64,000 nt of DNA from Candidatus Parcubacteria bacterium (GTDB lineage: Bacteria > Patescibacteriota > Minisyncoccia > Phycocordibacterales > UBA918), in the NCBI GenBank assembly GCA_046050355.1, contig JBJOPW010000004.1, forward strand, positions 5,800 through 69,799, in the 5' to 3' direction. The position numbers and the translations under genes were made by a program. Below are positions 1 to 64,000 of the stretch, one piece after another. The notes beneath the pieces were generated by a model, which saw only the letters and a list, made by a program, of their open reading frames with translations, searched no databases and had not been told where the DNA came from. Within the stretch, counting starts at the first letter, position 1, and every line of letters begins with the position of its first letter.

Positions 1-1
1 C

Positions 2-1174
2 AGTATCCCCACGATTGAACGCGAACTCGAAACCCACCAAAAGCGCCTCAAGAAACTCCAGCGCAGTCGTCGTCTCCTCAAAGAAGAAGTCACTGAAGAA
101 GATATCGCGTCAGTGGTATCACGCTGGACTGGCATCCCAGTCTCACGCATGCTTGAAGCCGAGGCTGAGAAGCTTGCGCGGATTGAAGACGAACTAAAGA
201 AGAAAGTCGTGGGGCAAGATCATGCGATCAAGCTGGTCGCTGACGCTATTAAGCGTTCACGCGCTGGTATCGCTGATCCGAACCGCCCAATTGGTTCGTT
301 CCTCTTCCTTGGTCCAACTGGTGTTGGTAAGACTGAGCTCTCGCGAGCCTTGGCCGAATTCATGTTCAATGACCCCGACGCTATGGTGCGTATCGACATG
401 TCTGAGTTCATGGAAAAACACTCAGTCTCAAAGATCATTGGTTCGCCACCAGGCTATGTTGGTCACGAAGAGGGGGGTAACATCGCTGAGCGCGTTCGGC
501 ACCGACCATACTCGGTGATTCTCCTTGATGAAGTTGAGAAGGCGCACCCAGAGGTATTTAACGTCCTCCTCCAGGTACTCGATTCAGGACACCTCACGGA
601 CGCCAAGGGTCGCAAGATCAACTTCCGCAACACGGTTATCATCATGACCTCAAACATCGGGGCCGAACATATCGACCGCATGTCTAACTGGGGCTTTACC
701 CACGACCACGGCGAGAAGGCGCAGTACACCCAAGCCAAGGACAAGGTGATGGAAAGTCTCAAACACTTCTTCCGTCCAGAGTTTCTCAACCGTCTTGATG
801 AGATTATTATCTTCGATATTCTCTCACCGGAGACCGTGCGCAGTATTGTCTCACTCCAGGTGGAAGACGTGACCAAACGTCTCCGTGGTAAGGAAATTGC
901 GCTGTCTGTCAGTGATGCGGTCTTAGATTATCTCGCCAAAGAAGGCTATGATCCGAAGTTTGGTGCGCGACCTTTGAAGCGTGTCATTCAAAGTAAGATC
1001 TTGACCCCTGTGGCTAACATGATGATTCAAGAAGGGATGCTTCGTGGCGGCACGGTGCGTGTTGATATGAAGAAAGATGAACTATCCTTTGATGTGAAGA
1101 AAAAAGCTCTCTCTAAGAGTGCACAAGCCAAAAAAGAACCAGTACCAGCGCCGGTGGTATTGGCAACGAAATAA
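2..1174 (+). CDS. clpB: ClpB chaperone, C-terminal AAA+ (D2) portion; 5' end lies outside the window
   Basis: Frame 2 is open from the window edge. Translation shows VVGQDHAI, LFLGPTGVGKTE, SVILLDEVEKAH, and the RWTGIPVSRMLE sensor/linker motif typical of ClpB. Confidence 0.9.
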   Translation, partial: SIPTIERELETHQKRLKKLQRSRRLLKEEVTEEDIASVVSRWTGIPVSRMLEAEAEKLARIEDELKKKVVGQDHAIKLVADAIKRSRAGIADPNRPIGSFLFLGPTGVGKTELSRALAEFMFNDPDAMVRIDMSEFMEKHSVSKIIGSPPGYVGHEEGGNIAERVRHRPYSVILLDEVEKAHPEVFNVLLQVLDSGHLTDAKGRKINFRNTVIIMTSNIGAEHIDRMSNWGFTHDHGEKAQYTQAKDKVMESLKHFFRPEFLNRLDEIIIFDILSPETVRSIVSLQVEDVTKRLRGKEIALSVSDAVLDYLAKEGYDPKFGARPLKRVIQSKILTPVANMMIQEGMLRGGTVRVDMKKDELSFDVKKKALSKSAQAKKEPVPAPVVLATK

Positions 1175-1221
1175 ACAGAATTCATAAAACAAAACCTTTC
1201 GATTGATAGAAAGGTTTTGTT

Positions 1222-2880
1222 TTATTTTTCTCCATGTAATCTAAATTGTTTTGCTAGTAGTGGTTCCATACCAGGACGATTATCGGTAAAGGCTACTTCA
1301 TCAGCGAGTGTATCAGTGGGGAGTACTATCATCTGCTCGTTGAGGGGGTAGTCATAGGCATAGAGCCGATTTTTGATTCTTGTAGTTGTAGCAAATTTAA
1401 TTGGGTCGTTGTCGTGACGAACAATAATCATAATGTTTTGAATGCTTTTGCTGGTTGTGCTCGTGATTGGGACGAGGGTATGGTTGGGGAAAACAGTCGT
1501 GAGGGTCTTGATGAGTGATCCGGTCATGCTGGTGCCGTGGGTATCGAGACTCCCAATGTAATTGAGGTAGGCTACACCACCGGGGGCGAGCACCTTTTTA
1601 AAACTAGCAAAAAACTCAACCGTGAGAAGATGGGGAGGGATGTAGTGACCACTATTCATGACGTCAGAAAATATGACATCGTACGTCGTGGTGGAATGTT
1701 CAAGGAAAACTCGAGCGTCAATAGTGTGATTACGGAGCTGCGTTGAGGTAGGTAACTCAAAGTAGGTGGCAGCCATGGGAAGGAGATAGGGCTCAAGTTC
1801 GACAGTATCGATAGTAAGTGTGGGGTTGTCGAGGTGTACGTGACGGGGAATAGTAAATGCACCACCACCGAGGACGAGATACGACGAAGCATCCTTGATC
1901 ATGTCAGGATAGGTCAGTGCCAGTTCTGCGTACGGAAAGGCTATTTCGGTACTGCCAGGAATAATCGCTGATGAGTAGTTGCTATCGTTTTTTAAAAAGC
2001 GGTACGTCGTACCGCGAAATTCCTCCTCAAAAACGGTGAGTTTTGAGTAGAGACCATCTTGCTCGTAGACGAGCGTCCCGCGACTCTGTGGCGGAGTTTT
2101 GATAGTGGCGGCAGTAATCACTAGCGCAATGGTGACCAGCATGAGAGCCACTATATGTATCTGCAGGGTGATGGTTCTTGTACGCGCGTGGTGGGTGATA
2201 AGTACACTCATGCTCCAGAGGACTAAGAGAAGTCCAGTGACAGCCAAAGTGGTCGAAAGTCCAAGGTGCGGAATGAGGTAAAAACCAGCTGCGAGACTAC
2301 CAACAATACTCCCTATAGTACTGAGAAAAAAGACCGTGCCAACAACTGCACCTTCTTTGTCTTTGTCTTGGGCAAGTAGTTTTGAGACAAACGGTGAATC
2401 GGCGCCCAAGAGACAGGCGGGCAAAAAGAAAATTAAAAGCGAAATAAGTAGCGGGCCAGTGCTCTGCCCGAGGATCGGGGCGAGGGTAGGTAATAGGGAG
2501 AGGGCAGTATAAAGTAGGCCGAGCATCAAAAGGCCAGCGCCACCGATGATATACATGAGGAGTGGGAGATGCGGAGCGCGGTCGGCGAGCCGACCGCCAA
2601 AAAAATAGCCAAGACTGAGTGCAAGAAGAATGACCGAGAGGACGCTTGATACAACGGTGAGGGACGAACCATAGTAGGGGGCGAGGAGACGCATTGCGCT
2701 GACTTCAAATATGAGGACGGCTGCGCCAGTAATAAAGACGGTAGCGAGGAGGGAGTGGCGCGAGAGGGTAGTCATTGAGAGATAGTATAGCGTATTACAT
2801 GTTACGAAAAAAGAAAAGTTGCCCGCGCAAGCGCAGGCAGCAGTTTCAATTGTCGCTTTTTTCGATGAGTGGTCGAGCAA
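1222..2880 (-). CDS. Spermidine synthase-like (aminopropyltransferase fold) protein fused to an N-terminal polytopic membrane domain
   Basis: 552 aa. The N-terminal half is hydrophobic (multiple TM helices). The C-terminal half has a SpeE-like SAM-binding region (LAPGGVAYLNYIGSLD, DVIFSDVMNSG). Confidence 0.55.
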   Translation of the reverse strand: MLDHSSKKATIETAACACAGNFSFFVTCNTLYYLSMTTLSRHSLLATVFITGAAVLIFEVSAMRLLAPYYGSSLTVVSSVLSVILLALSLGYFFGGRLADRAPHLPLLMYIIGGAGLLMLGLLYTALSLLPTLAPILGQSTGPLLISLLIFFLPACLLGADSPFVSKLLAQDKDKEGAVVGTVFFLSTIGSIVGSLAAGFYLIPHLGLSTTLAVTGLLLVLWSMSVLITHHARTRTITLQIHIVALMLVTIALVITAATIKTPPQSRGTLVYEQDGLYSKLTVFEEEFRGTTYRFLKNDSNYSSAIIPGSTEIAFPYAELALTYPDMIKDASSYLVLGGGAFTIPRHVHLDNPTLTIDTVELEPYLLPMAATYFELPTSTQLRNHTIDARVFLEHSTTTYDVIFSDVMNSGHYIPPHLLTVEFFASFKKVLAPGGVAYLNYIGSLDTHGTSMTGSLIKTLTTVFPNHTLVPITSTTSKSIQNIMIIVRHDNDPIKFATTTRIKNRLYAYDYPLNEQMIVLPTDTLADEVAFTDNRPGMEPLLAKQFRLHGEK

Positions 2881-3397
2881 CAGGGTCTGTCATTAGTTTT
2901 TTTCGCAGTTCACCATCAAGGGTTGCAACTTCCTCAATTCGTACTTGGTAAATCTGACATTTCCCATTCGTTAGTGCCTTGAATTCTCCCATGCCAGTGA
3001 ATTGTGGCGAAGTAATATGAGCTGTTCCTATAATGCGGAAATTACCTTCCTTGGTGACTTCTACTGTATTGACGGTGAGGTCACGATACCGGTACTCCCC
3101 ACTTGGACTCTCGAAGGATGCCTTGAGTACGTTGGTAGCAGCTTTGATGGCAAGGGCTCGCTCTGCATCAGTTAGTGTTCGAAAATCTTGACCGAATGCC
3201 CGACGAGTGATTGATTCGATTGCTAGAAACTTCTCAGGGAAGCGACGTTCATTATAGGCAGAGAGGAGTTCGTTTGCACAAACCCTCGCTTCCTCAGTTG
3301 TGAGAGCCTGCACTCTAGTTGGTGCGATGAGTGCTAGCAGAAGAACGGCAAGGATCAAGCGCATATTTTCCCCTCGCGCTAGAGTGTTACAACTCAT
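2846..3397 (-). CDS. Hypothetical secreted protein with an N-terminal signal peptide
   Basis: 183 aa. MRLILAVLLLALIAPTRVQA is signal-like. No confident family assignment; possibly a lipid-binding periplasmic protein. Confidence 0.4.
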   Translation of the reverse strand: MSCNTLARGENMRLILAVLLLALIAPTRVQALTTEEARVCANELLSAYNERRFPEKFLAIESITRRAFGQDFRTLTDAERALAIKAATNVLKASFESPSGEYRYRDLTVNTVEVTKEGNFRIIGTAHITSPQFTGMGEFKALTNGKCQIYQVRIEEVATLDGELRKKLMTDPVARPLIEKSDN

Positions 3398-3467
3398 CTA
3401 ATCATACGCTTGTTTTTGGGAAAATGTAAGCTTCTATAGTGCTGTTGCTTGTAAGCTGTTATTTATG

Positions 3468-3550
<83 letters not shown>

Positions 3551-3627
3551 AATTATTCTTCTTGTAACGTGACCGCTACGTGGACTGTACGTTACCACAG
3601 ATTGTGGCTATTTTCAAAGGGGGTAAT

Positions 3628-4731
3628 ATGCTACCCTGTAGGTATCAATGTATGAAGCGGTTTTGGGGAATACTACTATTTTTGGGGTTGGCAGCTATAC
3701 CGCTTCTTAGCTACGCGGCCGGACTCGTGCCCTGCGGTGGTCCAAATGAACCGGCCTGCCAGACCTGTCATGTAATAGAGCTTGTCAACCGAGTCGTGTC
3801 GTGGCTGGTGCTCATCTTGGGTACGGTAGCCGCCATTATTATTGTGTATGCTGGTTTTAAACTCGTGACATCGGGTGGTAATCGTCATGCCAAAGAAGAT
3901 GCCAAATCAATGATCAGCAATATGATTATTGGGTATTGTATTGTCCTCGCGGGTTGGCTCCTTGTAGACACCGGAATGAAGATGTTGCTCACCGATGGAG
4001 AGACAGCTCTCGGCGTATGGAATCAGGTTAGTTGCACTGCTCAGCCAAAGCCAAAGAGTCGAACCTTTACCCCAACAGTATTTGAACCAGATACCTCGAT
4101 ACCATCGACACCGGGTGCTGGTGTAAACGTTGGTAATACACAAACTCTGGCTTGTTCGGTTCGTCCCAATGGTTCGGATATCTGTACCTACCAGCAAGAT
4201 CAATGTACTCGCAGTGGTGGGGTGCCGACCATAGATAGTTCTACGTCACCACGATCGGTTGTTTGTAAGTATTATGTGGCTGGTGGGGTAACTGGTAGTG
4301 GAGGTACCTTACCACCAAATATTTCGGGTACGGGTGCCTGTAACCCCTATACGATTGCCAAATATTTCCCCACTGGGCTGGTCGGGAGTGCGCAGTGCAT
4401 TATTGGGGCCGAAAGTTCCTGTGGTGCGCGGTCGCAGAGTATTACGGATGTCATGAATATAGATAAACGCCCATTCTCATTTGGTCCGATGCAAATCAAT
4501 CTTACTGTCCATGTGCTCCAGGGCTGTAGCGGTTATCCGGCGACGCTTAATTGTTACGCTGCATTTTCTGGCAAGAATTATAGCGCTCGGGTAGTTGATG
4601 AAGCGCTGTATCAAACTTGCGCCAAAGCCGCTCAAAATGTCGACTGTAATATTAAAAATGGTTATCGCATTTATCAAGAGGCGGGTAATCGTTGGAGTCC
4701 GTGGTCGACCGCTTCAGCGTGTGGTCTATAA
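3628..4731 (+). CDS. VirB2/TrbC-like membrane protein (signal peptide plus two TM helices) fused to a C-terminal lysozyme-like / lytic-transglycosylase-like domain
   Basis: GGGGG ribosome-binding site before the ATG at 3628. N-terminal signal, a Cys-rich loop, then two TM helices with YAGFKLVTSGGN between them. C-terminal half has AESSCGA ... FGPMQIN ... YRIYQEAG, resembling the SLT motifs ES / GLMQ / AYNAG. Confidence 0.5.
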   Translation: MLPCRYQCMKRFWGILLFLGLAAIPLLSYAAGLVPCGGPNEPACQTCHVIELVNRVVSWLVLILGTVAAIIIVYAGFKLVTSGGNRHAKEDAKSMISNMIIGYCIVLAGWLLVDTGMKMLLTDGETALGVWNQVSCTAQPKPKSRTFTPTVFEPDTSIPSTPGAGVNVGNTQTLACSVRPNGSDICTYQQDQCTRSGGVPTIDSSTSPRSVVCKYYVAGGVTGSGGTLPPNISGTGACNPYTIAKYFPTGLVGSAQCIIGAESSCGARSQSITDVMNIDKRPFSFGPMQINLTVHVLQGCSGYPATLNCYAAFSGKNYSARVVDEALYQTCAKAAQNVDCNIKNGYRIYQEAGNRWSPWSTASACGL

Positions 4732-4750
4732 TATGTGGTAGTATCGATGT

Positions 4751-5236
4751 ATGAGTAAATCATTTATTGTCACGATGTCGTTCCTCTTAGGTACTTTTTT
4801 AGTCGCTTTGGTATTTCTCTATACACTCAAAAACACAGACAATACACCAACTGAAACCACTCGTCCATTTGGCGGATCTGAAGGGGGTGTCGTCAGTAGT
4901 GGTAGTGGTGTACGATTTAATGACCCAAAAAATTCAACTGACTTTACCGACATCGGCGCAAATGTGTTTGTTAGTGATGAGCGTTCGCTTGGGACAGATG
5001 CCGGTTACAGCATTGCATACTTTGCCGATGATCAGTCTTTCGCGATTGATATTAGTGGTAAACCCATCGCCGTGTATCGAGACCAAGCCAGTAGACATTT
5101 GCTACAAATGCTACAGGTGAGTGAGACTGAGGCATGCAAATTGAATATTTACGTTGGCGTAACGTACGAAACAGATAATAAACTGTTTGGTAAGAATCTT
5201 GGACTCAGTTTTTGTCCGGGTAGTGTACAATTGTAG
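4751..5236 (+). CDS. Hypothetical membrane-anchored protein
   Basis: 161 aa with an N-terminal TM helix. Lies between the two paralogous VirB2-like genes. Confidence 0.35.
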   Translation: MSKSFIVTMSFLLGTFLVALVFLYTLKNTDNTPTETTRPFGGSEGGVVSSGSGVRFNDPKNSTDFTDIGANVFVSDERSLGTDAGYSIAYFADDQSFAIDISGKPIAVYRDQASRHLLQMLQVSETEACKLNIYVGVTYETDNKLFGKNLGLSFCPGSVQL

Positions 5237-5244
5237 ACATACGT

Positions 5245-6366
5245 ATGCGGATCGGTTTATTTCTTTCGATTTTCAGTTTTGTCTGCCTTGTTCCGATGAT
5301 GGTGCCGAGTGTCGCAGTGGCGCAGATATCGCTTGCTGAGTACGCTGGTTGTTCGGGGACTGACTGCTCGGCTTGCAATCTGGTTGATCTCGCAAATGGA
5401 CTCATCAAGTGGCTCATAGGCTTCCTGTTTCTCATTTTTGCCGTCATTTTGACCTATGCGGGCGTTGGTCTTGTGACCTCTGGTGGCAATCACCATGCCC
5501 TTGATGAAGCGAAGAATCGGTTCGTGAACGCACTGATTGGACTCATGATTGTGCTCGCGGCATGGTTGATTGTGGACACCATCATGCGTGGCCTGGTGGG
5601 TCAGTCTGGGGCAGAAGGACAGATTCCTACTGGGGGTGACGTATCTGGGTGGCTCTACTGGAGTGAAGTGCAGTGTTATACGCAAAAGACACCAACCCCT
5701 AAGACATTTACTCCTAATGTATTTGAACCAAATACATTTTGGCCGGGTGATTCTGGTAGTGCTGGTGGTCAGATAGTATCTGAGTCGCCTTGTGCATCGA
5801 CACCTGCTGGTAATGTCAATTGTATAGCAGCTGAAGCAAGCTGTCGGGCACAAGGCCTACAGCCGATTATCAATACTGAAAACCCAACCAACTATCTGGT
5901 GTCGTGTGTGCAAGTAGGAAGTTCATCAAATGGAGCAGATGGTACTGGCGGAGCAGGAAGTGGCTCAAGTGGATGTTCGGGTGGGACATGTATTGCGTTG
6001 ACTATTCCATGTTCAGCGCGAGGCTGTACTATTGCTCCAGATATGGTAAGTCGTCTTGAGCGGATGCATAATACTGCTGGTGTCTCTGGAGCTAGAGTTA
6101 CTGAGGCGATGCCGCCTTCACGTCAACATAAAAGTGCCTGCCATAGTAATGGTACCTGTGTCGATTATAGTAAGAGTGGCGGTATGTCTGCGTCTGAAGT
6201 GTCCCGTGTAGTAACAGCGGCATCGGCAAATGGATTGCGTGCAGTCTATGAGGTACAAACACAATCTCAAAAAGACAGCTTGGTCAGTGCTGGTGTGTCG
6301 GCGGGAAATATTCTTGTGCTTGGTAGCTGGATTAGTGCTCCGCACTTTTCTATTTATGGCTACTAA
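5245..6366 (+). CDS. Paralog of the 3628 gene: VirB2/TrbC-like N-terminus fused to a C-terminal LAS/M15-like (VanY/hedgehog-type) metallopeptidase-like domain
   Basis: Same N-terminal architecture (signal, Cys motif, YAGVGLVTSGGNHHALDEAKN, two TM helices). C-terminus has HSNGTCVD (the HxxGxAxD-like motif) and a terminal APHFS (HxH-like) motif. Confidence 0.5.
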   Translation: MRIGLFLSIFSFVCLVPMMVPSVAVAQISLAEYAGCSGTDCSACNLVDLANGLIKWLIGFLFLIFAVILTYAGVGLVTSGGNHHALDEAKNRFVNALIGLMIVLAAWLIVDTIMRGLVGQSGAEGQIPTGGDVSGWLYWSEVQCYTQKTPTPKTFTPNVFEPNTFWPGDSGSAGGQIVSESPCASTPAGNVNCIAAEASCRAQGLQPIINTENPTNYLVSCVQVGSSSNGADGTGGAGSGSSGCSGGTCIALTIPCSARGCTIAPDMVSRLERMHNTAGVSGARVTEAMPPSRQHKSACHSNGTCVDYSKSGGMSASEVSRVVTAASANGLRAVYEVQTQSQKDSLVSAGVSAGNILVLGSWISAPHFSIYGY

Positions 6367-6370
6367 GGTA

Positions 6371-6407
6371 AGAAAATACATCAGTAAGATACTGATGTAT
6401 TTTCTTA
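6371..6407. terminator. Perfect 17-bp-stem hairpin; probable bidirectional terminator
   Basis: aagaaaatacatcagta-aga-tactgatgtattttctt, lying between the 5245 gene and tRNA-Trp. Confidence 0.5.
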
Positions 6408-6415
6408 ACGAGTGC

Positions 6416-6486
6416 GGGCCCATTCCGACTCGAACGGAAGACGGCGGTTTTGGAGACCGCTGTTTTACCACTAAACTATAGGCCCG
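6416..6486 (-). tRNA. tRNA-Trp (anticodon CCA)
   Basis: Reverse complement is GGGCCTATAGTTTAGTGGTAAAACAGCGGTCTCCAAAACCGCCGTCTTCCGTTCGAGTCGGAATGGGCCCG. Anticodon loop is CTCCAAA; acceptor is 7 bp. Confidence 0.85.
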
Positions 6487-6526
6487 TGTGCGCACCATAG
6501 TACGCAAAAAACTAAAGAAAGGCAAA

Positions 6527-7438
6527 TTAATTGGTTGGGATTGGTGTGGTAAGAAACGATTCAATGTGAGTTGTGATGTTGTCAAAATCTTTGGGATCGA
6601 CCCAGACGATTGAGATGTCGCGTTTGAGCCAGGTGTACTGTCGCTTCGCGAATTGGCGGATTTTGGTTTCGAGTTCGGTGACCATGGTGTCGTGGTCGAT
6701 AAGTCCGCGCAGGAACCTACTGATATACCGGTACTCAAGACCAAGTGATTCTAAGCGCTCATGGGCTACACCACTGGCGAGAAGCCCTTCAACTTCAGCT
6801 ACCATACCTGCCTCAAGTCGCTCGAGGAGACGGACGTGAATATTGTGGTGGAGTGTCTCTTTATCGATTGAGATACCGAGGGTGAGTGGTCGGTATGGCG
6901 TGTCCGTCACGGTAGGTGTGGGGACGGACCCAAGAGCGGTCGCAATCTCAATCGCGCGGATAAGGCGATGTGGGTTGTCTCGATCAATAGTGCTCGCACG
7001 GACGGTATCAAGTGCCTCGAGTCGGGTGAGGAGGGTGTCGGTATCGAGCGAGAGGAGTTCCTCGCGTAGTGGCTCATTTGGTGGTACCTGCGGTAAGGAG
7101 ATGCGACCAAGGAGGCTATCGATGTAGAAAAATGTTCCACCAGCAATGATAGGGAGGTACTGTCTAGTGGCAATGTCTGTGATAGCGGCTTTGGCGTCAC
7201 GCACAAAATCGCTCGCATTGTAGACGGTCTCTGGGTCCGTGATATCAATGAGGTGGTGGGGAACACCTTGCATCTCAGCCTCTGTCACTTTACCGGTACC
7301 GAGATCCATGCCCCGATAGACTTGGCGGCTATCAGCCGAAATCACCTCACCTTGAAATGCTTTGGCGATTTTGATGGAGAGGGAGGTCTTGCCGGAGGCG
7401 GTTGGCCCGACAATGATGATTAATGGTTGTTTGTCCAT
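6527..7438 (-). CDS. miaA: tRNA dimethylallyltransferase MiaA
   Basis: IIIVGPTASGKTSLSIKIA P-loop and ISADSRQVYRGMDLGTGK are typical of MiaA. Confidence 0.9.
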   Translation of the reverse strand: MDKQPLIIIVGPTASGKTSLSIKIAKAFQGEVISADSRQVYRGMDLGTGKVTEAEMQGVPHHLIDITDPETVYNASDFVRDAKAAITDIATRQYLPIIAGGTFFYIDSLLGRISLPQVPPNEPLREELLSLDTDTLLTRLEALDTVRASTIDRDNPHRLIRAIEIATALGSVPTPTVTDTPYRPLTLGISIDKETLHHNIHVRLLERLEAGMVAEVEGLLASGVAHERLESLGLEYRYISRFLRGLIDHDTMVTELETKIRQFAKRQYTWLKRDISIVWVDPKDFDNITTHIESFLTTPIPTN

Positions 7439-7459
7439 ATTCGTAGCGGCAGTGTAGCA

Positions 7460-7506
7460 AATAAAACAAAAAAAGAAACGCCGCCCGAGGGTGAGCCAGG
7501 GCGGCG
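7460..7506 (-). terminator. Rho-independent terminator downstream of the PRTase C-terminal fragment
   Basis: GC stem cgccgccc...gggcggcg followed (on the minus transcript) by a U-rich tract from the plus-strand aataaaacaaaaaaagaaa. Confidence 0.55.
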
Positions 7507-7556
7507 GTAGATGGCCTGATGATCACTAAGTGATGACGATTTGTTCGCCCGCTTGC

Positions 7557-7982
7557 TCAGGCTACTTGATGAGCCTCGATCTCAGCTTTGACCTTAGCAA
7601 GACGGTCGCTGTCCCATCCCTTGATGTCGAGTTGTGATAAAACCCAAACGACGTCAAGGAGTTCGAAGAAGGAATGGATCGTGTATCCTTCATGACGAAG
7701 ATGAGTGACCTCTCCTTGCTGCCGATCCATGAAGACGAAGTGGGTCATCGCCTTCACATCATAACCGTCGTTCGATTCGAGACGTTCGAGGGCTTCGAGT
7801 AACGAGCCGCCACTGGTCACCACGTTCTCGATGGTGAAATAGATGTGATGTTCCGGGTTGGGACGGCCGTTGACCCAGTAGCCACGTTGTCCGGTGGCAC
7901 CGTGAGTCTCCTTGAGCTTTTCGCGCATAATGCGATAGCCTAGCCGATGTCGACCGAACGTTCGAGGATCATAGTGGGTCAC
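7557..7982 (-). pseudogene. 3' fragment of a host type-I phosphoribosyltransferase (OPRTase/pyrE-like) gene, separated from its 5' part by the inserted element
   Basis: KETHGATGQ is HGEGG-like. The PRPP-binding motif IENVVTSGGSLLEALE matches VDDVITTGGT. The first ~4 codons (GTG, then PPM) come from element DNA across the attL core. Confidence 0.6.
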
Positions 7983-9399
7983 CATCGGGGGCACTCAAGT
8001 CATTCTTGAGGTCCTGAAGCCAACTCTGTGGCTCCAAACATAACTCTCCTGGACTGAGGGTTCGGTACGAGAAGAGATTTTGCACCATCTGACGTTTTTC
8101 ATCGCCTATCGCCACTTTGTATTGCAGATCAAAGGTCGTTGCGAGTTCGAGGAAGTTCTGTACGTCCTGTTCTGTCGGAAGGTTTTCGGTCAGTCGTGAG
8201 CGTTCTTGGGTGAGGTCAGCGAGTTCAAGTGTCATGTTCTGCTTCTTCGCCTCGAAGTCTGGCTTTGAGATTGTGCCATCGATCAGTAGATCTGTAAGTC
8301 GATCCAAGCGCTGCTTCTGTTGTTCGATACGCAGGTCCAGCGACCGTCTGGTGCTGTTGAGGTCCGGATCATGGATGAACTCTAGTAACGACGCACGGAG
8401 TACCTCTGCCTCTTCCTGCCTGAGTGCAACTGTCCGGAAACACTTCTCGACGGCCTCTTCGATCTTGTCTTCTCGGATGGTTGTCGTTGGGCACGATGCT
8501 GTCTGGCATCGATAGTACACTCTGCCTTTCTGCCTCTCTGGAGAAAGTGGGCCGTTACACAACGCACAGCGAAAAAGCCCGCGATAGCGATGGTTGTGGC
8601 GGGTGACCTTTTTTCCCGCCTTACCGACTTTCACGTCTTGGATGTTTCGATACGTGCTCACAGTGATGAGCGGCTCGTGTATGCCGTCGTACGTCGCGCC
8701 GGTTTGCCTGATGCGCATGACCCCGCAGTAGAATGGGTTCTGCAGCATGGTTTCGATCCCATGCAATGAAAGACTTCTGCCCCGGTGGTTCTTTAGGCCG
8801 ATGCGCACGGCTTCTCGGTGCAAGCTGCGAAGTGAGTGCTGTCCTGAGGCGTATTTCTCCAGCAGGTCACGGACCAACGGAGCTTTCTCCGGGCAAGGAG
8901 TCTTTGGTTTTCCTCGCCCGTTGTCGAGATATCCCAAGGGTGCTTGGAAGGGATAGAGGCCCTGGCGCAGCCGACCGTCGATGCCCTTCTTCGTCTCTTC
9001 CCGGAGGTTTCGGATGTAGTCAGCTGCGATCACGGCTTGGATGTCCGCAGTTAGTCGCCCTCCGCGAGAACGGAAGTCGAGACTCTCAGTCGCGAAGTAT
9101 ACACCAACTCCCTTGTCGGAGAGTTCGCTGATGATCGCCCAATCCTTGAGATTCCGTGCGGACCTATCGATCTTGTGGATGATGAGGCCAGAAGCTTTTC
9201 CACGCTCCAACAATTTGAGCATCTTCGTGAACACTGGGCGGCCAGACTTCGCCGCCGTTTCCTTCTCTTCAAACCAGTCAGTAACTTGGAGATTGTTACG
9301 ACTCGCAAATGCCGTAATAGCGTCCTTCTGAGCTTCGAGAGAAACGCCTTCTCCCTGCTTCTGGGTGGAAACCCGTATGTATCCAAAACACGACTTCAT
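7969..9399 (-). CDS. Large serine recombinase (resolvase/invertase N-terminal domain plus recombinase and zinc-ribbon C-terminal domains)
   Basis: YIRVSTQKQ with catalytic Ser, then GLIIHKIDRSARN. 476 aa with a Cys-rich C-terminal region. The last 4 codons run across the attL core. Confidence 0.9.
   Translation of the reverse strand: MKSCFGYIRVSTQKQGEGVSLEAQKDAITAFASRNNLQVTDWFEEKETAAKSGRPVFTKMLKLLERGKASGLIIHKIDRSARNLKDWAIISELSDKGVGVYFATESLDFRSRGGRLTADIQAVIAADYIRNLREETKKGIDGRLRQGLYPFQAPLGYLDNGRGKPKTPCPEKAPLVRDLLEKYASGQHSLRSLHREAVRIGLKNHRGRSLSLHGIETMLQNPFYCGVMRIRQTGATYDGIHEPLITVSTYRNIQDVKVGKAGKKVTRHNHRYRGLFRCALCNGPLSPERQKGRVYYRCQTASCPTTTIREDKIEEAVEKCFRTVALRQEEAEVLRASLLEFIHDPDLNSTRRSLDLRIEQQKQRLDRLTDLLIDGTISKPDFEAKKQNMTLELADLTQERSRLTENLPTEQDVQNFLELATTFDLQYKVAIGDEKRQMVQNLFSYRTLSPGELCLEPQSWLQDLKNDLSAPDGDPL
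7974..7982. repeat. attL core: 9-bp direct repeat gtgggtcac (left junction of the element)
   Basis: Identical 9-mer at 37082..37090 and 32549..32557. The host PRTase reading frame resumes exactly here. Confidence 0.6.
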
Positions 9400-9605
9400 A
9401 GTTCGGTGTTGCTATCGTCGGATTCTATCAGATCTTTATTTTTTGGCGAATCACGCCACGGCCAAGATTGATCGCATAGCATCCGCAAGTAGATCTTCTT
9501 GCAGTGTTCAAGATGCGCTCTCAGAAATTCGTCGTGGTTCATCGAACCAGTCTATAACCTCCAATTTCTTCGAATAGTCCGCGAGGTTTCGAGCTATTGC
9601 CTCTT

Positions 9606-10760
9606 TCAATGCCGTGTCACCAGAGAGAACGGCTTCGAACGTTCACCTGAAACCATGATTTGTGCATAAGCATGATGGTTCGGAAGTCCAATGAGGTCCG
9701 CTGGAGATACCCCTTGCATTTGAGCGGCAATCACCGGGGCATCCAGTGCTCCGACACGAAATGCAAGCGTGCTGCCGACGTTCCCCATGATGGCCTCGAA
9801 CACCGTTCTGTCTGCCTGGAGGGTGTGTTGATGAGCCAACGTGATAGCCACACCGTACTTCCGTACCTCGGAAAGCATTCCTGCGAAGGCGGTCGTCGTA
9901 AATGAGTGGAACTCGTCCACGTATAGCATGAAGGGTCTCCGGCCACCTTCCGCGACACTCTGTCTGCTGAAGGCTGCGTTCATAACGGCTGATACGATCA
10001 GCCCTCCAAGAACGTTTGCGATGTCGCCACCGATTGCACCCTTGGCGAGGTTCACTACAAGAATTTCACCGTTGTCCATCAAGCGCCTGAACCGAATGGG
10101 CTCAACAGGTTCGCAGATCGCCGAGCGAACGACAGGATGAGACAGGAACGCCCCTAGCTTGTTGGCAATCGGGGCAACGCCATCGACGGCGTTCTTGTAG
10201 TTCATCGTCGGATATTCGACTTCCCAAAAGTAACGCACCTGAGGATCGGTTATGCGGTGAAGCACTCGCTTCTGAAATTCTCGCTCGATCAGCAACCTGA
10301 CGACTTCGCGGATGTCTGCCTGCGGCTGCTCAAGCAACGCCAGAATTGAGTAACGAAGTAGGTGCTCCATGCGGGCACCCCAAGCATCCTCCCATTGACG
10401 TCTGAGTGCTTCGATGAGGCCAGAGCATACGAGTGGGCGCAACGATGCCTGGACGGGACGAATAGGGTTGTAGCCCAGACCGCAGTTTGGGTCGGCAAGG
10501 TTCCAGAAGTGGAGCGGACGCTGCACAGTCGCTGATAGGCTCAGGGCGAGATCGCCGTGCGGGTCGATCACACAGAAACCGCGTCCCTCGGCAACATCTG
10601 CCTCAGCGAGGTTCCTGATCAGGGTAGACTTCCCGGTTCCGGTCTGACCGACAACGTACAGGTGAAGAAGCCGGTCCGAGAGTGCGATGGATACTGTTTT
10701 CCCGTCCTGGCGACCGGAAAGGAGCCCAAGTACGGACGCATTAGACTGTGTGTTGTTCAC
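9606..10760 (-). CDS. Type IV coupling-protein-like ATPase (TraD/TrwB/VirD4 family, soluble form)
   Basis: Walker A VVGQTGTGKST, a Walker B-like MLYVDEFH, and a C-terminal TLAHQ motif. Paralogous to the 13887 gene. Confidence 0.6.
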   Translation of the reverse strand: MNNTQSNASVLGLLSGRQDGKTVSIALSDRLLHLYVVGQTGTGKSTLIRNLAEADVAEGRGFCVIDPHGDLALSLSATVQRPLHFWNLADPNCGLGYNPIRPVQASLRPLVCSGLIEALRRQWEDAWGARMEHLLRYSILALLEQPQADIREVVRLLIEREFQKRVLHRITDPQVRYFWEVEYPTMNYKNAVDGVAPIANKLGAFLSHPVVRSAICEPVEPIRFRRLMDNGEILVVNLAKGAIGGDIANVLGGLIVSAVMNAAFSRQSVAEGGRRPFMLYVDEFHSFTTTAFAGMLSEVRKYGVAITLAHQHTLQADRTVFEAIMGNVGSTLAFRVGALDAPVIAAQMQGVSPADLIGLPNHHAYAQIMVSGERSKPFSLVTRH

Positions 10761-10980
10761 GCTGTCAGTCTGCCGGACTAAGCGCGAGATCCAAAGACTA
10801 TGGAAGCTCGGAGATCGACCTGTTCGGAAGCCCTGAGATGTGACTTAGCAAATTTCCAAGGACTTTTTGGAGGGCAAGCGGGCCCCGATAATGAGGGCAG
10901 ACCGATCTTTTGCTCATCGCCTTTCGTAGGGTCTGCCTGAAATCACTTCGGGCAGCGACCCAAGCGGAAGGAGATGAAGA

Positions 10981-11514
10981 ATGGGCTACGCTGTAGAAGA
11001 CGACGAACTGGGTGGTATCGGCTATACCCCGACCTGCAAGAGTTGCGGTTCCGAACATGTATCCAAGGATGCTTGGGCCTGTTGGAATCCGGCTACTGGG
11101 ATGTGGGAACTCGAAACCACTTTCGATCATGAGTACTGTCATGTGTGCGAGGCCGACACGTCGTTCACCTGGCAGCGAGTGGAGAGCGTTCCATCAAGGC
11201 GCGTTCGGGCCTTGAATGACAGGTTCCGCAAGGAAGGCGGAAAGGAACGGTCGGTGGTCGTCACCTCCGGCGTTCTGGCGCTCGGGACAGACTTCCTTGT
11301 CGCCGCGCTCGTAGCCATCCGGGACTTCGACAGCTTCACTGACGACAATGACCCCTGGGGCGAGCATGACTACGGGAAGGTCACCATCCACGGCCAGCCC
11401 GTCTTCTGGAAGATCGACTACTACGATCTCAACCTCGCGGGACGCTCATCCAATCCCGCCAACGACGGCGAGACGCATCGCGTACTGACCGTCATGTTGC
11501 CAAGCGAGTACTAA
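10981..11514 (+). CDS. Hypothetical protein, DUF3768-like (plasmid/ICE-associated)
   Basis: 177 aa with DPWGEHDYG...FWKIDYYD motifs, recalled from ICE-borne proteins. Weak assignment. Confidence 0.35.
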   Translation: MGYAVEDDELGGIGYTPTCKSCGSEHVSKDAWACWNPATGMWELETTFDHEYCHVCEADTSFTWQRVESVPSRRVRALNDRFRKEGGKERSVVVTSGVLALGTDFLVAALVAIRDFDSFTDDNDPWGEHDYGKVTIHGQPVFWKIDYYDLNLAGRSSNPANDGETHRVLTVMLPSEY

Positions 11515-11907
11515 GATCCCGCCTCCCACTGTGGAGGCGGTTTTCGCAATGGCATGTCCGAGACGTCAAGACCCTGAACGTGAAAGAGCACGGCCATGAG
11601 TTCGTCTTCACGAATAGACTGTGACCAGTGCTCAGCCGGTTCTTGTCGCTGTCTAGCCAAACGAGCGGGAATTTCGATATCCTGATACTCGGAACGATAG
11701 AAGGTAGCCTTGGCGTTCGTAGCAAGGTCGGACTGGCGTCAGCCGGAAGGGTGGCAACCCTTCCGGGGTGAAGCGCTGGTACGAGGCCTTGTCGACGACC
11801 GATCACCAAGGCCACCAAACATGCTGAACCGGCACATTGCGCCTTCTAGGTGCTGAGGGAGCATCGACATACACTGCTTGTATTATCAGCAGTAAGTCAC
11901 AAACCAA

Positions 11908-12258
11908 ATGTCCACCGAGTTTGCCCTGGACCTGCGCCTCGCGCGCCGGAAAGCAGGCTTCACGCAGCGCGACTGCGCACATTTATTAGCGATCTCTCCG
12001 TCGGTCTTGTCACAGATGGAAGGCGGCAAGCGCCTGCCGAGCATTCTTCAGATCTGCATGCTGTCCGTCATCTACGGTCGATCCTTCGAAAGCCTTTTTG
12101 GCTTTCTTCTTGACGAGGCTCGTGCCCAGCTCCGGACGCGCATTTTGAGCTTGCCTGAAGATGTCCGTCACTTCGCCGGGACTCGCAACCGCGACTACAG
12201 CATCGACCGACTGGCGCAGCGCTTAGCAGATGAGCAAGACGTACATGGCGGCGCTTAG
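11908..12258 (+). CDS. XRE-family helix-turn-helix transcriptional regulator
   Basis: LRLARRKAGFTQRDCAHLLAISPSVLSQMEGGKR is a canonical XRE HTH. Confidence 0.6.
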   Translation: MSTEFALDLRLARRKAGFTQRDCAHLLAISPSVLSQMEGGKRLPSILQICMLSVIYGRSFESLFGFLLDEARAQLRTRILSLPEDVRHFAGTRNRDYSIDRLAQRLADEQDVHGGA

Positions 12259-12727
12259 GATACTCTCCATTGCGGCAGCCACTGGTCGGATAGCGTACGT
12301 CTATTTGATCGGCGATCGGCTGATGGACTGGCGCATTTCAGACAAGGCTAGTTCGTCTGCGCAAGACGCGAGAGAAGCATCGGCCCATTGGATCGAGACG
12401 CTCCGTCCGGACGTCGTTGTTACGGAGATTCCGGTGTCGAAGACTCGAAAGGGCGACAACACCAGACAGTTGATCGAAGCAATGGCTAAAGTGGCCGAAG
12501 AAGCGGATGTACTGGACGTCAAAGTCACCCGAGAGCAATCCTATGCGAACAAGTACGAAGAGGCCGCTGCATTAGCAGAGAGCTATCCGGAGCTGCTGCC
12601 GTGGGTCCCACGCAAGCGCCGCTTCTTCGACAACGAGCACCGCAATACCGTGCTCTTTGAGGCTTTGGCCCTAGCGCAAGCAATCGTTCGGTCGCCTGCA
12701 ACTACCCTTGGGGCCGCGATGGGATAG
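12230..12727 (+). CDS. Hypothetical protein, co-transcribed with the XRE regulator
   Basis: 165 aa; overlaps the upstream gene by 29 nt; no recognised domain. Confidence 0.35.
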   Translation: MSKTYMAALRILSIAAATGRIAYVYLIGDRLMDWRISDKASSSAQDAREASAHWIETLRPDVVVTEIPVSKTRKGDNTRQLIEAMAKVAEEADVLDVKVTREQSYANKYEEAAALAESYPELLPWVPRKRRFFDNEHRNTVLFEALALAQAIVRSPATTLGAAMG

Positions 12728-12802
12728 TTCACAAAGACGAAATTGTTGACAGGCTGCAACATGGTGTTGCAGCTTTTTTGTACTGGTATTTAGGAGGTAC
12801 CC

Positions 12803-13357
12803 ATGCGCTCATATCATGCCGCTCGCGCGGTTTTTTCTCTCTTCTCTGGGTTGGCCTGGACCGTGATCCTCATCGGAATTCTTGCTGTGTTTCTAGGCAT
12901 TGCACGGGGACGCAGCATAAACCCGTACAATCCAGACCTAGGAGCTGCCGTGGTCGCAATACCCGGAGTCTTGGCTGTCGTATTTGGCTTGGTTATGCTG
13001 GTAATGGCTCAGATGGGCCGCGCCGGGGTTGATACCGCAGAGTATTCTCAGCAGATGCTGCAGGCATCGCGGGATCACATGGAAGTCTCACGACAACTGG
13101 TTCGCCAAGGCGAAAAACTCGAACAGGGCTATGCTGCTCTTGCGGCGAAACTCAGCATACCCCCGTCGGTTTCGTATGATGGTCGCATTTCCACAGCGGA
13201 AGCGTCTTCTTCTGCGGCACCCGCAGCTACACCGCTCTCCGCCACTGGCGAAGGTACGACGCAAAAGGTGGGCTACAGCGACCGGCTCCAGATCGAACAG
13301 GGTATCCCGATGACCACCCTCCAGGGTGCTGACGCGAAGTCTACCGCGTCGTCCTAA
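12803..13357 (+). CDS. Hypothetical membrane protein
   Basis: 184 aa with two N-terminal TM helices and a Ser/Ala-rich C-terminus. Confidence 0.35.
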   Translation: MRSYHAARAVFSLFSGLAWTVILIGILAVFLGIARGRSINPYNPDLGAAVVAIPGVLAVVFGLVMLVMAQMGRAGVDTAEYSQQMLQASRDHMEVSRQLVRQGEKLEQGYAALAAKLSIPPSVSYDGRISTAEASSSAAPAATPLSATGEGTTQKVGYSDRLQIEQGIPMTTLQGADAKSTASS

Positions 13358-13530
13358 TCCCCACACCGGAACACATCCTCTATGGGGACTCTGTATGGGG
13401 GTACATACCGACACATCCTTGGCCATAGCTTCTCAACTTCGTCCCTCAGATCATCCTGACATATGCCACCTTCGTGGCATAGGCTGGTCGGCACCTAGGC
13501 CGACCAGCCGCACCATTACCTGGAGCTTCG

Positions 13531-13890
13531 ATGCGAATTTCGATCTCTCACCATGATGTCCGTAAGGGACTATTGTTCAGGAAGACTATGCACGAAGTCC
13601 ACTTGTCGGTGGCCTTCACCCACGAAGAAAAGCAGATTGTGCGCCAGCGCCGTCTAGGGGATCAGGTCATCCTGCAGCGCCGTCCGGCGAACGCCAAAGT
13701 TGATGATCGCGACAGTAAGTTCGTCCTGCGACTAGGTGACCTGCTTGACGGTCGTACCGACCGCTTTCTCCTCGCAACACCATCTGCAGCAAAAATCTAC
13801 GAGGAAGACCTGATCCGAATGTTGGCCCAAGTGAAGCTTTGGATTTCAGACAATGCAGAGACCGCAGGTCGGACGGTGATTGAACTTTGA
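13531..13890 (+). CDS. Hypothetical protein
   Basis: 119 aa; its stop overlaps the start of the next gene. Confidence 0.3.
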   Translation: MRISISHHDVRKGLLFRKTMHEVHLSVAFTHEEKQIVRQRRLGDQVILQRRPANAKVDDRDSKFVLRLGDLLDGRTDRFLLATPSAAKIYEEDLIRMLAQVKLWISDNAETAGRTVIEL

Positions 13891-15971
13891 GCACAGAACG
13901 CGAGATCAAGGAGTTCTTCAACTCGACGCTCGGATTGGGCGTCCTTTTTGTTTTCCTCCTCCTCGGCGTGGTAGTTGCACCGATATTCCTCATAGGGGCA
14001 GCGGTCTATGTAGTGGGTCGCCTTTATCTTGAAAACCCCGCCAGACTGGAGCGGGTAGCGAGACGAGAGACAGAGATCCTATACAATCACGCGCTCGCCG
14101 GGCAAGTTATCTTGAGCCGTGATGATATTGATGAAATCTTGTCAGCTAGCTGGCCGGAAGAATTGCCATTTCCAACGCGTGCACAGCTGCTTGATCTTGG
14201 CTATGAGCTTTTCCGAGACGAGGGACTTAGTCCAGACATTCCACCAGTTCCGGCACTTTGCAACACGGTGGAAGGGGCAAGATACCGCGACCTGCTTGCG
14301 AGACTAGGACAAGCGCGAACGGATCGTGTGATGGTTACCGCCGCTCTTTCGCAAATTGGAGAAAGTCTTTCGGTCGTCGCGCGGGCAATTCCAAACCTTG
14401 ATGGAGATGTACTTGTTTCTGTCTCTCAGTTCTTGGAACCGGTTGGTCCGACCATCGAAGAGATCATTGCGCCCTTTTATAGGGAGACTGGCTATATCCA
14501 TTTCAAGGCTCTGAGGGAACGCCTCGATCAGAACTTGGAACGGACCCATCGGACAAACCCGGTCTTTCCCCGCGACTACAAGGGTACTGATGCGGTTGAA
14601 ACCTACTTGGCTGGTACCCGGCTCAAAGCTCTCTTCAGCATCAAGACGCCCTTTGAGATCCCCGAAGCTTCACGCTTCGAGCATGTGCACATGGTTGCGG
14701 GAACCGGTCACGGGAAGACTCAGACGCTCCAATACTTCATCGCTAAAGACCTCCTCGACGTCGCGCGGCGTGACAAGTCCATTGTCGTCATTGACAGTCA
14801 GGGCGACCTGATCAGAACGATCCTCGCAGCCAAGCACCTTCCCCCCGAGCGCATCGTCTTGATCGATCCGGAGGACATTGCGTTCCCGGTAGCTCTCAAC
14901 TTGTTTTCGGTCGGCCAAGAACGTCTCACGGGCTACAGCGCGGTCGATCAGGAACGGCTCACCAACTCGATCCTGGAGCTCTATGACTTCGTGCTGGGGT
15001 CACTCCTTGGGTCGGGGATGACGTCGAAGCAGAACGTCATCTTCCGCTATGTCACCAGGCTCATGCTTCATATACCGGACGCTACGATCCACACCCTTCG
15101 GGAGCTCATGGAGCCTGGAGGGACGGTGAAGTATCAAGACGCTATCGACCGGCTGGATGGAACCGCGCGCAAGTTTTTCGCCAGCGAGTTTGACGGCAAG
15201 GAGTTCACGAACACAAAAGCGCAGGTCCTACGTCGCCTCTATGGTGTGCTGGAGAACCGTACCTTCGAACGGATGTTCTCGCACCCAACTTCACGCTTCG
15301 ACATGTTCACCGAGATGAACGCGGGGAAGCTCATTCTGATCAACACGGCGAAATCTCTGCTGAAAGAACAAGGCACGGAGATCTTCGGCCGCTTCTTCAT
15401 CGCCCTGATCGCTCAGGCCGCGCAAGAACGTGCCACCCTGCCAGAGTACGACCGGCTCCCGTGTATGGTTTTCGTGGATGAGGCCCAGGACTACTTCGAC
15501 GAAAACATCGGGATCATCCTCAGTCAGGCACGCAAGTATCGGGTCGGCATGACACTGGCACACCAATATCTTGGACAACTGTCTTCCTCGCTTCAGGAGG
15601 GCGTTGAGGCGAACACGGCAGTCAAACTTGCAGGCGGTGTCTCGGCTCGGGACTCCCGTGCTCTTGCAGGACAAATGGGGGCTGACCCCGACATGATCGC
15701 CCGACAGCCAAAGGGAACGTTTGCTGCCTTTATCCGTGGCGTCACAGAGAAAGCAGTCCCGATCTCGTTCCCGTTCTTTGTCCTAGAGAAATCAGAGAAG
15801 ACGACAGACCAAGAGCGGGCCGAAATCCGGACTTTCAGCCGCAATGCCTATGCGCACGCCTGGGATCGTCCCGAAGAAGACCAACAGCCGACGGAAGCGA
15901 ACAGCGACATTCCTTCCGGAGGTTCAAGAGACGACCGCATAGACCCACTTTCTCCTTCCACAGAGCTATGA
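13887..15971 (+). CDS. Type IV coupling protein (VirD4/TraG/TraD family) with an N-terminal membrane anchor
   Basis: N-terminal TM helices, Walker A VAGTGHGKTQ, Walker B MVFVDEAQDYFD, and TLAHQYLGQL. Confidence 0.7.
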   Translation: MSTEREIKEFFNSTLGLGVLFVFLLLGVVVAPIFLIGAAVYVVGRLYLENPARLERVARRETEILYNHALAGQVILSRDDIDEILSASWPEELPFPTRAQLLDLGYELFRDEGLSPDIPPVPALCNTVEGARYRDLLARLGQARTDRVMVTAALSQIGESLSVVARAIPNLDGDVLVSVSQFLEPVGPTIEEIIAPFYRETGYIHFKALRERLDQNLERTHRTNPVFPRDYKGTDAVETYLAGTRLKALFSIKTPFEIPEASRFEHVHMVAGTGHGKTQTLQYFIAKDLLDVARRDKSIVVIDSQGDLIRTILAAKHLPPERIVLIDPEDIAFPVALNLFSVGQERLTGYSAVDQERLTNSILELYDFVLGSLLGSGMTSKQNVIFRYVTRLMLHIPDATIHTLRELMEPGGTVKYQDAIDRLDGTARKFFASEFDGKEFTNTKAQVLRRLYGVLENRTFERMFSHPTSRFDMFTEMNAGKLILINTAKSLLKEQGTEIFGRFFIALIAQAAQERATLPEYDRLPCMVFVDEAQDYFDENIGIILSQARKYRVGMTLAHQYLGQLSSSLQEGVEANTAVKLAGGVSARDSRALAGQMGADPDMIARQPKGTFAAFIRGVTEKAVPISFPFFVLEKSEKTTDQERAEIRTFSRNAYAHAWDRPEEDQQPTEANSDIPSGGSRDDRIDPLSPSTEL

Positions 15972-15989
15972 TTTTGCTAGCATTTCCTT

Positions 15990-16871
15990 ATGGGAAAGCT
16001 GGATGCTCTCGGTCGCGCAACATTCCATCACATAGCTGAACAATCAGCTGTGCGGGTGACGAATCGCGAGCTTGCTTGGCTCGCGCACATCCATCGACAT
16101 GGCCCCCAGTCGTCCACAGCGCTGTATGATTTGACGGTTTCCACGCACCGCTGCCGCGACACTAGTCTCCGCGCCCTTCAGCGGCTTCGTGCTGGCGGTG
16201 TCCTTTCACTCCCTCGCCAACAGCGCATGACCGAAAGAGCGGAGTTCAATCCGTACATTTACGATGTCACTGAGTTGGGCAAAGGCCACTTGGAAAATCG
16301 CGATCTGCTTGAACCCACTCTCCGCCCAAGTGGGCATTGGTGGCACGCTTACGGTGTCGGTGCGATCACAGCCGCCATCGAGCGCCGCGGTGCCGAGAAA
16401 GGCATTCGCTACATACCGCCTCAGTCAATCTTGGCGCGGGCAAGATGCGAACTTCCGCTACCCACACCTGCTGGCATGGTCATTCCGGATCAGCTATTCG
16501 CCTTGGACTACGGCGGCACCTTCAGAGCCTTTATGCTGGAGCATGACCGTGGGTCTGAACCGCTGTCTTCAAAGGCAGCACGTGAAAGCCTGGAACGAAA
16601 ACTTCATCGATACTCGACGGCTGCATCCAGCGATTTGCATCGTCGGCACTATGGCCTGAAGTCGCCGCTTGTCTTGATGTTCACCTTTGCGTCACGAGCG
16701 CGAGCCGCGCGGTTCTTAGACCTTGTCACCACGAAGTACCCGGTACTGTCTTCCATCGTCATCTTCGCCATTCTGAACGACGATGATCCACTGCTTCTGT
16801 GTTCTCGGGACATTGTCTTGGGTCCCTGGCAACGCGGGTCCGGTGGAACTTTCGAGCTATTCCAATCCTAG
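15990..16871 (+). CDS. Replication-relaxation family protein (putative)
   Basis: 293 aa with an N-terminal wHTH-like region; similarity recalled from the Replic_Relax family. Moderate. Confidence 0.4.
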   Translation: MGKLDALGRATFHHIAEQSAVRVTNRELAWLAHIHRHGPQSSTALYDLTVSTHRCRDTSLRALQRLRAGGVLSLPRQQRMTERAEFNPYIYDVTELGKGHLENRDLLEPTLRPSGHWWHAYGVGAITAAIERRGAEKGIRYIPPQSILARARCELPLPTPAGMVIPDQLFALDYGGTFRAFMLEHDRGSEPLSSKAARESLERKLHRYSTAASSDLHRRHYGLKSPLVLMFTFASRARAARFLDLVTTKYPVLSSIVIFAILNDDDPLLLCSRDIVLGPWQRGSGGTFELFQS

Positions 16872-17025
16872 GCCTAACTGGGGAACTTCGCCCAAGCAGA
16901 AGTTCCACTGTCTAGGGCAGGATGCGGCACGACCGTATTCTGAGCCTGGACCGTTCCTTATCAGAGCTATGCCGCAAGGCCTGCTCACTAGGCATGTGTC
17001 CTTTCCCAGAAACGTGGAGATACCC

Positions 17026-17739
17026 ATGACCCTTATGCTGCACACTGGCGGCGAAGCCATCGACTTCGATGACCTTCGTCTGCTTCCAACACCAGAACCA
17101 ACGGCGAGCCATGTCCCGATACCGCACCACTCGGTGGTGGATATGGTCCGCTACGCGCTCGGCTTCTTCGGTCACGAACTGCTCGAAGAGCATCATGCCG
17201 TCACACCCGACGGGATGAACTACTTCGGCGTCCTGTCTCTGCGGTCGCCATATGGTGACTACACCGACATGGTAGGCCTCAGGAACAGCCACAAAAAGCA
17301 GTTTCCAATTGGCATCGCCATCGGAAGCAGGGTGTTCGTCTGCGACAACCTAGCCTTCCATGCTGACCATGTGATCCGACGAAAGCACACGGCGAACGCC
17401 AAACGAGATCTTCCTGGCCTCGTCAGTGAAGTGATCGAGCCGTTGCATTTGGCACGGCGCGACCAAGCGCAGAGAATTGAAAGATACAAAGCCTTGGCGC
17501 TACCCGATGCACTGGCTGATCAAGCCATCATGGCCATGTACCGTCGCGGGGTGATCAACTTGACCCGCATCGGCGACGTTCTGACGATCTACGAGGAGCC
17601 ACCGCATGATTGGGGTGACAAGACGCCATGGCGACTCTTCAATGCTGCGACGTTCGCCTTAATGGGCAAGGTGGCAGAAAATCCCACCCATACCAAACGT
17701 CTACACGATGTAATTGATGGGATATGTGCAAAGGCATGA
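17026..17739 (+). CDS. DUF932-family protein (ICE/plasmid-associated)
   Basis: GGAG ribosome-binding site before the ATG at 17026. Motifs recalled from DUF932. The longer ORF starting at 16783 overlaps the upstream gene. Confidence 0.5.
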   Translation: MTLMLHTGGEAIDFDDLRLLPTPEPTASHVPIPHHSVVDMVRYALGFFGHELLEEHHAVTPDGMNYFGVLSLRSPYGDYTDMVGLRNSHKKQFPIGIAIGSRVFVCDNLAFHADHVIRRKHTANAKRDLPGLVSEVIEPLHLARRDQAQRIERYKALALPDALADQAIMAMYRRGVINLTRIGDVLTIYEEPPHDWGDKTPWRLFNAATFALMGKVAENPTHTKRLHDVIDGICAKA

Positions 17740-17771
17740 AGGAAAAGGACGGCTCTTGAGCCGTCCTTATT

Positions 17772-20765
17772 CTAGACGTGCTTCATAACTACATCGACAG
17801 AGGTGGCTTTAATGAAGCGAGCCGGGTTCGGTTCAGTGGCAATGGCCTGGAAATGCTTCTCGCCGCATTTGATTTTAGCGCCCTCATGGTGGCGTAGATC
17901 ATCCCACCAGCCGCTGCTCTTCGTTTCGACAACGAAATAGAGCTTTTCCTCGCCGTCCTGGTCGATGAGCACCGCCCAGTCGGGGTTGTAGGTGCCGAGC
18001 GGGGTCGGAACTTTGAACCATGCGGGCAGCTTGGCGTAGACTTTCACGGCCTCGTTGGCTTCAAGGTCTTCAGCGAAGGACTTCTCAGTGCCCTCGGAAT
18101 CGTAGACCACGTACTCGAAGACCGACTTTTGCGCCGGGATGGCGTTCTTGAGGTAGGTTTTCAGCTCTTCCTGCTCGAACAGCTCCTGGCAGTAGTAGTC
18201 ATCGTCGCCAATGCGGCGGTACTTGATACCGTCCACCAGGGCGAGGCGCTTGGTGCGGTTGATGGCTTCGGCGGCCTGGTCAATAAACTGCTGCGGGTTG
18301 CGCTTGAAGTCCTCGATGCGGTCGCTCTTGAGCAAAATATCGACAATGCTGCCGCGCGTGAGCTGGGTCTTGTCCTGAAGCTCGGTGATGATGTCCGGCA
18401 GCTCGATGTCATCTTCATTTATCGTGGTGTAGGCGCTCTTGGCCCCGTCTTCCTTCGTCGAAACACCGCCCTTGCCGATTTCCAGTCCAGCCTTGCGGAA
18501 GCGCGCGCGGGTCTTGGTTATCGGTTCGGAATTGCGGATGTTCTCCGCGCAGTCCTCGATCAGTTTGGCGTTATCGAATTCCACCCGGTAGGTGGTCTTG
18601 TGCTTGATGCGCTCCCAAAGGGCCTTGAACTCGGGGCTTTGCAAGATGGCCTCGCGGGTCTTGATGACCTTGCGGTCGTCGGCGTTCTTGATGTCGAGGC
18701 GACCGGCGAGCTTCTTGAGGATGGCGCTGATCTCGCCAGCCTGGGCGGTGAACTCTTCGGGTAGCGCAAGGGTGCCAGCCTTGAGGGCCGTGCGCAGGCT
18801 GTCCTGAACCCGTCCCTTGGCGTCAATCAGCTCTGCGGCCTTGAGATGCTCCCAAAGCTTCTCGGAAGCAGTCGCGCCAAGCGGCTTAGCTTCGCCATCT
18901 TCCGACTGCACCATGATCGCAGCGAACTGATGCGGTTCGACGACGCCGAACTTGATGCCGGTATCCTGCTCGATCTCGCTCTGGAGGTTCTTGGCGAAAT
19001 CCTCGTAGCTTTCCGTGGCAATCACGGTGAGCGTGTTGACTTCGTGGCCCCGCAAGCGTTGGCCGCTCTGGTCAACACAAAGGCGAAGCCCGCGACCGAT
19101 GGTCTGCCGACGCTCGCGCTCGGTTCCCATGTCGCGCAGGGTGCAAATCTGGAAGACATTGGGGTTGTCCCAACCTTCGCGGAGCGCGGAGTGCGAGAAG
19201 ATGAACTTCAGCTTCGTGTCGAAGCTGAGCAGCTTCTCCTTTTCCTTCATAATCAGGTTGTAGGCCCGCTCGGCGTTGTCGCGGTTGGACTGGTTGTTTT
19301 CTGCCGTGTCCGTCCAGCCCCCCTTCTTGTCGATGGAGAAATAGCCGTTGTGTAGCTCTTCGGCGTCCTGACCGGGGTCGATCTGGGCGAACAGCGTATT
19401 GTAGGCCGGGCTCTTGGCGAGCTTCTTGTATTCCTCTTCGAACATGACAGCATACTTGCCCTTGTGGGCGTTTCCGGCTTCGTCGTACTGGCGGTAGTGC
19501 TCGACGCTGTCGATGAAGAAGAGGCTGAGCACCTTGATCGGGCGGCCTGTCTCTTTGAAGCGAAGCTCCTTGTCGAGGTGCTCCTTGATGGTGCGGCGGA
19601 TCATGAGCCGTTTTTGCTCATCAGGATCGACACCACCGTAGGACATGCCAGGCTTAAGTACCTTGTCTAGGCCAGGTCCCTGAAGCTCGATAGTTTGCTC
19701 GGGGCCAACGGTGATTGTTGCGATCTGCATGTTCTCGTAGAGGGAACGGTTGGTGAGCTGCTCCAGGTCGTCACCATCCTCGACGGTCACAATCTTGCGC
19801 TTCACATCCTTGCCGCTGGCGATGTCGAGCTCGACCTTGGCGGTGATGGAGCCTTGCCTATTGTGCGTCGAAAGCAGCTTCACGTAAGGCTTGTTGTGGC
19901 CGCCCTCTATCTCAAGCGAAGCAACCTCGATTTGCTTCACTAGGCCGCGCTCGTAGGCGTCCACGGCATCGAGCCGGTAGACCATGTGGTGCTTTTGCAA
20001 GTGAGTGGCTGAATAGCGAAGGGTACAAAGCGCGTTCATATCCTTTAGTGCCTGTCGCCCTGCACCTTGCAGACCGCCATCGACGCTTTGAGGCTCATCG
20101 ACGACAATGATGGGGTTGGTCGCCTTAATCAGGTCAATAGGCTTTTCCCCGCCTGTGTTCTCGCTTTCCCGATAGATAACATTCGTCTGGCGGGACAGAG
20201 CCTGAATGGTGGACACCATTATCTGAATAGTCGAGCTTGTAGCGAAATTGCGAACCTGCCCAAGCTTCGATGATTCATAGAGGAAATACTCGTAGCCCTT
20301 GGCCTTGGGGTAGAGGTTCTCGAAGTGGTCGCGGGTGATCTCCAGCGTCTTGTAGACGCCTTCTTTGATGGCGACAGACGGCACCACGATGACGAACTTC
20401 GTGAAGCCGTACTCGCGATTAAGCTCGAAAATCGTCCTGAGATAAACGTAGGTCTTCCCGGTTCCCGTCTCCATCTCGACGGTGAAGTCGCCGGATTGCA
20501 GCAGCTTGTCCTGGGCCAGGCCATTGCGTAGCTGCACCTCTGCCAGGTTATCCAGCAATTCTTCATCGATCAGCTGAAGCCGATTGCCCACGCCAAGATC
20601 ACTCTCGATAAGCCCAAGCGTGGCCTGAGACCCGGTCTGCGGACGGTAGGTCACGGTGAACTCTGAACGGGACACTTCCTGCCCCTTGAACAGCTCAACA
20701 ACCGATGCAATCGCCGCTTGCTGGTAATCAAGGTTGTCTTCGAAATGTAGTTTCATTGCAGGCAT
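17772..20765 (-). CDS. res: Type III restriction-modification Res subunit (helicase-nuclease)
   Basis: 997 aa. Helicase motif I is METGTGKTY and motif II is VVDEPQ. Located directly downstream of Mod. Confidence 0.85.
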   Translation of the reverse strand: MPAMKLHFEDNLDYQQAAIASVVELFKGQEVSRSEFTVTYRPQTGSQATLGLIESDLGVGNRLQLIDEELLDNLAEVQLRNGLAQDKLLQSGDFTVEMETGTGKTYVYLRTIFELNREYGFTKFVIVVPSVAIKEGVYKTLEITRDHFENLYPKAKGYEYFLYESSKLGQVRNFATSSTIQIMVSTIQALSRQTNVIYRESENTGGEKPIDLIKATNPIIVVDEPQSVDGGLQGAGRQALKDMNALCTLRYSATHLQKHHMVYRLDAVDAYERGLVKQIEVASLEIEGGHNKPYVKLLSTHNRQGSITAKVELDIASGKDVKRKIVTVEDGDDLEQLTNRSLYENMQIATITVGPEQTIELQGPGLDKVLKPGMSYGGVDPDEQKRLMIRRTIKEHLDKELRFKETGRPIKVLSLFFIDSVEHYRQYDEAGNAHKGKYAVMFEEEYKKLAKSPAYNTLFAQIDPGQDAEELHNGYFSIDKKGGWTDTAENNQSNRDNAERAYNLIMKEKEKLLSFDTKLKFIFSHSALREGWDNPNVFQICTLRDMGTERERRQTIGRGLRLCVDQSGQRLRGHEVNTLTVIATESYEDFAKNLQSEIEQDTGIKFGVVEPHQFAAIMVQSEDGEAKPLGATASEKLWEHLKAAELIDAKGRVQDSLRTALKAGTLALPEEFTAQAGEISAILKKLAGRLDIKNADDRKVIKTREAILQSPEFKALWERIKHKTTYRVEFDNAKLIEDCAENIRNSEPITKTRARFRKAGLEIGKGGVSTKEDGAKSAYTTINEDDIELPDIITELQDKTQLTRGSIVDILLKSDRIEDFKRNPQQFIDQAAEAINRTKRLALVDGIKYRRIGDDDYYCQELFEQEELKTYLKNAIPAQKSVFEYVVYDSEGTEKSFAEDLEANEAVKVYAKLPAWFKVPTPLGTYNPDWAVLIDQDGEEKLYFVVETKSSGWWDDLRHHEGAKIKCGEKHFQAIATEPNPARFIKATSVDVVMKHV

Positions 20766-20776
20766 ACTCGATCAGG

Positions 20777-22639
20777 TTACAGGCTGCGAACGTGGCTGAT
20801 GCCGTTCTGCTCAAGGATGGCCACCATGTTGGTCTTGGCGATGTCATCGGCGAAGGCACTGTCCCGGAAGAAGACATGGGAGTCAGTCTCAGGCTCGAGC
20901 TCCCTGTGCCAATCCAGAATACCTTGAGCGAGACTGTCCACGAGGGTTGCTTCAACTGAGGTATCAAGACATGCGAATAGCACGCCATAACCGACGCTGT
21001 AGACTGATTTTCCGGCAACTTTCCGTTCTTCTATTGGGGCAGTCAGCTCTATTCCACGCTTCAACAAAAGTTCGCATAGTATATCTGCTTCGGACCGACC
21101 TTCAACAAGGTGATCCTTATTTAGAAGCAAGGCTCCCTCCATATCATTGCGATCTGGGGTCCAGGCTTTGATACCAGATCGATTCAGCTGGAAATAGCGA
21201 AAGCCTAGATCCTTCACCTTTCCTTGCATTGTTTTTCCAGCTCTCCTAATTCTTTCAGCCGACAGCTTTGCTATGTTTTCGTATCCGGCAGCTCCAGCTA
21301 CAGAACTTTTGTCAATTTCCTCTGGCAACTGAATCTGGATAAACCTACGCGTCCCGCCATCTTCTGCATTGGCGGAGAGGACAGCATGGGCCGTGGTCGA
21401 AGAGCCGGCAAAAAAATCTATAATCAGATCATCTTTGCTGTCACTCTGTGACAACTGAATCATCCGACGAATCAATCTTGTGGGCTTGGGATTGTCGAAC
21501 ATTCCGGCCATTCCTAAGGCCTTCAATTCACTATTGGATTCGTGATTATGGCCGACTTCGTCATATGGCCACAATGTCGTTGGCGTAACCCCATCTTTTA
21601 TTTCGCTCAGAAAGCTTTTTCTTGATGGAGTCTGGTCTCCTTTTTCTCCAAACCAAATCTCATCACCTTCATCCATCATTTTCATAGATGCATCATTGAA
21701 ACGTCGATAGGTTCCAGCAGGTGGGGTCCATGTGACCCCATTTTTGAAGGTGTAGCTCGAGTTATTTGTTCCACTCTTGGCGTGCAAAGGCGTTGCCTTC
21801 CACGGTCCTTTGGGGTGACCATCTGGGTTCTTATAGGCACTTACTTGGTCTTCCGTGCGAGGAAGTTGATTTAGGACAAAACTATCTTTGTTTTTGGCGT
21901 AGCATAGGACATGATCATGATTTGATGAAAACCACTTAGCGTCGTTGGCGCGAGTGTATTTCTTTTGCCAAACGACATTAGCAATGAAGTTCTCTTCGCC
22001 AAATATTTCATCACAAATTTTTCGCAGGTTCGCCTGTTCCGTGTCATCTATTGTAACGAAAATTACGCCCTCATCGGATAGTAGGGTTCTTGCGAGGCGG
22101 ATTCTGGGATACATCATATTCAACCAATTGGTGTGTAATCTCCCGCCCGTTTCCATATTGGATGAAAATTTCATTCCATCCGAGGCAATCTGGCCGGTAT
22201 ACTTAAGGTAGGTCTCAAGATTGTCTTGGAATCTGTCGGGATAGATGAATTCATTCCCAGTGTTATAGGGCGGATCGATAAAAATCATTCTAGCTTTTCC
22301 TGCATAACTTTTTTGCAGGAGCTTCAGCGATTCAAGGTTATCCCCCTCAATAAAAACATTCCGAGTTGTGGCCCAATCGACACTTTCATCCTTTCGCGGT
22401 ACGAGCGTCCCTGTGCTTGGCGTGAGAGCAATTTGTCGCGCTTGCTTCTTGCCATGCCAGGTTAGGCCATACTTTTCCTCACCCTCATCTAGCACTTTTG
22501 CATCGCCAAGCAGCTGGCGAAGAACGTCAATATTCATCCCGCCTTCGGTGAAAGCGTCGGGAAACAGCGCCTTTAGCTTGGCAATGTTCTCGGCGATGAT
22601 GTTGGCGCTCTGGCCGTCTTCGTGGGTGACTTTTTTCAT
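20777..22639 (-). CDS. mod: Type III restriction-modification Mod subunit (N6-adenine DNA methyltransferase)
   Basis: Catalytic motif IV is IFIDPPYNTGNEFIY (DPPY). 620 aa. Confidence 0.85.
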   Translation of the reverse strand: MKKVTHEDGQSANIIAENIAKLKALFPDAFTEGGMNIDVLRQLLGDAKVLDEGEEKYGLTWHGKKQARQIALTPSTGTLVPRKDESVDWATTRNVFIEGDNLESLKLLQKSYAGKARMIFIDPPYNTGNEFIYPDRFQDNLETYLKYTGQIASDGMKFSSNMETGGRLHTNWLNMMYPRIRLARTLLSDEGVIFVTIDDTEQANLRKICDEIFGEENFIANVVWQKKYTRANDAKWFSSNHDHVLCYAKNKDSFVLNQLPRTEDQVSAYKNPDGHPKGPWKATPLHAKSGTNNSSYTFKNGVTWTPPAGTYRRFNDASMKMMDEGDEIWFGEKGDQTPSRKSFLSEIKDGVTPTTLWPYDEVGHNHESNSELKALGMAGMFDNPKPTRLIRRMIQLSQSDSKDDLIIDFFAGSSTTAHAVLSANAEDGGTRRFIQIQLPEEIDKSSVAGAAGYENIAKLSAERIRRAGKTMQGKVKDLGFRYFQLNRSGIKAWTPDRNDMEGALLLNKDHLVEGRSEADILCELLLKRGIELTAPIEERKVAGKSVYSVGYGVLFACLDTSVEATLVDSLAQGILDWHRELEPETDSHVFFRDSAFADDIAKTNMVAILEQNGISHVRSL

Positions 22640-22655
22640 GGTCTTCTTCTTGAAT

Positions 22656-23420
22656 TTAGTTGCTAAAGTTCAGGCGAGCTTCGAGCTTGAGTATAGCATC
22701 TTTTCGTTCCCTGATCATGCTGTTCAGGGTGATCTTGCTTCCCATCTGGTGCTCGCGATTCAGCGTGGTCCGGAGCTCAGCAATCTCGCGTTCCAGTTTG
22801 TGAATCTCCCCGAGAATGACAGTGTGTTCCTTGGATGCCGAGATCGAGGCCGAAACGAACGTCCCGGTCCTGTCCGAGGTGATCAGCCCGATGACCTGGC
22901 TCTGGAATGCTTCATAGAGGGCATAAAAGTTGGTGGCGGGAAGCCGGTGAAGCTGAATGGCCTCCAGGAAGGCCGCCTGTGATGTCGAAGGCTTGTTCGG
23001 ATCGATCCATTCGGTCTGCCAACGATCCACCAACACGAGCTTGGACTTGTCGGCCTGGTTGATCCGCTTTTCCGCAACACTGATGGCGATCTTGCCCGCG
23101 TGCTCGAACGCCAGGATCAGCGGATATGGAATGGCCCGGTGCATGAAGGCTGCGACGCGATTGAGGCGAGCAGGATTCGACAGCTCGACCGAAAGGACGG
23201 CGATCTCCAGGTATTCTCGCTCGCTGTCCTGGAAGGGTGCGATGTTGATGGTGTCGGGCTTGAGCGTGTATTGCCAGCGGATGCGCCCGACATCCTCGCT
23301 CAGCGCCTTCCTGTCGGTCTGGTCTAGCTCTGCGTGATCGAGGAACATCTTCTTGTAGACCGGCTTGTCGAGCAAGCAGGCTTCAGGGATGCCAAGGCTG
23401 GAGAGGAAGGCGTCGATCAT
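22656..23420 (-). CDS. DUF4391-domain protein
   Basis: 254 aa. Sits between the SNF2 helicase and Mod in the same operon, a recurrent DUF4391 neighbourhood. Its start overlaps the helicase stop. Confidence 0.55.
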   Translation of the reverse strand: MIDAFLSSLGIPEACLLDKPVYKKMFLDHAELDQTDRKALSEDVGRIRWQYTLKPDTINIAPFQDSEREYLEIAVLSVELSNPARLNRVAAFMHRAIPYPLILAFEHAGKIAISVAEKRINQADKSKLVLVDRWQTEWIDPNKPSTSQAAFLEAIQLHRLPATNFYALYEAFQSQVIGLITSDRTGTFVSASISASKEHTVILGEIHKLEREIAELRTTLNREHQMGSKITLNSMIRERKDAILKLEARLNFSN

Positions 23421-26400
23421 GCTGCGGCTTGGATAACGAGGAAGCTCACAACCTCAAAATCGTCTCCGCCCTTGAGGTGATCTTTGGTGAGCGCCGTACC
23501 GCCACGGGAAAAGAGGCTCTCGACGCCCTTTTCTTCAGTCTTGCCGACGACGCTCTCTATGGCGCGATCCAGCAGCTCTCGATAGGCGCTCATATCGCGC
23601 CCGTTCTTGGTTTTGGTGTTAAGGGCGTCGATGCTGGCGCGGTCTAGCTCAGTCGCAGACGCGGCGAGCTTCTTGTATACGTCCAGGCTCTTTTTGGCCT
23701 GAAGGTGATTGAACACGATGGTGCCCGCCTCGGAGACATAGATGAGGTAGAATGGCGTGAGCGCGTAGCTGTCTTCGTTCTGCACCTTACCCTTAAGGTC
23801 GCGCAGGCAGAAGATCACGCCTGGCACGGCTTGGTCAATGTTGGGCGACACAACCGCGTGAAAGCCGGTTGGTGAGCCTTCCAGGCGCTTCAGGTTTTCC
23901 TTCATGAAGCTGGACAAATCCATGCGGAAGTCGTTCAGCGTCATGTCGGTGATGGAGACGCTGCCATCCATGTCCTCAAGATCGATGACGGCATCTTGGA
24001 GCTGCTGCATTTGTTTGCGACGGTATTCCAGATCGTTCATCTGCTTGTTTTCGTCATATTCGATGACGTTCTCTTCGCCGGTCGCGGAGATGTCCAAGAG
24101 CACCATGCGACCGCTCACGCGGGCTTCGAGGTTGATATACTCGTCGAGCTGCATGTTAGGCCAGAAATTGGTGAGCTGGATCGCGGCGTTCTTCGATCCT
24201 AAGCGGTCCACGCGCCCGAAGCGCTGGATGATCCGCACCGGGTTCCAGTGGATGTCGTAATTGACTAGCATGTCGCAGTCCTGAAGGTTCTGGCCTTCCG
24301 AAATGCAGTCCGTGGCGATCAGGATGTCGATGTCAGTCGTGGCATCGGGGTCGATCTTGTCGCGCTCTTTTGAAACCGGCGAAAAATTAGTCAGGATGCT
24401 GTTGAGGTCGCGCGGCAAGCCGTCGATGGTGCAGCGGTTGGTTCCACTACCCGTCACGAGCGCGCTGTGGAGGCCAAATTCCTTCAGCGCCCAGGTGTGT
24501 ATGTGCTTGAAAAGATATTCAGCCGTGTCGGAGAAGGCGGTGAAAACGATGACCTTGTTGTTGCCAGGGTTGATCGGCGTTTTGAGCTTGGCGGCAATGG
24601 TGTCCTTCAGCTTTTGGAGCTTGGCATCGTCCGCAGCCGCAATCTTCCGCGCCTCGTCGAGCAGGTAGCCTAAAAGGATGTGATCGGCTTCGAGGTCCTG
24701 ACGCATCCGGATGAGGTCCAGGTCCTGGATCAGCACCTTGACCTTTCGGCCAATCATAAGGTCTTCGAGTTCGGGAGAATCTGCCTCGATGTCCTCGATG
24801 AGCAATTCCTCGATTTCCGTAGCCTCATGAGCATCGATCTTCGCGAGGAAGTTGCCGACCTGAGCATGAATCTTCTCGACGGTGAGAGCGAAGGAATGGA
24901 TCGAGCTCTCCATCCGCTTAAGCATGTTGACGCGCATGAGGTGGATCAGGCTGCGCTCCCGGTCCACCTGCTTGAGCGTCGATTTCCCACCTTTGACTTG
25001 TTGGTCGTACTTGCGGCTGTAATCGTCCTGCTTGTCGGCGCGCACATAATCCAGGGGCGCGTAGGCCGCCAGAGAAAGCTTCTTGATTGAGCGGTTGATG
25101 TCCTTGAGCGGCGGGAACCGGCCATCCTTGTCGATGTCCGACTTCACATTCTGCGGCTTCAGACGCTCGGGGAATTTCCCGATTTCCGCAGTGTCGTAAT
25201 ACTTCTCGATATGCCGCCGCGACCGCGCGATGGTAAGCAGGTCGAGTAGCTTGAAATAGCCGAAGTTAAGGCTTTCGAGCAGCCCTTCGGTGGTGCGGCT
25301 TTCAGCCGGTAGCTTCAGCCAGGTGTTGAACTGCGTCTGCGCGCGACGGAGTGTAACTTCTATGCTTTGAATGCCCGCATCGGCTAGCGCTTTGTCCTGC
25401 CCTTCGGTGATGAAGGCGACCTGGTTCTTCAGGTCATTCAGGCGATTGTTCACCGGGGTGGCGGAGAGCATCAGGACTTTGGTTTTGACGCCTTTCCGGA
25501 TTACCTCGTCCATCAGCCGCTGGTAGCGAGTGATCTTGTCTTTGCTCGGGTTGTTGTTTCGGAAATTGTGGGACTCGTCGATGACGATGAGGTCGTAGTT
25601 GCCCCAGTTGATCGTCTCCAGGTTAATCTCACCGGAGCGACCCGTCTCGCGGCTCAAGTCTGTGTGGTTCAGGACATCAAAGTTGAAGCGATCAGCCGCA
25701 AGCAAGTTGCGCTTGTCGTTGATCGTGTAGACAGTCCAGTTTTCTCGGAGCTTCTTGGGCGCGAGCACCAGAACGCGGTCATTGCGCAGTTCGTAGTATT
25801 TTATGACGGCCAGCGCCTCGAACGTCTTACCCAAACCGACGCTGTCGGCGATGATGCAACCGTTGTAACGCTCAAGCTTGTCGATAGCGCCGAGAACGCC
25901 GTCTTTCTGGAACTTGTAGAGCTTGTTCCAAACTAACGTGTCCTTAAAGCCAGTCTTCGACCGTATGATGCTTTCCTCATCGATTTCCTCGATGAAGTCC
26001 CTGAAGATATTGAACAGGGTGATGAAGTAGAGAAGGTTCGCAGGCTTATCGGAGGCGAGGAAATCAAGGCTTTCAAGCACCGCATCCTTTGCATTGCGAA
26101 CGGCAGTTGGATCATTCCAGATTGTCTCGAACCAGTTGAGCAACTGCTTCGTTGCCTCCGGGTCTTTCGCCACGGTGTTCATCGCAAAGCTGTTGGATCG
26201 CACAACGCCAAGACCAGCGGCTGTAAAGTCCGAAGTGCCAGCGACGGCAACCACTTCACCAAGGGGTGGTTGAATGTGAAAAATATTCTGCGCGATAGGC
26301 GCTCCTGCGAGCTGTCGGACCTGAGCCTTCTTTCGAACCCATTCCGCACACTCGGCGGCGATGCGCTGGAGGTTCAGCTCATTCTTCAGGCCAATCTCTT

Positions 26401-26668
26401 CAGTGGTCCCGGCTAGAGGCAGCGGGAGAGCGGCATCAGGTCGCGCCAAGAGAATGCGCAAGTCCTGAACCTTGTTGAGCTCTGACTTCAGGGCGGAATA
26501 ACCAAAAACGGAAAACCAGGCGGTCAAAACCAACATTTTCGAGTCTGGGCTCAAGGCCGCTCGAAGTTCGTCTACGACCTTGCCGTGGACCTTGTTATCT
26601 AGAAGCATGTGGACTTTTGCCTTGCCTGAAGAGTCGTCGTATGTGGTTGATTTTTTATGGGAATCCAT
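23417..26668 (-). CDS. SNF2-family helicase with an N-terminal PLD-like nuclease domain
   Basis: SNF2 motifs I (ADSVGLGKT), II (DLIVIDESHNFRN), and V/VI (QRFGRVDRLGS). The N-terminal ~250 aa are PLD-like. Start placed at 26668 from an internal ATG with an AAAGG ribosome-binding site. Confidence 0.75.
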   Translation of the reverse strand: MDSHKKSTTYDDSSGKAKVHMLLDNKVHGKVVDELRAALSPDSKMLVLTAWFSVFGYSALKSELNKVQDLRILLARPDAALPLPLAGTTEEIGLKNELNLQRIAAECAEWVRKKAQVRQLAGAPIAQNIFHIQPPLGEVVAVAGTSDFTAAGLGVVRSNSFAMNTVAKDPEATKQLLNWFETIWNDPTAVRNAKDAVLESLDFLASDKPANLLYFITLFNIFRDFIEEIDEESIIRSKTGFKDTLVWNKLYKFQKDGVLGAIDKLERYNGCIIADSVGLGKTFEALAVIKYYELRNDRVLVLAPKKLRENWTVYTINDKRNLLAADRFNFDVLNHTDLSRETGRSGEINLETINWGNYDLIVIDESHNFRNNNPSKDKITRYQRLMDEVIRKGVKTKVLMLSATPVNNRLNDLKNQVAFITEGQDKALADAGIQSIEVTLRRAQTQFNTWLKLPAESRTTEGLLESLNFGYFKLLDLLTIARSRRHIEKYYDTAEIGKFPERLKPQNVKSDIDKDGRFPPLKDINRSIKKLSLAAYAPLDYVRADKQDDYSRKYDQQVKGGKSTLKQVDRERSLIHLMRVNMLKRMESSIHSFALTVEKIHAQVGNFLAKIDAHEATEIEELLIEDIEADSPELEDLMIGRKVKVLIQDLDLIRMRQDLEADHILLGYLLDEARKIAAADDAKLQKLKDTIAAKLKTPINPGNNKVIVFTAFSDTAEYLFKHIHTWALKEFGLHSALVTGSGTNRCTIDGLPRDLNSILTNFSPVSKERDKIDPDATTDIDILIATDCISEGQNLQDCDMLVNYDIHWNPVRIIQRFGRVDRLGSKNAAIQLTNFWPNMQLDEYINLEARVSGRMVLLDISATGEENVIEYDENKQMNDLEYRRKQMQQLQDAVIDLEDMDGSVSITDMTLNDFRMDLSSFMKENLKRLEGSPTGFHAVVSPNIDQAVPGVIFCLRDLKGKVQNEDSYALTPFYLIYVSEAGTIVFNHLQAKKSLDVYKKLAASATELDRASIDALNTKTKNGRDMSAYRELLDRAIESVVGKTEEKGVESLFSRGGTALTKDHLKGGDDFEVVSFLVIQAAA

Positions 26669-26774
26669 GCCTTTTCTAGTCTCATTATCATTCCACAGAT
26701 CGAGACTACAAGCAAAGGTTGGGTGACCGGATTCTGCAGACCCGGCCACCCGCGCTCCCACAAGGGGAGGGTCG

Positions 26775-26960
26775 TCAGGTCTCGCGGCGCGTGATCCGCT
26801 CTTGGAGCCATTCCAGCACTTCGCTTTCGACCCATCCGACCCGGTTCGGCCCGAGGTTTACCCGCTTGGGGAATGCTCCGACCTTTTCCAGCCTCGCGAC
26901 GTGTTGCGGCGAGTACAGGACCAACTCTTTGAGCTGGCGCTTTGAAAGTATCCTCATCAC
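26775..26960 (-). CDS. alpA: AlpA-family phage/island transcriptional regulator (Xis-like HTH)
   Basis: 61 aa; LSKRQLKELVLYSPQHVARLEKVGAFPKRVNLGPNRVGWVESEVLEWL is the AlpA motif. Confidence 0.7.
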   Translation of the reverse strand: MMRILSKRQLKELVLYSPQHVARLEKVGAFPKRVNLGPNRVGWVESEVLEWLQERITRRET

Positions 26961-27142
26961 GATCTCTCCATGGTGAAGAGCATCGCGATGCCCAGGGTTA
27001 CGACGTTCCTAGGTGTGAGGAGAGTAGTGCGAGATTAGTTGCCATGCCATAGAGTTGTGCCGCTCTTGATCCGTTCCTGCATGGCCAGTGTGCGCTTTGA
27101 TTGAACCGGGATAGGGTTTTCGATTAGACTCCTGCACATGAA

Positions 27143-27472
27143 ATGGAGGTACGAATGAGCAGTATTGACTTGAACGCTCTCGACTTGGCTGAACTCAAGC
27201 AGTTAGCCAAGGACGTGTCGAAGGCGATTTCGGGGTTTGAGGATCGGAAGAAGTCGGAGGCTCGGGCTGCGCTCGAAGCTCAAGCCAAAGAGCTTGGCTT
27301 CACGCTGAGCGAGCTACTCGGGACTGGTAGCGGAAAGACGCGCGCACCGACCGTCGCCAAGTACCGCCATCCCGAGAATGCTTCGATTACATGGTCTGGC
27401 CGTGGCCGTAAGCCGCACTGGTTTTCAGACGCGATCGCAAAAGGTGTCTCTCCCGAGTCGTTAGCGGTATAG
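27143..27472 (+). CDS. H-NS-family nucleoid-associated protein (xenogeneic silencer-like)
   Basis: N-terminal coiled coil. C-terminal TWSGRGRKPHWF is an H-NS DNA-binding motif. Confidence 0.7.
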   Translation: MEVRMSSIDLNALDLAELKQLAKDVSKAISGFEDRKKSEARAALEAQAKELGFTLSELLGTGSGKTRAPTVAKYRHPENASITWSGRGRKPHWFSDAIAKGVSPESLAV

Positions 27473-27800
27473 TCTCGTGGTGCGATCATACTCTCAGGCG
27501 CGGCCACGGCTGCGCTTGGGCCGCCTAGATCGTTGATCGACCGGAGGTGGTCTAGAAGGTGGACCGGATTCTCAGCGCTCTACAAAAGCTATATTTTTCA
27601 GTGCATTGGAAAATTTAGTGGTGCCCAGAGCCGGAATGGGATTGCCGGAACATTCCAACACATAGCCTTGCATTTTCAATTTCTTAGACCAAGTCGCGGC
27701 TCCAAGGGCAACACATCGCCGAACATCGCTGAACATACAATCACAACCCTTGAGGTGGACTAAAAGGTGGACTAGAAAAGGTGGACTGCGGGAGGATTCG

Positions 27801-28961
27801 ATGGTTCTCTTGAACAGCCTGAACCCACTGAAAGCAAAGAACCTAGTCGCAGGAAAGCACGCTGACGGCCAAGGACTTTGGCTAGTGAAGAGTGAGCGCA
27901 CTCGGGGAAAGTGGGTTCTCCGCGTTGTCGTCCAAGGAAAGCGTCGGGAAATGGGTTTGGGCCGGTGGCCTGACGTCTCCATTGCTGAAGCGCGTGAGTT
28001 GGCCGCGGAGGCGCGGAGGAAGCTCCGGACAGGCATCGATCCGATAGCTCAACGTGTTGAAGGCCGGAAGAAAGTCGTACGCCTAACGGTACAACAAGCA
28101 GTGGACGCGTGCTTCGAGGCACGAAAAGCAGAACTCAAGAGCGACGGCGAGGCGGGTCGCTGGATGTCTCCGCTCTCAGTCCACGTGCTGCCGGTGATTG
28201 GAAAGACTGCGATAGAGGACGTCGATCAACATGTGCTGAAGAAAGCTTTGGAGCCCATCTGGCACTCAAAGGCCGACACAGCTCGAAAAGCTCTAAACCG
28301 CCTCAGCTTGACCCTAAAGCATGCGGCTGCACTTGGACTGGAAGTAGACCTCCAGGCAACGATGAAGGTCCGGGCTCTCCTAGGCAAACAAAGGCACGTG
28401 TCCGAACACATTCCTTCGATGCCATACAAAGACGCACCGGCCTTCTATCGCTGGCTCTCCGAACAGACCTCGGCGGCAGCCCTACCGCTTCGCTTCCTCA
28501 TTTTGACAGCTGCCCGAACTGGAGAGGTGCGCTATGCTCGGCATAGCTACATTGAGGACAAAGTTCTTACACTCCCTCCCGAGATCACAAAGACCGGGCG
28601 TGAACACAAAATTCCGCTTACATCGGAAGCCGCAGCAGTGATCAACGCTGCGAAGCTGCAAGACAGCCAGGACCTGTTGTTCCCTTCCCCAACCGGAAAG
28701 ACCTTCTCTGATGCGACAATGTCACGATTAATGCAGCGTGAAGGCCTAGTTTATAGGCCCCATGGCTTCAGGGCCACATTCCGGACGTGGGTCGAAGAAC
28801 AAACTGACACTCCTCTCGAAGTGGCTGAGGCCGCACTCGGGCACGTCGTAGAGGGACAGGTCATCCGGGCCTACCAACGATCTGATCGACTTGAGAAACG
28901 ACGATCCTTGCTAGTCAAATGGAGCAAGTATCTGCAAGACACAGGACACCCCAACCCATAG
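27801..28961 (+). CDS. int: Tyrosine site-specific integrase (P4-like phage integrase family)
   Basis: GGGAGGA ribosome-binding site before the ATG at 27801. The C-terminal catalytic region HGFRATFRTW ... LGHV ... RAYQR has the R..HxxR..Y signature. Confidence 0.85.
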   Translation: MVLLNSLNPLKAKNLVAGKHADGQGLWLVKSERTRGKWVLRVVVQGKRREMGLGRWPDVSIAEARELAAEARRKLRTGIDPIAQRVEGRKKVVRLTVQQAVDACFEARKAELKSDGEAGRWMSPLSVHVLPVIGKTAIEDVDQHVLKKALEPIWHSKADTARKALNRLSLTLKHAAALGLEVDLQATMKVRALLGKQRHVSEHIPSMPYKDAPAFYRWLSEQTSAAALPLRFLILTAARTGEVRYARHSYIEDKVLTLPPEITKTGREHKIPLTSEAAAVINAAKLQDSQDLLFPSPTGKTFSDATMSRLMQREGLVYRPHGFRATFRTWVEEQTDTPLEVAEAALGHVVEGQVIRAYQRSDRLEKRRSLLVKWSKYLQDTGHPNP

Positions 28962-28976
28962 CAACCAAAAATACGG

Positions 28977-29738
28977 TCAAAGCCTGATTATTGTATCCTG
29001 AACCTGCAGAGCGCTCATCGCCGAGCAGAACTCAGTCAAGCCAAAGTCTCGATTAAATCGGTCATTAGACTCATGAACCAAAAGCGTCTTCGCCGCGAAG
29101 ACAGCGCCCGAATCACGTGCGAGTACTATAGCTCTCAAGTACTTCCGGTCCAAATCTCCAGAAATGCTACCAGACACAACCCGAAGATAACTGGTGTCTG
29201 CTCCTACAACATAGACACGATCTGCCTGGCAAAAGTAATAACCCTGATGATCGGGGTCAACGCTTTTCCGAGCAACTTGGAATGGAGAAACGTCATCATC
29301 ACCGATCGATCTGTAAGCGTCAAAGAACTTATCGAAGTTCTTGCGCTTAATGAAATTCATGAACCGGAATAGACCACAGTACTCAAAGAAAATTAACCCT
29401 CCAGAAACTAAGTCCCCAAACCCATCCGACCGGTAATAACGAAATGCACCAAGCAGAGTCCGTGCCTGCTGAATAGACTGACTATCTATCCCCAGACTCT
29501 CGCTAAGCGCTGAGTACGTTCTAAATTGCCTGTTTGGAACTCTCAAACACACGTCAACTTTTGCAAGAGACGAAAGTTCAACTTCTTCCCCCCTATAGAT
29601 TTTTTCAAGTGTCGCAATGTCTGGCGCACGCGAGCCAAAGACCTTCTTGAACGCCCGAGCAGTCTTGAAGCCGTCCGCTACCGCTCTAGCCAAAACTTCA
29701 TCACCGACCAACGTTCGAGCGCCTGACTTCAACACCAC
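28977..29738 (-). CDS. Hypothetical protein (orphan gene in an AT-richer patch)
   Basis: 253 aa; no recognised motif. Local GC is lower than the surrounding element. Confidence 0.4.
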   Translation of the reverse strand: MVLKSGARTLVGDEVLARAVADGFKTARAFKKVFGSRAPDIATLEKIYRGEEVELSSLAKVDVCLRVPNRQFRTYSALSESLGIDSQSIQQARTLLGAFRYYRSDGFGDLVSGGLIFFEYCGLFRFMNFIKRKNFDKFFDAYRSIGDDDVSPFQVARKSVDPDHQGYYFCQADRVYVVGADTSYLRVVSGSISGDLDRKYLRAIVLARDSGAVFAAKTLLVHESNDRFNRDFGLTEFCSAMSALQVQDTIIRL

Positions 29739-29943
29739 TACCCACTCCCGAATCTAACGATTCCTCATCAAATCGCAAGATTCTCATACCAGTCCCGGCA
29801 CTGCAAGATCAAGTCGCACGAGCGAGGTAACGATCCCAACAAACAACTGAAAATCGGTGTTTTACCAGTGACTCGTAGGCGTGCGACCATGGAGCCGCAG
29901 ATGAGAGCAACTGATCTGCGCGAACGTAGACGGGAGGAACAGA

Positions 29944-31272
29944 ATGCGCATCGCAATGGTTTACCCAGAAGTCTTCGACCTTGCACGGTTCAATGAAAAG
30001 CGGAAAGAGTTTCCGCCTTTTGGGGTAATGTACCTATCCGCCATGATGGAGCAGGCAGGGCACGTTGTCCAAGTATTTGCCATATCCTTCGAAACGAGTG
30101 CGATCGATTTCCGAGGCTTCGATGCAGTAGGATACTCCATCCCATCATCAGCAACTTTTGGTATAACAAAGAAGGTACGGTTTGCTAGTAAGTACGACGA
30201 GGGGGCACTGATCATGGCTGGTGGAGTACACGCAAACCTTTACCCACTGCAGACTCTGGATGAATTGGAACCGGACGTTGTTGGCATTGGTGAGTGCGAA
30301 CAGACCATACTCGACATCTTGGAGAGGGGTAAGAATGCGGATTTTGGTAACATCCTCGGAGTCGCCTTTAAGAAGAACGGGGAAGCAGTGAAGACACCTC
30401 CTCGTCGAGTAGATAAAGACATTGACTGGCTTCCACTTCCATCCCGACACCTCCTGCCTCGGTCAGACATTGTGATGAGCAATCGACTATCTAACACGGA
30501 CATCGAAATGGCCCACGTCATGTTCACACGTGGATGCCCGTTTCCGTGCAGGTTCTGTGCAGTTGCGCAAACTAAGATACAGTATCGCTCAGGCGCCAGC
30601 GCAAGACGTGAAATAGTTCACCTAATGGAAACTTATGGAATAGGTGGTTTCGCCATTGTCGATGACAATTTCATCGTTGACAAGCGTAAGGTTCATGACG
30701 TAGCCGAAAGCATCCAAGACCTCGGTGTAAAATGGTCGGCTCTTTCCCGAGTCGACACCATTGACAAAGAACTGCTCACGGCAATGGCCTCATCCGGATG
30801 CATCGAAATTAAGTTTGGAATGGAGTCAGGGAGTCAGAGAATTCTTGATGCAATGCAGAAAAACACGACCCCGGAACAGATCCTAGAGGCCGCAAGGCTT
30901 TCATATGAAGCCGGCATCAAGGCCAAGTTCTTTATTGTTCATGGTTATCCTGGTGAAAACATGGAGACCACAGCCGAGACAATCGCCCTCCTTGATAGAG
31001 CTAAAAGATATGTAGATCGAGTTTCGCTCTTCAGGTTTGCCCCATTGCCGGGGACATATGTCTACAATCACCCTGAAGAGTTCGGCCTCCGGGGAACGGA
31101 CCGGCAAGCAGACTGGGATGGCAACTGGGATAAATATCATATTTATCACAATGCGTACCACTGGTGGGGAACGGATGATCAATTTGAAGAGCTGAACAGG
31201 GCGCACACGGAGATCTCCAACTATATTGACGAAACTTGGCCAGCGACTTTTCAACCGCCCCAAAATGTGTAA
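29944..31272 (+). CDS. B12-binding-domain radical SAM protein (class B radical SAM family)
   Basis: N-terminal B12-binding-like Rossmann region, then FTRGCPFPCRFCAV (CxxxCxxC). 442 aa. Confidence 0.8.
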   Translation: MRIAMVYPEVFDLARFNEKRKEFPPFGVMYLSAMMEQAGHVVQVFAISFETSAIDFRGFDAVGYSIPSSATFGITKKVRFASKYDEGALIMAGGVHANLYPLQTLDELEPDVVGIGECEQTILDILERGKNADFGNILGVAFKKNGEAVKTPPRRVDKDIDWLPLPSRHLLPRSDIVMSNRLSNTDIEMAHVMFTRGCPFPCRFCAVAQTKIQYRSGASARREIVHLMETYGIGGFAIVDDNFIVDKRKVHDVAESIQDLGVKWSALSRVDTIDKELLTAMASSGCIEIKFGMESGSQRILDAMQKNTTPEQILEAARLSYEAGIKAKFFIVHGYPGENMETTAETIALLDRAKRYVDRVSLFRFAPLPGTYVYNHPEEFGLRGTDRQADWDGNWDKYHIYHNAYHWWGTDDQFEELNRAHTEISNYIDETWPATFQPPQNV

Positions 31273-31282
31273 AACTTAGAGA

Positions 31283-32029
31283 ATGGAGAGGATTGGAACT
31301 GTAGAAGCGGTGTTCCTACGCAAGGCACATGGCCGTGCTGTTGAGGAATCAACAGTCCTCAACTTAGTGGCTGATTTCGGGATCGTAGGGGATATCAACT
31401 TCTCGGCTTCGTCGCCTCGCCATTTGCTACTTAAGAGGATTGGACGTCCAGGCGATTGGACGGACAACGCCGGTTACTTCAATGAAAACGTTTCTTTCAC
31501 TTCTGAAAGTCTGAATTCGCTTCGTCCGGGAGACATCGTAAGAGTTGGCTCCGCAACTCTCCTCGTTCGTTCAAAAAATGAGCGGTGCAACATTTTTGCG
31601 CCAGAGGTCCGCGTGGCACGAGGCCTTCATTGTGTTTGCATAGACGCCGGATCCATTCGTCGTTCGGATGACATCATAAAGCTCGGTAGCGTTTCTATCG
31701 CAGAGGACAGTCGCGCGGCACTATTGGTAACGGGCCTCAGGGCTGTTCCGCTCGGAAGAGTGGTGACTTTTGAAGATGCATGCACTATGATTGGTGGCAG
31801 CCGCCCACACTTGCGGATCATTCCAAGACTGCTAAAGATTGCAATTACTTTGCATCCAACTGGGGTTCCATTTCACAGGTTAGTCAAATCTAAGGGTGAT
31901 CTAATTGACAACATTGTCACTGATCAGATGCTCCTCCTGGCGGCGGAAGGTATATCGACTTCAAACGGAAGAACTGTAAATCTTCAGTTCCGTCATGTTT
32001 TCGGGAGAAACCCATTTTGCGAAATGTAA
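31283..32029 (+). CDS. MOSC-like beta-barrel domain protein (putative)
   Basis: 248 aa. GD...PGDIVRVGSATLLVRSKNERCNIF resembles the MOSC PCxxL Cys motif. Moderate. Confidence 0.4.
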   Translation: MERIGTVEAVFLRKAHGRAVEESTVLNLVADFGIVGDINFSASSPRHLLLKRIGRPGDWTDNAGYFNENVSFTSESLNSLRPGDIVRVGSATLLVRSKNERCNIFAPEVRVARGLHCVCIDAGSIRRSDDIIKLGSVSIAEDSRAALLVTGLRAVPLGRVVTFEDACTMIGGSRPHLRIIPRLLKIAITLHPTGVPFHRLVKSKGDLIDNIVTDQMLLLAAEGISTSNGRTVNLQFRHVFGRNPFCEM

Positions 32030-32433
32030 GCTGCTTTGTCTCGATGGCAATTGAAGCTCGTGAAGCACTTAGTGAAGAGCTCTCCGCAATTAAGAGTGTG
32101 TGCAGTAGATTTGGTGTTAGAGCCCATGTCTTCCTAGATGAATACTCATTTGAGAAAGGCAAAGAATCCCAAATGATGGCGGAGGTCGTTTCGTGTATTA
32201 ATGGCTGTGATTTCTTGATTGCTGAAGTAAGCAAGAAGGCGATTGGGGTGGGGTGTGAGGTTGGCATCGCTGCAGCATTGGGAAAGCCGGTGATCTATTG
32301 TCGGCAGGCAGGGAGTCCAGCTTCGCTGACGGTTGGCGGACTGGCAAGTTTTACTCTGACTTATAGTGAAGCCAACGAACTTGCGCGGAAACTAAGTTTC
32401 GTATTAGAGAACAGGTTCTTCGAGTCCGACTAG
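32017..32433 (+). CDS. Nucleoside 2-deoxyribosyltransferase-like (NDT/SLOG-fold) protein
   Basis: CDFLIAEVSKKAIGVGCEVGIAAALGKPVIY matches the NDT-family D..IA..G...E.G.A.A.GKPV motif. An alternative start at 32044 is possible. Confidence 0.5.
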   Translation: MRNVSCFVSMAIEAREALSEELSAIKSVCSRFGVRAHVFLDEYSFEKGKESQMMAEVVSCINGCDFLIAEVSKKAIGVGCEVGIAAALGKPVIYCRQAGSPASLTVGGLASFTLTYSEANELARKLSFVLENRFFESD

Positions 32434-32548
32434 ATTTCGATGCTACTTGGACCGGATCCCGATCTTTTATCTGGGTGTCCGGCATCTAGTGTCTTAGTCA
32501 AGGCAATGAGAATTCATTGAAGTGAGGAAGTTTGAGAAGTGTTTCGAA

Positions 32549-32557
32549 GTGGGTCAC
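32549..32557. repeat. Internal third copy of the att core gtgggtcac, embedded in a ~25-bp att-arm-like sequence
   Basis: gagaagtgtttcgaagtgggtcaca (32534..32558) versus gagaagtgttccgatgtgggtcaca at the right junction: ~23/25 identical. Confidence 0.55.
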
Positions 32558-32811
32558 ATTTTGGAAGTTTCGGAGCCTTCCTCGTTGCTCCGGCTCATTG
32601 TTTAACTTGATGACGGTCGCCGTCACGGGTCAGTGTGTTGATCGTACAGGATCCATGAGTGGGGTTTCGAAGCGGTCCCTGCATACCTTGGAGTTCCGGG
32701 TAGCTCGGGTGGAGGATAGTGATATTCGAGGCGCTCTCCCGTGTGGAGTGCTCGCCAATGACAGTTTGGTCGCGCATGCTGTCAGGCGCAGGACGCTAGA
32801 AGACCCTCATT

Positions 32812-32846
32812 GACAACTCATGGTATAGTATCTATGTCTTACTAGC
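32812..32846 (+). promoter_or_regulatory. Putative sigma70-like promoter for the Ubl-E2-E1 operon
   Basis: TTGACA, a 17-bp spacer, then TATGTC; an AGAGG ribosome-binding site 7 nt before the ATG at 32865. Confidence 0.3.
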
Positions 32847-32864
32847 TAAATGTAGAGGTAAACC

Positions 32865-33107
32865 ATGTCCGAGAAATACAAATTCAAAGTTGAGAATGAA
32901 ACCTACGAGTGGGGCGATGCAACCATCACCGCAGCGGAAGTACGCGGGGTCGGTCCAGGGATTCCTGATAGCATGGATCTCTTTGTGAAGCTTCCCGGAA
33001 AGCCTGCGCGCTTAGTGTCGGATCCAGGCGAAGTCTTTGATCTCTCGAAGCCGGGAATCGAGAAATTCTTTGCGCAGAACTCATCGTCGGAAGCGGGCGC
33101 CAACTAA
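32865..33107 (+). CDS. Ubiquitin-like beta-grasp protein (Multiubiquitin-type single domain)
   Basis: 80 aa. Pattern KFKVENETYEWGDATITAAEVRG...PGIEKFF resembles prokaryotic Multiubiq/Ubl partners of E1/E2/JAB operons. The stop is 2 bp before the E2 gene. Confidence 0.45.
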   Translation: MSEKYKFKVENETYEWGDATITAAEVRGVGPGIPDSMDLFVKLPGKPARLVSDPGEVFDLSKPGIEKFFAQNSSSEAGAN

Positions 33108-33109
33108 TT

Positions 33110-33517
33110 ATGCCGTTATTGTTCGAAGATGACTACGAGTACTTGAAAAGTACTGGGCTAAAGTACGATGAGTACACGGACCAGCGCTTCTTGGTGGTCA
33201 GGGCTTACCCCGTTCCGGAGGGTAAGTACATCTTCGAAGGACAACCGGTTCGGACGGTCGATGTCCTGTCCATTATCCCGCCAAACTACAACACCGAAGG
33301 CTGCGACATGTTCTGGGTGCACCCAGCGATATCGCGTGCTGATGGAAAGCCCATTCCGGCAACTGGCGGCGACGACAGAGTCTTCGACAACACGACCTTC
33401 GTTCGTTGGTCCAGGCACTGGCCTGCCGGTCGATGGAGACCCAAGGTTGATACAATAGAGACCATATTGAGCCGTATCGACTGGGCCTTGCATAACCCAG
33501 ACCCTGCTGAAGCATGA
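33110..33517 (+). CDS. Prokaryotic E2-like (UBC-fold) protein
   Basis: 135 aa. IIPPNYNTEGCDMFWVHP has the HPN-like ... Cys arrangement. Overlaps the E1 gene by 4 bp (ATGA coupling). Confidence 0.5.
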   Translation: MPLLFEDDYEYLKSTGLKYDEYTDQRFLVVRAYPVPEGKYIFEGQPVRTVDVLSIIPPNYNTEGCDMFWVHPAISRADGKPIPATGGDDRVFDNTTFVRWSRHWPAGRWRPKVDTIETILSRIDWALHNPDPAEA

Positions 33518-34965
33518 GCCAACCCCGCATCACCCTCCTGCAATCACATCGAGAGCGCTTGGAGCGTTGGTTACCGTCTCATCCAGAGCATCACGAACGT
33601 GCCGCTGTAGTACTGTTCCGCTCGTTTGCACGAGAGGTACTGGAACAGACTCAATCAGAACGGCTCGTCTCGGTCGACGTGATCGAAATGACTGATGACT
33701 GGCTCGTGGAGAGCTCAGTCATCAGTGTCAAAGTCAACCTTCGAAAGCTTGTGGATCTGTATTTCCGCTGTGAGCAGGAGGGCTTACACTTAGGCTTCGT
33801 ACATAGTCACCCACTTGGTGCTGACGCCTTCTCGGGTCAGGACGATCAGAACGAACAAAACATCTTGCGGGGCTACGCTGGCTGCAATGGACGAGACTCA
33901 AGATTGGTGGCTCTTGTCTACGTCGACGGCGAGTGGATTGGTCGGGTGCGTTATGCGACCAAGCCAACCGAGAGCTCGCCTGTTCGTCACATACTTACAC
34001 TGGGGGAAACCCTTGCTGTACACCATTTGACCAACCCGGAGGGTGATCTGGCTACACTGGAGCGACAGGCGGCCGCTTTCGGTCGACCATTTAATCAAAA
34101 GCTTCAGTCTCTTAGAGTTGCAGTGGTTGGGTGCGGAGGTACCGGCTCACCAACTGCTACCCTTCTGGCTCGCGCAGGTGTCGGCGAACTTATTCTCATT
34201 GATGGTGACAACCTAGAGGAAAGCAATCTCAACCGGGTTCGAGGCTTGCGGAGAGATGATGTCGGACACAACAAGGCAGAGAGGCTGTGTTCGTACATCC
34301 GCTCCTTATCCCTGCCAACATCCGTGTCGTTTGTCCCCAATTATCTTGAGGACAATCGGGCAGCTGTCGACGCACTTTCCTCAGCCGATGTCGTATTCGG
34401 CTGCACCGACACCGTGGCAAGTCGAGAACTCTTAAACGAGGCTCTGTACTATTATGGGTTTGTGCTCATTGATTGCGGACTGTCGGGAGAAGTTGCCAGC
34501 ACTGCTGATGGGAAACCAAGGCTCATTGAGCATCGCGGTCGCGTAAGCACCGTGCAGCCCGAAACTGGAGCTTGCCTGCGCTGCCAAGGGGTCGTCACAG
34601 ACAACAAACTGAGATACGAGAGAGCGGTCAACGAGAACCCAGAGCTCAAGAAGCTCGACGCCAAAACGCTGCTCCGCGAACATTATCTAGTTGGCGGAGG
34701 CGAAGCCGCTCCGGGGGTCGGACCGTTCACTAGCGCAACTGCCGATCTTGCTGTCTCCTCACTATTTGAACTCATTCATCCATACAGACAACTGGGCGGC
34801 GATTTCCGTCCTGACAATATTTGGCAAGATTACTTGCATATGACTTATCACAGTAACGAGCCCCGAAACCTTTCTGCCGATTGTTATTGCTGTGGCACGC
34901 GCGCGATCCTACTGAAGCGTGAGCGTCAAGTTCTACTGGACAGACCGGCACTTGGTACGATTTGA
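33514..34965 (+). CDS. JAB/MPN (JAMM) metalloprotease fused to an E1-like ThiF/MoeB adenylyltransferase
   Basis: JAMM motif HLGFVHSHPLGADAFSGQD (HxHx7Sx2D). ThiF Rossmann motif VAVVGCGGTGSPTATLLARAGVGELILIDGD. C-terminal CxxC pairs. Confidence 0.8.
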   Translation: MSQPRITLLQSHRERLERWLPSHPEHHERAAVVLFRSFAREVLEQTQSERLVSVDVIEMTDDWLVESSVISVKVNLRKLVDLYFRCEQEGLHLGFVHSHPLGADAFSGQDDQNEQNILRGYAGCNGRDSRLVALVYVDGEWIGRVRYATKPTESSPVRHILTLGETLAVHHLTNPEGDLATLERQAAAFGRPFNQKLQSLRVAVVGCGGTGSPTATLLARAGVGELILIDGDNLEESNLNRVRGLRRDDVGHNKAERLCSYIRSLSLPTSVSFVPNYLEDNRAAVDALSSADVVFGCTDTVASRELLNEALYYYGFVLIDCGLSGEVASTADGKPRLIEHRGRVSTVQPETGACLRCQGVVTDNKLRYERAVNENPELKKLDAKTLLREHYLVGGGEAAPGVGPFTSATADLAVSSLFELIHPYRQLGGDFRPDNIWQDYLHMTYHSNEPRNLSADCYCCGTRAILLKRERQVLLDRPALGTI

Positions 34966-34966
34966 T

Positions 34967-35401
34967 ATGAATCTAGGCATTCCCAAGATATTTCTAAACT
35001 TCTGGAAGAAAGCACGGCTTCCAGAAATCCAAGAACCTACCAATCATGTGAGGCACTATCAAGCTGCCCTGATCTTGGAAAGAACACCAAGCAACTCGGC
35101 AATCGGAGATCGCGATTTTGTATTCGTGATCTATGAGACCGTTCCACGGTGGGCACTGTTTCGATGCCCCTGCGGCTGTAGCGAAGTCATCAGCCTACCC
35201 CTAGCTGCTCCACACAATCCTCGATGGGCCGTCTATGTCGACGAGGATGGCTTCGCTTCTCTGTATCCATCCGTTTGGCGCAACACTGGCTGCATGAGTC
35301 ACTTTGTAATTCGCTCAGGATGTGTATTCTGGGCGAATAAGAGCGGGGTCAGCCCATTTGAAGCCAGCCCAAATTTCTATAAGCCTCGCATTCCCAAGTA
35401 G
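34967..35401 (+). CDS. Cys-rich putative zinc-binding protein, fourth gene of the Ubl operon
   Basis: CPCGC...GCMSHF...SGC cysteine clusters. The ATG at 34967 lies 1 nt after the E1 stop; a longer ORF from 34919 is possible. Confidence 0.4.
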   Translation: MNLGIPKIFLNFWKKARLPEIQEPTNHVRHYQAALILERTPSNSAIGDRDFVFVIYETVPRWALFRCPCGCSEVISLPLAAPHNPRWAVYVDEDGFASLYPSVWRNTGCMSHFVIRSGCVFWANKSGVSPFEASPNFYKPRIPK

Positions 35402-35415
35402 AAGGGACGTGAGCT

Positions 35416-36837
35416 CTAGTATTCCCAGCGAACAAAATAGCCAGACCGTCCATAGCAGTCGTATCCGCGCTTGTCCTTATGTGCCTTGAGCATTGTCCCG
35501 GAGCTCTTCCTCTTGAACTCTTTTCCGCAGTAGGTACATGCGATCACCTGAAGGGGTCCACCAGAGTAGGTTGAAGGCCTGCGATTCACTCGACCCGCCG
35601 AACTTCCTCCTCGCTTTGTCTGGGCACCAAGCCGACCGCCTCCTCCAAAGTAGGAATTTTCTGGCAGCTCACCTGCTTTTGACAGTTCGACCTCGAAGCG
35701 CGGTTCGAACTTTTCTTCAAGTATCTGTGGCTTCTCAACTTTTGGATTAACCAGGGACTTGATTCCGGTTGACCCTGAGGCACCTCCAGTTCGATCCCAC
35801 ACATAGAAGTATTCGCGCGGAGACCCGTCCGATGGACGTTTGTAGCTTAGAGCGTAAGGTTCGACGACCCTCTCGTATCCGTCATAGGTTAGTCGGATAA
35901 GCCGTTGTTGAGACCCGGCTTCCAAGAAGACGTTACGAAGTTCTGCCGGAAAGAAGGCATCGCTTATGCGATCTGCCATACCGCTCGTTTCGAATACACT
36001 ATCGACGAACCGCGTGTACGCTTCTGTCGCGGTGTCGAAGTCTATTTTGCTTGCTGCCGGGCAAACTATGTATTTCTCCCATGCCGCCCGGAAGAAGGCC
36101 ATGGGGAGACCAAGGAGTATTTGCCGAGCTGAACCCGGACTTCGTTCAAAGATGGTCTTCTTGAGAAAGACGCTTGCAATTGTTGATCGATCAAGGTCAA
36201 TCCGATCATCAAAGAACGCAGCGTAAACTAGATCGTAGAGATCATGGGAGTGACGACGTTGCAGCAAGCATTTGAGCTTAGATGCCATGCCCTCTTCGAG
36301 AGCAACACATCTAAGATTTACTCTGCAGACATCTGAATCCGAATATGGATGAATAAGTGGAACCGTGCTCACTGGAAGATACAAGCGGTCGAACTCTGTC
36401 ACATCCATCCGAACTGAAATTTCCAGCGCGCTTTTCTGGCCATAGAAATCTTCGAAGAAGACCTTTCCCTTGTAGATTTTTCTGTCGGTGTTTTTGCCGA
36501 GATTGGCCCGTGCGGCTTCTTTGAAAGAGCTTCTCTCACTTACAAACTTGATACCCGATACAGCTTGAGCCATCTTGCAGCTACGTTCAATTTGAGCAGT
36601 CAGTTCATCCAAGTCAACTGCACGTTCAGTTGAGAAATCCAGGTCAGAGGAGAACCTGGTGTTCGGAAAGTACGCTTTTCGGAAGCAGTTTCCGCCCTTT
36701 AGGATGAGAAGGTCACTGAGATACTCATTTTGGTATATTGCAAACAGGAGCCAGCCGAAGACGTAGTCACGCTGAACATTCGAGGTATTGATCTCGAATT
36801 CAGCAGATTTCTGGTCGATTTCATCTCTCTCGATCAT
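35416..36837 (-). CDS. AbiEii/DUF1814-type nucleotidyltransferase fused to a WYL-like domain and a C-terminal zinc ribbon
   Basis: NTase motif LKGGNCFRKAYF...SSDLDFS. WYL-like LIRLTYDGYERVVEPYAL...EYFYVWD. C-terminal CTYCGKEF...C. Confidence 0.7.
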   Translation of the reverse strand: MIERDEIDQKSAEFEINTSNVQRDYVFGWLLFAIYQNEYLSDLLILKGGNCFRKAYFPNTRFSSDLDFSTERAVDLDELTAQIERSCKMAQAVSGIKFVSERSSFKEAARANLGKNTDRKIYKGKVFFEDFYGQKSALEISVRMDVTEFDRLYLPVSTVPLIHPYSDSDVCRVNLRCVALEEGMASKLKCLLQRRHSHDLYDLVYAAFFDDRIDLDRSTIASVFLKKTIFERSPGSARQILLGLPMAFFRAAWEKYIVCPAASKIDFDTATEAYTRFVDSVFETSGMADRISDAFFPAELRNVFLEAGSQQRLIRLTYDGYERVVEPYALSYKRPSDGSPREYFYVWDRTGGASGSTGIKSLVNPKVEKPQILEEKFEPRFEVELSKAGELPENSYFGGGGRLGAQTKRGGSSAGRVNRRPSTYSGGPLQVIACTYCGKEFKRKSSGTMLKAHKDKRGYDCYGRSGYFVRWEY

Positions 36838-37081
36838 GTGACTACTCTACACCAAATCCCAAGCTACGGCACCTTAAGGCGATGATGACGGTTTGGCCAA
36901 GGAACACAACCCGTATGGCACCTCTATGCTGCATCTGCTGTGTCTTGAGGCTTTTGATACTTCAAATTGTACTGCCACTGCGGGATCTTATTTGGAGTAC
37001 ACGCTGGTCTTTTAGGACAGAAGGTTAGAAGGTGGCTCAGGGACGTCTTCATCTCCTTTAGAGTTCGAGAAGTGTTCCGAT

Positions 37082-37090
37082 GTGGGTCAC
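37082..37090. repeat. attR core: 9-bp direct repeat gtgggtcac (right junction)
   Basis: Matches 7974..7982. Host PRTase sequence (AASVTH codons) starts here on the minus strand. Confidence 0.6.
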
Positions 37091-37495
37091 ACTGGCGGCA
37101 AAACCGGTGGCGGCAGTGGGGATGCCGATGATGATGGGTTGACGCCTTTCATCATCGGACAAAATGTCGCAGATGCGTTTGCCGATGAATCGTCCGCACC
37201 GCTCAGTCAGGGATGGGTTGTCGGTCAGGTCGCCACGACCATTGAAGTAGATGTGGCTCGCTACACCGCTTTTCAGTGTGAACGGATCTTCTGTCCACAC
37301 CAACATTCCATATTTGACCATTTCACGGATCAGGTCGATCTCCTCGTTTTCGAAGCGACGACCTGCACCGAATGGTGAAGTAAGTTCTGGCAAAGTACTA
37401 ATCCTTCCTGTTTGGGCCACTCCATCACGTATGGTGTGGCGGTTTGGCGATGGGGGTAGAGTACGCTTTGGCAAGTAAAAATGCAAGTACAGCAA
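37082..37495 (-). pseudogene. 5' fragment of the split host PRTase (OPRTase-like) gene; the ORF continues into element DNA to a stop at 37058
   Basis: KSGVASHIYFNGRGDL matches the OPRTase KSGRKSPYFFN motif. IIIGIPTAATGFAA is the GIPxAT region. It ends where the 7557..7982 fragment begins. Confidence 0.6.
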
Positions 37496-37532
37496 AGAAA
37501 ATGAGTAATCTCATGCTACTATTTACATATAC

Positions 37533-38672
37533 ATGAAAGCGCCTGAAGTAAGTACAATGAATGAGGCTCGCGCGGCTCATGCGGAGTTCACTTTGCAACG
37601 TGCCGCTTTTTCATTTTTTCAAGAAAATATAGAACTGTGTTCCAAACCACCTCGTGATGTAATGCCAGAGATTATTGCAGAGTTGCCAGAGTCGCCCAAA
37701 TTACTCTCGAAACAAGAGATGGATCTATGGCTCAAAGAGAATACCTCAATGAGCGGTCAGCGGTTACATATGGACGTCGGGGCGCCATCAAAATTGGAAT
37801 CCTATATTTTGTTTTTACTCATGACAACCAGTCCAAAAAGTACACAATTTGAAACAACGGATATAGAAACTACAGGTGACAGATTTTCATTAGTTGATAG
37901 TATACAAATTTTGCGTGATGAGGTACGAACTAAGCGTTTCCTGATGGGTATCAAAGAGGCAGTTGCAAACCTTCTTACAACCAAAGATAATATACTTGTT
38001 TGCGATGCCGGTTGCGGAGCGATTCCTATTTTAGGTATACAAGCAGCATTGCAATCGCCAAATGTGCAGGTTGTTTGTATTGAGAGCAATCCCGAATCGG
38101 TTATTATGGCGCGTGAATGTATTAATGCGTTTAATCTTGGTAATCAAGTGTTGGTTATAGAAGGAGACGCACGTGAATATAAGCCAAAGAGAGAAATTGA
38201 TCTTGTTATTTCTGAGACAATGGATATTGGCTTACTTAATGAGCCAATGTGTGACATTATGTCGAGTTTAAAACCTTTCACATCAAATGATAGCATTTTC
38301 ATTCCAGAACAAGTAGAAGTATTGGCAACAGCATTAACAGCGTCTGATTATGATAGTGCTGATAGTTACGCCCTTATTGATAAGGATTGTTGGCCAGTTA
38401 TTCAAACAAAGTGGCAAGTTATCGGTAGCTACAAAGCAGGTGATTTGAGTCCGTATTTTGAAAGTGATATTTCGGTACCGCAGAATAATGAAGCAAAAAT
38501 TCCACTAATAAGTTCAAGGGTAAAAATTCATGATTCAGTGCCAACTCTCGATTTTTGCGAAAGCCGCCTTACAGCATTTTTGCCTTTGCCTGGAAGCCTC
38601 CAGTCGCGTGATAGTAAACTACATATTTCGTATCGAGCGGGTGATTCGATCAAAGAAGTACAAATAGCATGA
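37533..38672 (+). CDS. Class I SAM-dependent methyltransferase, PRMT-like
   Basis: Motif I VCDAGCGAIPI; post-I IDLVISETMDIGLLNEPM resembles the PRMT motif. Confidence 0.5.
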   Translation: MKAPEVSTMNEARAAHAEFTLQRAAFSFFQENIELCSKPPRDVMPEIIAELPESPKLLSKQEMDLWLKENTSMSGQRLHMDVGAPSKLESYILFLLMTTSPKSTQFETTDIETTGDRFSLVDSIQILRDEVRTKRFLMGIKEAVANLLTTKDNILVCDAGCGAIPILGIQAALQSPNVQVVCIESNPESVIMARECINAFNLGNQVLVIEGDAREYKPKREIDLVISETMDIGLLNEPMCDIMSSLKPFTSNDSIFIPEQVEVLATALTASDYDSADSYALIDKDCWPVIQTKWQVIGSYKAGDLSPYFESDISVPQNNEAKIPLISSRVKIHDSVPTLDFCESRLTAFLPLPGSLQSRDSKLHISYRAGDSIKEVQIA

Positions 38673-38700
38673 CCAGCATAAATGTATACATAGCAATGTT

Positions 38701-39318
38701 ATGCAATACGGCGTAGATGTGGCGAGCACCCGGCTTGATGATCTCGATAAACGAGTGTTGGCAGATGTGCGTGAACGTATCGGTCGTGTGGAGGAGGTGT
38801 CAGTGCTTGATGTTGGGTGCGGGCAGGGTGGCTTGGCGCTGGTACTGACTCAAGCTGGAGCCATTGTTACTGCACTTGATATTCCTGACTACAGTTCGGC
38901 CTTTCAAAATGAGACTGCTGCGACAATTGAATTTGTTCAGGCAGATGTCCGTGAGTGGATACAAAATAATACTGTTCAGTTTGATATGGTCGTGCTGCAA
39001 CGCGTACTCCATTATCTACCGAATCATGAAGCTAAGAAGCTTCTGAGAGCACTGCGAGATGTGACCGCTACACTCTATCTGTCAGTGACCGGCACGACGA
39101 CTGCCATCGCGAGTCACTATGACAAAGTCCACGAGCTAATCGAGAGGCGGTGGGGTGTACTTGATACAGTGGGGCAGGAATTATTTTCTATCACTGCACC
39201 GGTGTGTCTCTATAGTAAGGAGGAGTTACTTGAGCTCCTCAAGGACTGTGGGTGGGAGGTAGTGTGGTCGCGAGTGTCTGATTTTGGGAATATTAAGGTG
39301 GTGGCTCGAGGGAGTTAA
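38701..39318 (+). CDS. Class I SAM-dependent methyltransferase
   Basis: VLDVGCGQGGLALVLTQAGAIVTALDI motif I; 205 aa. Confidence 0.6.
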   Translation: MQYGVDVASTRLDDLDKRVLADVRERIGRVEEVSVLDVGCGQGGLALVLTQAGAIVTALDIPDYSSAFQNETAATIEFVQADVREWIQNNTVQFDMVVLQRVLHYLPNHEAKKLLRALRDVTATLYLSVTGTTTAIASHYDKVHELIERRWGVLDTVGQELFSITAPVCLYSKEELLELLKDCGWEVVWSRVSDFGNIKVVARGS

Positions 39319-39324
39319 GTACAA

Positions 39325-39356
39325 ACGTAAAAGTCCCCAATCGGGGACTTTTACGT
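39325..39356 (+). terminator. Rho-independent terminator after the methyltransferase gene
   Basis: acgtaaaagtcccc-aatc-ggggacttttacgt followed by a T-rich run. Confidence 0.5.
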
Positions 39357-39367
39357 TTACGTGTAGG

Positions 39368-39389
39368 GTGCCGGAGATAGGACTTGGTC
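39368..39389. repeat. Partial duplicate of the tRNA-Leu 3' end (T-arm plus acceptor), ~178 bp from the tRNA
   Basis: gtgccggagataggacttgg versus the tRNA's gtgccggaggagggacttga. Confidence 0.5.
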
Positions 39390-39546
39390 ACAGATAATTT
39401 CTTGCAGAAATTTCCGCGACCCCGCCTCATAGTCGCAGAGCGACATATTCCGGCTTTCAAGTCCCTCACGAAAGTAAAGCAGTTTGCTTTCTCTCCGGCT
39501 CATTAAAATCAAAATGCGCCATAAAGCGCATTAAGATTTTATATTG

Positions 39547-39627
39547 TGCCGGAGGAGGGACTTGAACCCTCACACCTTGCGATAATGGGTTTTGAATCCA
39601 TCGCGTCTACCATTCCGCCACTCCGGC
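39547..39627 (-). tRNA. tRNA-Leu (anticodon CAA)
   Basis: Reverse complement GCCGGAGTGGCGGAATGGTAGACGC...TTCAAAA...GGGTTCAAGTCCCTCCTCCGGCA closely parallels bacterial tRNA-Leu(CAA) with a long variable arm. Confidence 0.8.
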
Positions 39628-39820
39628 AATATTTCTCTTTCTATACTCGGCAAATATGAGGTATTTCCTCAATCGCTAGAGCATACCAGATAATCCAAAA
39701 CTTATAAACACCCATGGCCGGGGAAGGGTGTGGTAGAATAGAGGGACGAGCAACCGCGTTAGAACGGTTTTGGAGGTCATTCTTGCTCGGCTTTTTCCGT
39801 GTTAATTAGTATTCTGTCTT

Positions 39821-41188
39821 ATGGCATTTCAAGCTGATTCCATCTTCTGGGTAGAAGTAGAAAAAATTGTCCCAAACCCCTTCCAGCCACGTCGTGAGTT
39901 TGATGAGGCGAAGCTCAAAGAGTTGGCTGAATCAGTGCGGATGTACGGTATCTTGCAACCTCTGACAGTCACCCGCAAAGAAATCCAAGGGGAAGATGGA
40001 TCGTTCCGTAGTGAATACGAACTGATCGCTGGTGAACGACGCTTGCGCGCGAGTAAGCTGGCTGGACTGCAACTGGTGCCGGTCATTATCCGTGACGGTG
40101 AGCAGACAGAACAAGAGAAGCTTGAGCTTGCTATCATCGAAAACCTCCAGCGCGAGGATCTTAATGCAGTCGATCGAGCGCTCGCTTTTCGGCAGCTGGC
40201 TGATGTATTTGGACTCTCTCATAGTCAGGTAGGAGTGAAGGTAGGGCGTAGTCGCGAGTATGTTTCAAACTCAATTCGACTCTTAGCGCTCCCCGACTAC
40301 ATGCTTGATGCGCTGCGGAGTAACGACATCACCGAGGGGCATGCGCGTACACTCCTCATGCTGAACGACCGACCCGAAGAGCAGGACGTAGTCTTCCGTG
40401 AGATTCTTCTCAAGAAGTTGTCCGTACGTGAAGTAGAAAAGATTGCCCGTGGCATCGCAACGGAGAAAGTGCGCAAGAAAGAACTAGTGGATGATGGACT
40501 CCTCGAGATGGAAAAAGAATTTAGTAGCACTCTCGGTACGCGCGTTAGTATCACCAAAACAGAATTTGGTGGACGTCTGACCATTGATTACTTTTCACTT
40601 GAAGACCTGGAGTCAATGCTTGAACGGATGCGGCAGGAGAAGCTCGGTAGTGTTCGCACTCCAGTTCCGGCTGACTACCGTGATGAGTCAAACGACACCG
40701 TTGTCAGTGATGCGGTTGACGAAGAAATGTCGACACTAGCTGAGTTGGCGCGCGCGACTGGGCTTGAACCAATTGTACCGAGCCAGGTTCCTTCCGAGTC
40801 TGTTGAGGCTCTAGAAGAGCGTGCGGCAGTGCTGGCGGAAGTAGTAGCGGAAGCGATGCCTCAGGTTGAGGAGTCGGTTGTCGCGGTGGAGCCGGTCATG
40901 CCGGACGCTAAGGAACCGGAGTCACTGATGGTGCCGGTAGCTCCATCGCCAGCCGCTGCGGACACTCCTACACCAACCGCTGATCTGAGTGCTAAGCCAA
41001 GCTTACGCGATCAACTAGCCTTACTCCTTGGTAATCGAGTACCGACACCGACGCCTCTGTCACCATCCACGGAAGAAATTACTCCTCTTGGTGACGACAC
41101 AAAGCCAGCTGAAACGGCTACTGCTCCTCTCCGTGCTAAGTCAGCGACGGACGATGATTTGTATTCGGTGACAAAATTCACCATCTAA
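39821..41188 (+). CDS. parB: ParB/Spo0J-family partition protein with a long low-complexity C-terminal extension
   Basis: ParB box GERRLRASKLAG, an HTH region, and a C-terminal Pro/Ala/Glu-rich tail. Confidence 0.8.
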   Translation: MAFQADSIFWVEVEKIVPNPFQPRREFDEAKLKELAESVRMYGILQPLTVTRKEIQGEDGSFRSEYELIAGERRLRASKLAGLQLVPVIIRDGEQTEQEKLELAIIENLQREDLNAVDRALAFRQLADVFGLSHSQVGVKVGRSREYVSNSIRLLALPDYMLDALRSNDITEGHARTLLMLNDRPEEQDVVFREILLKKLSVREVEKIARGIATEKVRKKELVDDGLLEMEKEFSSTLGTRVSITKTEFGGRLTIDYFSLEDLESMLERMRQEKLGSVRTPVPADYRDESNDTVVSDAVDEEMSTLAELARATGLEPIVPSQVPSESVEALEERAAVLAEVVAEAMPQVEESVVAVEPVMPDAKEPESLMVPVAPSPAAADTPTPTADLSAKPSLRDQLALLLGNRVPTPTPLSPSTEEITPLGDDTKPAETATAPLRAKSATDDDLYSVTKFTI

Positions 41189-41190
41189 AT

Positions 41191-41224
41191 AAAAACGAGC
41201 GACTCAAGAGGGTCGCTCGTTTTT
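41191..41224. terminator. Bidirectional rho-independent terminator between parB and rel
   Basis: aaaaacgagcgac-tcaagagg-gtcgctcgttttt; an A-run before and a T-run after the stem. Confidence 0.6.
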
Positions 41225-42779
41225 ATTTGCCAATCGCTGGAAGGCCGAGTTCGCTCCGGATATGGCGGCGAGCAATTGAGGTCTTCGCGATATCGAGCCA
41301 CTTTTTGGAAGGCTTGGCTGATTCTTTGGTTTCGATTTCGACGATATCACCATTCTTCAATTCAGTTTCGAGTTGGACAAATTTGCGATTGACCCGTGCG
41401 CCCGAGATATGGTTCCCAATTTCGGAGTGGATGGCATATGCAAAATCAATGGGGGTAGCGCCAAGCGGGAGATCGACCACATCACCATTGGGGGTAAAGA
41501 CGAAGATGCGGTTCATAAAGAAGTCTTGTCGCATATCAGCCATAAACTGACTACTCATCTCGTCCTTGGTATACATGTCACCAATCTGGCTAATCCATTG
41601 CGGTATCTTTTGCTTGTGGTCAGGGATCTTGGCATCAACAACCTCTTCTGGCATGGCGCGTTTGGAAAATGGCCGAAAGAGACTCGGGATTAGGTTAGAA
41701 AAACGTCCGCTGGTAGTGGTGTTGTTGTTTTGCGGGAGGGCCTGCTCTTTGTACAGGAGGTGTGATGCGATACCGAATTCAGCCTCTTGGTGCATTTGGT
41801 GAGTACGGATTTGGATTTCCATAATTGTGCCATGGTTTGAAGTCACTGTAGTATGGATTGATTGGTAGCCGTTTGGCTTCGGGAAGGCGATGTAATCCTT
41901 CATCCGACCTGGTAACGGCCGCCAGAGGTCATGGATGATACCTAGTGTTCGGTAGCAGTCTTCGACGGTGGGTACAACGATACGCATAGCCATGAGATCG
42001 TAGACGGCATTGATATCCCAGTCCTTGCGGATCAGTTTGTGGTAAAGACTGTAGAGACCTTTGACTCGATACGATGTATGAAAATCAAGTAATTTGGCTT
42101 CAGCGAGTCGCTTCTGGATTGACTTTCGTTCTCGTTCGAGCACTTCACTACTTTTACCAGCCCGCTGTTCGAGGAGGTGCTTTACGCGTTTGTGCTCTTC
42201 GGGGTAGACATAGAAAAAGGCGATATCTTCAAGCTCCTTACGGAGCTTACCCATACCAAGTCGGTGGGCAACGGGCACATAGATCTCAAGTGTTTCGCGC
42301 GCAATACGGAGCTGCTTCTCAGCCGGCACATGATTAAGCGTCTCCATATTATGGAGTCGATCATTCAGTTTGATGATGAGGACCCGGATATCTTGACTGG
42401 TTGCGACGAAGAGCTTTCGTAATGATTCATTGTGTCTATCTTTACCGTAGTAGCGCACTGAAGAAAGTTTGGTGACTCCCTCAACTAGGTAGAGAACTTC
42501 TTCCCCAAATGTCTCTTTTATTTCTTCTGCTGTGGCATCGGTATCTTCGATGGTGTCGTGGAGAAGGGCGGCCGCGACCGTTCGTGGCCCGAGACCCATA
42601 TCAGCAATTTTGTAGGCTACTTCAGCCAAATGCATCATGTATGGTTCTCCAGAATAACGGGTTTGACTAGCGTGCTTGGTGGCGGCAAACGCATAGGCCT
42701 GTTTGATAAGCTCCTCATTTTGTTGAGTGAGCTTTGGCATTTTACCAATGATGTCTGCAGCGGTGCGCATAAAACTCAT
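41223..42779 (-). CDS. rel: Bifunctional (p)ppGpp synthetase/hydrolase Rel (HD + synthetase + TGS; short form)
   Basis: HD motif LLHDTIEDT, a RelA/SpoT synthetase region, and a TGS domain. 518 aa with no ACT/RRM tail. Confidence 0.85.
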   Translation of the reverse strand: MSFMRTAADIIGKMPKLTQQNEELIKQAYAFAATKHASQTRYSGEPYMMHLAEVAYKIADMGLGPRTVAAALLHDTIEDTDATAEEIKETFGEEVLYLVEGVTKLSSVRYYGKDRHNESLRKLFVATSQDIRVLIIKLNDRLHNMETLNHVPAEKQLRIARETLEIYVPVAHRLGMGKLRKELEDIAFFYVYPEEHKRVKHLLEQRAGKSSEVLERERKSIQKRLAEAKLLDFHTSYRVKGLYSLYHKLIRKDWDINAVYDLMAMRIVVPTVEDCYRTLGIIHDLWRPLPGRMKDYIAFPKPNGYQSIHTTVTSNHGTIMEIQIRTHQMHQEAEFGIASHLLYKEQALPQNNNTTTSGRFSNLIPSLFRPFSKRAMPEEVVDAKIPDHKQKIPQWISQIGDMYTKDEMSSQFMADMRQDFFMNRIFVFTPNGDVVDLPLGATPIDFAYAIHSEIGNHISGARVNRKFVQLETELKNGDIVEIETKESAKPSKKWLDIAKTSIARRHIRSELGLPAIGK

Positions 42780-43007
42780 TGTAGGGTAAAAATAGAGAAT
42801 AGGGAATAGAAGGATATTGAAAATAGAATAGAGAAGATTGAAGATGGAAGATTGAGAGTGGCTTCACTCAACAAAACTTGCTTCATTTACAATCCTGTGG
42901 TTAAATATTGTCCTGCCGTTTGGGACAACGGTGGGCCGAAATCCGCGGGCTCTTGCGGATAAAAACAACACCCGCGTGAAGCGCGGGAAGAGAAGAAAGA
43001 AGAAAAG

Positions 43008-43232
43008 ATGCGCGAAATCACTACCGACGAAGCCAACCGCAGCTCTGGTGGATTCCCTGTCTGGCTCGACGTCATTGGGCCCGACAACAAGCCCACTGGG
43101 GAAAAACTCCACCACTTAACCAAACAGCGGGCGGTCGTCGCTACCTACGGCCAGGTCCTGGAAGACACGACCAAGCGAGGGCGCGGACGTTCACATCCCG
43201 ACCAAAACATTGTGGTCGGACGGCGCGAGTAG
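43008..43232 (+). CDS. Small hypothetical ORF in a GC-rich intergenic patch
   Basis: 74 aa with a purine-rich ribosome-binding region. Local GC is higher than the neighbouring host genes. Low confidence. Confidence 0.2.
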   Translation: MREITTDEANRSSGGFPVWLDVIGPDNKPTGEKLHHLTKQRAVVATYGQVLEDTTKRGRGRSHPDQNIVVGRRE

Positions 43233-43400
43233 AAGCCCGAGCAGGCCGCGAAGGTGGGCGGTGATCGCCCTCCTTCGACTAGTTCTTTAATGAGTGCAAG
43301 CAGTACAACATAATCGCGCATTTCGCGCGATCATCTAAGGCGCCTACTTTGGCGCCTTTGTTCTGTATTGATGAATCTAACTTCGAGGCAAGACCTCGTA

Positions 43401-45806
43401 CTATTGCTTAAGCAGTTCGACAGCGACTTCAAGGGTGATGTCTTCAGTCTTCATGTTATCGGGGATACTGATCCGTTTGAAACCCTTGCGGAAGTAGCGA
43501 CCAGACTTTGATTCGTAGAGGTTGATGAGCTTGCGGGTACGGGGATGGATACCAATTTGTTTGAGGAGCGTCTCTCCTTTACGACCTTGCTTTGGTTCTT
43601 TCAATATTTCAAGTGCGCGTTTGAAGGTGATGGTGTACGGGTCGTCATTGCCCTTCAGTGAACGAAAATCGCCGGCATGTGCAATATACGGACCATACTG
43701 ACCAGTATTTGCCATGACTGGCTCGCCAGTATCGGGATGTTGGCCGAGTTCGCGTGGCAGTATGAGATACTTTGTCGCCATCAGGAGGGTGACATCTTCC
43801 ATCTTCACACCAGTCGGTAAGCTTGCACGTTTTGGCGCAACCGCTTTTTTGCCCTTTACTTTTTCTGGGGTAGCACCGAGCTGGACATAGGGACCGTATT
43901 TGCCATTAAGCACATAGATGTCTTCACCGGTCTCGGGGTGTTTGCCAATTGGAGCCTCTGCCTTTAGCTCACTCCCGTCAATGAGGCGAGAGCCTTCACA
44001 ATCTGGGTACTGTTCACAAGAGAGGAAGGTGCCCGAGCGACCGAGCTTTATGACCATCCCAGCACCACAGGTTGGGCAGGGGAATTGCTTTGGGCCGGCG
44101 CCGAGGTTCGTGAGCTTCGGAATATCTTCTTTGGCGGCCACATCTTTACTAAATGGGGTGTAGAAATCCTTGAGGGTCTTTTCATACGTACGCTTGCCTT
44201 CGGCGATTTCGTCGAGCTCGTCTTCCATATCACTCGTGAAGGTGTCACTTATGTATTCGCCAAAGTATTGCTCGAGGAACGTAGATACGACATCACCGGT
44301 ATCAGTTGGGATGAGGGTGCGACCGTCTTTAGTGACGTAACCACGCTCGGTGATAGTGTTCATGATACTCGCGTATGTTGATGGACGACCGATACCACGC
44401 TTTTCTAGTTCTTTGATAAGACCAGCTTCGGTATAACGGTTTGGCGGTTGGGTTTGTTTGGCTTCGACCATAATGTCTGTCACGGTAAGTGCCGTACCAA
44501 TGGCGAGTTTTGGCACTTCGACATCCTCACCCCGCGAGGCGGTGTCTACTTTGAGCCACCCGTCAAAGGTGATACGGGCACCAGTGACCGCGAAGTCTGG
44601 AATAGTTTCTTTACCGGCAATATTCGCTACCACTTTGGTGCGAGCAAATAGGGCTTCACTCATTTGTGAACTTACGGTACGACGCCAAATGAGTTCATAA
44701 AGCGCCTTTTGGTCTTGGGTGAGACCAGCGCTTTTAACCGCGATGTTTGTCGGGCGAATTGCTTCGTGCGCTTCTTGGGCTGACTTACTCTTTGTCTTGT
44801 ACTGTCGGGGAGCGAGGTAGTCTTTACCGTACTCGGCGCTGATGTGCGCGATGATTTGCTTTTGCGCGACTTGGCTGATGGTTGTACTGTCGGTACGCAT
44901 GTACGTGATATGTCCCGCTTCATAGAGCTTCTGCGCCGCTCCCATCGTCCGTGATGGCGAAAAGCCCAGGCGAGTAGACGCCGCCTGTTGAATAGTTGAG
45001 GTCGTAAACGGCGCCCGTGGTGCACGACGAGCCTCGGTCTCTTTGAGATCGGTTACCGTCCAGGTACCTTTCTCGCCAACTTTTTTGATACGGTCCGCTT
45101 CAGCGCTTTCGGTTGGTTCGATACTACAGGTGAGCGGCAGCGTCATCTTACCTGCTTTGGCTTCGGTGGTGAGGACAAAAAAATCGTCTGGCACAAAGGC
45201 GCGGATCTCACGCTCACGCTCCATGATAATACGGAGGGCTGGCGACTGTACGCGACCAGCTGAGAGACCGTACCGTACCTTTTTCCAGATAAGACCAGAG
45301 AGGTCGTAGCCGACGAGACGATCAAGGACGCGACGGGCTTCCTGGGCTTCCTTGAGATTTTCGTCGATGGCACGTGGATGGGTGATCGCTTCCTTCACCG
45401 CCCCTTCAGTGATTTCGTGAAAGACGACTCGCTTGAGGTTTTTGTTTGCGCCTTTAATCAGTTCAGCCACATGCCAGGCAATGGCTTCTCCTTCACGGTC
45501 TGGGTCGGAGGCAAGGAGGACAAGGTCAGCAGCTTTCGCCGCTTTTTGGAGACCAGCAATCACTTTTTCTTTACCGGGCGAAATGATGTAGCGGGGGACA
45601 AAACCGGCTTCAATATCAACCGCATCCTTATTTGTTTTGGGTAAATCACGAACATGCCCAATCGAGGACATAACGGTGTAGCCTTTCCCGAGATATTTTT
45701 CAATGGTTTTGGCTTTGGCTGGTGACTCAACGATAACAAGGGTACTCATCCCGTTAGCGGCTTTTGGGGTTGTTGATGTCTTAGTTTTAGTCCCGGTTGT
45801 CGTCAT
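43401..45806 (-). CDS. topA: DNA topoisomerase I
   Basis: Toprim LVIVESPAKAKTIEKYLG, active-site Tyr region, and C-terminal zinc ribbons. 801 aa. Confidence 0.9.
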   Translation of the reverse strand: MTTTGTKTKTSTTPKAANGMSTLVIVESPAKAKTIEKYLGKGYTVMSSIGHVRDLPKTNKDAVDIEAGFVPRYIISPGKEKVIAGLQKAAKAADLVLLASDPDREGEAIAWHVAELIKGANKNLKRVVFHEITEGAVKEAITHPRAIDENLKEAQEARRVLDRLVGYDLSGLIWKKVRYGLSAGRVQSPALRIIMEREREIRAFVPDDFFVLTTEAKAGKMTLPLTCSIEPTESAEADRIKKVGEKGTWTVTDLKETEARRAPRAPFTTSTIQQAASTRLGFSPSRTMGAAQKLYEAGHITYMRTDSTTISQVAQKQIIAHISAEYGKDYLAPRQYKTKSKSAQEAHEAIRPTNIAVKSAGLTQDQKALYELIWRRTVSSQMSEALFARTKVVANIAGKETIPDFAVTGARITFDGWLKVDTASRGEDVEVPKLAIGTALTVTDIMVEAKQTQPPNRYTEAGLIKELEKRGIGRPSTYASIMNTITERGYVTKDGRTLIPTDTGDVVSTFLEQYFGEYISDTFTSDMEDELDEIAEGKRTYEKTLKDFYTPFSKDVAAKEDIPKLTNLGAGPKQFPCPTCGAGMVIKLGRSGTFLSCEQYPDCEGSRLIDGSELKAEAPIGKHPETGEDIYVLNGKYGPYVQLGATPEKVKGKKAVAPKRASLPTGVKMEDVTLLMATKYLILPRELGQHPDTGEPVMANTGQYGPYIAHAGDFRSLKGNDDPYTITFKRALEILKEPKQGRKGETLLKQIGIHPRTRKLINLYESKSGRYFRKGFKRISIPDNMKTEDITLEVAVELLKQ

Positions 45807-46067
45807 AATGTTTTTAATATACTTAAATCAATAGCTAAGCCTCTAACGGGGCTCATATATATGTGTGCCGTAACAAATACTAGGTTTCTACAGTTCTGTC
45901 AAATCTGTAGAACATTGCCAAAATGTCCGGATACGGCGTCACTGCTCGCTCGTCAATACTCACCGTATCATCAATACGGCTCGCATTTCCTTACTCGCGC
46001 TTCTTGTCTGCGAACATTTTTACAGCGTTCTAACGCGGATAAATTGACGTGGGGATAGTAGATAAGA

Positions 46068-47033
46068 TCAGAGATGAGTAAGTGGGGTATAGATACCCCC
46101 TTCGGCGTCAATATGACCTTCAAGTTCCACCTGCATGAGGACAATATTGGCGGCAGCCGTCGGGAGGTCAAGACGGGTGATAAGGGTGTCTCTGTCTGTT
46201 GGTTCCCTGAGGTGAGTAAGGACAAGTATAGCTTCGGGTGAGAGATCACTCTCGGCCGCAACTTTCGATTCCGTACTGGTTGGTTCGATATTGAGCGCAT
46301 CGAGAATATCCGCCGCCGAGGTCACCGGTGTCGCGCCGAGTCTAAGGAATTGGTGACACCCCCGTGAGGTGGGTGAGAAGATACTACCAGGTACCACGAG
46401 GAGTTCGCGATTGTAGTCTACGGCCATGCGAGCGGTGATGAGGGTACCAGACTTTTCACCTGCTTCAATGAGGAGGGTGGCTCTACATATACCAGCCATG
46501 ATGCGGTTCCGTTGCGGGAAGGTCCACTGTGCCGCCTGAGTATCAGGGGCAAGCTCAGAGAGAAGTCCGCCACCAGCATCGATAATCCGCCGGGCCAAGC
46601 GACGATTGGTCGCTGGGTAGATAACTCGTTCGCCAAGGCCACTGCCAGGGACCGCCAGGGTATAGAGTCCGGCCTTGAGAGCTGCCTCATGGGCAAGCGC
46701 ATCAATGCCAAGTGCGAGGCCAGAAACGATACCAATAGGGTAGCCAGCGAGACCGCCAATCAATTGCTCCACTGCCTGTTTGCCGTAGGTAGTGTATTGA
46801 CGAGAGCCAACAACAGCGAGAAGAGCAAGATCGGATGGTGGGAGATTGCCTTCGGCCCAGAGGGTCTTCGGTGGTTGGGGGATTTCCGCCAAAAGAGCCG
46901 GGAACTCGTCCCGTAGTAACTGCCGTAATGGCAAGGTACTCATAGAAAAATTGTAGCATAGAGCGTAGCTATTTTGACAGCATTTAAAAAATGTGGCAAT
47001 ATAAAGAAAGATGCAACAAGCGCTTACGCGCAA
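46068..47033 (-). CDS. dprA: DNA processing protein DprA (Smf)
   Basis: GLALGIDALAHEAALKAG and the Rossmann-like DprA core. Confidence 0.85.
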   Translation of the reverse strand: MRVSACCIFLYIATFFKCCQNSYALCYNFSMSTLPLRQLLRDEFPALLAEIPQPPKTLWAEGNLPPSDLALLAVVGSRQYTTYGKQAVEQLIGGLAGYPIGIVSGLALGIDALAHEAALKAGLYTLAVPGSGLGERVIYPATNRRLARRIIDAGGGLLSELAPDTQAAQWTFPQRNRIMAGICRATLLIEAGEKSGTLITARMAVDYNRELLVVPGSIFSPTSRGCHQFLRLGATPVTSAADILDALNIEPTSTESKVAAESDLSPEAILVLTHLREPTDRDTLITRLDLPTAAANIVLMQVELEGHIDAEGGIYTPLTHL

Positions 47034-47050
47034 AACACGGAGGCAGTTCT

Positions 47051-47419
47051 ATGCAGCGTATGCTTTCGGCCGTGATGGCCTTTTTTTTGCTGGTTCCCAT
47101 GCCGGCCCAGGCTGAAAAGTCGGTTTGGCAAGGTCCGCACCTGAGCTATGGTGTGCCGATACAAACCGGCAGTCATGACTTCACCCTCAGTCACAAGGAC
47201 TGGGGTGAGTATGTGGTCTGGACCCTGCCACTTTCTGGGCAAGGCGCGGTCGGCGAGCTTGGATACCGCTGGCAGCTTGGAAATTCGGCCCTGACGACTG
47301 CGCTTACCGCGAGGTGTATCGGGGCGTGGTCGGGGAGCTTGCCACGGGAGAAGTGTACGTCAACCTCTCAATCGGCTATCAGTTCTGACGTTTGTCCGTA
47401 CCGCTTGGAGGGCCCTTAA
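47051..47419 (+). CDS. Hypothetical secreted protein
   Basis: Signal peptide MQRMLSAVMAFFLLVPMPAQA. Confidence 0.3.
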   Translation: MQRMLSAVMAFFLLVPMPAQAEKSVWQGPHLSYGVPIQTGSHDFTLSHKDWGEYVVWTLPLSGQGAVGELGYRWQLGNSALTTALTARCIGAWSGSLPREKCTSTSQSAISSDVCPYRLEGP

Positions 47420-47497
47420 GTATCTTTGGGGCCCTTTTCTTTATCTATTGTGAAAGTCGTGTATAATTTTTTCACATTATTTAGTTAAGAACGCACC

Positions 47498-48760
47498 ATG
47501 CTCGATATCAAATTCATACGTGAGAACCTTGACCTCGTCAAAGCCGCTGCTATCAAAAAGAAAATCAAAGTCGACCTCGACCGACTGGTCGTTCTTGATG
47601 ATAGTCGTCGGTCTTTGATGACGAGTATCGAGGGTAAAAAAGCCGAGCAAAACCGTGTGTCTGACGAAATCGCCAAGGCCAGCGATACGAGCGTGCGTGA
47701 ACCTCTCATTGCCTCAATGCAGACGGTGAAGGCCGCTATCCAGGCTGAGGAAGAAGCGTTGAAGCCGGTCCTTGATGAGTGGAAGGCCTTGATGCTCCAG
47801 GTGCCAAATATTCCCGATATGACCGTCCCTGATGGAGAGAGTGATGCCGATAATGTTGAGGTGCGGACCTGGGGCGAACAGACCAAATTCCCATTTGCGG
47901 CAAAAGACCATATCGAACTCATGCTCGCGCACAAGATGGTTGATTTTGAGCGGGGGGCGAAAGTCCACGGCTTCCGTGGGTACTACATGCTTGGCGATGG
48001 AGCGCGACTGATGTGGGCGATTTGGAACTATGCGAATGATTTCTTTGGTGCTCGTGATTTCGTGCAGATGTTGCCACCAACCATTGTCCGCAAGCAAAAC
48101 CTCTATGGTACCGGACATCTCCCGAACGACGCCGACGACGTCTTCCGGACCCAAGATGATGACTACCTGATTGGTACGAGTGAAGTATCGGGCATGGGCT
48201 TTTATAGTGACGAAGTACTTGATAAGAGTGAACTACCGGTCAAGTTCCTCGCTTTCTCACCGTGTTATCGTCGCGAGGCGGGGAGTCACAGTAAAGACGT
48301 GAAAGGACTCATTCGTGTGCATGAATTTTATAAAGTAGAGCAGATTGTCCTCTGTGAAGCCTCACACGAAGAAAGTGTGAAATGGCACGAAGAAATCACG
48401 AAGAACACCGAAGACTTTATGCAATCTCTTGGTATCCCGTACCATGTTGTACTCAACTGTGGGGCTGATATCGGCCAGGGGCAGGTGAAGAAGTATGATA
48501 TCGAAGCGTGGGTACCAAAAGAAGGCAAGTACCGCGAGACGCACTCGGCTTCGTACTTCCACGACTTCCAGACCCGTCGCTTTAATATCCGCTACAAGGA
48601 TACTGACGGGATTGTGCGCTACGCTCACTCACTCAATAACACCGCGGTGGCAGCACCTCGTATTCTGGTCTCACTCGTCGAGAACCTGCAGCAAGCAGAC
48701 GGATCAATCAAGATTCCTGATGTGCTGATACCGTACTTCGGCAAGTCCAAAATCGGGTAG
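47498..48760 (+). CDS. serS: Seryl-tRNA synthetase
   Basis: N-terminal coiled coil and class II motifs (FRxE, GLIRVHEF). 420 aa. Confidence 0.9.
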   Translation: MLDIKFIRENLDLVKAAAIKKKIKVDLDRLVVLDDSRRSLMTSIEGKKAEQNRVSDEIAKASDTSVREPLIASMQTVKAAIQAEEEALKPVLDEWKALMLQVPNIPDMTVPDGESDADNVEVRTWGEQTKFPFAAKDHIELMLAHKMVDFERGAKVHGFRGYYMLGDGARLMWAIWNYANDFFGARDFVQMLPPTIVRKQNLYGTGHLPNDADDVFRTQDDDYLIGTSEVSGMGFYSDEVLDKSELPVKFLAFSPCYRREAGSHSKDVKGLIRVHEFYKVEQIVLCEASHEESVKWHEEITKNTEDFMQSLGIPYHVVLNCGADIGQGQVKKYDIEAWVPKEGKYRETHSASYFHDFQTRRFNIRYKDTDGIVRYAHSLNNTAVAAPRILVSLVENLQQADGSIKIPDVLIPYFGKSKIG

Positions 48761-48778
48761 AGCTTCTATCAGGTATAT

Positions 48779-48816
48779 CTCGGGGTTGGACCCCTAGTTA
48801 GGGGTCCAACCCCGAG
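48779..48816 (+). terminator. Perfect 16-bp palindromic hairpin after serS, with a second hairpin just downstream
   Basis: ctcggggttggacccc-tagtta-ggggtccaaccccgag. Confidence 0.5.
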
Positions 48817-48911
48817 ATGCATTGGCAGAAATAAATGTAAGGGGTCAGACCCCTTACTTATAGCTACAAACCGCCTTCAGGAGTATTGCTTCCGGGGCGG
48901 TTTGCCCGTTT

Positions 48912-49889
48912 TTGATATGCTACACTACCACCATGTTTAAGCAGAAGTCTCCGGTTAAAAAGAAGTTTGCCCAACCACTAAAAGCGAAGAAACCCCGTCG
49001 ACAATGGGATCCGCGTACCCGTGCGATTTTGCGGCAGATTATCATCGGTCTTGGTATCTTGACCATGATTGGACTTCTGGTCACCGCGGTGTGGTACGGT
49101 ACACGGGTACAGTTTTTGACCATCACCACAGTCACGGTCGGGGGTGGAGAAACTATCAATCACGAGACAGTCAAAAAAGCTGTAGAGGAAGTGCTCCTCG
49201 GCGACTATGTCGGTCTCGTGCCACGACGCTTTGCGTGGACGTATCCTCACGAGGAGATACTGAAGCGCGTGGTAGAGATTCCACGACTCAAAGATCCGAT
49301 ACTCAAACGCGTGAGTGGTACCGAACTCCACCTCAATTTCAGTGAATATATTCCCCACGCACTCTGGTGCAAAGGACGAGGGAGTGATGATTGTTACTTT
49401 ATTGATAGTACTGGCTACGCTTTCACCAAAGCCCCCAAGCTCGACGGTGGAACGTTGCCCCGTTTTCATACGATTGGTACAGATGCTACAGAGCGCACAA
49501 TGATGATTCCGACCGAAGATCTCCGTGCTATCGAGGTGATGCGCGAAGCCTTGCGTGAAGAACTCGATTTTCCGATTGCTTTTGTAGAAACAGATATGGT
49601 GCGTGACGTATTTTTAGGTCTGGCGGGCGGTGGTGAGATTAAGGCGACTTTGCGCATGACTCCAGAGGAGACTGTCTCAAATCTCAAGAGTATCCTCGCT
49701 TCGAAAGAATTTTCTGATATCAAATCGGGTAGTTTTCAATACATTGACCTTCGTTTCGGGAACAAAGTATTTATTAACGAAGAAGCACCAGGAAGTAGAG
49801 CGACCACTACCGCCACGAGTAGTGACTCCGTCAGTGAAATGACAGAGCCGGCAAATGAGGGAAGTGCCGATACCACTGATGATGCCTAA
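48912..49889 (+). CDS. FtsQ/DivIB-like cell-division protein (single TM helix plus POTRA-like domain)
   Basis: Basic N-terminus, one TM helix, and an extracytoplasmic domain. Family-level call. Confidence 0.5.
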   Translation: MICYTTTMFKQKSPVKKKFAQPLKAKKPRRQWDPRTRAILRQIIIGLGILTMIGLLVTAVWYGTRVQFLTITTVTVGGGETINHETVKKAVEEVLLGDYVGLVPRRFAWTYPHEEILKRVVEIPRLKDPILKRVSGTELHLNFSEYIPHALWCKGRGSDDCYFIDSTGYAFTKAPKLDGGTLPRFHTIGTDATERTMMIPTEDLRAIEVMREALREELDFPIAFVETDMVRDVFLGLAGGGEIKATLRMTPEETVSNLKSILASKEFSDIKSGSFQYIDLRFGNKVFINEEAPGSRATTTATSSDSVSEMTEPANEGSADTTDDA

Positions 49890-49929
49890 AATGGAACACC
49901 CGCCTGTCGGAGGATGTTCCGAGGCGGGT

Positions 49930-50253
49930 TTAGATTGGCCGGACATACAGAGTCAGATATATTGCCCGACAGACAGCGAGTGCTCGTTCCTGGCTGATGA
50001 CGCCAATTAGTCCGCTAACTGCAATGATACCGATTGCAAAAGTAGCCAATGAATAGAATTCCCCCAACCAGAGCAAAGCTTCGGCATTGATGAGGAGGAA
50101 GATAATAATAAAGGGCGATTTAATGGCCCAACCTAAGAATAATGTCAGTACAACTGTCTCAAAGAGACGCGTCGATTCAGTTGTTTGTTGCATGTTCCAC
50201 CTTGAGCTTTTTATACTATCGTGTACAGTACAACAATTATGAATTTCTGGCAA
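49930..50253 (-). CDS. Small hypothetical membrane protein
   Basis: 107 aa with three predicted TM helices. Confidence 0.3.
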   Translation of the reverse strand: MPEIHNCCTVHDSIKSSRWNMQQTTESTRLFETVVLTLFLGWAIKSPFIIIFLLINAEALLWLGEFYSLATFAIGIIAVSGLIGVISQERALAVCRAIYLTLYVRPI

Positions 50254-51330
50254 CGGTTCCCAACGCCATTTCTTGCTATCGCCCCGATGGCGGATGTGAC
50301 CGATGCTGCCTTTCGCCAGATGATAGCGAAGTACTCACGCCATGCCCGCGCGGATGGTACAGAAGGTGGTGCCGATATCACCTGGACTGAGTTTGTGGCG
50401 GCCGATGGCCTCGTCCGTGCTACCCCGGAGGGTAAGGTAAAACTGATGGCTGACCTCATTTACAGTGAGGAAGAACGACCGATTATCGCGCAGTTATTTA
50501 CCCGGCACCCTGAGCACATGGAGTATGCCGCTCGTCTCTGTCTTCAACTTGGGTTTGACGGGATTGATATCAATATGGGCTGTCCGGCAGGGGCAATCAT
50601 TGACCAGGGCTGTGGCGCTGCGATGATTAAAACCCCAGATATCGCTCGCGCCGTTATCCAGGCAGCGAAGCGGGGAGCAAAGAGCGACGAGGGCGGTATC
50701 CCCGTCTCGGTGAAGACCCGTCTCGGGTACAATACCGATCAAGTCGAAGACTGGATACCAGTAATCCTTAGTGAAAAGCCTGCGGCACTCACGGTCCATG
50801 CTCGTACCCGCAAAGAGATGAGTAAGGTCCCTGCCCGGTGGGAACGTCTCAAGCGTGTGGTCGAACTCCGCAATGAACTGTCGCCTGAGACCAAAATCAT
50901 CGGTAATGGTGATGTTCTCTCCGCTGCAGATGGTCGTGCGAAAGCCATCGAATACGGCCTTGATGGCGCGATGGTGGGGCGAGCGCTCTTTGGCAATCCG
51001 TGGTTCTTCCATCCCACTCGTCGCCTCCCGACTCGTCTCACGGCCTTGCCAACGCATGGGGTCAATCGCGATACCATAATGACCACGGATACCAGTGCGG
51101 CGGATATCGAATACATCAGTATCGAAGAGCGCCTCCGCGTGCTCGTTGAGCACACAAAGCTCTTTGTCGAGCTCTTACCGTTCAAGAACTTCGCCGTCAT
51201 GAAAAAACACTACAAAGCCTATGTCGGCGGCTGGCATGGTGCCGCTGAACTCCGTCACCTCCTCATGGAGCAGGACACACCCGAGGCGGTTGCCCGGGTG
51301 GTAGATGAGTACCTTGCGTCCCAGAAATAG
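50221..51330 (+). CDS. dus: tRNA-dihydrouridine synthase
   Basis: APMADVTDAAFR ... DINMGCPAG ... catalytic Cys; TIM-barrel Dus family. Confidence 0.85.
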   Translation: MYSTTIMNFWQRFPTPFLAIAPMADVTDAAFRQMIAKYSRHARADGTEGGADITWTEFVAADGLVRATPEGKVKLMADLIYSEEERPIIAQLFTRHPEHMEYAARLCLQLGFDGIDINMGCPAGAIIDQGCGAAMIKTPDIARAVIQAAKRGAKSDEGGIPVSVKTRLGYNTDQVEDWIPVILSEKPAALTVHARTRKEMSKVPARWERLKRVVELRNELSPETKIIGNGDVLSAADGRAKAIEYGLDGAMVGRALFGNPWFFHPTRRLPTRLTALPTHGVNRDTIMTTDTSAADIEYISIEERLRVLVEHTKLFVELLPFKNFAVMKKHYKAYVGGWHGAAELRHLLMEQDTPEAVARVVDEYLASQK

Positions 51331-51378
51331 AGGCGTATAGTATTTTGTAGTCAAAAACACCAACAGTGGGGGTAGTAC

Positions 51379-51939
51379 ATGAGCAGGTTCTTTCCGCCGT
51401 CAGAATACGTGCAGGAGATGGTGGGTGTCTTTAACTTGACGCTGACATCCAAACAGTTGGACGATTACTGCGCCGCTGTGATGATGATTCAGAGTGCAGA
51501 CAAAAATTCAGTCGATCTCGTTTGCCTTCATAAGACACTATGTGCTCGCGAATCAACAGCCGGTCAATACCGTACAGGTACGTTGTTCTCGTTACGTGGT
51601 AGCATGATGGTCAAGCGTCCGTACCCGCGTGCAACCGCAGTCAGTCAGCTTCTCTTCAGTTTCCGCCAGGCATACAAACGAGCCTTGCGTGGAGAAATTC
51701 CTGAAGAAGTTGTGAATATCGAGGCGTTGGCGTGGCAAGTCGCAGCCACGGGACGGTGTATCCATCCGTTTTCTGTCGGGAACACCCGACTTTTCACCTT
51801 GATCGAAAACCATATCAGGCAAGCACATGGTCTGCCGTGGCGAATCGATTTCTGTGAGAAAGAAAAATTCGATGCCTTCCGTCGACTCTACATCATTCGT
51901 CATAAGGAGTTCTATGGAGAAATCGCGGGCGCCCCCTAG
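51379..51939 (+). CDS. Fic/DOC-family protein
   Basis: HPFSVGNTR matches the Fic core motif HPFx[DE]GNGR. Confidence 0.6.
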   Translation: MSRFFPPSEYVQEMVGVFNLTLTSKQLDDYCAAVMMIQSADKNSVDLVCLHKTLCARESTAGQYRTGTLFSLRGSMMVKRPYPRATAVSQLLFSFRQAYKRALRGEIPEEVVNIEALAWQVAATGRCIHPFSVGNTRLFTLIENHIRQAHGLPWRIDFCEKEKFDAFRRLYIIRHKEFYGEIAGAP

Positions 51940-51996
51940 GCGCCCGTTTCTGTGTATTGCGAGCGGGGCGACTGAGCTACGTCCTGTACAATAGAT

Positions 51997-52290
51997 ATGA
52001 TGAACGAAGTACTACACGCTAACATTTTCTTTATCATTGCGAGTGTGGCCACGGTTGCTTTTGCAATCATGGTCTGTATTGCTCTGTACTATGTGATCAA
52101 AATCCTCGCTTCAGTACAAGCGATTGTAGCTCGAGTCGAAGAGGGGAGCGATGTCATTGCTGAAGATGTTGCTGCTATGCGCGAATTTGTCAAAGGCGGT
52201 GGTCTCGTTTCGTCACTAGTAAGTTTTGTATCAGGAAAGCCGCGCTCGCATAGACGAGCGAGACGCGCAAAAGATGCAACAGAGGACTAA
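51997..52290 (+). CDS. Small hypothetical membrane protein
   Basis: 97 aa with one TM helix. Confidence 0.3.
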   Translation: MMNEVLHANIFFIIASVATVAFAIMVCIALYYVIKILASVQAIVARVEEGSDVIAEDVAAMREFVKGGGLVSSLVSFVSGKPRSHRRARRAKDATED

Positions 52291-52308
52291 TGGTATAATC
52301 TATTTCAT

Positions 52309-52770
52309 ATGGCAGTAAAGAAAAATAATGGTTTGAGTGATAAAGAAAAAATGAGCATTGGCGTGGGACTAACAGCCGCAGCGGTGGCAGCAGCTGGCGC
52401 GTACTTTCTCGCTGGGAGTAAAAAGGCTGCCCAAAATCGCAAGGCGGTAAAAAGTTGGATGCTTAAAGCTAAAGCCGAAGTGCTTGAAGGACTCGAGAAG
52501 GCGCAAGAAATGTCTCAAAAGGAGTACGAAGCGTTGATTGAACAAGTAGGAGCAGCCTATACGCAAGTCCAAAGTGCCTCAAAGGCCGATCTCTCAGGAT
52601 TCAAAAAAGAAATGAAAGACCATTGGCAGAAGATTGCCAAAGCAGCCGCACCAAAGAAGAAGTCAGTTAAGAAAGTAGTAGCGACCAAGGCTGCCGCCGC
52701 TGCGACCAAGGCAGCGACGAAGGCGGTCGCTAAGAAGGTAGCGAAGGTCGCCAAAAAAGCGGCAAAGTAG
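52309..52770 (+). CDS. Histone H1-like Lys/Ala-rich DNA-binding protein (putative)
   Basis: C-terminal AKK/KAA repeats (KKAAK...KVAKKAAK) typical of H1/HC1-like bacterial proteins. Confidence 0.45.
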   Translation: MAVKKNNGLSDKEKMSIGVGLTAAAVAAAGAYFLAGSKKAAQNRKAVKSWMLKAKAEVLEGLEKAQEMSQKEYEALIEQVGAAYTQVQSASKADLSGFKKEMKDHWQKIAKAAAPKKKSVKKVVATKAAAAATKAATKAVAKKVAKVAKKAAK

Positions 52771-52853
52771 GGGACTACGAGTCAAAACACAAAACACCAC
52801 TTGGGGTCTACCGACCGTTGGTGGTGTTTTGATTTGGTACTATAGAGAGAGTC

Positions 52854-53756
52854 ATGCAGAAAGCCGTTTTTGTACACATTTTTGTTTGGTGTCTGTTTGT
52901 GACCATAATTATGGGTTTTTTGGTCTGGTCTGTTGGTTCGGTGACGGCCACCAATCGTGAGATTTCTGCAATTTACCAGTATGTAATCACTCCGACAGCA
53001 CCAGTGCCGGGTGTTGCTGGCTACATTGTCCTCGATGAAGAAACAGGTGAGGTATTGCTCTCTCTGGCACCTGATGTAGCGCGGCCAACTGCTTCGGTGG
53101 TAAAGCTTGTCGTAGCGGCCGCGGCGCTACGGTCTGGGCTCCTTGAGGCTACTACCACCATCACCAGCAGTGATGTAGCTGCTCCCGAAGATTTTGGCAA
53201 ACTTACGGTGGGGGAGGTGTACACCCTCCGTGAACTCCTCTTTCCGTATCTGATGGAATCTTCCAATGATGCCGGAGCGGTGATTGAGCGCACCTGGGGT
53301 GAGGAGCTTTCACCAATCATCGCCGAGGTACTTGCAGCGGCTGGTGTGAGTCACTCGATCACGGCAGCTGACTTTAATGGACTCCGTCACGAAACTACTG
53401 CCACGCCGGCAGCGCTTGCCCGCCTGACCAAGTCACTTGTCAAGATCACACCAACCGTTTTTGATATCACAACACTTCCACAGTATCTTGGTCACCAGCC
53501 ACTCGTGAATAATAGTCCGTTTATTGGAGCTAGTGACTATGAGGGTGGTAAACACGGTTATACACCTGAGGCGGGGAAGACCGCCGTGGTTCGTTTCCGC
53601 ACCACTTATCCTGATGGCGAGCGAACTCTCATCGCTGTTCTGCTTGGGGCCGAGGATAGTAAGATCGCACTTGAAGCAATGAAGACAGTGCTCCGTGAGT
53701 CGGTTGCCCGCATTCCCCAGAGTACTGAAGATTCTGTTATAATACCTGCGACTTAA
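52854..53756 (+). CDS. Serine-type D-Ala-D-Ala carboxypeptidase (peptidase S11 / PBP5-like)
   Basis: SxxK (ASVVK), SxN (ESSND) and KTG-like (KHG) motifs; N-terminal TM/signal. Confidence 0.7.
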   Translation: MQKAVFVHIFVWCLFVTIIMGFLVWSVGSVTATNREISAIYQYVITPTAPVPGVAGYIVLDEETGEVLLSLAPDVARPTASVVKLVVAAAALRSGLLEATTTITSSDVAAPEDFGKLTVGEVYTLRELLFPYLMESSNDAGAVIERTWGEELSPIIAEVLAAAGVSHSITAADFNGLRHETTATPAALARLTKSLVKITPTVFDITTLPQYLGHQPLVNNSPFIGASDYEGGKHGYTPEAGKTAVVRFRTTYPDGERTLIAVLLGAEDSKIALEAMKTVLRESVARIPQSTEDSVIIPAT

Positions 53757-53766
53757 TATAAGAATT

Positions 53767-54804
53767 ATGACCGAATCGACCGCTCTCTATCGTAAATACC
53801 GTCCAGACACCTTTGCGGCTGTCCGTGACCAGGATCACATCGTCTCGGTCCTTGAAGGTGCCATCAAAAAGGGCAGTATCCCACACGCACTCCTTTTTTC
53901 AGGTTCGCGAGGGACCGGAAAAACGACCATGGCGCGTATTTTTGCCCACGCGATTGGCGCCAAGGATATTGATATCTACGAAATGGACGCTGCGAGTAAT
54001 CGTGGCATTGATGATATTCGCGCACTCCGCGATGCGGTGCATACGGCACCCTACGAGTCACCGTTTAAGGTCTACATCATCGACGAGGTGCACATGCTCA
54101 CAAAGGAGGCTTTTAATGCGCTTTTAAAGACCCTCGAGGAACCACCAGCGCATGTCGTCTTTATCCTTGCCACTACCGAAGAGGAGAAGCTTCTCGATAC
54201 GATTTTGTCTCGCTGCCAGGTGTTTCGCTTCCGCTCACCATCACGTGCGGTCTTGGTCGCTACCGTGACTGATGTCGCCAAGCAAGAAGGCTTCACCCTT
54301 GAGCCAGCCGCGGCTGACCTCATCGCGATTGCCGCCGATGGATCATTTCGTGATGCGCTTTCAATTACCCAGAAGGTTCTCTTGGCCTCAGGGGATAAAG
54401 TTGGGACGGCGGACGAGGTCGCCATCATCATTGGTGCCCCAAAGGTGACCCTCATGGTCAATCTGCTCGGAGCCCTCAATAAAAAAGATACGCCGGTCGC
54501 CCTCGCTGCTGTACGCGAAGCAACTCAGCTCCATCTCGAGATGAAACTCTTTTTGCGACTGCTGCTTGAATCCGTACGCGCCGTAATGGTCATTCGTAAT
54601 GACAAATCAGCCACCGAAACCATCCTCGGAAGTTTCAGTGGGGAACTGGCGACCGCACTGGCCGGCTTTAGTGCCGAAGCCAACTCGACCCTCAACTCGC
54701 ATCTCCTTCTGAAGCTCCTCCGTGCCGCTGATGATGGTGCCCGCTCACCACTCCCATACCTGCCCCTTGAAGTAGCGATTGTGGAGCACTGCGGTGGGCA
54801 GTAA
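53767..54804 (+). CDS. dnaX: DNA polymerase III clamp-loader subunit (DnaX gamma/tau-like, short)
   Basis: YRPDTF, Walker A GSRGTGKTT, DEVHML, SRCQVFRF (SRC motif). Confidence 0.65.
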   Translation: MTESTALYRKYRPDTFAAVRDQDHIVSVLEGAIKKGSIPHALLFSGSRGTGKTTMARIFAHAIGAKDIDIYEMDAASNRGIDDIRALRDAVHTAPYESPFKVYIIDEVHMLTKEAFNALLKTLEEPPAHVVFILATTEEEKLLDTILSRCQVFRFRSPSRAVLVATVTDVAKQEGFTLEPAAADLIAIAADGSFRDALSITQKVLLASGDKVGTADEVAIIIGAPKVTLMVNLLGALNKKDTPVALAAVREATQLHLEMKLFLRLLLESVRAVMVIRNDKSATETILGSFSGELATALAGFSAEANSTLNSHLLLKLLRAADDGARSPLPYLPLEVAIVEHCGGQ

Positions 54805-54811
54805 ATATTGT

Positions 54812-55414
54812 ATGGATATCTATTTTGTACGGCACGGCCAAACAGATGGGAATGTCGCTCGGCGTCACCAGCATCCGGATATTGAGCTCAATGAAATGGG
54901 GAAGCTCCAGGTCGCCCGCTTAGCGAAACTGATCAAAGGACTAAAGCCGACTCATCTGATTACTAGCACAAATAAACGAGCAATGTTGACCGCTGTCGCT
55001 ATTGGTCGCGAGTGTGATTTGATTCCCGAAACTTATCCGAACTTTGAAGAAATGCGGCGACCTAATTTTTTGATTGGGAAGCGCTTCCTCGAATGGACAG
55101 CTCTCAAATACGTTTGGGGTTGGCTCTTTGGACTAAAAACTGCGTCGATGCACGATGGTGAGTCGTATGACGATTTTCTTGCTCGTATCCTGGCGGCCAA
55201 AGCGCAGTTAGCAGCGTTGCCAAAACAGAGCAAAGTGGTAGTGGTTTCACATACGGTCTTCATCAATTTCTTTTTGGAGCACATGCGTCGTCCAGAAAAA
55301 ATGGGTATCATTCGGGCCACCCTTCGCTTTTTTGCCATTTTACGCCTCAAAAATACCGCAGTGACCAAAGTGACGGTGAAAGACGGTAGTTGGCGTATCG
55401 CTGACCGCTTTTAG
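54812..55414 (+). CDS. Histidine phosphatase family protein (phosphoglycerate mutase-like)
   Basis: IYFVRHGQTDGN is the RHG catalytic motif. Confidence 0.7.
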   Translation: MDIYFVRHGQTDGNVARRHQHPDIELNEMGKLQVARLAKLIKGLKPTHLITSTNKRAMLTAVAIGRECDLIPETYPNFEEMRRPNFLIGKRFLEWTALKYVWGWLFGLKTASMHDGESYDDFLARILAAKAQLAALPKQSKVVVVSHTVFINFFLEHMRRPEKMGIIRATLRFFAILRLKNTAVTKVTVKDGSWRIADRF

Positions 55415-55577
55415 TTGGGGTAGACAAGAGAGCTTCACTTTTTTGTCTTTTTCTGGCACTATATGGCCTGCTGTGGCGTGTGTGTCCCCCACTCTCGCTG
55501 CAGCAGACGCAAGGAGGGCTTCATTCGCCCTCCTCGCCCTCCTTGCGTCACCCAAGGGTCAATCGACCCTTACTTTT

Positions 55578-55648
55578 TGCCCGATCGTCTAATGGTAGGA
55601 CTCTGGTTTCTGGCACCAGCTATCGAGGTTCGAATCCTTGTCGGGCAG
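55578..55648 (+). tRNA. tRNA-Gln (anticodon CTG)
   Basis: U1:A72 first pair (typical of bacterial tRNA-Gln), 7-bp acceptor, anticodon loop TTCTGGC, T-loop GGTTCGAATCC. Confidence 0.8.
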
Positions 55649-55806
55649 CACGAGAGAATTAAGCGCTTTATAGCGCTTTTTCTCGTGCTGCCCGAAGGAG
55701 TGATTCAATATCACTCCGTCAAGGATTCGAAGCCTGATTGAGCATAATTTGTGACTGAAAGGAAACAAATTATCCAATCAGGATACTGCTCCTGTAAGGA
55801 GAGAAA

Positions 55807-55822
55807 TTCCTTGTCGGGCAGC
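55807..55822. repeat. Direct repeat of the tRNA-Gln 3' end (tccttgtcgggcagca), 172 bp downstream of the tRNA
   Basis: 16/16 identity with 55635..55650. The intervening segment starts with a gcgctttatagcgc hairpin. Confidence 0.55.
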
Positions 55823-55923
55823 ATAGAGATATAAACACTCATCATCACACGGTCACATAATTCGGTGCCATACTTAGTGTGTACAATCATAGAGTCGTTC
55901 TTTATTTCAATAGTTCATTTTTT

Positions 55924-56382
55924 ATGCAATATAAAAGTGTACGGACGGTTGAAGGAAGAGGATTTACTTTAATTGAATTGCTGGTTGTCATTGGCGTCAT
56001 CGCTATTCTGGCTTCGATTGTGGTGGTAGCACTTAATCCGGCGAGACAATTCGCTCAAGCGCGTAACACTGAGCGCGAAGCCCACGTTACTACTATACTT
56101 GACGCGATTGGACAAAATGTCGTCGATAACCAAGGGATCTTCACCTGTAGTGGTGTGACCATACCAAGTACCGCTACTCCGATTGGTACCGGGAGTGGAA
56201 TGTTGATCTTGGTTCTTGTCTCGTGCCAACCTATATCCCAACAGCGATACCCCAAGATAGTGCGGGTGGTTCAGCTAGTGATACGAAATACACGGTTCGG
56301 GTTGATAGTAACGGCCGGTTTACTGTCTGTGCACCTAATCATGCCGAAGCGGCAATTGCGGGCAGTGTGGCGTACTGCTTGA
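55924..56382 (+). CDS. Type IV pilin / pseudopilin (prepilin N-terminal methylation motif)
   Basis: GFTLIELLVVIGVIAILASIVVVAL class-III signal with the conserved Glu at +5. Confidence 0.65.
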   Translation: MQYKSVRTVEGRGFTLIELLVVIGVIAILASIVVVALNPARQFAQARNTEREAHVTTILDAIGQNVVDNQGIFTCSGVTIPSTATPIGTGSGMLILVLVSCQPISQQRYPKIVRVVQLVIRNTRFGLIVTAGLLSVHLIMPKRQLRAVWRTA

Positions 56383-56481
56383 CAAGGTAACGAAGTGTAG
56401 GTCAATTATTACCGCCGGTAACGTTTGTGGTCATTTATCACATATACTACGTGAAGCCGTTTATTTGTGTAAATATTTTTT

Positions 56482-57279
56482 ATGAAGCAGTTACCAATGT
56501 ACTTACTCATGTTGCCACTGATGGTTATGCTCGTGCTGGCTCCGGCAGTAGTCTCAGCAAGAGAGGATGATGATTGGGAGGAAAGGGAGGATGAAGATGA
56601 GAGTAGTCTTGAAGTTGAGGCATCTGTCTTTACCGATACTACGATTGTGAAAGTGGAAGTTAATGATCGTAAAACAATCTTTGCTACTGAAGCAGACACC
56701 AAGGAAGAAGTGGTGACGGTTGTGTCCGAGAAATTTAAGCTCACCAAAGAGGCAGTTAATGCCGTACTCGAATTTGAGCTTGAAGATCGTGCCAGTCGTC
56801 CACAGGATCGCGGTAAGCTTAATCGTGAAATAAAACACGAAAAGAAAGAGAAGAAGGACAAGAAATGGTGGGGCGAACATGCGTCTACTACACCAAAAGT
56901 ATGTCGCGATAATGACACGAAGCTCCAAGTAGAGGCTGATGTTTTTACGGACAAAACTGTCGTCAAAGTAGAGTTCGTTAATGCCAAGGACGTGGTCTTT
57001 ACTACCAATGCTACTACCAGTGCTGACATCATCGCTGCCGTAACAAGTCGCTACAGTACACTGTCAACCAGTAGTATTGCCTCTGCACTAGACATTGAAG
57101 TAGAGGATAGAGCAAGTCGACCAGATGACCTCACCGTTGATAATGATTGTAAAGAGTGGGTGCGGTCAACCAGTACACCAAATGAAACGACCGAAGCCAA
57201 ATTAGCCGAACTCCGTGCTCGTATTGCTGAATTGCAGAGCATTCTCGATCGGATTCTGAACCTGATGCGAGGGAGTTAA
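56482..57279 (+). CDS. Secreted protein with two ~80-aa tandem internal repeats
   Basis: Signal peptide. The motif EVEASVFTDTTIVKVEV... recurs as QVEADVFTDKTVVKVEF...; both copies end in EDRASRP. Confidence 0.4.
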   Translation: MKQLPMYLLMLPLMVMLVLAPAVVSAREDDDWEEREDEDESSLEVEASVFTDTTIVKVEVNDRKTIFATEADTKEEVVTVVSEKFKLTKEAVNAVLEFELEDRASRPQDRGKLNREIKHEKKEKKDKKWWGEHASTTPKVCRDNDTKLQVEADVFTDKTVVKVEFVNAKDVVFTTNATTSADIIAAVTSRYSTLSTSSIASALDIEVEDRASRPDDLTVDNDCKEWVRSTSTPNETTEAKLAELRARIAELQSILDRILNLMRGS

Positions 57280-57449
57280 ACACACAGTGCAGTAAATAAA
57301 AGGCCTTTACAGGCTTTTTATTTTGTCACCTGGTCGGGTTAGACTCTTACCTTATTGTAATTGGGAGTAAGAATATGAGAGTTGACATAATAAATAAAGT
57401 GTGATAGTATGCAAATGGTTAGCTTTTACTAGCAAGTATCTATCATTTT

Positions 57450-57776
57450 ATGAAATTTATTATTGCAATTGCCATTATGCTCATGGTTATGCCGTTTGGT
57501 ATGGCCGAGGCATCCACTACAAAGGCGGTAAGCAACGAAGCCAAGTTGTATGAAATCGAACAGAAGATTTCACATATTCGTATGCTTATTATGTCTCGTG
57601 TATTGGGAGCGAGTACTTCAAATTACTTTATGGTTACCAGCAATGGTAACATTATCGCTCAGAGTTATGTTCCGGTGACAGTGGCGGTGGCCCAGTCATG
57701 GTGTGCTGATATGAAAGCGATTAATTCGTTTAAGAACACTACCATTGTGTGTACACAAAACGGTGTAGTTTTTTAA
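57450..57776 (+). CDS. Small secreted hypothetical protein
   Basis: 108 aa with a signal peptide. Confidence 0.3.
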   Translation: MKFIIAIAIMLMVMPFGMAEASTTKAVSNEAKLYEIEQKISHIRMLIMSRVLGASTSNYFMVTSNGNIIAQSYVPVTVAVAQSWCADMKAINSFKNTTIVCTQNGVVF

Positions 57777-57794
57777 TCAACACAAAGAATTTCA

Positions 57795-57832
57795 CAAACA
57801 AAACAACCTCTTGCTGAGGTTGTTTTGTTTGT
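57795..57832 (+). terminator. Long-stem rho-independent terminator
   Basis: caaacaaaacaacctc-ttgc-tgaggttgttttgtttg. Confidence 0.5.
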
Positions 57833-57910
57833 GAAATCTTACTCTAGCAGGATTTGCAGTTACAGTCCGACTATAAATTCCACTGTGCGTAGTGTGATAC
57901 AATACGAACT

Positions 57911-58444
57911 ATGCAAAAAATACTACTGCTTTGTATGATGATGGTTGGTGTCTACTCATTTTGGACAACTGCCTCGGCAGCCACCTCGACTGCAGACCGT
58001 ACTATAGCTACTGCAACAGTGGATAAGAGCACGGTTGTTGAAACAAAGCCGCCTCCGGTCGTGATTGAGGCGGTGGTCACATCATACTTTGCTGATACAC
58101 CAGTCATGATTGAGATCGCAAAGTGTGAGTCGAAGTTCAGACAGTACACTGACGCTGGCAATGTGTTTTATGGCGGGGCAGGGGGTGGTATGGTTGGGAT
58201 TTTCCAGTTTTATGAATCGATACACAAGACCACCGCTGCCGCTCTCGGGTATGACTTAGCGACTGTTGATGGCAATATCGCGTATGCGAAGCACCTCTAC
58301 AAAGAGCAGGGTGTCACTCCCTGGCAATCATGTGTACCTACTACACCGATACTTGATGCCAATACGCAAAAGCGAATAGAGCTCATGAAGCAGATTATTG
58401 GGTTGCTCCAGCAGCTCCTCGCACTGAAGTTGGCGGAGGAATAG
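57911..58444 (+). CDS. Hypothetical secreted protein
   Basis: 177 aa with a signal peptide. Confidence 0.3.
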   Translation: MQKILLLCMMMVGVYSFWTTASAATSTADRTIATATVDKSTVVETKPPPVVIEAVVTSYFADTPVMIEIAKCESKFRQYTDAGNVFYGGAGGGMVGIFQFYESIHKTTAAALGYDLATVDGNIAYAKHLYKEQGVTPWQSCVPTTPILDANTQKRIELMKQIIGLLQQLLALKLAEE

Positions 58445-58540
58445 AAAGGTGTGTCTAGGTGATATTCATTAAATAACCTTAATCTAACGAGTTTAAGTGT
58501 AACTTTAGAAAACCTTAGTGAGTATTACTTTATATGACCC

Positions 58541-59875
58541 ATGAATATCATGAATGAATATTTTAAAAATCAGCCAAAGAATCATCTGACCGGTAAGTTG
58601 CTTATACTAGCTGTTCTCATGACGATTACTTGGGTAGCCACTATGTTTGTGTGGGGGATAATTCAAGAGCGTCAGAGTAGGCAAACAGATGCTTCTAACG
58701 AAATTTCAGAGCAATGGAGCCGTCCACAGTTGATTGCTGGACCCGTCCTCACTATTCCGGTTGAGAGAACCACAATAGATTCAGTTGGTGGAAAAATCAA
58801 CAGTATTACAAGTTTGACGTTACTTCCAAAAGATCTCGCACTATCCAGCCAGATTGATACACAGCTTTTAAAAAGAGGTGTGTATGAGACTCCGGTATAT
58901 ACAACTACGATTGGTAGCAGTGGCAGTTTTGATCTATCAAATTTAGAGCAAGTGCCAACGGACGCACGTATTCTTTGGGACCAAGCCGTGATTTCAATTC
59001 ATGTCTCTGATTCAAGAGGAATTGCAACCATGTTTGATTTTACGCTCAATGGTGAAAAGTTTAAAATGTTACCCGCGTCAAAATTTGCAGCTTTGGACGC
59101 GAGTGGTGTTCATGCGGATGTGAAAATTGATCCGAAAGTAACAGATTATCAGTTCTCATTTGATTTACCGCTGAAGGGAAGTAGGGAAATTTCATTCTTA
59201 CCGCTGGGTGAAAATACAAAGGTGCAATTGAGTTCAAGTTGGAATGCACCTAGTTTTATTGGAGAGTTCTTACCCGAAAGTCGATCAATAACCGAAAATG
59301 GCTTTGAGGCGACTTGGCAGATTCCTTCATATGCCAAAGACCTTCCACAATCTTGGATCGGGTCCTCAATTATTTCAGCAGAAAATATTGTTGCAAAAGC
59401 TTTTGGTGTTGGCCTCTACCAAGAAGTTGACTTTTACACCATGGTTGACCGTTCAACTAAGTACTCGATACTTTTCATCGGTCTAACATTCCTTACATTC
59501 TTTATGTATGAAGTGCTCGCTGGTCTGAGAATCCATCCCGTTCAATATTTGCTTGTTGGTATGGCAATAGCACTGTTCTATCTTCTACTCCTATCACTGG
59601 CTGAAATTATTGGTTTCCTACCGGCATATCTTCTGGCTGCTACCGCTACCACGGGATTAATTGCAGGGTATTGCTTTACTGTACTTAAGGCTAATTCACG
59701 AGCATTGACCATTGTGGGACTACTAACTGCACTCTATGGGTACCTGTACATACTTCTGCAGATGGAACAGTACTCTCTTCTGTTTGGCTCGATACTCTTA
59801 TTCTGTGTTCTTGGAATCGTTATGTTCATCACACGCAATCTAGATTGGTACAAGCTTAACAACACGGACTCATGA
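58541..59875 (+). CDS. Cell-envelope integrity inner-membrane protein, CreD-like
   Basis: N-terminal TM helix, a large extracytoplasmic domain, and a C-terminal cluster of TM helices (CreD-like topology). 444 aa. Confidence 0.5.
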   Translation: MNIMNEYFKNQPKNHLTGKLLILAVLMTITWVATMFVWGIIQERQSRQTDASNEISEQWSRPQLIAGPVLTIPVERTTIDSVGGKINSITSLTLLPKDLALSSQIDTQLLKRGVYETPVYTTTIGSSGSFDLSNLEQVPTDARILWDQAVISIHVSDSRGIATMFDFTLNGEKFKMLPASKFAALDASGVHADVKIDPKVTDYQFSFDLPLKGSREISFLPLGENTKVQLSSSWNAPSFIGEFLPESRSITENGFEATWQIPSYAKDLPQSWIGSSIISAENIVAKAFGVGLYQEVDFYTMVDRSTKYSILFIGLTFLTFFMYEVLAGLRIHPVQYLLVGMAIALFYLLLLSLAEIIGFLPAYLLAATATTGLIAGYCFTVLKANSRALTIVGLLTALYGYLYILLQMEQYSLLFGSILLFCVLGIVMFITRNLDWYKLNNTDS

Positions 59876-60222
59876 AGTGGTGGTATTTATTTGCTACCTT
59901 CACTGCCTTTATTATTCTGGTAATAGTTGGTGCCTACGTTGACATTATTCCCACAACAATTGCAACTGTCCCGATGTATGATTCGCTCGGACATTTTGGA
60001 TTGTATGGAATATGGACTTTCTTGCTACATCAAGCCTTGAACCAAAAAACAATAGCAAGTATTCCATTGGCGATTATTATTCTATTTCCGATTGTCGCTT
60101 TAGAAGAATTTGCTCAAACACTAGCAGCGACAAGAACTTTCAGTTTGATTGATTTGTTTTGGGGATTTGCTGGGATGGTGACGTTTCTGGTTTTGTCGAA
60201 AGTGATATATCGAAACAATTAA
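59872..60222 (+). CDS. Small membrane protein (VanZ-like?)
   Basis: 116 aa with four TM helices; overlaps the upstream stop. Confidence 0.3.
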   Translation: MKWWYLFATFTAFIILVIVGAYVDIIPTTIATVPMYDSLGHFGLYGIWTFLLHQALNQKTIASIPLAIIILFPIVALEEFAQTLAATRTFSLIDLFWGFAGMVTFLVLSKVIYRNN

Positions 60223-60833
60223 ATTATTTCTAAACCATCGTCATTGATGAGCAATGCTTGCTTATCGTTCAAGAAAGTGACCACAAGTCCATCAGTTTGG
60301 TATTTTTGAGCAATGTCGGCCGCTAGCTGACTGTATTTTGCATTATCTGCGTGTGGGATAATTGCTTGTGTAAGTAAACCAAGTCCAGGACATATTGCTG
60401 GTGCTTTTATACGGTCGTCTGCGGTGGCAAAGTGTTCGATATTGTCCATGAGGATTATGGCGCCAGCACTACTACCGACATACACGCCGCCACTATTGAT
60501 GTAATCAACTAACTTTTTGTCCCAACCGGTCTTGTGTAACTGATACGCTAAATAAAACGTATTGCCGCCACTGACGTAGATAAAATCGTACGACTGTAGA
60601 TCGCCCGGTAGGTAACTACCGTCCTCAAGAGTGGTTTCTTCTAGTTCGTCACAGATAGCCCATAGTGGTGTAAAAGCTCGCTCTAGCCACTCGGGCTTTG
60701 GGCTCAGTCCATAGGGAACAGCAGCAGTGGTAATCACGAGTGCCTTGCTGGCTCTGGACTTACCGACTAATTCTAGTAGTCGTTGTAATTGGGTGGTGTT
60801 CAAGTCAGGAGAAGAAGCTAAAAGTAGTTTCAT
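60219..60833 (-). CDS. Peptidase E (S51 family dipeptidase)
   Basis: GGNTFYL ... YVGSSAGAII is the catalytic Ser motif of S51. Confidence 0.7.
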   Translation of the reverse strand: MKLLLASSPDLNTTQLQRLLELVGKSRASKALVITTAAVPYGLSPKPEWLERAFTPLWAICDELEETTLEDGSYLPGDLQSYDFIYVSGGNTFYLAYQLHKTGWDKKLVDYINSGGVYVGSSAGAIILMDNIEHFATADDRIKAPAICPGLGLLTQAIIPHADNAKYSQLAADIAQKYQTDGLVVTFLNDKQALLINDDGLEII

Positions 60834-60839
60834 AATGAA

Positions 60840-61412
60840 CTAGTCAATGTATCCAACCACCTTTTGAATCGGCAAAGCGTGAAATTTGATACCTACACCG
60901 TTTACCTTCAGTCCCACGGTTGGGTTTGGTAGTTGGTCACCCTCGGCATGTGGTTCATCTTCGGAGTACGAATACTCCACTTTTAGTTTCTCTATATCTA
61001 ACTGTGGGAATGTATCGATAAAGGCCTGACGCACACCAGCCATAGTGTTCTCGACTACATTGAGTACAAACTCGACATGTTCCCAACCGTCCTCGTAATT
61101 GTGATTAGGCTTAGGGTTGGGTAACTCAACACCAAATGTCTGCCAGTCTCCTAGGTTGATTGGTTCTGTTAGTTGTATTATCGATATTTCACGACCATTA
61201 ACCTGCACGGCAGAAATAATGTGACCAACCGCTTCCAGTTCGGTTTTGAGGTTGGCTACAGCAGCAGTATTTTTGAGTCGCACACAAATATGATCAATCG
61301 GGAGGTCTTTGCAGATAGCTCGAATACCGAGCTCATCGAGGGCTGCGTTCAGTTTTTCGGTAAACGATGGGGTAGTGGCTTGGAGGTTGTTCCAGGTGAT
61401 GTTTGTGTCCAT
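60840..61412 (-). CDS. Hypothetical protein
   Basis: Start placed at the internal Met (MDTNITW); the N-terminal extension of the longer ORF is low-complexity. Confidence 0.35.
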   Translation of the reverse strand: MDTNITWNNLQATTPSFTEKLNAALDELGIRAICKDLPIDHICVRLKNTAAVANLKTELEAVGHIISAVQVNGREISIIQLTEPINLGDWQTFGVELPNPKPNHNYEDGWEHVEFVLNVVENTMAGVRQAFIDTFPQLDIEKLKVEYSYSEDEPHAEGDQLPNPTVGLKVNGVGIKFHALPIQKVVGYID

Positions 61413-62265
61413 GATGGAGTGATTATAGCAAAAGAAAAGACCGCCCTCCAACGGTCCCTCTAAAAAGAAGAAGTTGGTGGGCGGTCTACCGACGCGCTGC
61501 GCCCGAGACGATGTCGTCCCTGGTGCTGCTGGTGATAAGGCCGTCGATGTAGTCGCTCTCGGCTTTTTCGGCCTGGGTTTCACCGCTGTACCGAAAAAGC
61601 GTCTTGATCAATTTCCACAAAGATCTCACTGTAGCCTCCAGCTTCTGTCGTTAACTATTCGAGTGTACTTTAACACTCATAATCGTATTTGTCAAACAAA
61701 ATCATACAAAGTTTGATGTCGTAAAACCAAAATCACACCCGTGGGGTGTGATTTTGGTATCAGCTAAGCTGCCTCTTAGTGCTTTGCTTCGTTTGGTGAG
61801 ACTACTTTCGACCCTTTTTCTCAGCCTTCTTGGCGAGCATTTCCTGCTTCTTGGCGAGACGCTTTGGTGACTTGTAAGGCGGGGTCTTGGTCTTCTTCTT
61901 TGGACTCAGTGCAATGATTCGTGTCATATGGGCGCTATTATACAGTAAATTCGGATTTAGGTAAGGGGGGTAGCCGATAGGATTCGAACCTTACAGGTTC
62001 AGTACACCTTGTCGCTATTTAATTTCCTATCGTCATAAAATAGCTGGCAAGGTCTTCGAATCCTGACGAAAGTGCTCCCATAAAGGATTCGGTCACGCTC
62101 ATGGATAATTTATGTCACTACGTTCATAAATTATACTCATTCGCCCGACCCGGAATCGCTGATTCCTCGCTTTGGAAAAAACTCCTCATATCGCGATTCT
62201 TTCGAATCCTGGTCGCGGAGCATATAAAAGTAAAGGCCACATTACTGTGGCCTAAACTTTTAATG

Positions 62266-62573
62266 CTCCGCGACCAGGATTCGAACCTGGAACCAACTCC
62301 TTACACGTATCCTCTAATTCCTTAAAGGGGTGGACTATATCATCATCCGACGCATTTGCGTTGAGGATGGAATGCGCTTCGACGAACACTTTGTTCGGCT
62401 ACTCCCCGAGGGGATAGTCTCTGAACCTTCAACATCAATTAAGATGAAGCTTGGCTGCTGATTACCCGCGTCAACACGTTAGGGCTTCCAGCAATTCACA
62501 TTCTTTTCATTCCGGAGTTACCTCCGGAAGCTGCCTTTGACAGGGAGCTGCTCTACCGTTGAGCTATCGCGGA
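62266..62573 (-). tRNA. tRNA-Asn (anticodon GTT) interrupted by a 236-nt group I intron in the anticodon loop
   Basis: 5' exon 62540..62573 reads TCCGCGA-TA-GCTCAACGGTAGAGC-A-GCTCC-CTGT. 3' exon 62266..62303 reads TAA-GGAGT-TGGTT-CCAGGTTCGAATCCTGG-TCGCGGA-G. It has a U1:A72 pair and a G73 discriminator. Confidence 0.6.
62304..62539 (-). ncRNA. Group I self-splicing intron (no ORF)
   Basis: P AATTGCTGGAA, Q AATCAGCAGCC, R GTTCAGAGACTA, S GATATAGTCC. P1 pairs CTGT with GCAG, giving a U.G at the 5' splice site. The intron ends in G. Confidence 0.6.
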
Positions 62574-62701
62574 AGATAGCTACTCGTTTCCGTACCTGGA
62601 AACGAGTGCATGTATTGTACAGAAATTTCTATAATATTCAACCCAAGGATATTTGGGTATTGGGGAGGGCATTTTGGTAGCTGCTTGCTATAATTATCTA
62701 T

Positions 62702-62989
62702 ATGCTTAACCTGTATTATAAACCGAGCTGTCCGTATAGTCAGCGGGTACTCAAGGCAAATGAGGATATTAAGGCGCCATTACTCCTCCTGGATGTGCGG
62801 GCGGACGATACCGCCATGGATGAACTTATCAAGAAAGGTGGTAAAGCCCAGGTACCGTACCTCGAGGATACTGAACGAGGAATATCGATGTATGAATCTA
62901 TCGATATTATCGATCATTTGGCCAAGCACTATGGTAATGGTAAGGCGCCAGAGACGGCAGATCCAGGTAATGTCTGCCCGATTGAGTAG
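62702..62989 (+). CDS. Glutaredoxin-family protein
   Basis: CPYS active-site motif near the N-terminus; thioredoxin fold, 95 aa. Confidence 0.6.
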   Translation: MLNLYYKPSCPYSQRVLKANEDIKAPLLLLDVRADDTAMDELIKKGGKAQVPYLEDTERGISMYESIDIIDHLAKHYGNGKAPETADPGNVCPIE

Positions 62990-63110
62990 GTAGACACAAC
63001 CGATTGCTACCTGGTCGCACGCCCTTGGGTTATACTGAAGTGGAGGGGAGTACGGTAGACTGCGAACACCTCAAGGAGGACGTTTATCAGGAATAACCAC
63101 AGAGCAATCT

Positions 63111-63476
63111 ATGACATTTCCAACCATAACGTTTACTCATAAAAATGTGGCGCCAGACCAAACCTTGCAGACCTTGGTGACCACTAAATTGACCTCACTG
63201 CAAAAATACCTTGAAGGTGCCCGGAGTATCCGGTGTGAAGTAGAAATCGAACGACTAACTGCTCATGCCAATGGTCCAATCTGCCGTATTGAAGCGAATC
63301 TGTGGCGTGGCGATCGCCTCGCTCGAGCTGAGGCCACTGAAGAGACATTTGAAAAAGCGGTGGATGAAGTTCGTCGCAATCTCGAACACGAACTCGAACG
63401 AGCACATGATAAGCGAGTTAGTATGTTCCGCAAAGGAGCAAGAAGGATAAAAGACATGATGCGCTTTGGACGATAA
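63111..63476 (+). CDS. hpf: Ribosome hibernation promoting factor / RaiA (YfiA family)
   Basis: Beta-alpha-beta-beta-beta-alpha fold signature and the conserved basic C-terminus; 121 aa. Confidence 0.75.
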   Translation: MTFPTITFTHKNVAPDQTLQTLVTTKLTSLQKYLEGARSIRCEVEIERLTAHANGPICRIEANLWRGDRLARAEATEETFEKAVDEVRRNLEHELERAHDKRVSMFRKGARRIKDMMRFGR

Positions 63477-63763
63477 CTATGCCAGAAAGATTTGTCGTGG
63501 TTGATGGAGGGAAGAGTAAGGAATGTCCTGAAACTGTTACGCTGAATTCGGCGCTTAAAAAGATAACAGAGGCAATCAAGCCGTTCTCGTACTTTGAAGG
63601 TGTGAATCCTGACATGGCTGATTAGCGAGGTATCAACATCTGTCAAATGAAGGCCTGGCTTATGAAGCTGAACGATTAAGTCAAGCAATAGTAGGTCCAT
63701 CAATTGATGTGGCTACTATCCTTGAACAAGCTATAGCGCTGCAAGCCACTATACAAACTAGAA

Positions 63764-64000
63764 TTAGAACTGCTCCCAATTGATTTCATTTTTGCCTTCA
63801 GGCACAATGCGGAGAATCTCAAGTGCGCCGGCCTCAGTGAGGAAGGCAGATTTGATTTTGATGCGCTTGCCGTTGTGGATGAAAAAGGTCTCAGGCCAGC
63901 CGTCAAAGGCGCAGATTTTGCGGTATACCGCGAGGGCTTCCTCGCCGGTGGGGAGATGGTGTGGGTCAATGGAGAGCTCGGCCATGTCCTTGGTGATTTT
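63764..64000 (-). CDS. fmt: Methionyl-tRNA formyltransferase, C-terminal portion (gene continues past the window end)
   Basis: GWPETFF...GKRIKI...EGKNEI matches the Fmt C-terminal domain. The reading frame is open to the window edge. Confidence 0.6.
   Translation of the reverse strand, partial: KITKDMAELSIDPHHLPTGEEALAVYRKICAFDGWPETFFIHNGKRIKIKSAFLTEAGALEILRIVPEGKNEINWEQF

Follow-up and report, generated by a model that had tools for sequence, protein, structure and literature searches.

An internal attachment-site copy bounds a recombinase-less Bub/AbiEii cassette in a 29.1-kb element of Candidatus Parcubacteria

Stacking of mobile modules at an attachment (att) site is already known from SCC islands and from ICE/IME-CIME tandems. 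ICESt1 and ICESt3 use tyrosine integrases, and in the integration-dependent switches of mycobacteriophages attP lies within a gene, the product of which is truncated upon integration. ICESt1 and ICESt3 integrate at the 3' ends of genes (PMC5704250). The type I Bub (6E.1/DUF6527) family of ubiquitination-like operons, in which BubE is a serine protease, is likewise defined; BubA and BubB are fused in all type I operons as described, and anti-phage activity has so far been shown for no Bub operon (PMC11601596).

We have analysed a 64-kb stretch of Candidatus Parcubacteria DNA, referred to as the window, in which an initial annotation had proposed that a third, internal att-like copy indicates tandem accretion of a 4.5-kb defence cassette. 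This interpretation is supported in substance, and the locus represents a new form of site-specific accretion. It is unusual in that the attachment site lies within the serine recombinase's own gene, in that each cargo module carries a replacement recombinase tail together with a conserved far end, and in that two clearly distinct elements contain a module in common, made up of a Bub operon plus an AbiEii-type gene, whose edges are exact to the base. The element is of an alphaproteobacterial type and carries a load of defence genes within the small genome of a Parcubacteria bacterium.

The element, its ends and its recombinase

The element extends from 7983 to 37081 (29.1 kb) and splits a phosphoribosyltransferase-like gene of Candidatus Parcubacteria (Table 1). 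When joined at the core, with 37082-37400 taken from the right-hand half, the two halves of the host gene align without a gap to the intact 242-aa orthologue P0001 (L006) with 86% aa identity, and the ends of the element are therefore placed at 7983 and 37081. miaA adjoins P0001, encoded in another Candidatus Parcubacteria genome, as it does in the window. The host gene is cut mid-gene and not at the 3' end of rlmH (orfX). Combining the left half of attR, the core and the right half of attL reproduces the intact attP of the related loci L007, L009, L036 and L062. attP of the relatives (L007/L008, L009, L036, L062) reads GTTCGAGAAGTGTTCCGA(T/A/C)G-TGGGTCAC-CATCGGGG(G/T)CACTCAAGT..., L036 having two more substitutions in its P arm, and the outer site of the window (37062-37090) is identical to the L007 attP at 29/29 positions. 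Since relatives with an unintegrated element carry the same junction, the outer sites form a single genuine attP and the 29.1 kb are one large serine recombinase (LSR) unit, an integrative and probably mobilisable element.

From the left, the element encodes the LSR, two coupling-protein-like ATPases, DUF3768, an HTH protein and a replication-relaxation protein, further right a type III restriction-modification pair with DUF4391 and an HKD/SNF2 helicase, and then AlpA, H-NS, a P4-type tyrosine integrase and the right-hand cargo. The P4-type integrase, with 75-86% nt identity to L007, L009, L062 and L071, is the sole tyrosine recombinase, and no IntI is present. The inner block of the cargo is absent from all relatives examined. 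GC content is ~0.55-0.58 over most of the backbone, 0.49-0.54 in the right-hand cargo, ~0.49 in its inner block and 0.41-0.54, mostly <0.50, in the host flanks.

The LSR contains Resolvase, Recombinase and Zn_ribbon_recom domains, and the att core and P' arm (7983-8010) supply its final codons. In this element family the LSR reading frame passes through its own attP, the core encoding G-D-P and the P arm a conserved tail, xRNTSRT; the P arm would presumably also be a binding half-site for the LSR. A search for LSR homologues found 4,757; among the best 120 of these, those with names come almost entirely from Alphaproteobacteria (55-64% identity), and identity rises to 90-97% in the nearest metagenomic homologues. 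Homologues are 490-537 aa in length and continue ...DGDPxRNTSRT. When the seven closest LSRs (492-529 aa) were read, six went on ...DGDPxRxTSRT and then diverged, the exception being P0022, the most distant. In the window, the frame continued across the reconstructed attP (7983 joined to 37081) reads ...DGDPHRNTSRTLKEM... and gives 527 aa; continued into the internal copy, it reads ...DGDPLRNTSQTSSLQ followed by a stop codon. A PQWxYNLKxQ motif in the outer tail is common to the tails of P0139 and P0019, its score being attained in 0/500 shuffles. Within one 90% LSR cluster there are five different tails and, accordingly, lengths of 476, 508, 508, 529 and 537 aa, and the cargo beside these LSRs also varies, being a helicase, an SMC-like ATPase or Bub. 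Neither a 527-aa form, corresponding to a circle of the whole element, nor a 486-aa form, corresponding to a circle of the inner element, was present in this cluster.

Table 1. Positions of attachment sites, host gene fragments and selected genes in the window
Feature	Position	Strand	Evidence or remark
C-terminal fragment of host gene (B side of attL; left, chromosomal)	7557..7994	-	
LSR gene, integrated form, 476 aa, ending ...DGDPL then stop	7969..9399	-	Pfam PF00239, PF07508, PF13408
attL core GTGGGTCAC	7974..7982	+	Host gene resumes exactly here
P4-type tyrosine integrase	27750..28961	+	Pfam; Arm-DNA-bind_3 domain; far boundary of variable cargo
Inner cargo: 253-aa gene (unknown), B12-binding radical SAM, MOSC/MGMT-like, nucleoside deoxyribosyltransferase-like	28977..32433		Pfam
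Relic of recombinase tail-coding region	32478..32529	-	In-frame stop, ...TSSLQ-stop-ILIALTKTLDAG
Internal P half-site	32530..32549	+	GTTTGAGAAGTGTTTCGAAG; minus strand encodes LRNTSQT
Internal core GTGGGTCAC	32549..32557	+	Left edge of cassette common to L071
X arm ATTTTGGAAGTTTCGGAGCCTTCC	32558..32581	+	Cassette-side half of internal site
Possible decayed P arm and core copy (tentative)	32653..32680	+	123 bp after internal copy
BubA, ubiquitin-like, 80 aa	32865..33107	+	Pfam Multi_ubiq, E 5.6e-7
BubB, E2-like, 135 aa, ORF apart from BubA	33110..33517	+	Pfam Prok-E2_E, E 1.5e-33
BubCD, JAB peptidase-E1 fusion, 483 aa	33514..34965	+	Pfam ThiF, Prok-JAB
BubE (DUF6527)	34967..35401	+	Pfam DUF6527, E 3.9e-20
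AbiEii-family nucleotidyltransferase with C-terminal extension	35416..36837	-	Pfam AbiEii, E 4.5e-20
Recombinase tail-coding region on cassette	36924..37082	-	Circular form: LSR to 527 aa (...HRNTSRTLKEM...IPQWQYNLKYQ...)
N-terminal fragment of host gene (B' side)	37058..37495	-	
attR: outer P half-site (37063-37082) and core (37082-37090)	37063..37090	+	

The internal att copy and the Bub/AbiEii cassette

The repeat on which the initial annotation was based is present as described, the 25-mers at 32534-32558 and 37067-37091 being identical at 23/25 positions. The ungapped similarity is longer than first claimed, 27/30 between 32529-32558 and 37062-37091, and lies beyond chance, any match being obtained in 0/100 dinucleotide shuffles. 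Further 25-mer matches with ≤3 mismatches were absent from either strand of the whole 64 kb. The three direct core repeats were likewise recovered, GTGGGTCAC occurring in the window only at 7974, 32549 and 37082, all on the + strand; three copies are observed against 0.5 expected, and at least three occur in 0/100 shuffles. The internal P half-site is identical to the outer P arm at 17/20 positions, and a matrix derived from 27 sites of the family, the internal copy among them, gives this copy 39.3 bits, with shuffled windows reaching ≤9.2. The internal copy encodes DPLRNTSQT, which agrees with the family motif DGDPxRNTSRT. Comparison with the intact attP of relatives shows that the internal copy is a true att derivative, consisting of the P half-site and core of a serine recombinase attP.

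To the left of the internal copy, the ~16 codons of the tail relic resemble the P0019 tail (SSLPKILSAISRILDAG; score 40, 0/500 shuffles). Rightwards, the internal core is followed by a third sequence, termed X, which is neither P' nor host B'. The X arms of the window, of the internal site in L062 and of two copies in the metagenome contig L010 agree at 13-18 of 24 positions, as against 14 of 24 for the 99.9th percentile of random pairs. A P' arm from the coding region of a since-lost recombinase gene was considered as a possible source of X. The translation of X is unlike any recombinase C-terminus, and its DNA, by eye from an alignment that was not scored, is only partly like the P or P' arms. 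Palindromic symmetry of the possible attP, attB and hybrid sites was not above that of random 69-mers. The tentative copy at 32653..32680 has 16/20 identity to 32533-32552, and its 123-bp spacing agrees with the 113-124-bp arrays in L034, L029 and L050.

The 4.5-kb segment had been described as recombinase-less and as carrying exactly a Ubl-E2-JAB::E1 operon and an NTase-WYL gene. The first description holds, as 32558-37081, with P-core sites on both flanks, contains no recombinase or recombinase remnant and no relaxase, and a tblastn search with the LSR at very lax settings detected nothing credible as a second recombinase near the internal copy (~32.5 kb). The second is correct for the genes named but not for "exactly", since BubE and the LSR tail were missed. 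The E1 part of BubCD is matched by PADLOC E1-E2 models, and the AbiEii-family gene is matched by PADLOC AbiEii (E 2.5e-44) with a weak WYL match (E 9e-4). A stop codon separates the BubA and BubB ORFs, an arrangement that is the same in L071. On its Pfam domains, the cassette operon is a type I Bub (6E.1/DUF6527) system with unfused BubA and BubB.

A search for the cassette with a different partner was successful. Metagenome contig L071 (JGI) was located through P0140, a homologue 98% identical to BubCD, and has a different backbone, the LSR (P0029) showing 63% aa identity and the backbone DNA 72-76%; the family layout is present but with an unrelated second cargo beside the tyrosine integrase. 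Positions 4951-9516 of L071 match 32528-37090 of the window at 95.5% over 4,568 bp, with 97-99% in the Bub genes and 86-94% in AbiEii and the tail. At the left edge the flanks are unrelated and the P arms are identical at 14/20 positions, followed by 59/60 from the core rightwards. At the right edge the match spans the tail, the P arm (20/20 positions shared with the window's outer P arm) and the core, beyond which it is lost; past the right core, the window enters the host gene, and L071 continues for 70 bp to its own attP and LSR. The shared unit is core, X, BubA, BubB, BubCD, BubE, AbiEii/WYL, tail, P arm and core. Because the same edges are found in a clearly different element, the cassette was acquired as a separate, recombinase-less unit. 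The proposal of an independently acquired module is borne out in that the same 4.5-kb segment, with core-exact edges, lies in a second backbone. Only two backbones with the Bub cassette are known; in a second contig with the L071 recombinase the cassette is present as well, and an empty site was not found there.

Every relative with enough sequence retains the HTH, DUF3768, coupling protein, LSR, attP and P4-type integrase. Between the P arm and this integrase lie 2.5-8 kb of DNA that are unrelated between relatives, and this region is a cargo hotspot. In L007 and L009, which are more distant relatives, it encodes a KAP NTPase and other genes, respectively; in L074 it contains an SMC-like ATPase gene, and in L062 genes for a SWI2/SNF2 helicase, a sulfotransferase and others. 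LSR identity to the window is 90% in L007/L008, 91% in L009 and 89% in L036, with L062 in the same 90% cluster. L062, together with 23 sister contigs, is the closest backbone relative (91% nt over 11.4 kb) and has an intact attP together with an internal P-core-X copy 3.3 kb away, enclosing only the unrelated SWI2/SNF2 helicase gene. The tail beside the internal P arm of L062, as read by eye in the flank, is of a type different from that in the window, indicating that the internal sites of L062 and the window are not from one ancestor; their X arms are nevertheless similar.

Mameliella (L029), Primorskyibacter (L034), L033 and Sinisalibacter (L050) also have extra P-core copies in direct orientation on the side of attP that faces the cargo, spaced at 123 bp in L034, and L010 has five copies. 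In Mameliella, one extra copy, 2.3 kb from the real attP, adjoins a truncated second LSR gene, a remnant of 295 aa that covers residues 60-313 and is 49-51% identical to full LSRs. P-core arrays lie beside host genes in L010, and single junctions are found in Kaiserbacteria and Saccharibacteria MAGs. A plasmid collection contained no near match to the element and, for the cassette, only weak AbiEii matches, and the att pattern was without match in viral contigs. With a strict att pattern, two metagenome contigs and no reference genomes were matched; a looser pattern gave 50 matches, of which ~17 are expected by chance, and among these family members were told by adjacent recombinase or coupling-protein genes.

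The contigs matched by exact-protein look-ups with the recombinase, AbiEii and BubCD all had the same arrangement, and all contigs from three samples carry the complete composite. Across the protein look-ups, the LSR cluster and the L071-type contigs, we found no circular cassette, no empty site and neither sub-element alone; a variant with only the 7983..32548 element, for which the initial annotation had called, was absent among the matched contigs and target-gene homologues. The junctions predicted for such forms are ...GTTCGAGAAGTGTTCCGATGTGGGTCACATTTTGGAAGTTTCGG... for a cassette circle, GTTTGAGAAGTGTTTCGAAGTGGGTCACCATCGGGGGCAC for an inner-element circle, GTTCGAGAAGTGTTCCGATGTGGGTCACCATCGGGGGCAC for a whole-element circle, ...GAGGATCATAGTGGGTCACATTTTGGAAG... 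for the cassette left alone in the chromosome and ...GAGGATCATAGTGGGTCACACTGGCGGC... for an empty attB. The cassette would have been mobilised in trans, and either sub-element may still be able to move alone.

Assembly of the composite

We favour, with a probability of about 0.6, insertion of a discrete cassette in the attP or att array of the element, the old P arm and tail being displaced inwards and a new tail being supplied. The internal copy (32530-32557) would be the earlier P arm and core of the element, accompanied by a now-dead tail remnant, and would have been pushed inwards by a cassette joined at the core. The incoming order would be X arm, BubA, BubB, BubCD, BubE, AbiEii-WYL, new LSR tail and new P arm. 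The crossover is envisaged as site-specific within the 8-9-nt core, most probably carried out by an LSR of this family on two sites with P-type arms, and the composite would then integrate, or re-integrate, as one unit through the outer attP. Site-specific rather than homologous recombination is indicated as the junctions lie in the core, the adjacent arms differ, the flanks have no shared homology and transposon-like ends are absent. The most economical choice of catalyst is an LSR of this family, the same core being used for entry into the host gene, and we infer that it made the joint and that the cassette moved as a small circle. Transposon-type insertion was rejected, as terminal inverted repeats are absent and the apparent duplication is an att half-site. 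Canonical LSR pairs are attP with attB or, with a directionality factor, attL with attR; a reaction between two sites with P-type left arms is therefore non-standard for LSRs and counts against the favoured reading. The truncated LSR gene of L029 also counts against cassette insertion, suggesting that at least some copies arose from tandems of whole elements that later decayed.

This type of remnant bears on an alternative in which two complete related elements were fused as a tandem or cointegrate, the second backbone (LSR, transfer genes and tyrosine integrase) was deleted and the cassette reached L071 later by a second exchange. The outer module would then be the cargo and P arm left over from the second element, and the internal copy a scar consisting of the P arm and core of the first. 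The LSR remnant in L029 would be such an intermediate, and decay of integrated elements is an accepted origin of att-flanked remnants, or CIMEs (PMC5704250). We nevertheless regard this course of events as rather unlikely for the window. No LSR remnant adjoins the internal copy, and 32559-32864 is without homology to any family backbone by blastn and tblastx against all family loci. Random deletion would neither stop precisely at the core in both backbones nor leave unrelated cassettes with similar X arms, and transfer of the cassette to L071 would still require crossovers at both cores.

Accretion in the chromosome, the route envisaged in the initial annotation, in which the Bub cassette was resident at the phosphoribosyltransferase site as a recombinase-less remnant and the 24.6-kb element (7983-32548) joined beside it, or the reverse order, appears improbable. 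It would account for the order attL, element, hybrid site, cassette and attR, which is the layout of SCC composites and ICE-CIME tandems, and P-core junctions do lie beside host genes, as arrays in L010 and singly in Kaiserbacteria and Saccharibacteria. However, the same two-site architecture occurs in L062 and L071 with an intact, unintegrated attP, so that a chromosomal step is not needed. In addition, only one of 15 target-gene homologues, that of the window, is interrupted and none carries the cassette alone, and only the complete composite was recovered from the three samples. The layout in relatives with intact attP argues that the composite probably predates the present integration and that the 29.1 kb entered as one unit. 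A chance origin of the internal copy, or a role as a regulatory motif unconnected with recombination, has nothing beyond its short length in its favour and is discounted, given the absence of any match in the shuffles, the homology to attP of >15 relatives and the coincidence with the cassette boundary.

Cassette insertion provides a concrete route for shuffling defence operons between mobile elements, and predicts an unorthodox LSR substrate pair of relevance to genome-engineering users. A broader and more tentative idea, which we put forward as possible but doubtful, is that of an integron-like platform in which multi-gene defence cassettes, bounded by a P arm and core at one end and a conserved X arm at the other, are inserted and swapped between elements by the recombinase itself, from Alphaproteobacteria to bacteria of the candidate phyla radiation, the 113-124-bp arrays being empty cassettes. 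If this were so, every incoming cassette would supply the enzyme with a new C-terminal tail, since the LSR gene reads through attP.

Comparison with known systems

The initial annotation had likened the locus to SCC-type composite islands. This stands with respect to a stacked recombinase-less module and direct core repeats but not with respect to SCC membership, the target not being rlmH. As in SCCmec composites (Ccr; pseudo-SCC), an LSR is present, short direct repeats lie at the ends and between modules, and a recombinase-less module is stacked beside a recombinase-bearing one. In contrast, the target here is a phosphoribosyltransferase-like gene rather than rlmH/orfX, and the closest relatives of the recombinase are alphaproteobacterial. 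The LSR homologues listed, mostly from Alphaproteobacteria, carry no family name beyond "recombinase family protein", or none. Again unlike SCCmec, the recombinase gene contains the att site, modules each have a replacement recombinase tail and the composite also occurs on unintegrated forms.

ICE/IME-CIME accretion is as close a precedent as SCC, the element being a member of neither. ICESt1/ICESt3 of Streptococcus thermophilus share with the window an att-flanked module without integration genes, and the ICE/IME-CIME model likewise includes a chimeric internal att, gene capture by a mobile element and decayed intermediates of the kind seen in L029 (PMC5704250). The architecture on elements with intact attP agrees with earlier accretion followed by cis-mobilisation. 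The differences are that the crossover here lies in a serine-recombinase core inside coding sequence, that unrelated cassettes have a conserved X end in common and that the window contains no visible remnant of a decayed element.

With respect to its content, the cassette resembles type I Bub operons in having Ubl, Prok-E2_E, the JAB-E1 fusion and DUF6527/BubE together in one operon, and in its location on a mobile element with a WYL-containing neighbour, but its BubA and BubB are separate rather than a fused pre-protein. With respect to its organisation, the locus resembles integron arrays in that discrete, site-bounded cargo units are stacked promoter-proximally beside a recombinase gene, and in that one cassette is found in different platforms. 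However, IntI and attC hairpins are absent here, the sites are serine-recombinase attP half-sites, the cassettes are multi-gene units of 3-4.5 kb and arrays consist of ≤5 site copies. The mycobacteriophage switches are similar in that attP lies in coding sequence and integration changes a C-terminus; there, a repressor gene and a tyrosine integrase are involved, whereas here it is the serine recombinase's own gene.

Recombinase truncation and arrays of attachment-site copies

Integration alters the product of the serine recombinase gene, the polypeptide being reduced from a predicted 527 aa before integration to 476 aa afterwards, and the tail that is lost is the one bearing the conserved motif PQWxYNLKxQ. 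Five different tails are observed among the recombinases of one 90% cluster, that to which the enzyme of the window belongs. The truncation associated with an attP inside the gene could function as an integration-dependent switch on the recombinase enzyme.

Beyond the internal copy, at a rightward distance of 123 bp (32653-32680), there is possibly one more, decayed copy of the P arm (half of the recombinase's attP) and the 9-nt core, with 16/20 identity. This spacing fits the 113-124-bp arrays of relatives, whose units could represent cassette units lacking cargo.

Features of the element, its flanks and related loci
Feature	Position	Strand	Remark
Serine recombinase gene, integrated form	7969-9399	-	Own attP falls within gene
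Recombinase tail-coding region	36924-37082	-	Separated from 7969-9399(-) in integrated state
Type III restriction subunit, N6/N4 methyltransferase, DUF4391, 1,114-aa HKD/SNF2 helicase	17772-26761		Four-gene defence block
AlpA, H-NS, intact P4-type tyrosine integrase	26775-28961		Inside serine-recombinase element
Inner cargo: 253-aa protein without known function, B12-binding radical SAM enzyme, MOSC/MGMT-DNA-binding-like protein, nucleoside 2-deoxyribosyltransferase-like protein	28977-32433		
AbiEii-type nucleotidyltransferase	35416-36837	-	C-terminal extension of roughly 190 aa, weak WYL match, CxxC...H-type end
Host flanks	1-7982 and 37091-64000		T4SS-pilin genes in flank
Arrays of direct P arm and core copies, up to five	L010 1-1440; L034 (Primorskyibacter) 2740-2987; L029 (Mameliella) 2298-4714		
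295-aa remnant of second serine recombinase	L029 3630-4517		Adjoins one P arm and core copy of the array

Internal gene blocks and the tyrosine integrase

The P4-type tyrosine integrase is conserved throughout the element family. Upstream of it, homology to relatives ends sharply at about 27613-27618, a break which may mark a second attachment site, in which case the family would possess two integration systems. In the defence block, the helicase matches PADLOC C3a139 (E 1.7e-137) and GC content dips to 0.46-0.50 between positions 21 and 23 kb. For the inner cargo, the sole PADLOC match is a weak candidate, PDC-M51A, and the block may constitute an uncharacterised nucleotide-modifying defence system.

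Host range

Relatives of the recombinase, coupling proteins and tyrosine integrase are mainly alphaproteobacterial (Rhodobacterales, Rhizobiales), and GC content is about 0.55 in the element versus mostly 0.41-0.50 in the Candidatus Parcubacteria chromosome. The same P arm and core are also present in Kaiserbacteria and Saccharibacteria MAGs (loci L022, L042, L054 and L061). The occurrence of an alphaproteobacterial-type element in a Parcubacteria chromosome, combined with these MAG copies, suggests that the element family has spread across phyla.

Genes of the cassette

No AbiEi antitoxin gene adjoins the AbiEii-type gene, which in the predicted circular form would immediately follow the recombinase gene, in the same orientation. 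BubA (Ubl) and BubB (E2), at 32865-33517, are encoded by two ORFs split by a stop codon, both in the window and in L071, a metagenome contig carrying the same cassette in a different backbone. In contrast, type I Bub operons have been described with a BubAB fusion which requires cleavage by the JAB domain (PMC11601596), whereas the two proteins are unfused at both loci here.

Follow-up and report, generated by a model that had tools for sequence, protein, structure and literature searches.

In 2006, Iyer, Burroughs and Aravind described a "6e" operon (Genome Biol 7:R60, Table 1; PMC1779556) made up of a ubiquitin-like protein (Ubl), a separate Cys-less E2/RWD-like protein, a JAB domain joined to an E1, and a small metal-binding protein. 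The Ubl was a polyUbl, with a solo Ubl in one species, and the clusters were noted as mobile (PMC1779556). The E2-like domain was classed as inactive because the conserved Cys was absent, and the Cys-rich protein was predicted to be a zinc-finger target recogniser, but biochemistry later revised both predictions. Ye, Gong, Chambers and Corbett renamed the operon Bub in 2024 and reported crystal structures and biochemistry for the homologue from Citrobacter sp. RHBSTW-00271 (10.1101/2024.11.21.623953; PDB 9ea4, 9ea8, 9eae, and 9eav). According to this work, the family uses oxyester intermediates, the JAB domain cuts after a conserved Gly, and BubE is a protease. Bub operons matter because they carry out Ubl conjugation without any catalytic cysteine.

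We analysed a 64,000-nucleotide stretch of DNA (hereafter, the window) from a Candidatus Parcubacteria bacterium (assembly GCA_046050355.1, contig JBJOPW010000004.1, positions 5,800 to 69,799), in which four genes occupy positions 32865 to 35401 of the + strand. These are bubA (32865–33107, 80 aa), encoding a Multi_ubiq-type Ubl with a single β-grasp domain; bubB (33110–33517, 135 aa), encoding a stand-alone UBC-fold E2; bubCD (33514–34965, 483 aa), encoding a JAB/JAMM peptidase fused to a ThiF-type E1; and bubE (34967–35401, 144 aa from its ATG), encoding a DUF6527/BubE protein. An earlier note on this DNA had proposed a Ubl/E2/JAB::E1/Cys-rich conjugation operon of the Bub class with gaps of 2, −4, and 1 bp between tightly coupled genes. 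The ORF coordinates agree with these gaps, and the Pfam profile search that the note had suggested recovered all four families, with matches above the gathering scores for each protein: Multi_ubiq (5.6e-7) for BubA, Prok-E2_E (1.5e-33) for BubB, Prok-JAB (1.4e-5, residues 25–118) and ThiF (9.8e-37, residues 183–424) within the single ORF of BubCD, and DUF6527 (PF20137, 3.9e-20) for BubE. It is therefore very probable that the operon is an intact Bub operon (formerly 6E/DUF6527) of the Type I kind, with a JAB–E1 fusion and with Ubl and E2 unfused.

The same note had regarded the JAB–E1 fusion, the missing Gly-Gly, and the additional Cys-rich gene as unusual, and had suggested a poorly characterised variant. 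All three features define the 6E/Bub family, whose architecture was described in 2006 and whose structures and biochemistry were reported in 2024 (PMC1779556; 10.1101/2024.11.21.623953). The family is already described, and the locus raises no question that published work on the Citrobacter and E. coli operons has not taken up; it is one more intact Bub example, from an uncultured bacterium, in a mobile region rich in defence genes. Sequences identical to the copy in the window were found only on Logan metagenome contigs, and the best relative of BubCD in a species genome is 58% identical. No PADLOC or NCBIfam model matched BubA, BubB, or BubE.

The assignment of BubA as an 80-aa, β-grasp, Multiubiquitin-like protein was borne out by the Pfam match, by its best PDB match (9cd2, E. 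coli BubA, 5.1e-9), and by a fold search with an AF2 model (pLDDT 82, with residues 75–80 forming a disordered tail), whose top matches were bacterial multi-ubiquitin/BubA domains, with BubA/BilA β-grasp domains such as 9ea8_B (TM 0.77–0.81) among the matches. The protein ends in SSEAGAN, and S75-x-A77-G78 is invariant among homologues and followed by 0 to 2 variable residues. Gly78 is thus the conserved C-terminal glycine of a Bub-family Ubl, a single glycine being the family trait in Citrobacter as well. Given the invariant S-x-A-G and the variable residues behind it, Ala79-Asn80 is a probable pro-peptide, and its removal by the JAB domain, as the earlier note had supposed, is plausible. The Citrobacter protein differs in having three β-grasp domains, which form filaments, and in carrying a fused E2 where BubA of the window has a tail of two residues.

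BubB is a distant relative of its characterised Citrobacter counterpart (around 28% identical), in keeping with the generally low identity between the proteins of the two systems. Nevertheless, it matches PDB 9eae_C (3.6e-10, with the RWSRH and DMF motifs aligned), and its AF2 model (pLDDT 89.5) has 9eae_C as its best fold match (TM 0.77–0.81, rmsd 2.2 Å), followed by eukaryotic E2s, which agrees with the UBC-fold, E2-like protein first proposed. The proposed PPNY...C active site held only in part: the string P57–N61 and C65 are present, but C65 is not conserved and cannot be read as catalytic. Its position is occupied by C, G, or N in the 32 close homologues compared and aligns with Leu in Citrobacter BubB. 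In the same 32 sequences, D66 and R99-W100-S101-R102-H103 are invariant, and S101/H103/D66 align with Citrobacter S333/H335/D299, which are experimentally required (10.1101/2024.11.21.623953). Thus, BubB shows a UBC fold with an invariant Ser and no conserved catalytic Cys, as expected of a Bub-family E2, and Ser101, His103, and Asp66 are its predicted catalytic residues.

These observations bear on a classical thioester cascade, in which the Ubl would be held as a thioester first on an E1 Cys and on E2 Cys65, the chemistry used by Bil and by eukaryotic E1/E2 pairs. A Cys does lie five residues past PPNYN, an HPN-like motif, and the E1 has an invariant C354/C357 pair where its crossover loop starts, but the variability of C65, the invariance of the Ser/His/Asp set, and the properties of BubCD set out below make such a cascade highly improbable. 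They also bear on whether the locus is catalytic at all. Iyer et al. regarded the E2-like domain of 6e operons as lacking catalytic activity (PMC1779556), so the protein could be an inactive, RWD-like Ubl binder through which no Ubl is transferred, or the copy in the window could be a remnant. Against this, every catalytic residue is intact at the locus, the frames are unbroken and their starts coupled, and substitutions relative to a 98–99% identical metagenome copy are biased towards third codon positions in all four genes, which are under purifying selection; we hold a non-catalytic or decayed system to be scarcely credible.

The Type I arrangement, with JAB at the N-terminus of the E1, is what we found in BubCD, where a JAB/JAMM domain spans approximately residues 1–170 and a ThiF-type E1 adenylation domain residues 180–483. 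The JAMM residues are E28, H97, H99, S107, and D110, so the HxHx7Sx2D motif recognised at the outset is present as H97/H99/S107/D110, and the E1 Rossmann motif (GxGxxG, 206–211) and CxxC pairs (C354/C357 and C457/C460) were also confirmed. Although the match to Citrobacter BubCD (PDB 9ea4) is distant (9.5e-24), R241 aligns with R227, Y391 with Y370, and H97/H99/D110 with H91/H93/D104. Across 25 homologues, the JAMM residues, GxGxxG, R241, D299, the crossover-loop Y391, and the Cys4 site are invariant or nearly so, Y391 being strictly invariant.

A catalytic Cys had been expected in the E1. Instead, BubCD has the invariant Tyr391 that marks a Bub-family E1, and its crossover loop holds no Cys other than the C354/C357 pair. 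Together with C457/C460, this pair forms a CxxC...CxxC pattern, which we read as a structural zinc site like that known from MoeB/ThiF-type enzymes; C354 and C357 are probably zinc ligands. Since the pair lies where the crossover loop starts, one of its Cys residues may have a catalytic role. However, Citrobacter BubCD lacks Cys opposite C354/C357 in the alignment and functions without a crossover-loop Cys (10.1101/2024.11.21.623953), which argues against thioester chemistry. The retention of the invariant CxxC...CxxC, whose first pair is absent in Citrobacter, is a further difference between the two systems.

The E1 domain is a member of the ThiF/MoeB superfamily, and the label "molybdopterin/thiamine biosynthesis adenylyltransferase" is attached to many of the copies in databases, so the locus might encode a sulfur-carrier/cofactor system (ThiS/MoaD with ThiF/MoeB) whose small protein is thiocarboxylated rather than conjugated. 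However, the NCBIfam ThiF/MoeB equivalogs all scored far below their cutoffs with BubCD (for example, 83.8 against 275 bits), the Ubl belongs to Multi_ubiq and not to ThiS/MoaD, and the operon encodes a protease, an E2, and a JAB domain. Moreover, the 193 neighbouring ORFs at around 50 loci included no MoaE, ThiG, ThiH, or similar gene, and the cofactor-biosynthesis context that the earlier note had named as a possible refutation was not observed. We give a cofactor system almost no chance. A tblastn search of BubCD against phages returned only matches at the ThiF/MoeB level.

The fourth protein, to which no role had been assigned, is BubE, reported to be a protease that has a Ser-His dyad and a C4 zinc site (10.1101/2024.11.21.623953); newer precomputed Pfam labels in fact name PF20137 "BubE". 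Its CPCGC cluster, noted previously, is C67/C69/C71, and C109 completes the C4 site. S102 and H112 are kept in all 54 homologues and the four Cys in 49 to 54 of them, with the same spacing as Citrobacter C57/C59/C61...S92...C99...H102. Thus, the C4 site and Ser-His dyad of a Bub-family DUF6527 protein are both present, as in Citrobacter. BubE carries a hydrophobic N-terminal extension. Translation could alternatively begin at a GTG (34919); the gene caller took the ATG on identical and near-identical contigs.

Our analysis shows the genes, their folds, the conservation of the catalytic residues and of the gene order, purifying selection, and an accessory, mobile setting. We infer the chemistry of the whole pathway by homology to the Citrobacter system, and the cascade should proceed through oxyester and not thioester intermediates. 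The JAB domain of BubCD would trim Ala79-Asn80 from the 80-aa BubA precursor, exposing Gly78, which the E1 domain would adenylate with ATP (R241, D299). Tyr391 of the crossover loop would then attack the adenylate to form a BubA~Tyr oxyester, from which BubA would move to Ser101 of BubB, activated by His103 and Asp66, and BubB would place it on lysines of target proteins. Finally, BubE, as a Zn(Cys)4 Ser102-His112 protease, would strip BubA from conjugates and so limit the pathway.

The one respect in which the locus departs from the 2024 wording of Type I Bub is the separation of bubA and bubB, which are fused in Citrobacter and lie in different frames here: the TAA stop of bubA (33105–33107) is followed by 2 bp and then by the bubB ATG in another frame. 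We considered a frameshift artefact and rejected it on two grounds: the split holds throughout the clade, with Ubl and E2 in separate ORFs at all 50 informative species-genome loci, and the coupling between start and stop codons is close. All the full-length homologues found with BubB of the window stand alone, as does the E2 in 87 of the best 150 family representatives. Ye et al. 2024 define Type I by a Ubl fused to the E2 as a BubAB pre-protein, and since this fusion is absent, we file the locus as "Type I-like with unfused bubA/bubB". The 6e row of 2006 already described the Ubl and the E2 as separate genes (PMC1779556). For annotators, the useful correction is that split loci match or outnumber those with the fused BubAB by which Type I is defined. 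The order bubA-bubB-bubCD-bubE, shared with Citrobacter, recurs over many phyla, and bubE was present in 51 of the 56 loci examined, the other five being contigs that ended before it could appear. One fused member, P0210 (218 aa), was observed inside the close clade.

It is unlikely that the unfused, single-β-grasp clade with its Cys4 E1 represents a mechanistically distinct Bub lineage, or that its operon partners the AbiEii-like nucleotidyltransferase described below. Without a fused E2 to cut off, the JAB domain of the unfused clade would have only 0 to 2 residues to remove, and in many members none. If the clade were distinct, JAB may thus mainly be a deconjugase or provide a regulated priming step.

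Other described systems resemble the locus less closely. Type II Bub (6E.2), as in the BubA/BubBD/BubE operon of E. coli ZDHYS365, shares the Multi_ubiq Ubl and the DUF6527 protease and forms its oxyesters on a Tyr of the E1 and a Ser of the E2, as the window's proteins would by analogy, but its E2 is fused to the E1, usually without JAB, and Lys and His, not His and Asp, lie beside the E2 Ser. Bil (BilABCD) likewise has Ubl, E2, JAB, and E1 in one operon and conjugates its Ubl to proteins, but its JAB is a separate protein, its large E1 (IAD-AAD-CYS) and its E2 both use a catalytic Cys, it has no DUF6527 gene, and its antiphage function has been demonstrated. In the window, by contrast, JAB is fused to the E1 in one 483-aa protein whose adenylation domain is single, the E2 Cys is variable, and a DUF6527 gene is present. 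Type II CBASS also combines a ThiF-type E1 adenylation domain with a JAB peptidase (Cap2/Cap3), but Cap2 is an E2–E1 fusion that conjugates a CD-NTase, and there is no Ubl gene. The PADLOC "E1-E2" models matched only the adenylation core of BubCD (residues ~166–311), and neither a CD-NTase family member nor an effector gene was found among the operon's neighbours.

The placement on a mobile cassette held: the region is mobile, as in Citrobacter, and rich in defence genes, and a metagenome contig (L001) carries bub genes that are 98–99.5% identical in another mobile context with differing outer flanks. No att direct repeat of tRNA-Leu(CAA) was found over 26.5–40.5 kb, and blastn of the 4.56-kb segment shared with L001 against plasmids gave only short AbiEii similarities. 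At around 50 loci, the neighbours included WYL/HTH regulators, toxin–antitoxin genes, recombinases, restriction–modification genes, and lineage-specific housekeeping genes.

An AbiEii-like nucleotidyltransferase gene (35416–36837) converges on the operon, 14 bp from the bubE stop, and its product could be a sensor, effector, or target of the Bub operon within a composite module. It adjoins the operon in both the window and L001 despite their differing outer flanks, the shared segment contains no AbiEi partner, and its product has a C-terminal extension with weak WYL-like and zinc-finger matches. However, the adjacency occurs only in these two among the roughly 50 loci scanned, the WYL match is marginal and absent from the Pfam search, and the zinc-finger matches are themselves marginal. 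In addition, the gene differs by 7.2% from its L001 copy, whereas the bub genes differ by 0.5–1.7%, a gap that indicates separate histories, and we judge such a module very unlikely.

The biological role of the operon probably lies in phage defence or in responding to stress. The earlier note had listed Bub among the established antiviral systems, but Ye et al. found that none of the Bub operons they tested protected against phage (10.1101/2024.11.21.623953), and our literature search found no later report of such protection.

Neither a convincing promoter nor a dedicated regulator was found adjoining the operon. The scan for sigma-70 and terminator consensus sequences gave nothing usable before bubA or past bubE, and no operator-like inverted repeat was found in the leader. 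This conserved, non-coding leader (32528–32864, + strand) is 96.4% identical to that of L001, and the similarity begins exactly at 32528. A 93-codon ORF within it (32532–32813) was rejected as a gene, having no Pfam match and substitutions distributed 2/4/4 by codon position, with no third-position bias. A possible extended −10 promoter (TGG TATAGT, 32821–32829) was read by eye, and since nothing turned up on the + strand in the consensus promoter scan, we infer it from the sequence. Closer to the gene, a Shine-Dalgarno GAGG lies at 32855–32858, 5′ of bubA.

The operon that the earlier note picked out is a real system and was rightly recognised as one, but it is an ordinary Bub/6E operon, in the unfused bubA/bubB arrangement first described in 2006. 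All four open reading frames exist as reported and lie on the forward strand, namely bubA (32865-33107, 80 aa), bubB (33110-33517, 135 aa), bubCD (33514-34965, 483 aa), and bubE, which ends at 35401 and could start at a GTG at 34919 or an ATG at 34967. The ATG, chosen by the gene caller on identical and near-identical contigs, yields the 1-bp gap originally reported. The successive junctions read TAA-tt-ATG, an ATGA overlap, and TGA-t-ATG, and GAGG lies 6 nt upstream of the bubA ATG. Pfam assigns all four products above gathering scores and far beyond chance: BubA to Multi_ubiq (5.6e-7), BubB to Prok-E2_E (1.5e-33), BubCD to Prok-JAB (1.4e-5) and ThiF (9.8e-37), and BubE to DUF6527 (3.9e-20).

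Such 6E/DUF6527 operons were renamed Bub (bacterial ubiquitination-like) in 2024 preprints from the Corbett laboratory, in which Type I comprises a Ubl fused to an E2 (BubAB), a JAB domain fused to an E1 (BubCD), and the DUF6527 protein BubE (Ye et al. 2024, bioRxiv 10.1101/2024.11.21.623953). The separate bubA and bubB genes of the window are the sole departure from that definition. When these operons were first described from bioinformatic evidence (Iyer et al. 2006, Table 1, row 6e; PMC1779556), their components were given as a Ubl (polyUbl or solo), an E2/RWD-like protein lacking the Cys, JAB fused to E1, and a small metal-binding protein, with fusion of the Ubl to the E2 noted only "in some species". 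Thus, the JAB-E1 fusion and Cys-rich fourth gene, once thought unusual, were already part of the 2006 description.

Nor is the separation of bubA and bubB peculiar to the window. Among 54 species-genome loci collected with a BubCD profile, 50 were informative, and all 50 carry bubA and bubB as separate, closely abutting frames, with no fusion found; they span Alpha-, Beta-, Gamma-, and Deltaproteobacteria as well as Bacteroidota, Firmicutes, Cyanobacteria, Nitrospirales, Gemmatimonadales, and Planctomycetes. The full-length homologues retrieved with BubB are all stand-alone (131-140 aa), and among the best 150 representatives of the E2 family (50% identity), 87 are stand-alone and 58 have an N-terminal extension, with a recognisable Ubl domain in 46 of these. 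A further fusion state occurs in a Bacteroidota MAG (L013, 6977-8824; P0171), where BubCD is joined to BubE (613-616 aa, ThiF plus PF20137). At another locus (L038, 5086-6597), a BubA domain terminates a 504-codon frame, suggesting a Ubl with an N-terminal extension of about 420 aa.

The AF2 model of BubA (pLDDT 82) ends in a floppy tail at residues 75-80 and matches bacterial multi-ubiquitin domains, among them Citrobacter BubA 155-229. Since S-x-A-G (or S-T-P-G) is invariant near the C-terminus of BubA homologues and is followed by nothing or by one or two freely varying residues (AN, VN, MA, TN, ND, LW, and others), the alignment identifies Gly78 as the predicted reactive end, and Ala79-Asn80 appears pro-peptide-like. 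The missing Gly-Gly, which had been listed as an oddity, is normal in this family, and the processing by JAB proposed alongside it is reasonable by analogy with Citrobacter, where the JAB domain cleaves BubAB directly after the conserved Gly (bioRxiv 10.1101/2024.11.21.623953).

In that characterised relative, catalysis proceeds via oxyesters, the Ubl being carried by an invariant E1 crossover-loop Tyr (Y370) and an invariant E2 Ser (S333) that works with H335 and D299, while conjugates are stripped by the protease BubE, which has a Zn(Cys)4 site and a Ser-His dyad (bioRxiv 10.1101/2024.11.21.623953). The window proteins conserve this apparatus. BubCD matches Citrobacter BubCD (9ea4) at 9.5e-24, and after correction for the 2-residue tag offset of the PDB chain, R241 falls on R227, Y391 on Y370, and H97/H99/D110 on H91/H93/D104; across 25 homologues there is no variation at H97, H99, S107, D110, G206/G208/G211, R241, D299, or Y391, and almost none at E28. 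The hit of BubB to Citrobacter BubB (9eae_C, 3.6e-10) places "RWSRH" and "DMF" in register, and the sole strong PDB match of its AF2 model (pLDDT 89.5) is likewise 9eae_C (TM 0.77-0.81, rmsd 2.2 A), with eukaryotic E2s next. All 54 BubE sequences keep S102 and H112, and nearly all keep C67/C69/C71/C109, with spacing identical to that in Citrobacter. The C354xxC357...C457xxC460 pattern, in our reading the structural zinc site known from MoeB/ThiF-type enzymes, is invariant in this BubCD clade (25 homologues); where its first pair aligns, Citrobacter BubCD carries no Cys.

The catalytic-cysteine assignment of the earlier note does not hold: in 32 homologues, among which D66 and R99-H103 never change, residue 65, its proposed E2 active site, varies between C, G, and N. 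A thioester cascade is unlikely. An oxyester relay is the most likely mechanism; gene anatomy, residue conservation, and selection are observed directly, and we infer each chemical step by homology: JAB would trim Ala79-Asn80, the E1 would adenylate Gly78, and the Ubl would pass through Tyr391 to Ser101 of BubB and on to target lysines, with BubE as the deconjugating enzyme. The earlier note held that unrecovered folds, or a consistent sulfur-carrier or cofactor setting, would count against its reading. Pfam recovers the folds. At about 50 related loci the operon has no uniform set of neighbours: WYL regulators occur at 7 and XRE-type HTH proteins at 4, along with HipA, resolvases, transposases, and type I restriction-modification genes. 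No MoaE or ThiG-type genes appear among them, so neither of the two outcomes occurred; sulfur-carrier chemistry is unlikely. The Mesorhizobium loci are explained by a common housekeeping site, a fumarase with an AsnC regulator. The fumarase gene lies upstream of the operon in L007, L008, L011, L014, L019-L022, and L036, most of which also have the AsnC-type regulator upstream and most a class-III aminotransferase downstream, suggesting one shared chromosomal site rather than repeated independent insertions.

The sequence recurs unchanged, with identical gene order, on a Logan metagenome contig. A JGI metagenome contig (L001) matches 32528-37090 at 95.5% identity with different flanks. The bub genes are 98.3-99.5% identical between the window and L001, with substitutions biased to the third codon position, which shows selection on them; an inactive remnant is unlikely. 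A 473-aa AbiEii-family nucleotidyltransferase is encoded on the reverse strand (35416-36837), convergent with bubE and 14 bp away from the bubE stop codon. Although it adjoins the operon in both the window and L001, identity drops to 92.8% in this gene and to 78% in the far flank, so the shared segment is a mosaic; no AbiEi partner was found within it, and functional coupling of the operon to AbiEii is improbable. The C-terminal extension of AbiEii (about 190 aa) has only marginal WYL-like (PADLOC 9e-4) and zf-BED (0.002-0.005) matches.

The 2024 authors found no phage protection by Bub (bioRxiv 10.1101/2024.11.21.623953). The surroundings of the operon here are mobile and defence-rich. A large stretch (7969-28961) holds a serine recombinase (7969-9399), TrwB/DUF87-like ATPases, a Replic_Relax (relaxase-like) protein, a type III restriction-modification system (17772-22639), a DUF4391 protein with an SNF2 helicase (22656-26761), H-NS, and a tyrosine integrase (27750-28961), and parts of it resemble the L001 backbone at 70-74% identity in a different order. 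Within it, a 60-aa Phage_AlpA frame (26775-26957), called on the identical contig, is overlapped by a strong Rfam match to "Ruegeria trans44 sRNA" (RF02649, 174.6 bits, 26729-26990, reverse strand), a family that may really be the conserved AlpA region of integrative elements. Directly upstream of the Bub leader, a forward-strand cluster of three genes (29944-32433) encodes a B12-binding radical-SAM protein (PADLOC candidate PDC-M51A, 2.4e-11), a 248-aa MOSC-like protein whose Pfam matches, to MOSC and the MGMT DNA-binding domain, are sub-threshold, and a protein resembling nucleoside 2-deoxyribosyltransferases. This cluster is possibly a candidate for defence by nucleotide or DNA modification. 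Two SAM-dependent methyltransferase genes (37533-39318) lie in a low-GC stretch (0.42-0.46) between the AbiEii gene and tRNA-Leu(CAA), and no att repeat of that tRNA was found across 26.5-40.5 kb. Further along, on the reverse strand at 62263-62577, a tRNA gene missed by ARAGORN has its anticodon loop split by a full-length group I intron (Rfam RF00028, 79 bits, 62311-62553); splicing in keeping with the group I rules (5′ exon end U62542, intron end G62306) gives tRNA-Thr(UGU).

Follow-up and report, generated by a model that had tools for sequence, protein, structure and literature searches.

Within the window, by which we mean the whole 64,000-nt stretch of DNA analysed here, the two halves of a canonical tRNA are separated by 236 nt. 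The locus thus raises the questions of what the intervening sequence is, which tRNA the joined halves would form, and how the arrangement relates to the interrupted tRNA genes already known from bacteria. We consider it highly probable that the locus is a Patescibacteria tRNA-Asn(GUU) gene, split between positions 35 and 36 by a compact 236-nt intron of subgroup IA that carries no homing-endonuclease gene.

Exons and flanking signals of the interrupted gene

The gene runs along the minus strand (62573..62266), a strand left unnamed in an earlier note on this DNA. Its exons and flanking signals are as follows.

62266..62573, minus strand: complete interrupted tRNA-Asn(GUU) gene, as read from the sequence; 308-nt precursor, CCA not encoded
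62540..62573, minus strand: 5' exon, tRNA positions 1-35; 34 nt, position 17 absent
62266..62303, minus strand: 3' exon, tRNA positions 36-73; 38 nt, begins U36 A37 A38
62614..62641, minus strand: promoter-like site TTGAAT-16-TACAAT (consensus scan), some 40 nt ahead of the first tRNA position
62234..62253, minus strand: terminator-like hairpin AGGCCACA-GUAA-UGUGGCCU, then a U-rich tract; 12 nt past the tRNA 3' end

The earlier note had described two tRNA halves 236 nt apart, with an acceptor stem, a D arm, an anticodon stem and a T arm, and each of these parts lies where the note had placed it. Specifically, the 5' exon (TCCGCGA-TA-GCTC-AACGGTA-GAGC-A-GCTCC-CTGT) contains the acceptor strand TCCGCGA, the D arm GCTC/GAGC and the anticodon-stem strand GCTCC, followed by CTGT, so that it ends in C32 U33 G34 U35. 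The 3' exon (TAA-GGAGT-TGGTT-CCAGG-TTCGAAT-CCTGG-TCGCGGA-G) contains TAA, GGAGT, the T arm CCAGG-TTCGAAT-CCTGG, the acceptor strand TCGCGGA and G73. Removal of the 236-nt gap (62539..62304) in silico gives a canonical 72-nt tRNA, which ARAGORN calls tRNA-Asn(gtt). The tRNA has the U1-A72 pair and G73 pointed out in the note, which we take to be features of bacterial tRNA-Asn (E. coli, B. subtilis); they are common to all published interrupted Asn genes and the window tRNA. Published tRNA-Asn genes that contain an intron can be aligned with the precursor from end to end.

The 32 nt around the promoter-like site are identical in L111, a syntenic metagenome contig that carries an intron-less copy of the gene, and the site may well act as the promoter. 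As predicted elements, the promoter-like site and the terminator-like hairpin bound the tRNA-Asn transcription unit.

The flanks contain several other repeats. A perfect 10-bp hairpin (ACTCGTTTCC/GGAAACGAGT, 62582-62607) separates the promoter-like site from tRNA position 1; L111 lacks this hairpin, though the promoter-like stretch directly upstream is identical. At the other end, the tRNA-Asn 3' end is repeated in inverted orientation 29 nt past the gene (62201-62228, plus strand, facing 62258-62285). This copy spans the T loop through G73 and the first trailer bases; combined with the 3' end of the gene itself, it makes up a near-palindrome of 85 nt that encloses the terminator hairpin. A further T-loop-like fragment, the third, is located at 62055-62065. 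Neither ARAGORN in intron and relaxed modes nor an E-value-level Rfam scan gave support for a second hidden interrupted tRNA at 61965-62075 or 62201-62228, where T-loop-like fragments occur. L111 carries the same blocks in a different order, and L006, L111 and L052 have terminator palindromes with stems that start inside the tRNA 3' acceptor strand (GTCGCGGAG-CAAATGAAAA...TTTTCATTTG-CTCCGCGAC). The near-palindrome may have been left behind by recombination or integration at the 3' end of the tRNA, or it may be a long terminator maintained by selection.

Architecture of the intron

The earlier note had called the intervening sequence a group I intron and had proposed an Rfam search as a check. 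The search upheld the fold rather than rejecting it: the group I model RF00028 matches 62553..62311 over its entire length (model positions 1-253 of 253) with a score of 79.2 bits (gathering threshold 50 bits) and an E-value of 1.8e-18. Covariation of the fold agrees with this result. The elements of the intron are as follows.

62304..62539, minus strand: group I intron, subgroup IA type, 236 nt (RF00028); without homing-endonuclease ORF
62531..62543, minus strand: P1; C32-G, U33-A, G34-C, U35.G and intron C-G, with an AAA loop; CUGU(c)/(G)GCAG
62511..62528, minus strand: P2 hairpin, 7 bp, GUAA loop; 5/7 pairs compensatory
62497..62503, minus strand: P3 5' strand, partner 62376-62370; 4/7 pairs compensatory
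62425..62493, minus strand: P4-P5-P5a-P6-P6a domain, holding the P and Q elements (RF00028, canonical pairs, covariation)
62415..62421, minus strand: P7 5' strand (R element), paired with 62337-62332 in a pseudoknot with P3
62383..62414, minus strand: P7.1 hairpin (62414-62403) and P7.2 hairpin (62397-62383), between P7 and P3'
62370..62376, minus strand: P3 3' strand (canonical pairs, covariation)
62344..62369, minus strand: P8 and P8a hairpin (canonical pairs, covariation)
62332..62337, minus strand: P7 3' strand (S element) (canonical pairs; invariant)
62311..62328, minus strand: P9 hairpin, 7 bp, GGAA loop (RF00028); 5/7 pairs compensatory
62304, minus strand: terminal guanosine (omega-G); 3' splice site between 62304 and 62303

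All four conserved core elements that had been recognized by eye are present on the minus strand, namely P (AATTGCTGGAA, 62496-62486), Q (AATCAGCAGCC, 62463-62453), R (GTTCAGAGACTA, 62426-62415) and S (GATATAGTCC, 62341-62332). The R and S elements contribute to P7, the guanosine-binding helix of group I introns.

The P1 helix CTGT/GCAG with U.G at the splice site, also predicted previously, is present and invariant in homologues. The internal guide GGCAG occupies 62535-62531, and the 5' splice site follows 62540. P1 of the window intron consists of four exon pairs and one intron pair; the three exon pairs and the U.G are invariant in 11/11 and 8/8 sequences of two alignments. The first intron base covaries with its P1 partner (AU in 3, CG in 3, GC in 1 and GU in 1), which indicates that P1 extends across the 35/36 junction. 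Position 31 faces its opposite base as a C.C mismatch, as it does in other Paceibacteria members, and P10 is weak in the window intron. At the 3' end, the junction GUG/UAA (the slash marks the splice site) is kept in 8/8 close relatives.

The whole fold is made of canonical pairs in the window (93/93 for the cloverleaf, P1-P9, P7.1 and P7.2; 72/72 for the intron's share). To this fold we aligned eight sequences, namely the window, four metagenome relatives and three published Paceibacteria sequences. In this alignment, 93.6% of the cells are paired, compared with 76.5% in shuffles and 35-45% when the partners are slid, and 54/93 pairs show compensatory changes; none of 500 shuffles reaches any of the five measures. 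In an independent RNAalifold run on another set of 11 sequences, the cloverleaf, P1-P6, P8 and P9 are recovered, with 50/69 pairs compensatory. The minimum free energy fold of the intron alone recovers P2-P6, P7.1, P7.2, P8 and P9 (z = -3.1). Specifically, P3, P4, P5, P6a, P8 and P9 covary, while P6 and P7, including all six P7 pairs, are invariant in 8/8 sequences. Because the P6 and P7 pairs never vary, covariation is silent on these two helices and speaks neither for nor against them.

Relative to the general Rfam model, the stretch that forms P7.1 and P7.2 is a 36-nt insertion. Its pairs are canonical: in P7.1, 2/4 pairs are compensatory and 100% of cells are paired, and in P7.2, 3/4 outer pairs are compensatory. 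The presence of extra P7.1 and P7.2 helices between P7 and P3' is the hallmark of subgroup IA. By this architecture, the window intron is a group I intron of subgroup IA type. In the classification used by Nakagawa et al. (PMC13011429), it would be expected to fall under IA1, the label given in their Table S5 to the Asn 35/36 introns that were compared. It contains no plausible ORF: the largest overlapping frames encode 74 aa (opposite strand) and 45 aa (gene strand), and both extend into the 3' exon.

The host tRNA is read as Asn(GUU)

Two pairs of junctions yield a 7-nt anticodon loop in the window precursor. Splicing after U35, with ...GUG/UAA at the 3' junction, would give the loop CUGUUAA and the anticodon GUU (Asn). 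Splicing after U33, with ...ACG/UGUAA at the 3' junction, would give the loop CUUGUAA and the anticodon UGU (Thr). The latter alternative had been named in the earlier note, and ARAGORN -i reports exactly this, tRNA-Thr(tgt) i(33,236); both junctions follow a U and precede an intron that ends in G. Four lines of evidence favour the Asn reading: intron-less relatives, the empty site in L111, the pairing in P1 and the identity features of the tRNA.

For intron-less relatives, metagenome contigs were scanned with GGTAGAGCAGCTCCCTKKNAA (KK at positions 34-35), which matches either anticodon as well as the interrupted gene. Among the matches listed, 107 of 120 are tRNA-Lys(UUU) and 13 are informative. 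The latter include at least eight intron-less Asn(GTT) genes with the same tRNA body (L111, L049, L038, L039, L043, L052, L091 and L095), at least four intron-containing genes with the same exon 1 (L006, L013, L110 and L054), and one TGT tRNA, which has the acceptor stem GCCGGCA, a different D loop and A as base 73. The ratio of eight to four holds among the matches listed and is no estimate of frequency.

In the intron-less tRNA gene of L111, exon 1 (...CTGT) runs directly into exon 2 (TAAGG...). The 5' exon of the window is identical to the 5' part of this gene, the 3' exon matches it with 100% identity over 40 nt, and ARAGORN calls it tRNA-Asn(gtt). With T as the last base of exon 1 and G as that of the intron, the insertion point has no alternative placement and lies between T35 and T36. 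Judged from these comparisons, the intron interrupts a tRNA-Asn(GUU) gene between positions 35 and 36, in agreement with the earlier proposal that splicing after U35 gives GUU; a homologue described by Nakagawa et al. (PMC13011429) supports the same reading.

A tRNA-Thr(UGU) gene with an intron at 33/34, spliced after U33 and ending in ...ACG, is on the other hand very improbable, despite the ARAGORN output and the formal equivalence of the two junctions. The empty-site allele in L111 reads CCCTGTTAAGG, not CCCTTGTAAGG. In P1, U33 pairs with A, and it is the U35.G wobble that is invariant in all 15 homologues (11/11 and 8/8 in the two alignments). The tRNA body with U1-A72 and G73 is common to at least eight intron-less Asn(GTT) genes among the matches listed, while the sole TGT tRNA on this anticodon stem among those matches has G1-C72 and A73 and differs in its D loop. 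Furthermore, the two-base shift is a recurrent error, as ARAGORN and tFind often mis-call Asn 35/36 genes as Thr(UGU) 33/34, and the spliced product of a homologue has been sequenced as Asn (PMC13011429). A Thr(UGU) host was therefore rejected: the ligated exons match intron-less GTT genes, and the body of the TGT tRNA differs.

A further possible ARAGORN mis-call was encountered at about 4633-4708 of L033, where the label Tyr(gta) is given to a tRNA of 76 nt whose variable loop is short. Its loop CTTGTAA can be read as Thr(UGU), with a G27.A43 mismatch.

Genomic context and the empty site

The window is chromosomal, as it encodes TopA, RelA/SpoT, ParB, DNA polymerase III, a hibernation factor and four other tRNAs. 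TopA homologues are 76-95% identical, and all named ones come from Ca. Pace-, Parcu-, Nomura- or Kaiserbacteria or from Patescibacteria; relatives of YecM are found in genome bins of Kaiserbacteria and Saccharibacteria. The names of these homologues, for one protein and two YecM matches, suggest that the host belongs to the ultra-small Patescibacteria (Parcubacteria/Paceibacteria-like). A blastn search against phage genomes returned weak matches to unrelated phages with 20-23% coverage; because these are limited to the conserved core, the locus is not phage-derived.

Another part of the window differs in composition. From about 8000 to 27000, the GC content is 0.53-0.58, compared with 0.43-0.50 at the 3' end of the window. 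This stretch encodes a large serine recombinase adjoining tRNA-Trp, an ATPase resembling T4SS coupling proteins, an SNF2 helicase, and a type III restriction enzyme with its methylase, and looks like a horizontally acquired island. An RF02649 ('Ruegeria trans44 sRNA') match at 26729-26990 (minus strand) scores 174.6 bits, compared with a gathering score of 108. It lies directly upstream of, and overlaps the start of, a 1114-aa SNF2-type helicase ORF (23417-26761). RF02649 is an alphaproteobacterial sRNA family, yet the closest named relatives of the window are Patescibacteria.

L111 is syntenic with the window: the upstream genes are 72-80% identical and the downstream blocks 82-100%, including a 43-nt block with 100% identity. 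Judged by the flanking genes, L111, without the intron, is a closer relative of the window than L006, which has it. Two other searches reached no comparable site. A search with the neighbouring YecM protein yielded two short contigs from candidate-phyla genome bins, neither of which has a tRNA or intron nearby, and the contigs matched via PepE (Logan) stop before they reach the tRNA. Near-identical contigs are present in SRR35355747 and SRR35179846.

The occurrence of tRNA-Asn genes with and without the intron on near-identical exons points to gain or loss of the intron within the lineage. Possible routes for an intron without an endonuclease are reverse splicing and recombination with spliced copies. 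The window and the syntenic intron-less L111 form a clean pair for the study of intron gain and loss in Patescibacteria. If the gene were the sole tRNA-Asn gene, GTP-dependent splicing might gate the supply of Asn-tRNA in this minimal-genome bacterium, a regulatory speculation raised by Nakagawa et al. (PMC13011429). The joint proposal, that the intron is still being gained or lost in Paceibacteria lineages and that GTP-dependent splicing gates the supply where the gene is the only one, appears rather unlikely to us as a whole.

Proposed splicing pathway and the state of the window copy

Transcription from the gene's own promoter would probably produce a precursor of about 340 nt, whose intron would adopt the P1-P9 fold, including P7.1 and P7.2. 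C32 U33 G34 U35 would pair with the internal guide GCAG, and the U35.G wobble would mark the 5' splice site. A free guanosine bound in P7 would attack after U35. The terminal G (62304) would then replace this guanosine, and the 3'-OH of U35 would attack before U36 (62303). The exons would thereby be joined into a 72-nt tRNA with the anticodon loop CUGUUAA, which would read ...CCCUGUUAAGG... in ligated form. In putative end-processing steps, the 5' leader and the 3' trailer would be trimmed and CCA would be added, because it is not encoded in the gene.

Catalysis by the window copy is expected by analogy with a homologue that uses the same junction. The intron of GCA_016700035.1 self-splices in vitro, and its ligated tRNA has been sequenced; mutation of its omega-G to C blocks exon ligation (PMC13011429).

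Two readings would deny that the locus is a working gene of this kind. According to one, it is a decayed, non-splicing relic, that is, a tRNA pseudogene, and another tRNA-Asn is encoded elsewhere in the genome. The visible part of the genome amounts to 64 kb, the activity of the window copy is expected from homology, and rearrangement of the locus is evident from pieces of the tRNA 3' end nearby, inverted copies among them, all of which would fit such a history. Decay, however, has left no mark on the gene itself: all helices are intact, the promoter-like site is preserved, and every core position that is invariant in homologues (including the U.G, omega-G and the P, Q, R and S elements) is kept. 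In one relative, with flanking sequences that are by now only about 72% identical, an intact gene has exactly the same exons as the window. Both interrupted genes that have been assayed are the sole copies in their genomes (PMC13011429). We thus regard the relic as improbable. According to the other reading, the resemblance is due to chance, or the assembly is a chimera of tRNA halves and unrelated structured sequence; all that speaks for it is that the gene is missed by default tRNA finders. We give this next to no credence. Besides the RF00028 match, the same architecture, with compensatory changes, is found in four metagenome contigs (L006, L013, L110 and L054) and in 11 published genomes; the E-value of 1.8e-18 and the independent contigs and genomes effectively exclude chance or chimera. 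The preferred reading thus remains an intact tRNA-Asn(GUU) gene interrupted by a group I intron that probably splices.

Consequences for annotation

Default ARAGORN and the Rfam tRNA model make no call for the tRNA-Asn gene, and intron-aware ARAGORN calls it tRNA-Thr. A genome annotated by such tools would seem to lack tRNA-Asn, and its completeness would be estimated too low. The same pitfall has been described by Nakagawa et al. (PMC13011429). The main value of the present case is therefore practical, as a warning for annotation. In addition, it adds a compact 236-nt, ORF-less member to the class of subgroup IA introns at 35/36 of tRNA-Asn; knowledge of group I introns in general is unchanged by it.

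Comparison with known introns

The earlier note had stressed that a site between positions 35 and 36 of tRNA-Asn is not one of the classic locations. The four classical cases do not include this site. It is not new, however, as it was described by Williams in 2020 and by Nakagawa et al. in 2026 (PMC13011429). Nakagawa et al. credit its first listing, as 'Asn.4Ug', to Williams, whose preprint expanded the four classical cases to 21 (bioRxiv 10.1101/2020.01.27.920355). Nakagawa et al. (2026, mSystems) reported group I introns at 35/36 in 15 tRNA-Asn(GUU) and three tRNA-Asp genes of Patescibacteria (PMC13011429). Among the 28 introns that they found at this site, 25 belong to subgroup IA and 19 come from Patescibacteria; the other hosts are Cyanobacteriota, Nitrospirota, Bacillota_A, Bipolaricaulota and Pseudomonadota (PMC13011429). 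The intron type, the site and the host group are thus already described, with splicing demonstrated, in papers from 2020-2026, and the window intron is a further member.

The window intron shares with the class of Nakagawa et al. the host tRNA, the 35/36 site, the junctions CUGU/...GUG/UAA, the GCAGC guide, the core sequence, the P7.1/P7.2 architecture, the phylum (judged by the closest named relatives of TopA) and the ARAGORN mis-call as Thr(UGU) 33/34. Aligned end-to-end with the 11 sequences of Table S3 that were compared, the window precursor has 59-70% identity, and 86 columns are invariant across 11 sequences. Among these, the nearest published relative is from Paceibacteria GCA_016699245.1 (70%), and the experimentally validated GCA_016700035.1 has 67% identity. 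The window sequence differs from every Table S3 entry compared. It is also short (236 nt), without the P1 extension hairpin of GCA_016699245.1 and L006 and without the homing-endonuclease ORF that is present in some members of the class. 

The Nitrospirota introns at 35/36 of tRNA-Asn(GUU), as far as the three rows of Table S5 go, are classified as IA1 (PMC13011429). In the entries available, they resemble the window intron in site, host tRNA, and a very similar P1/P2 region and core (...ugcagcuuccacaggaaacugugguugaaaa...). They belong to another phylum, and they differ from the window intron in their greater length (248-347 nt) and in their peripheral helices.

The classical bacterial tRNA introns, in Leu(UAA) at 34/35, fMet at 33/34, and Ile2(CAU) and Arg(CCU) at 36/37, are all IC3 (Azoarcus, Anabaena). 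Like them, the window intron is a group I ribozyme in a tRNA anticodon loop, with U.G at the 5' site and an omega-G, and most of them also lack an ORF. Unlike them, the window intron is of subgroup IA, with P7.1 and P7.2 present, and is located at 35/36 in tRNA-Asn, which places it outside the IC3 tRNA introns.

The P7.1/P7.2 pair between P7 and P3' is presumably shared with the phage introns of subgroup IA (T4 td, nrdB and sunY), whose R and S elements we likewise take to be very similar to those of the window intron. The group I classification behind this comparison is reportedly that of Michel and Westhof from 1990. Phage IA introns of this kind interrupt protein-coding genes and often carry homing endonucleases; unlike the T4 introns, the window intron resides in a tRNA gene and has no ORF.
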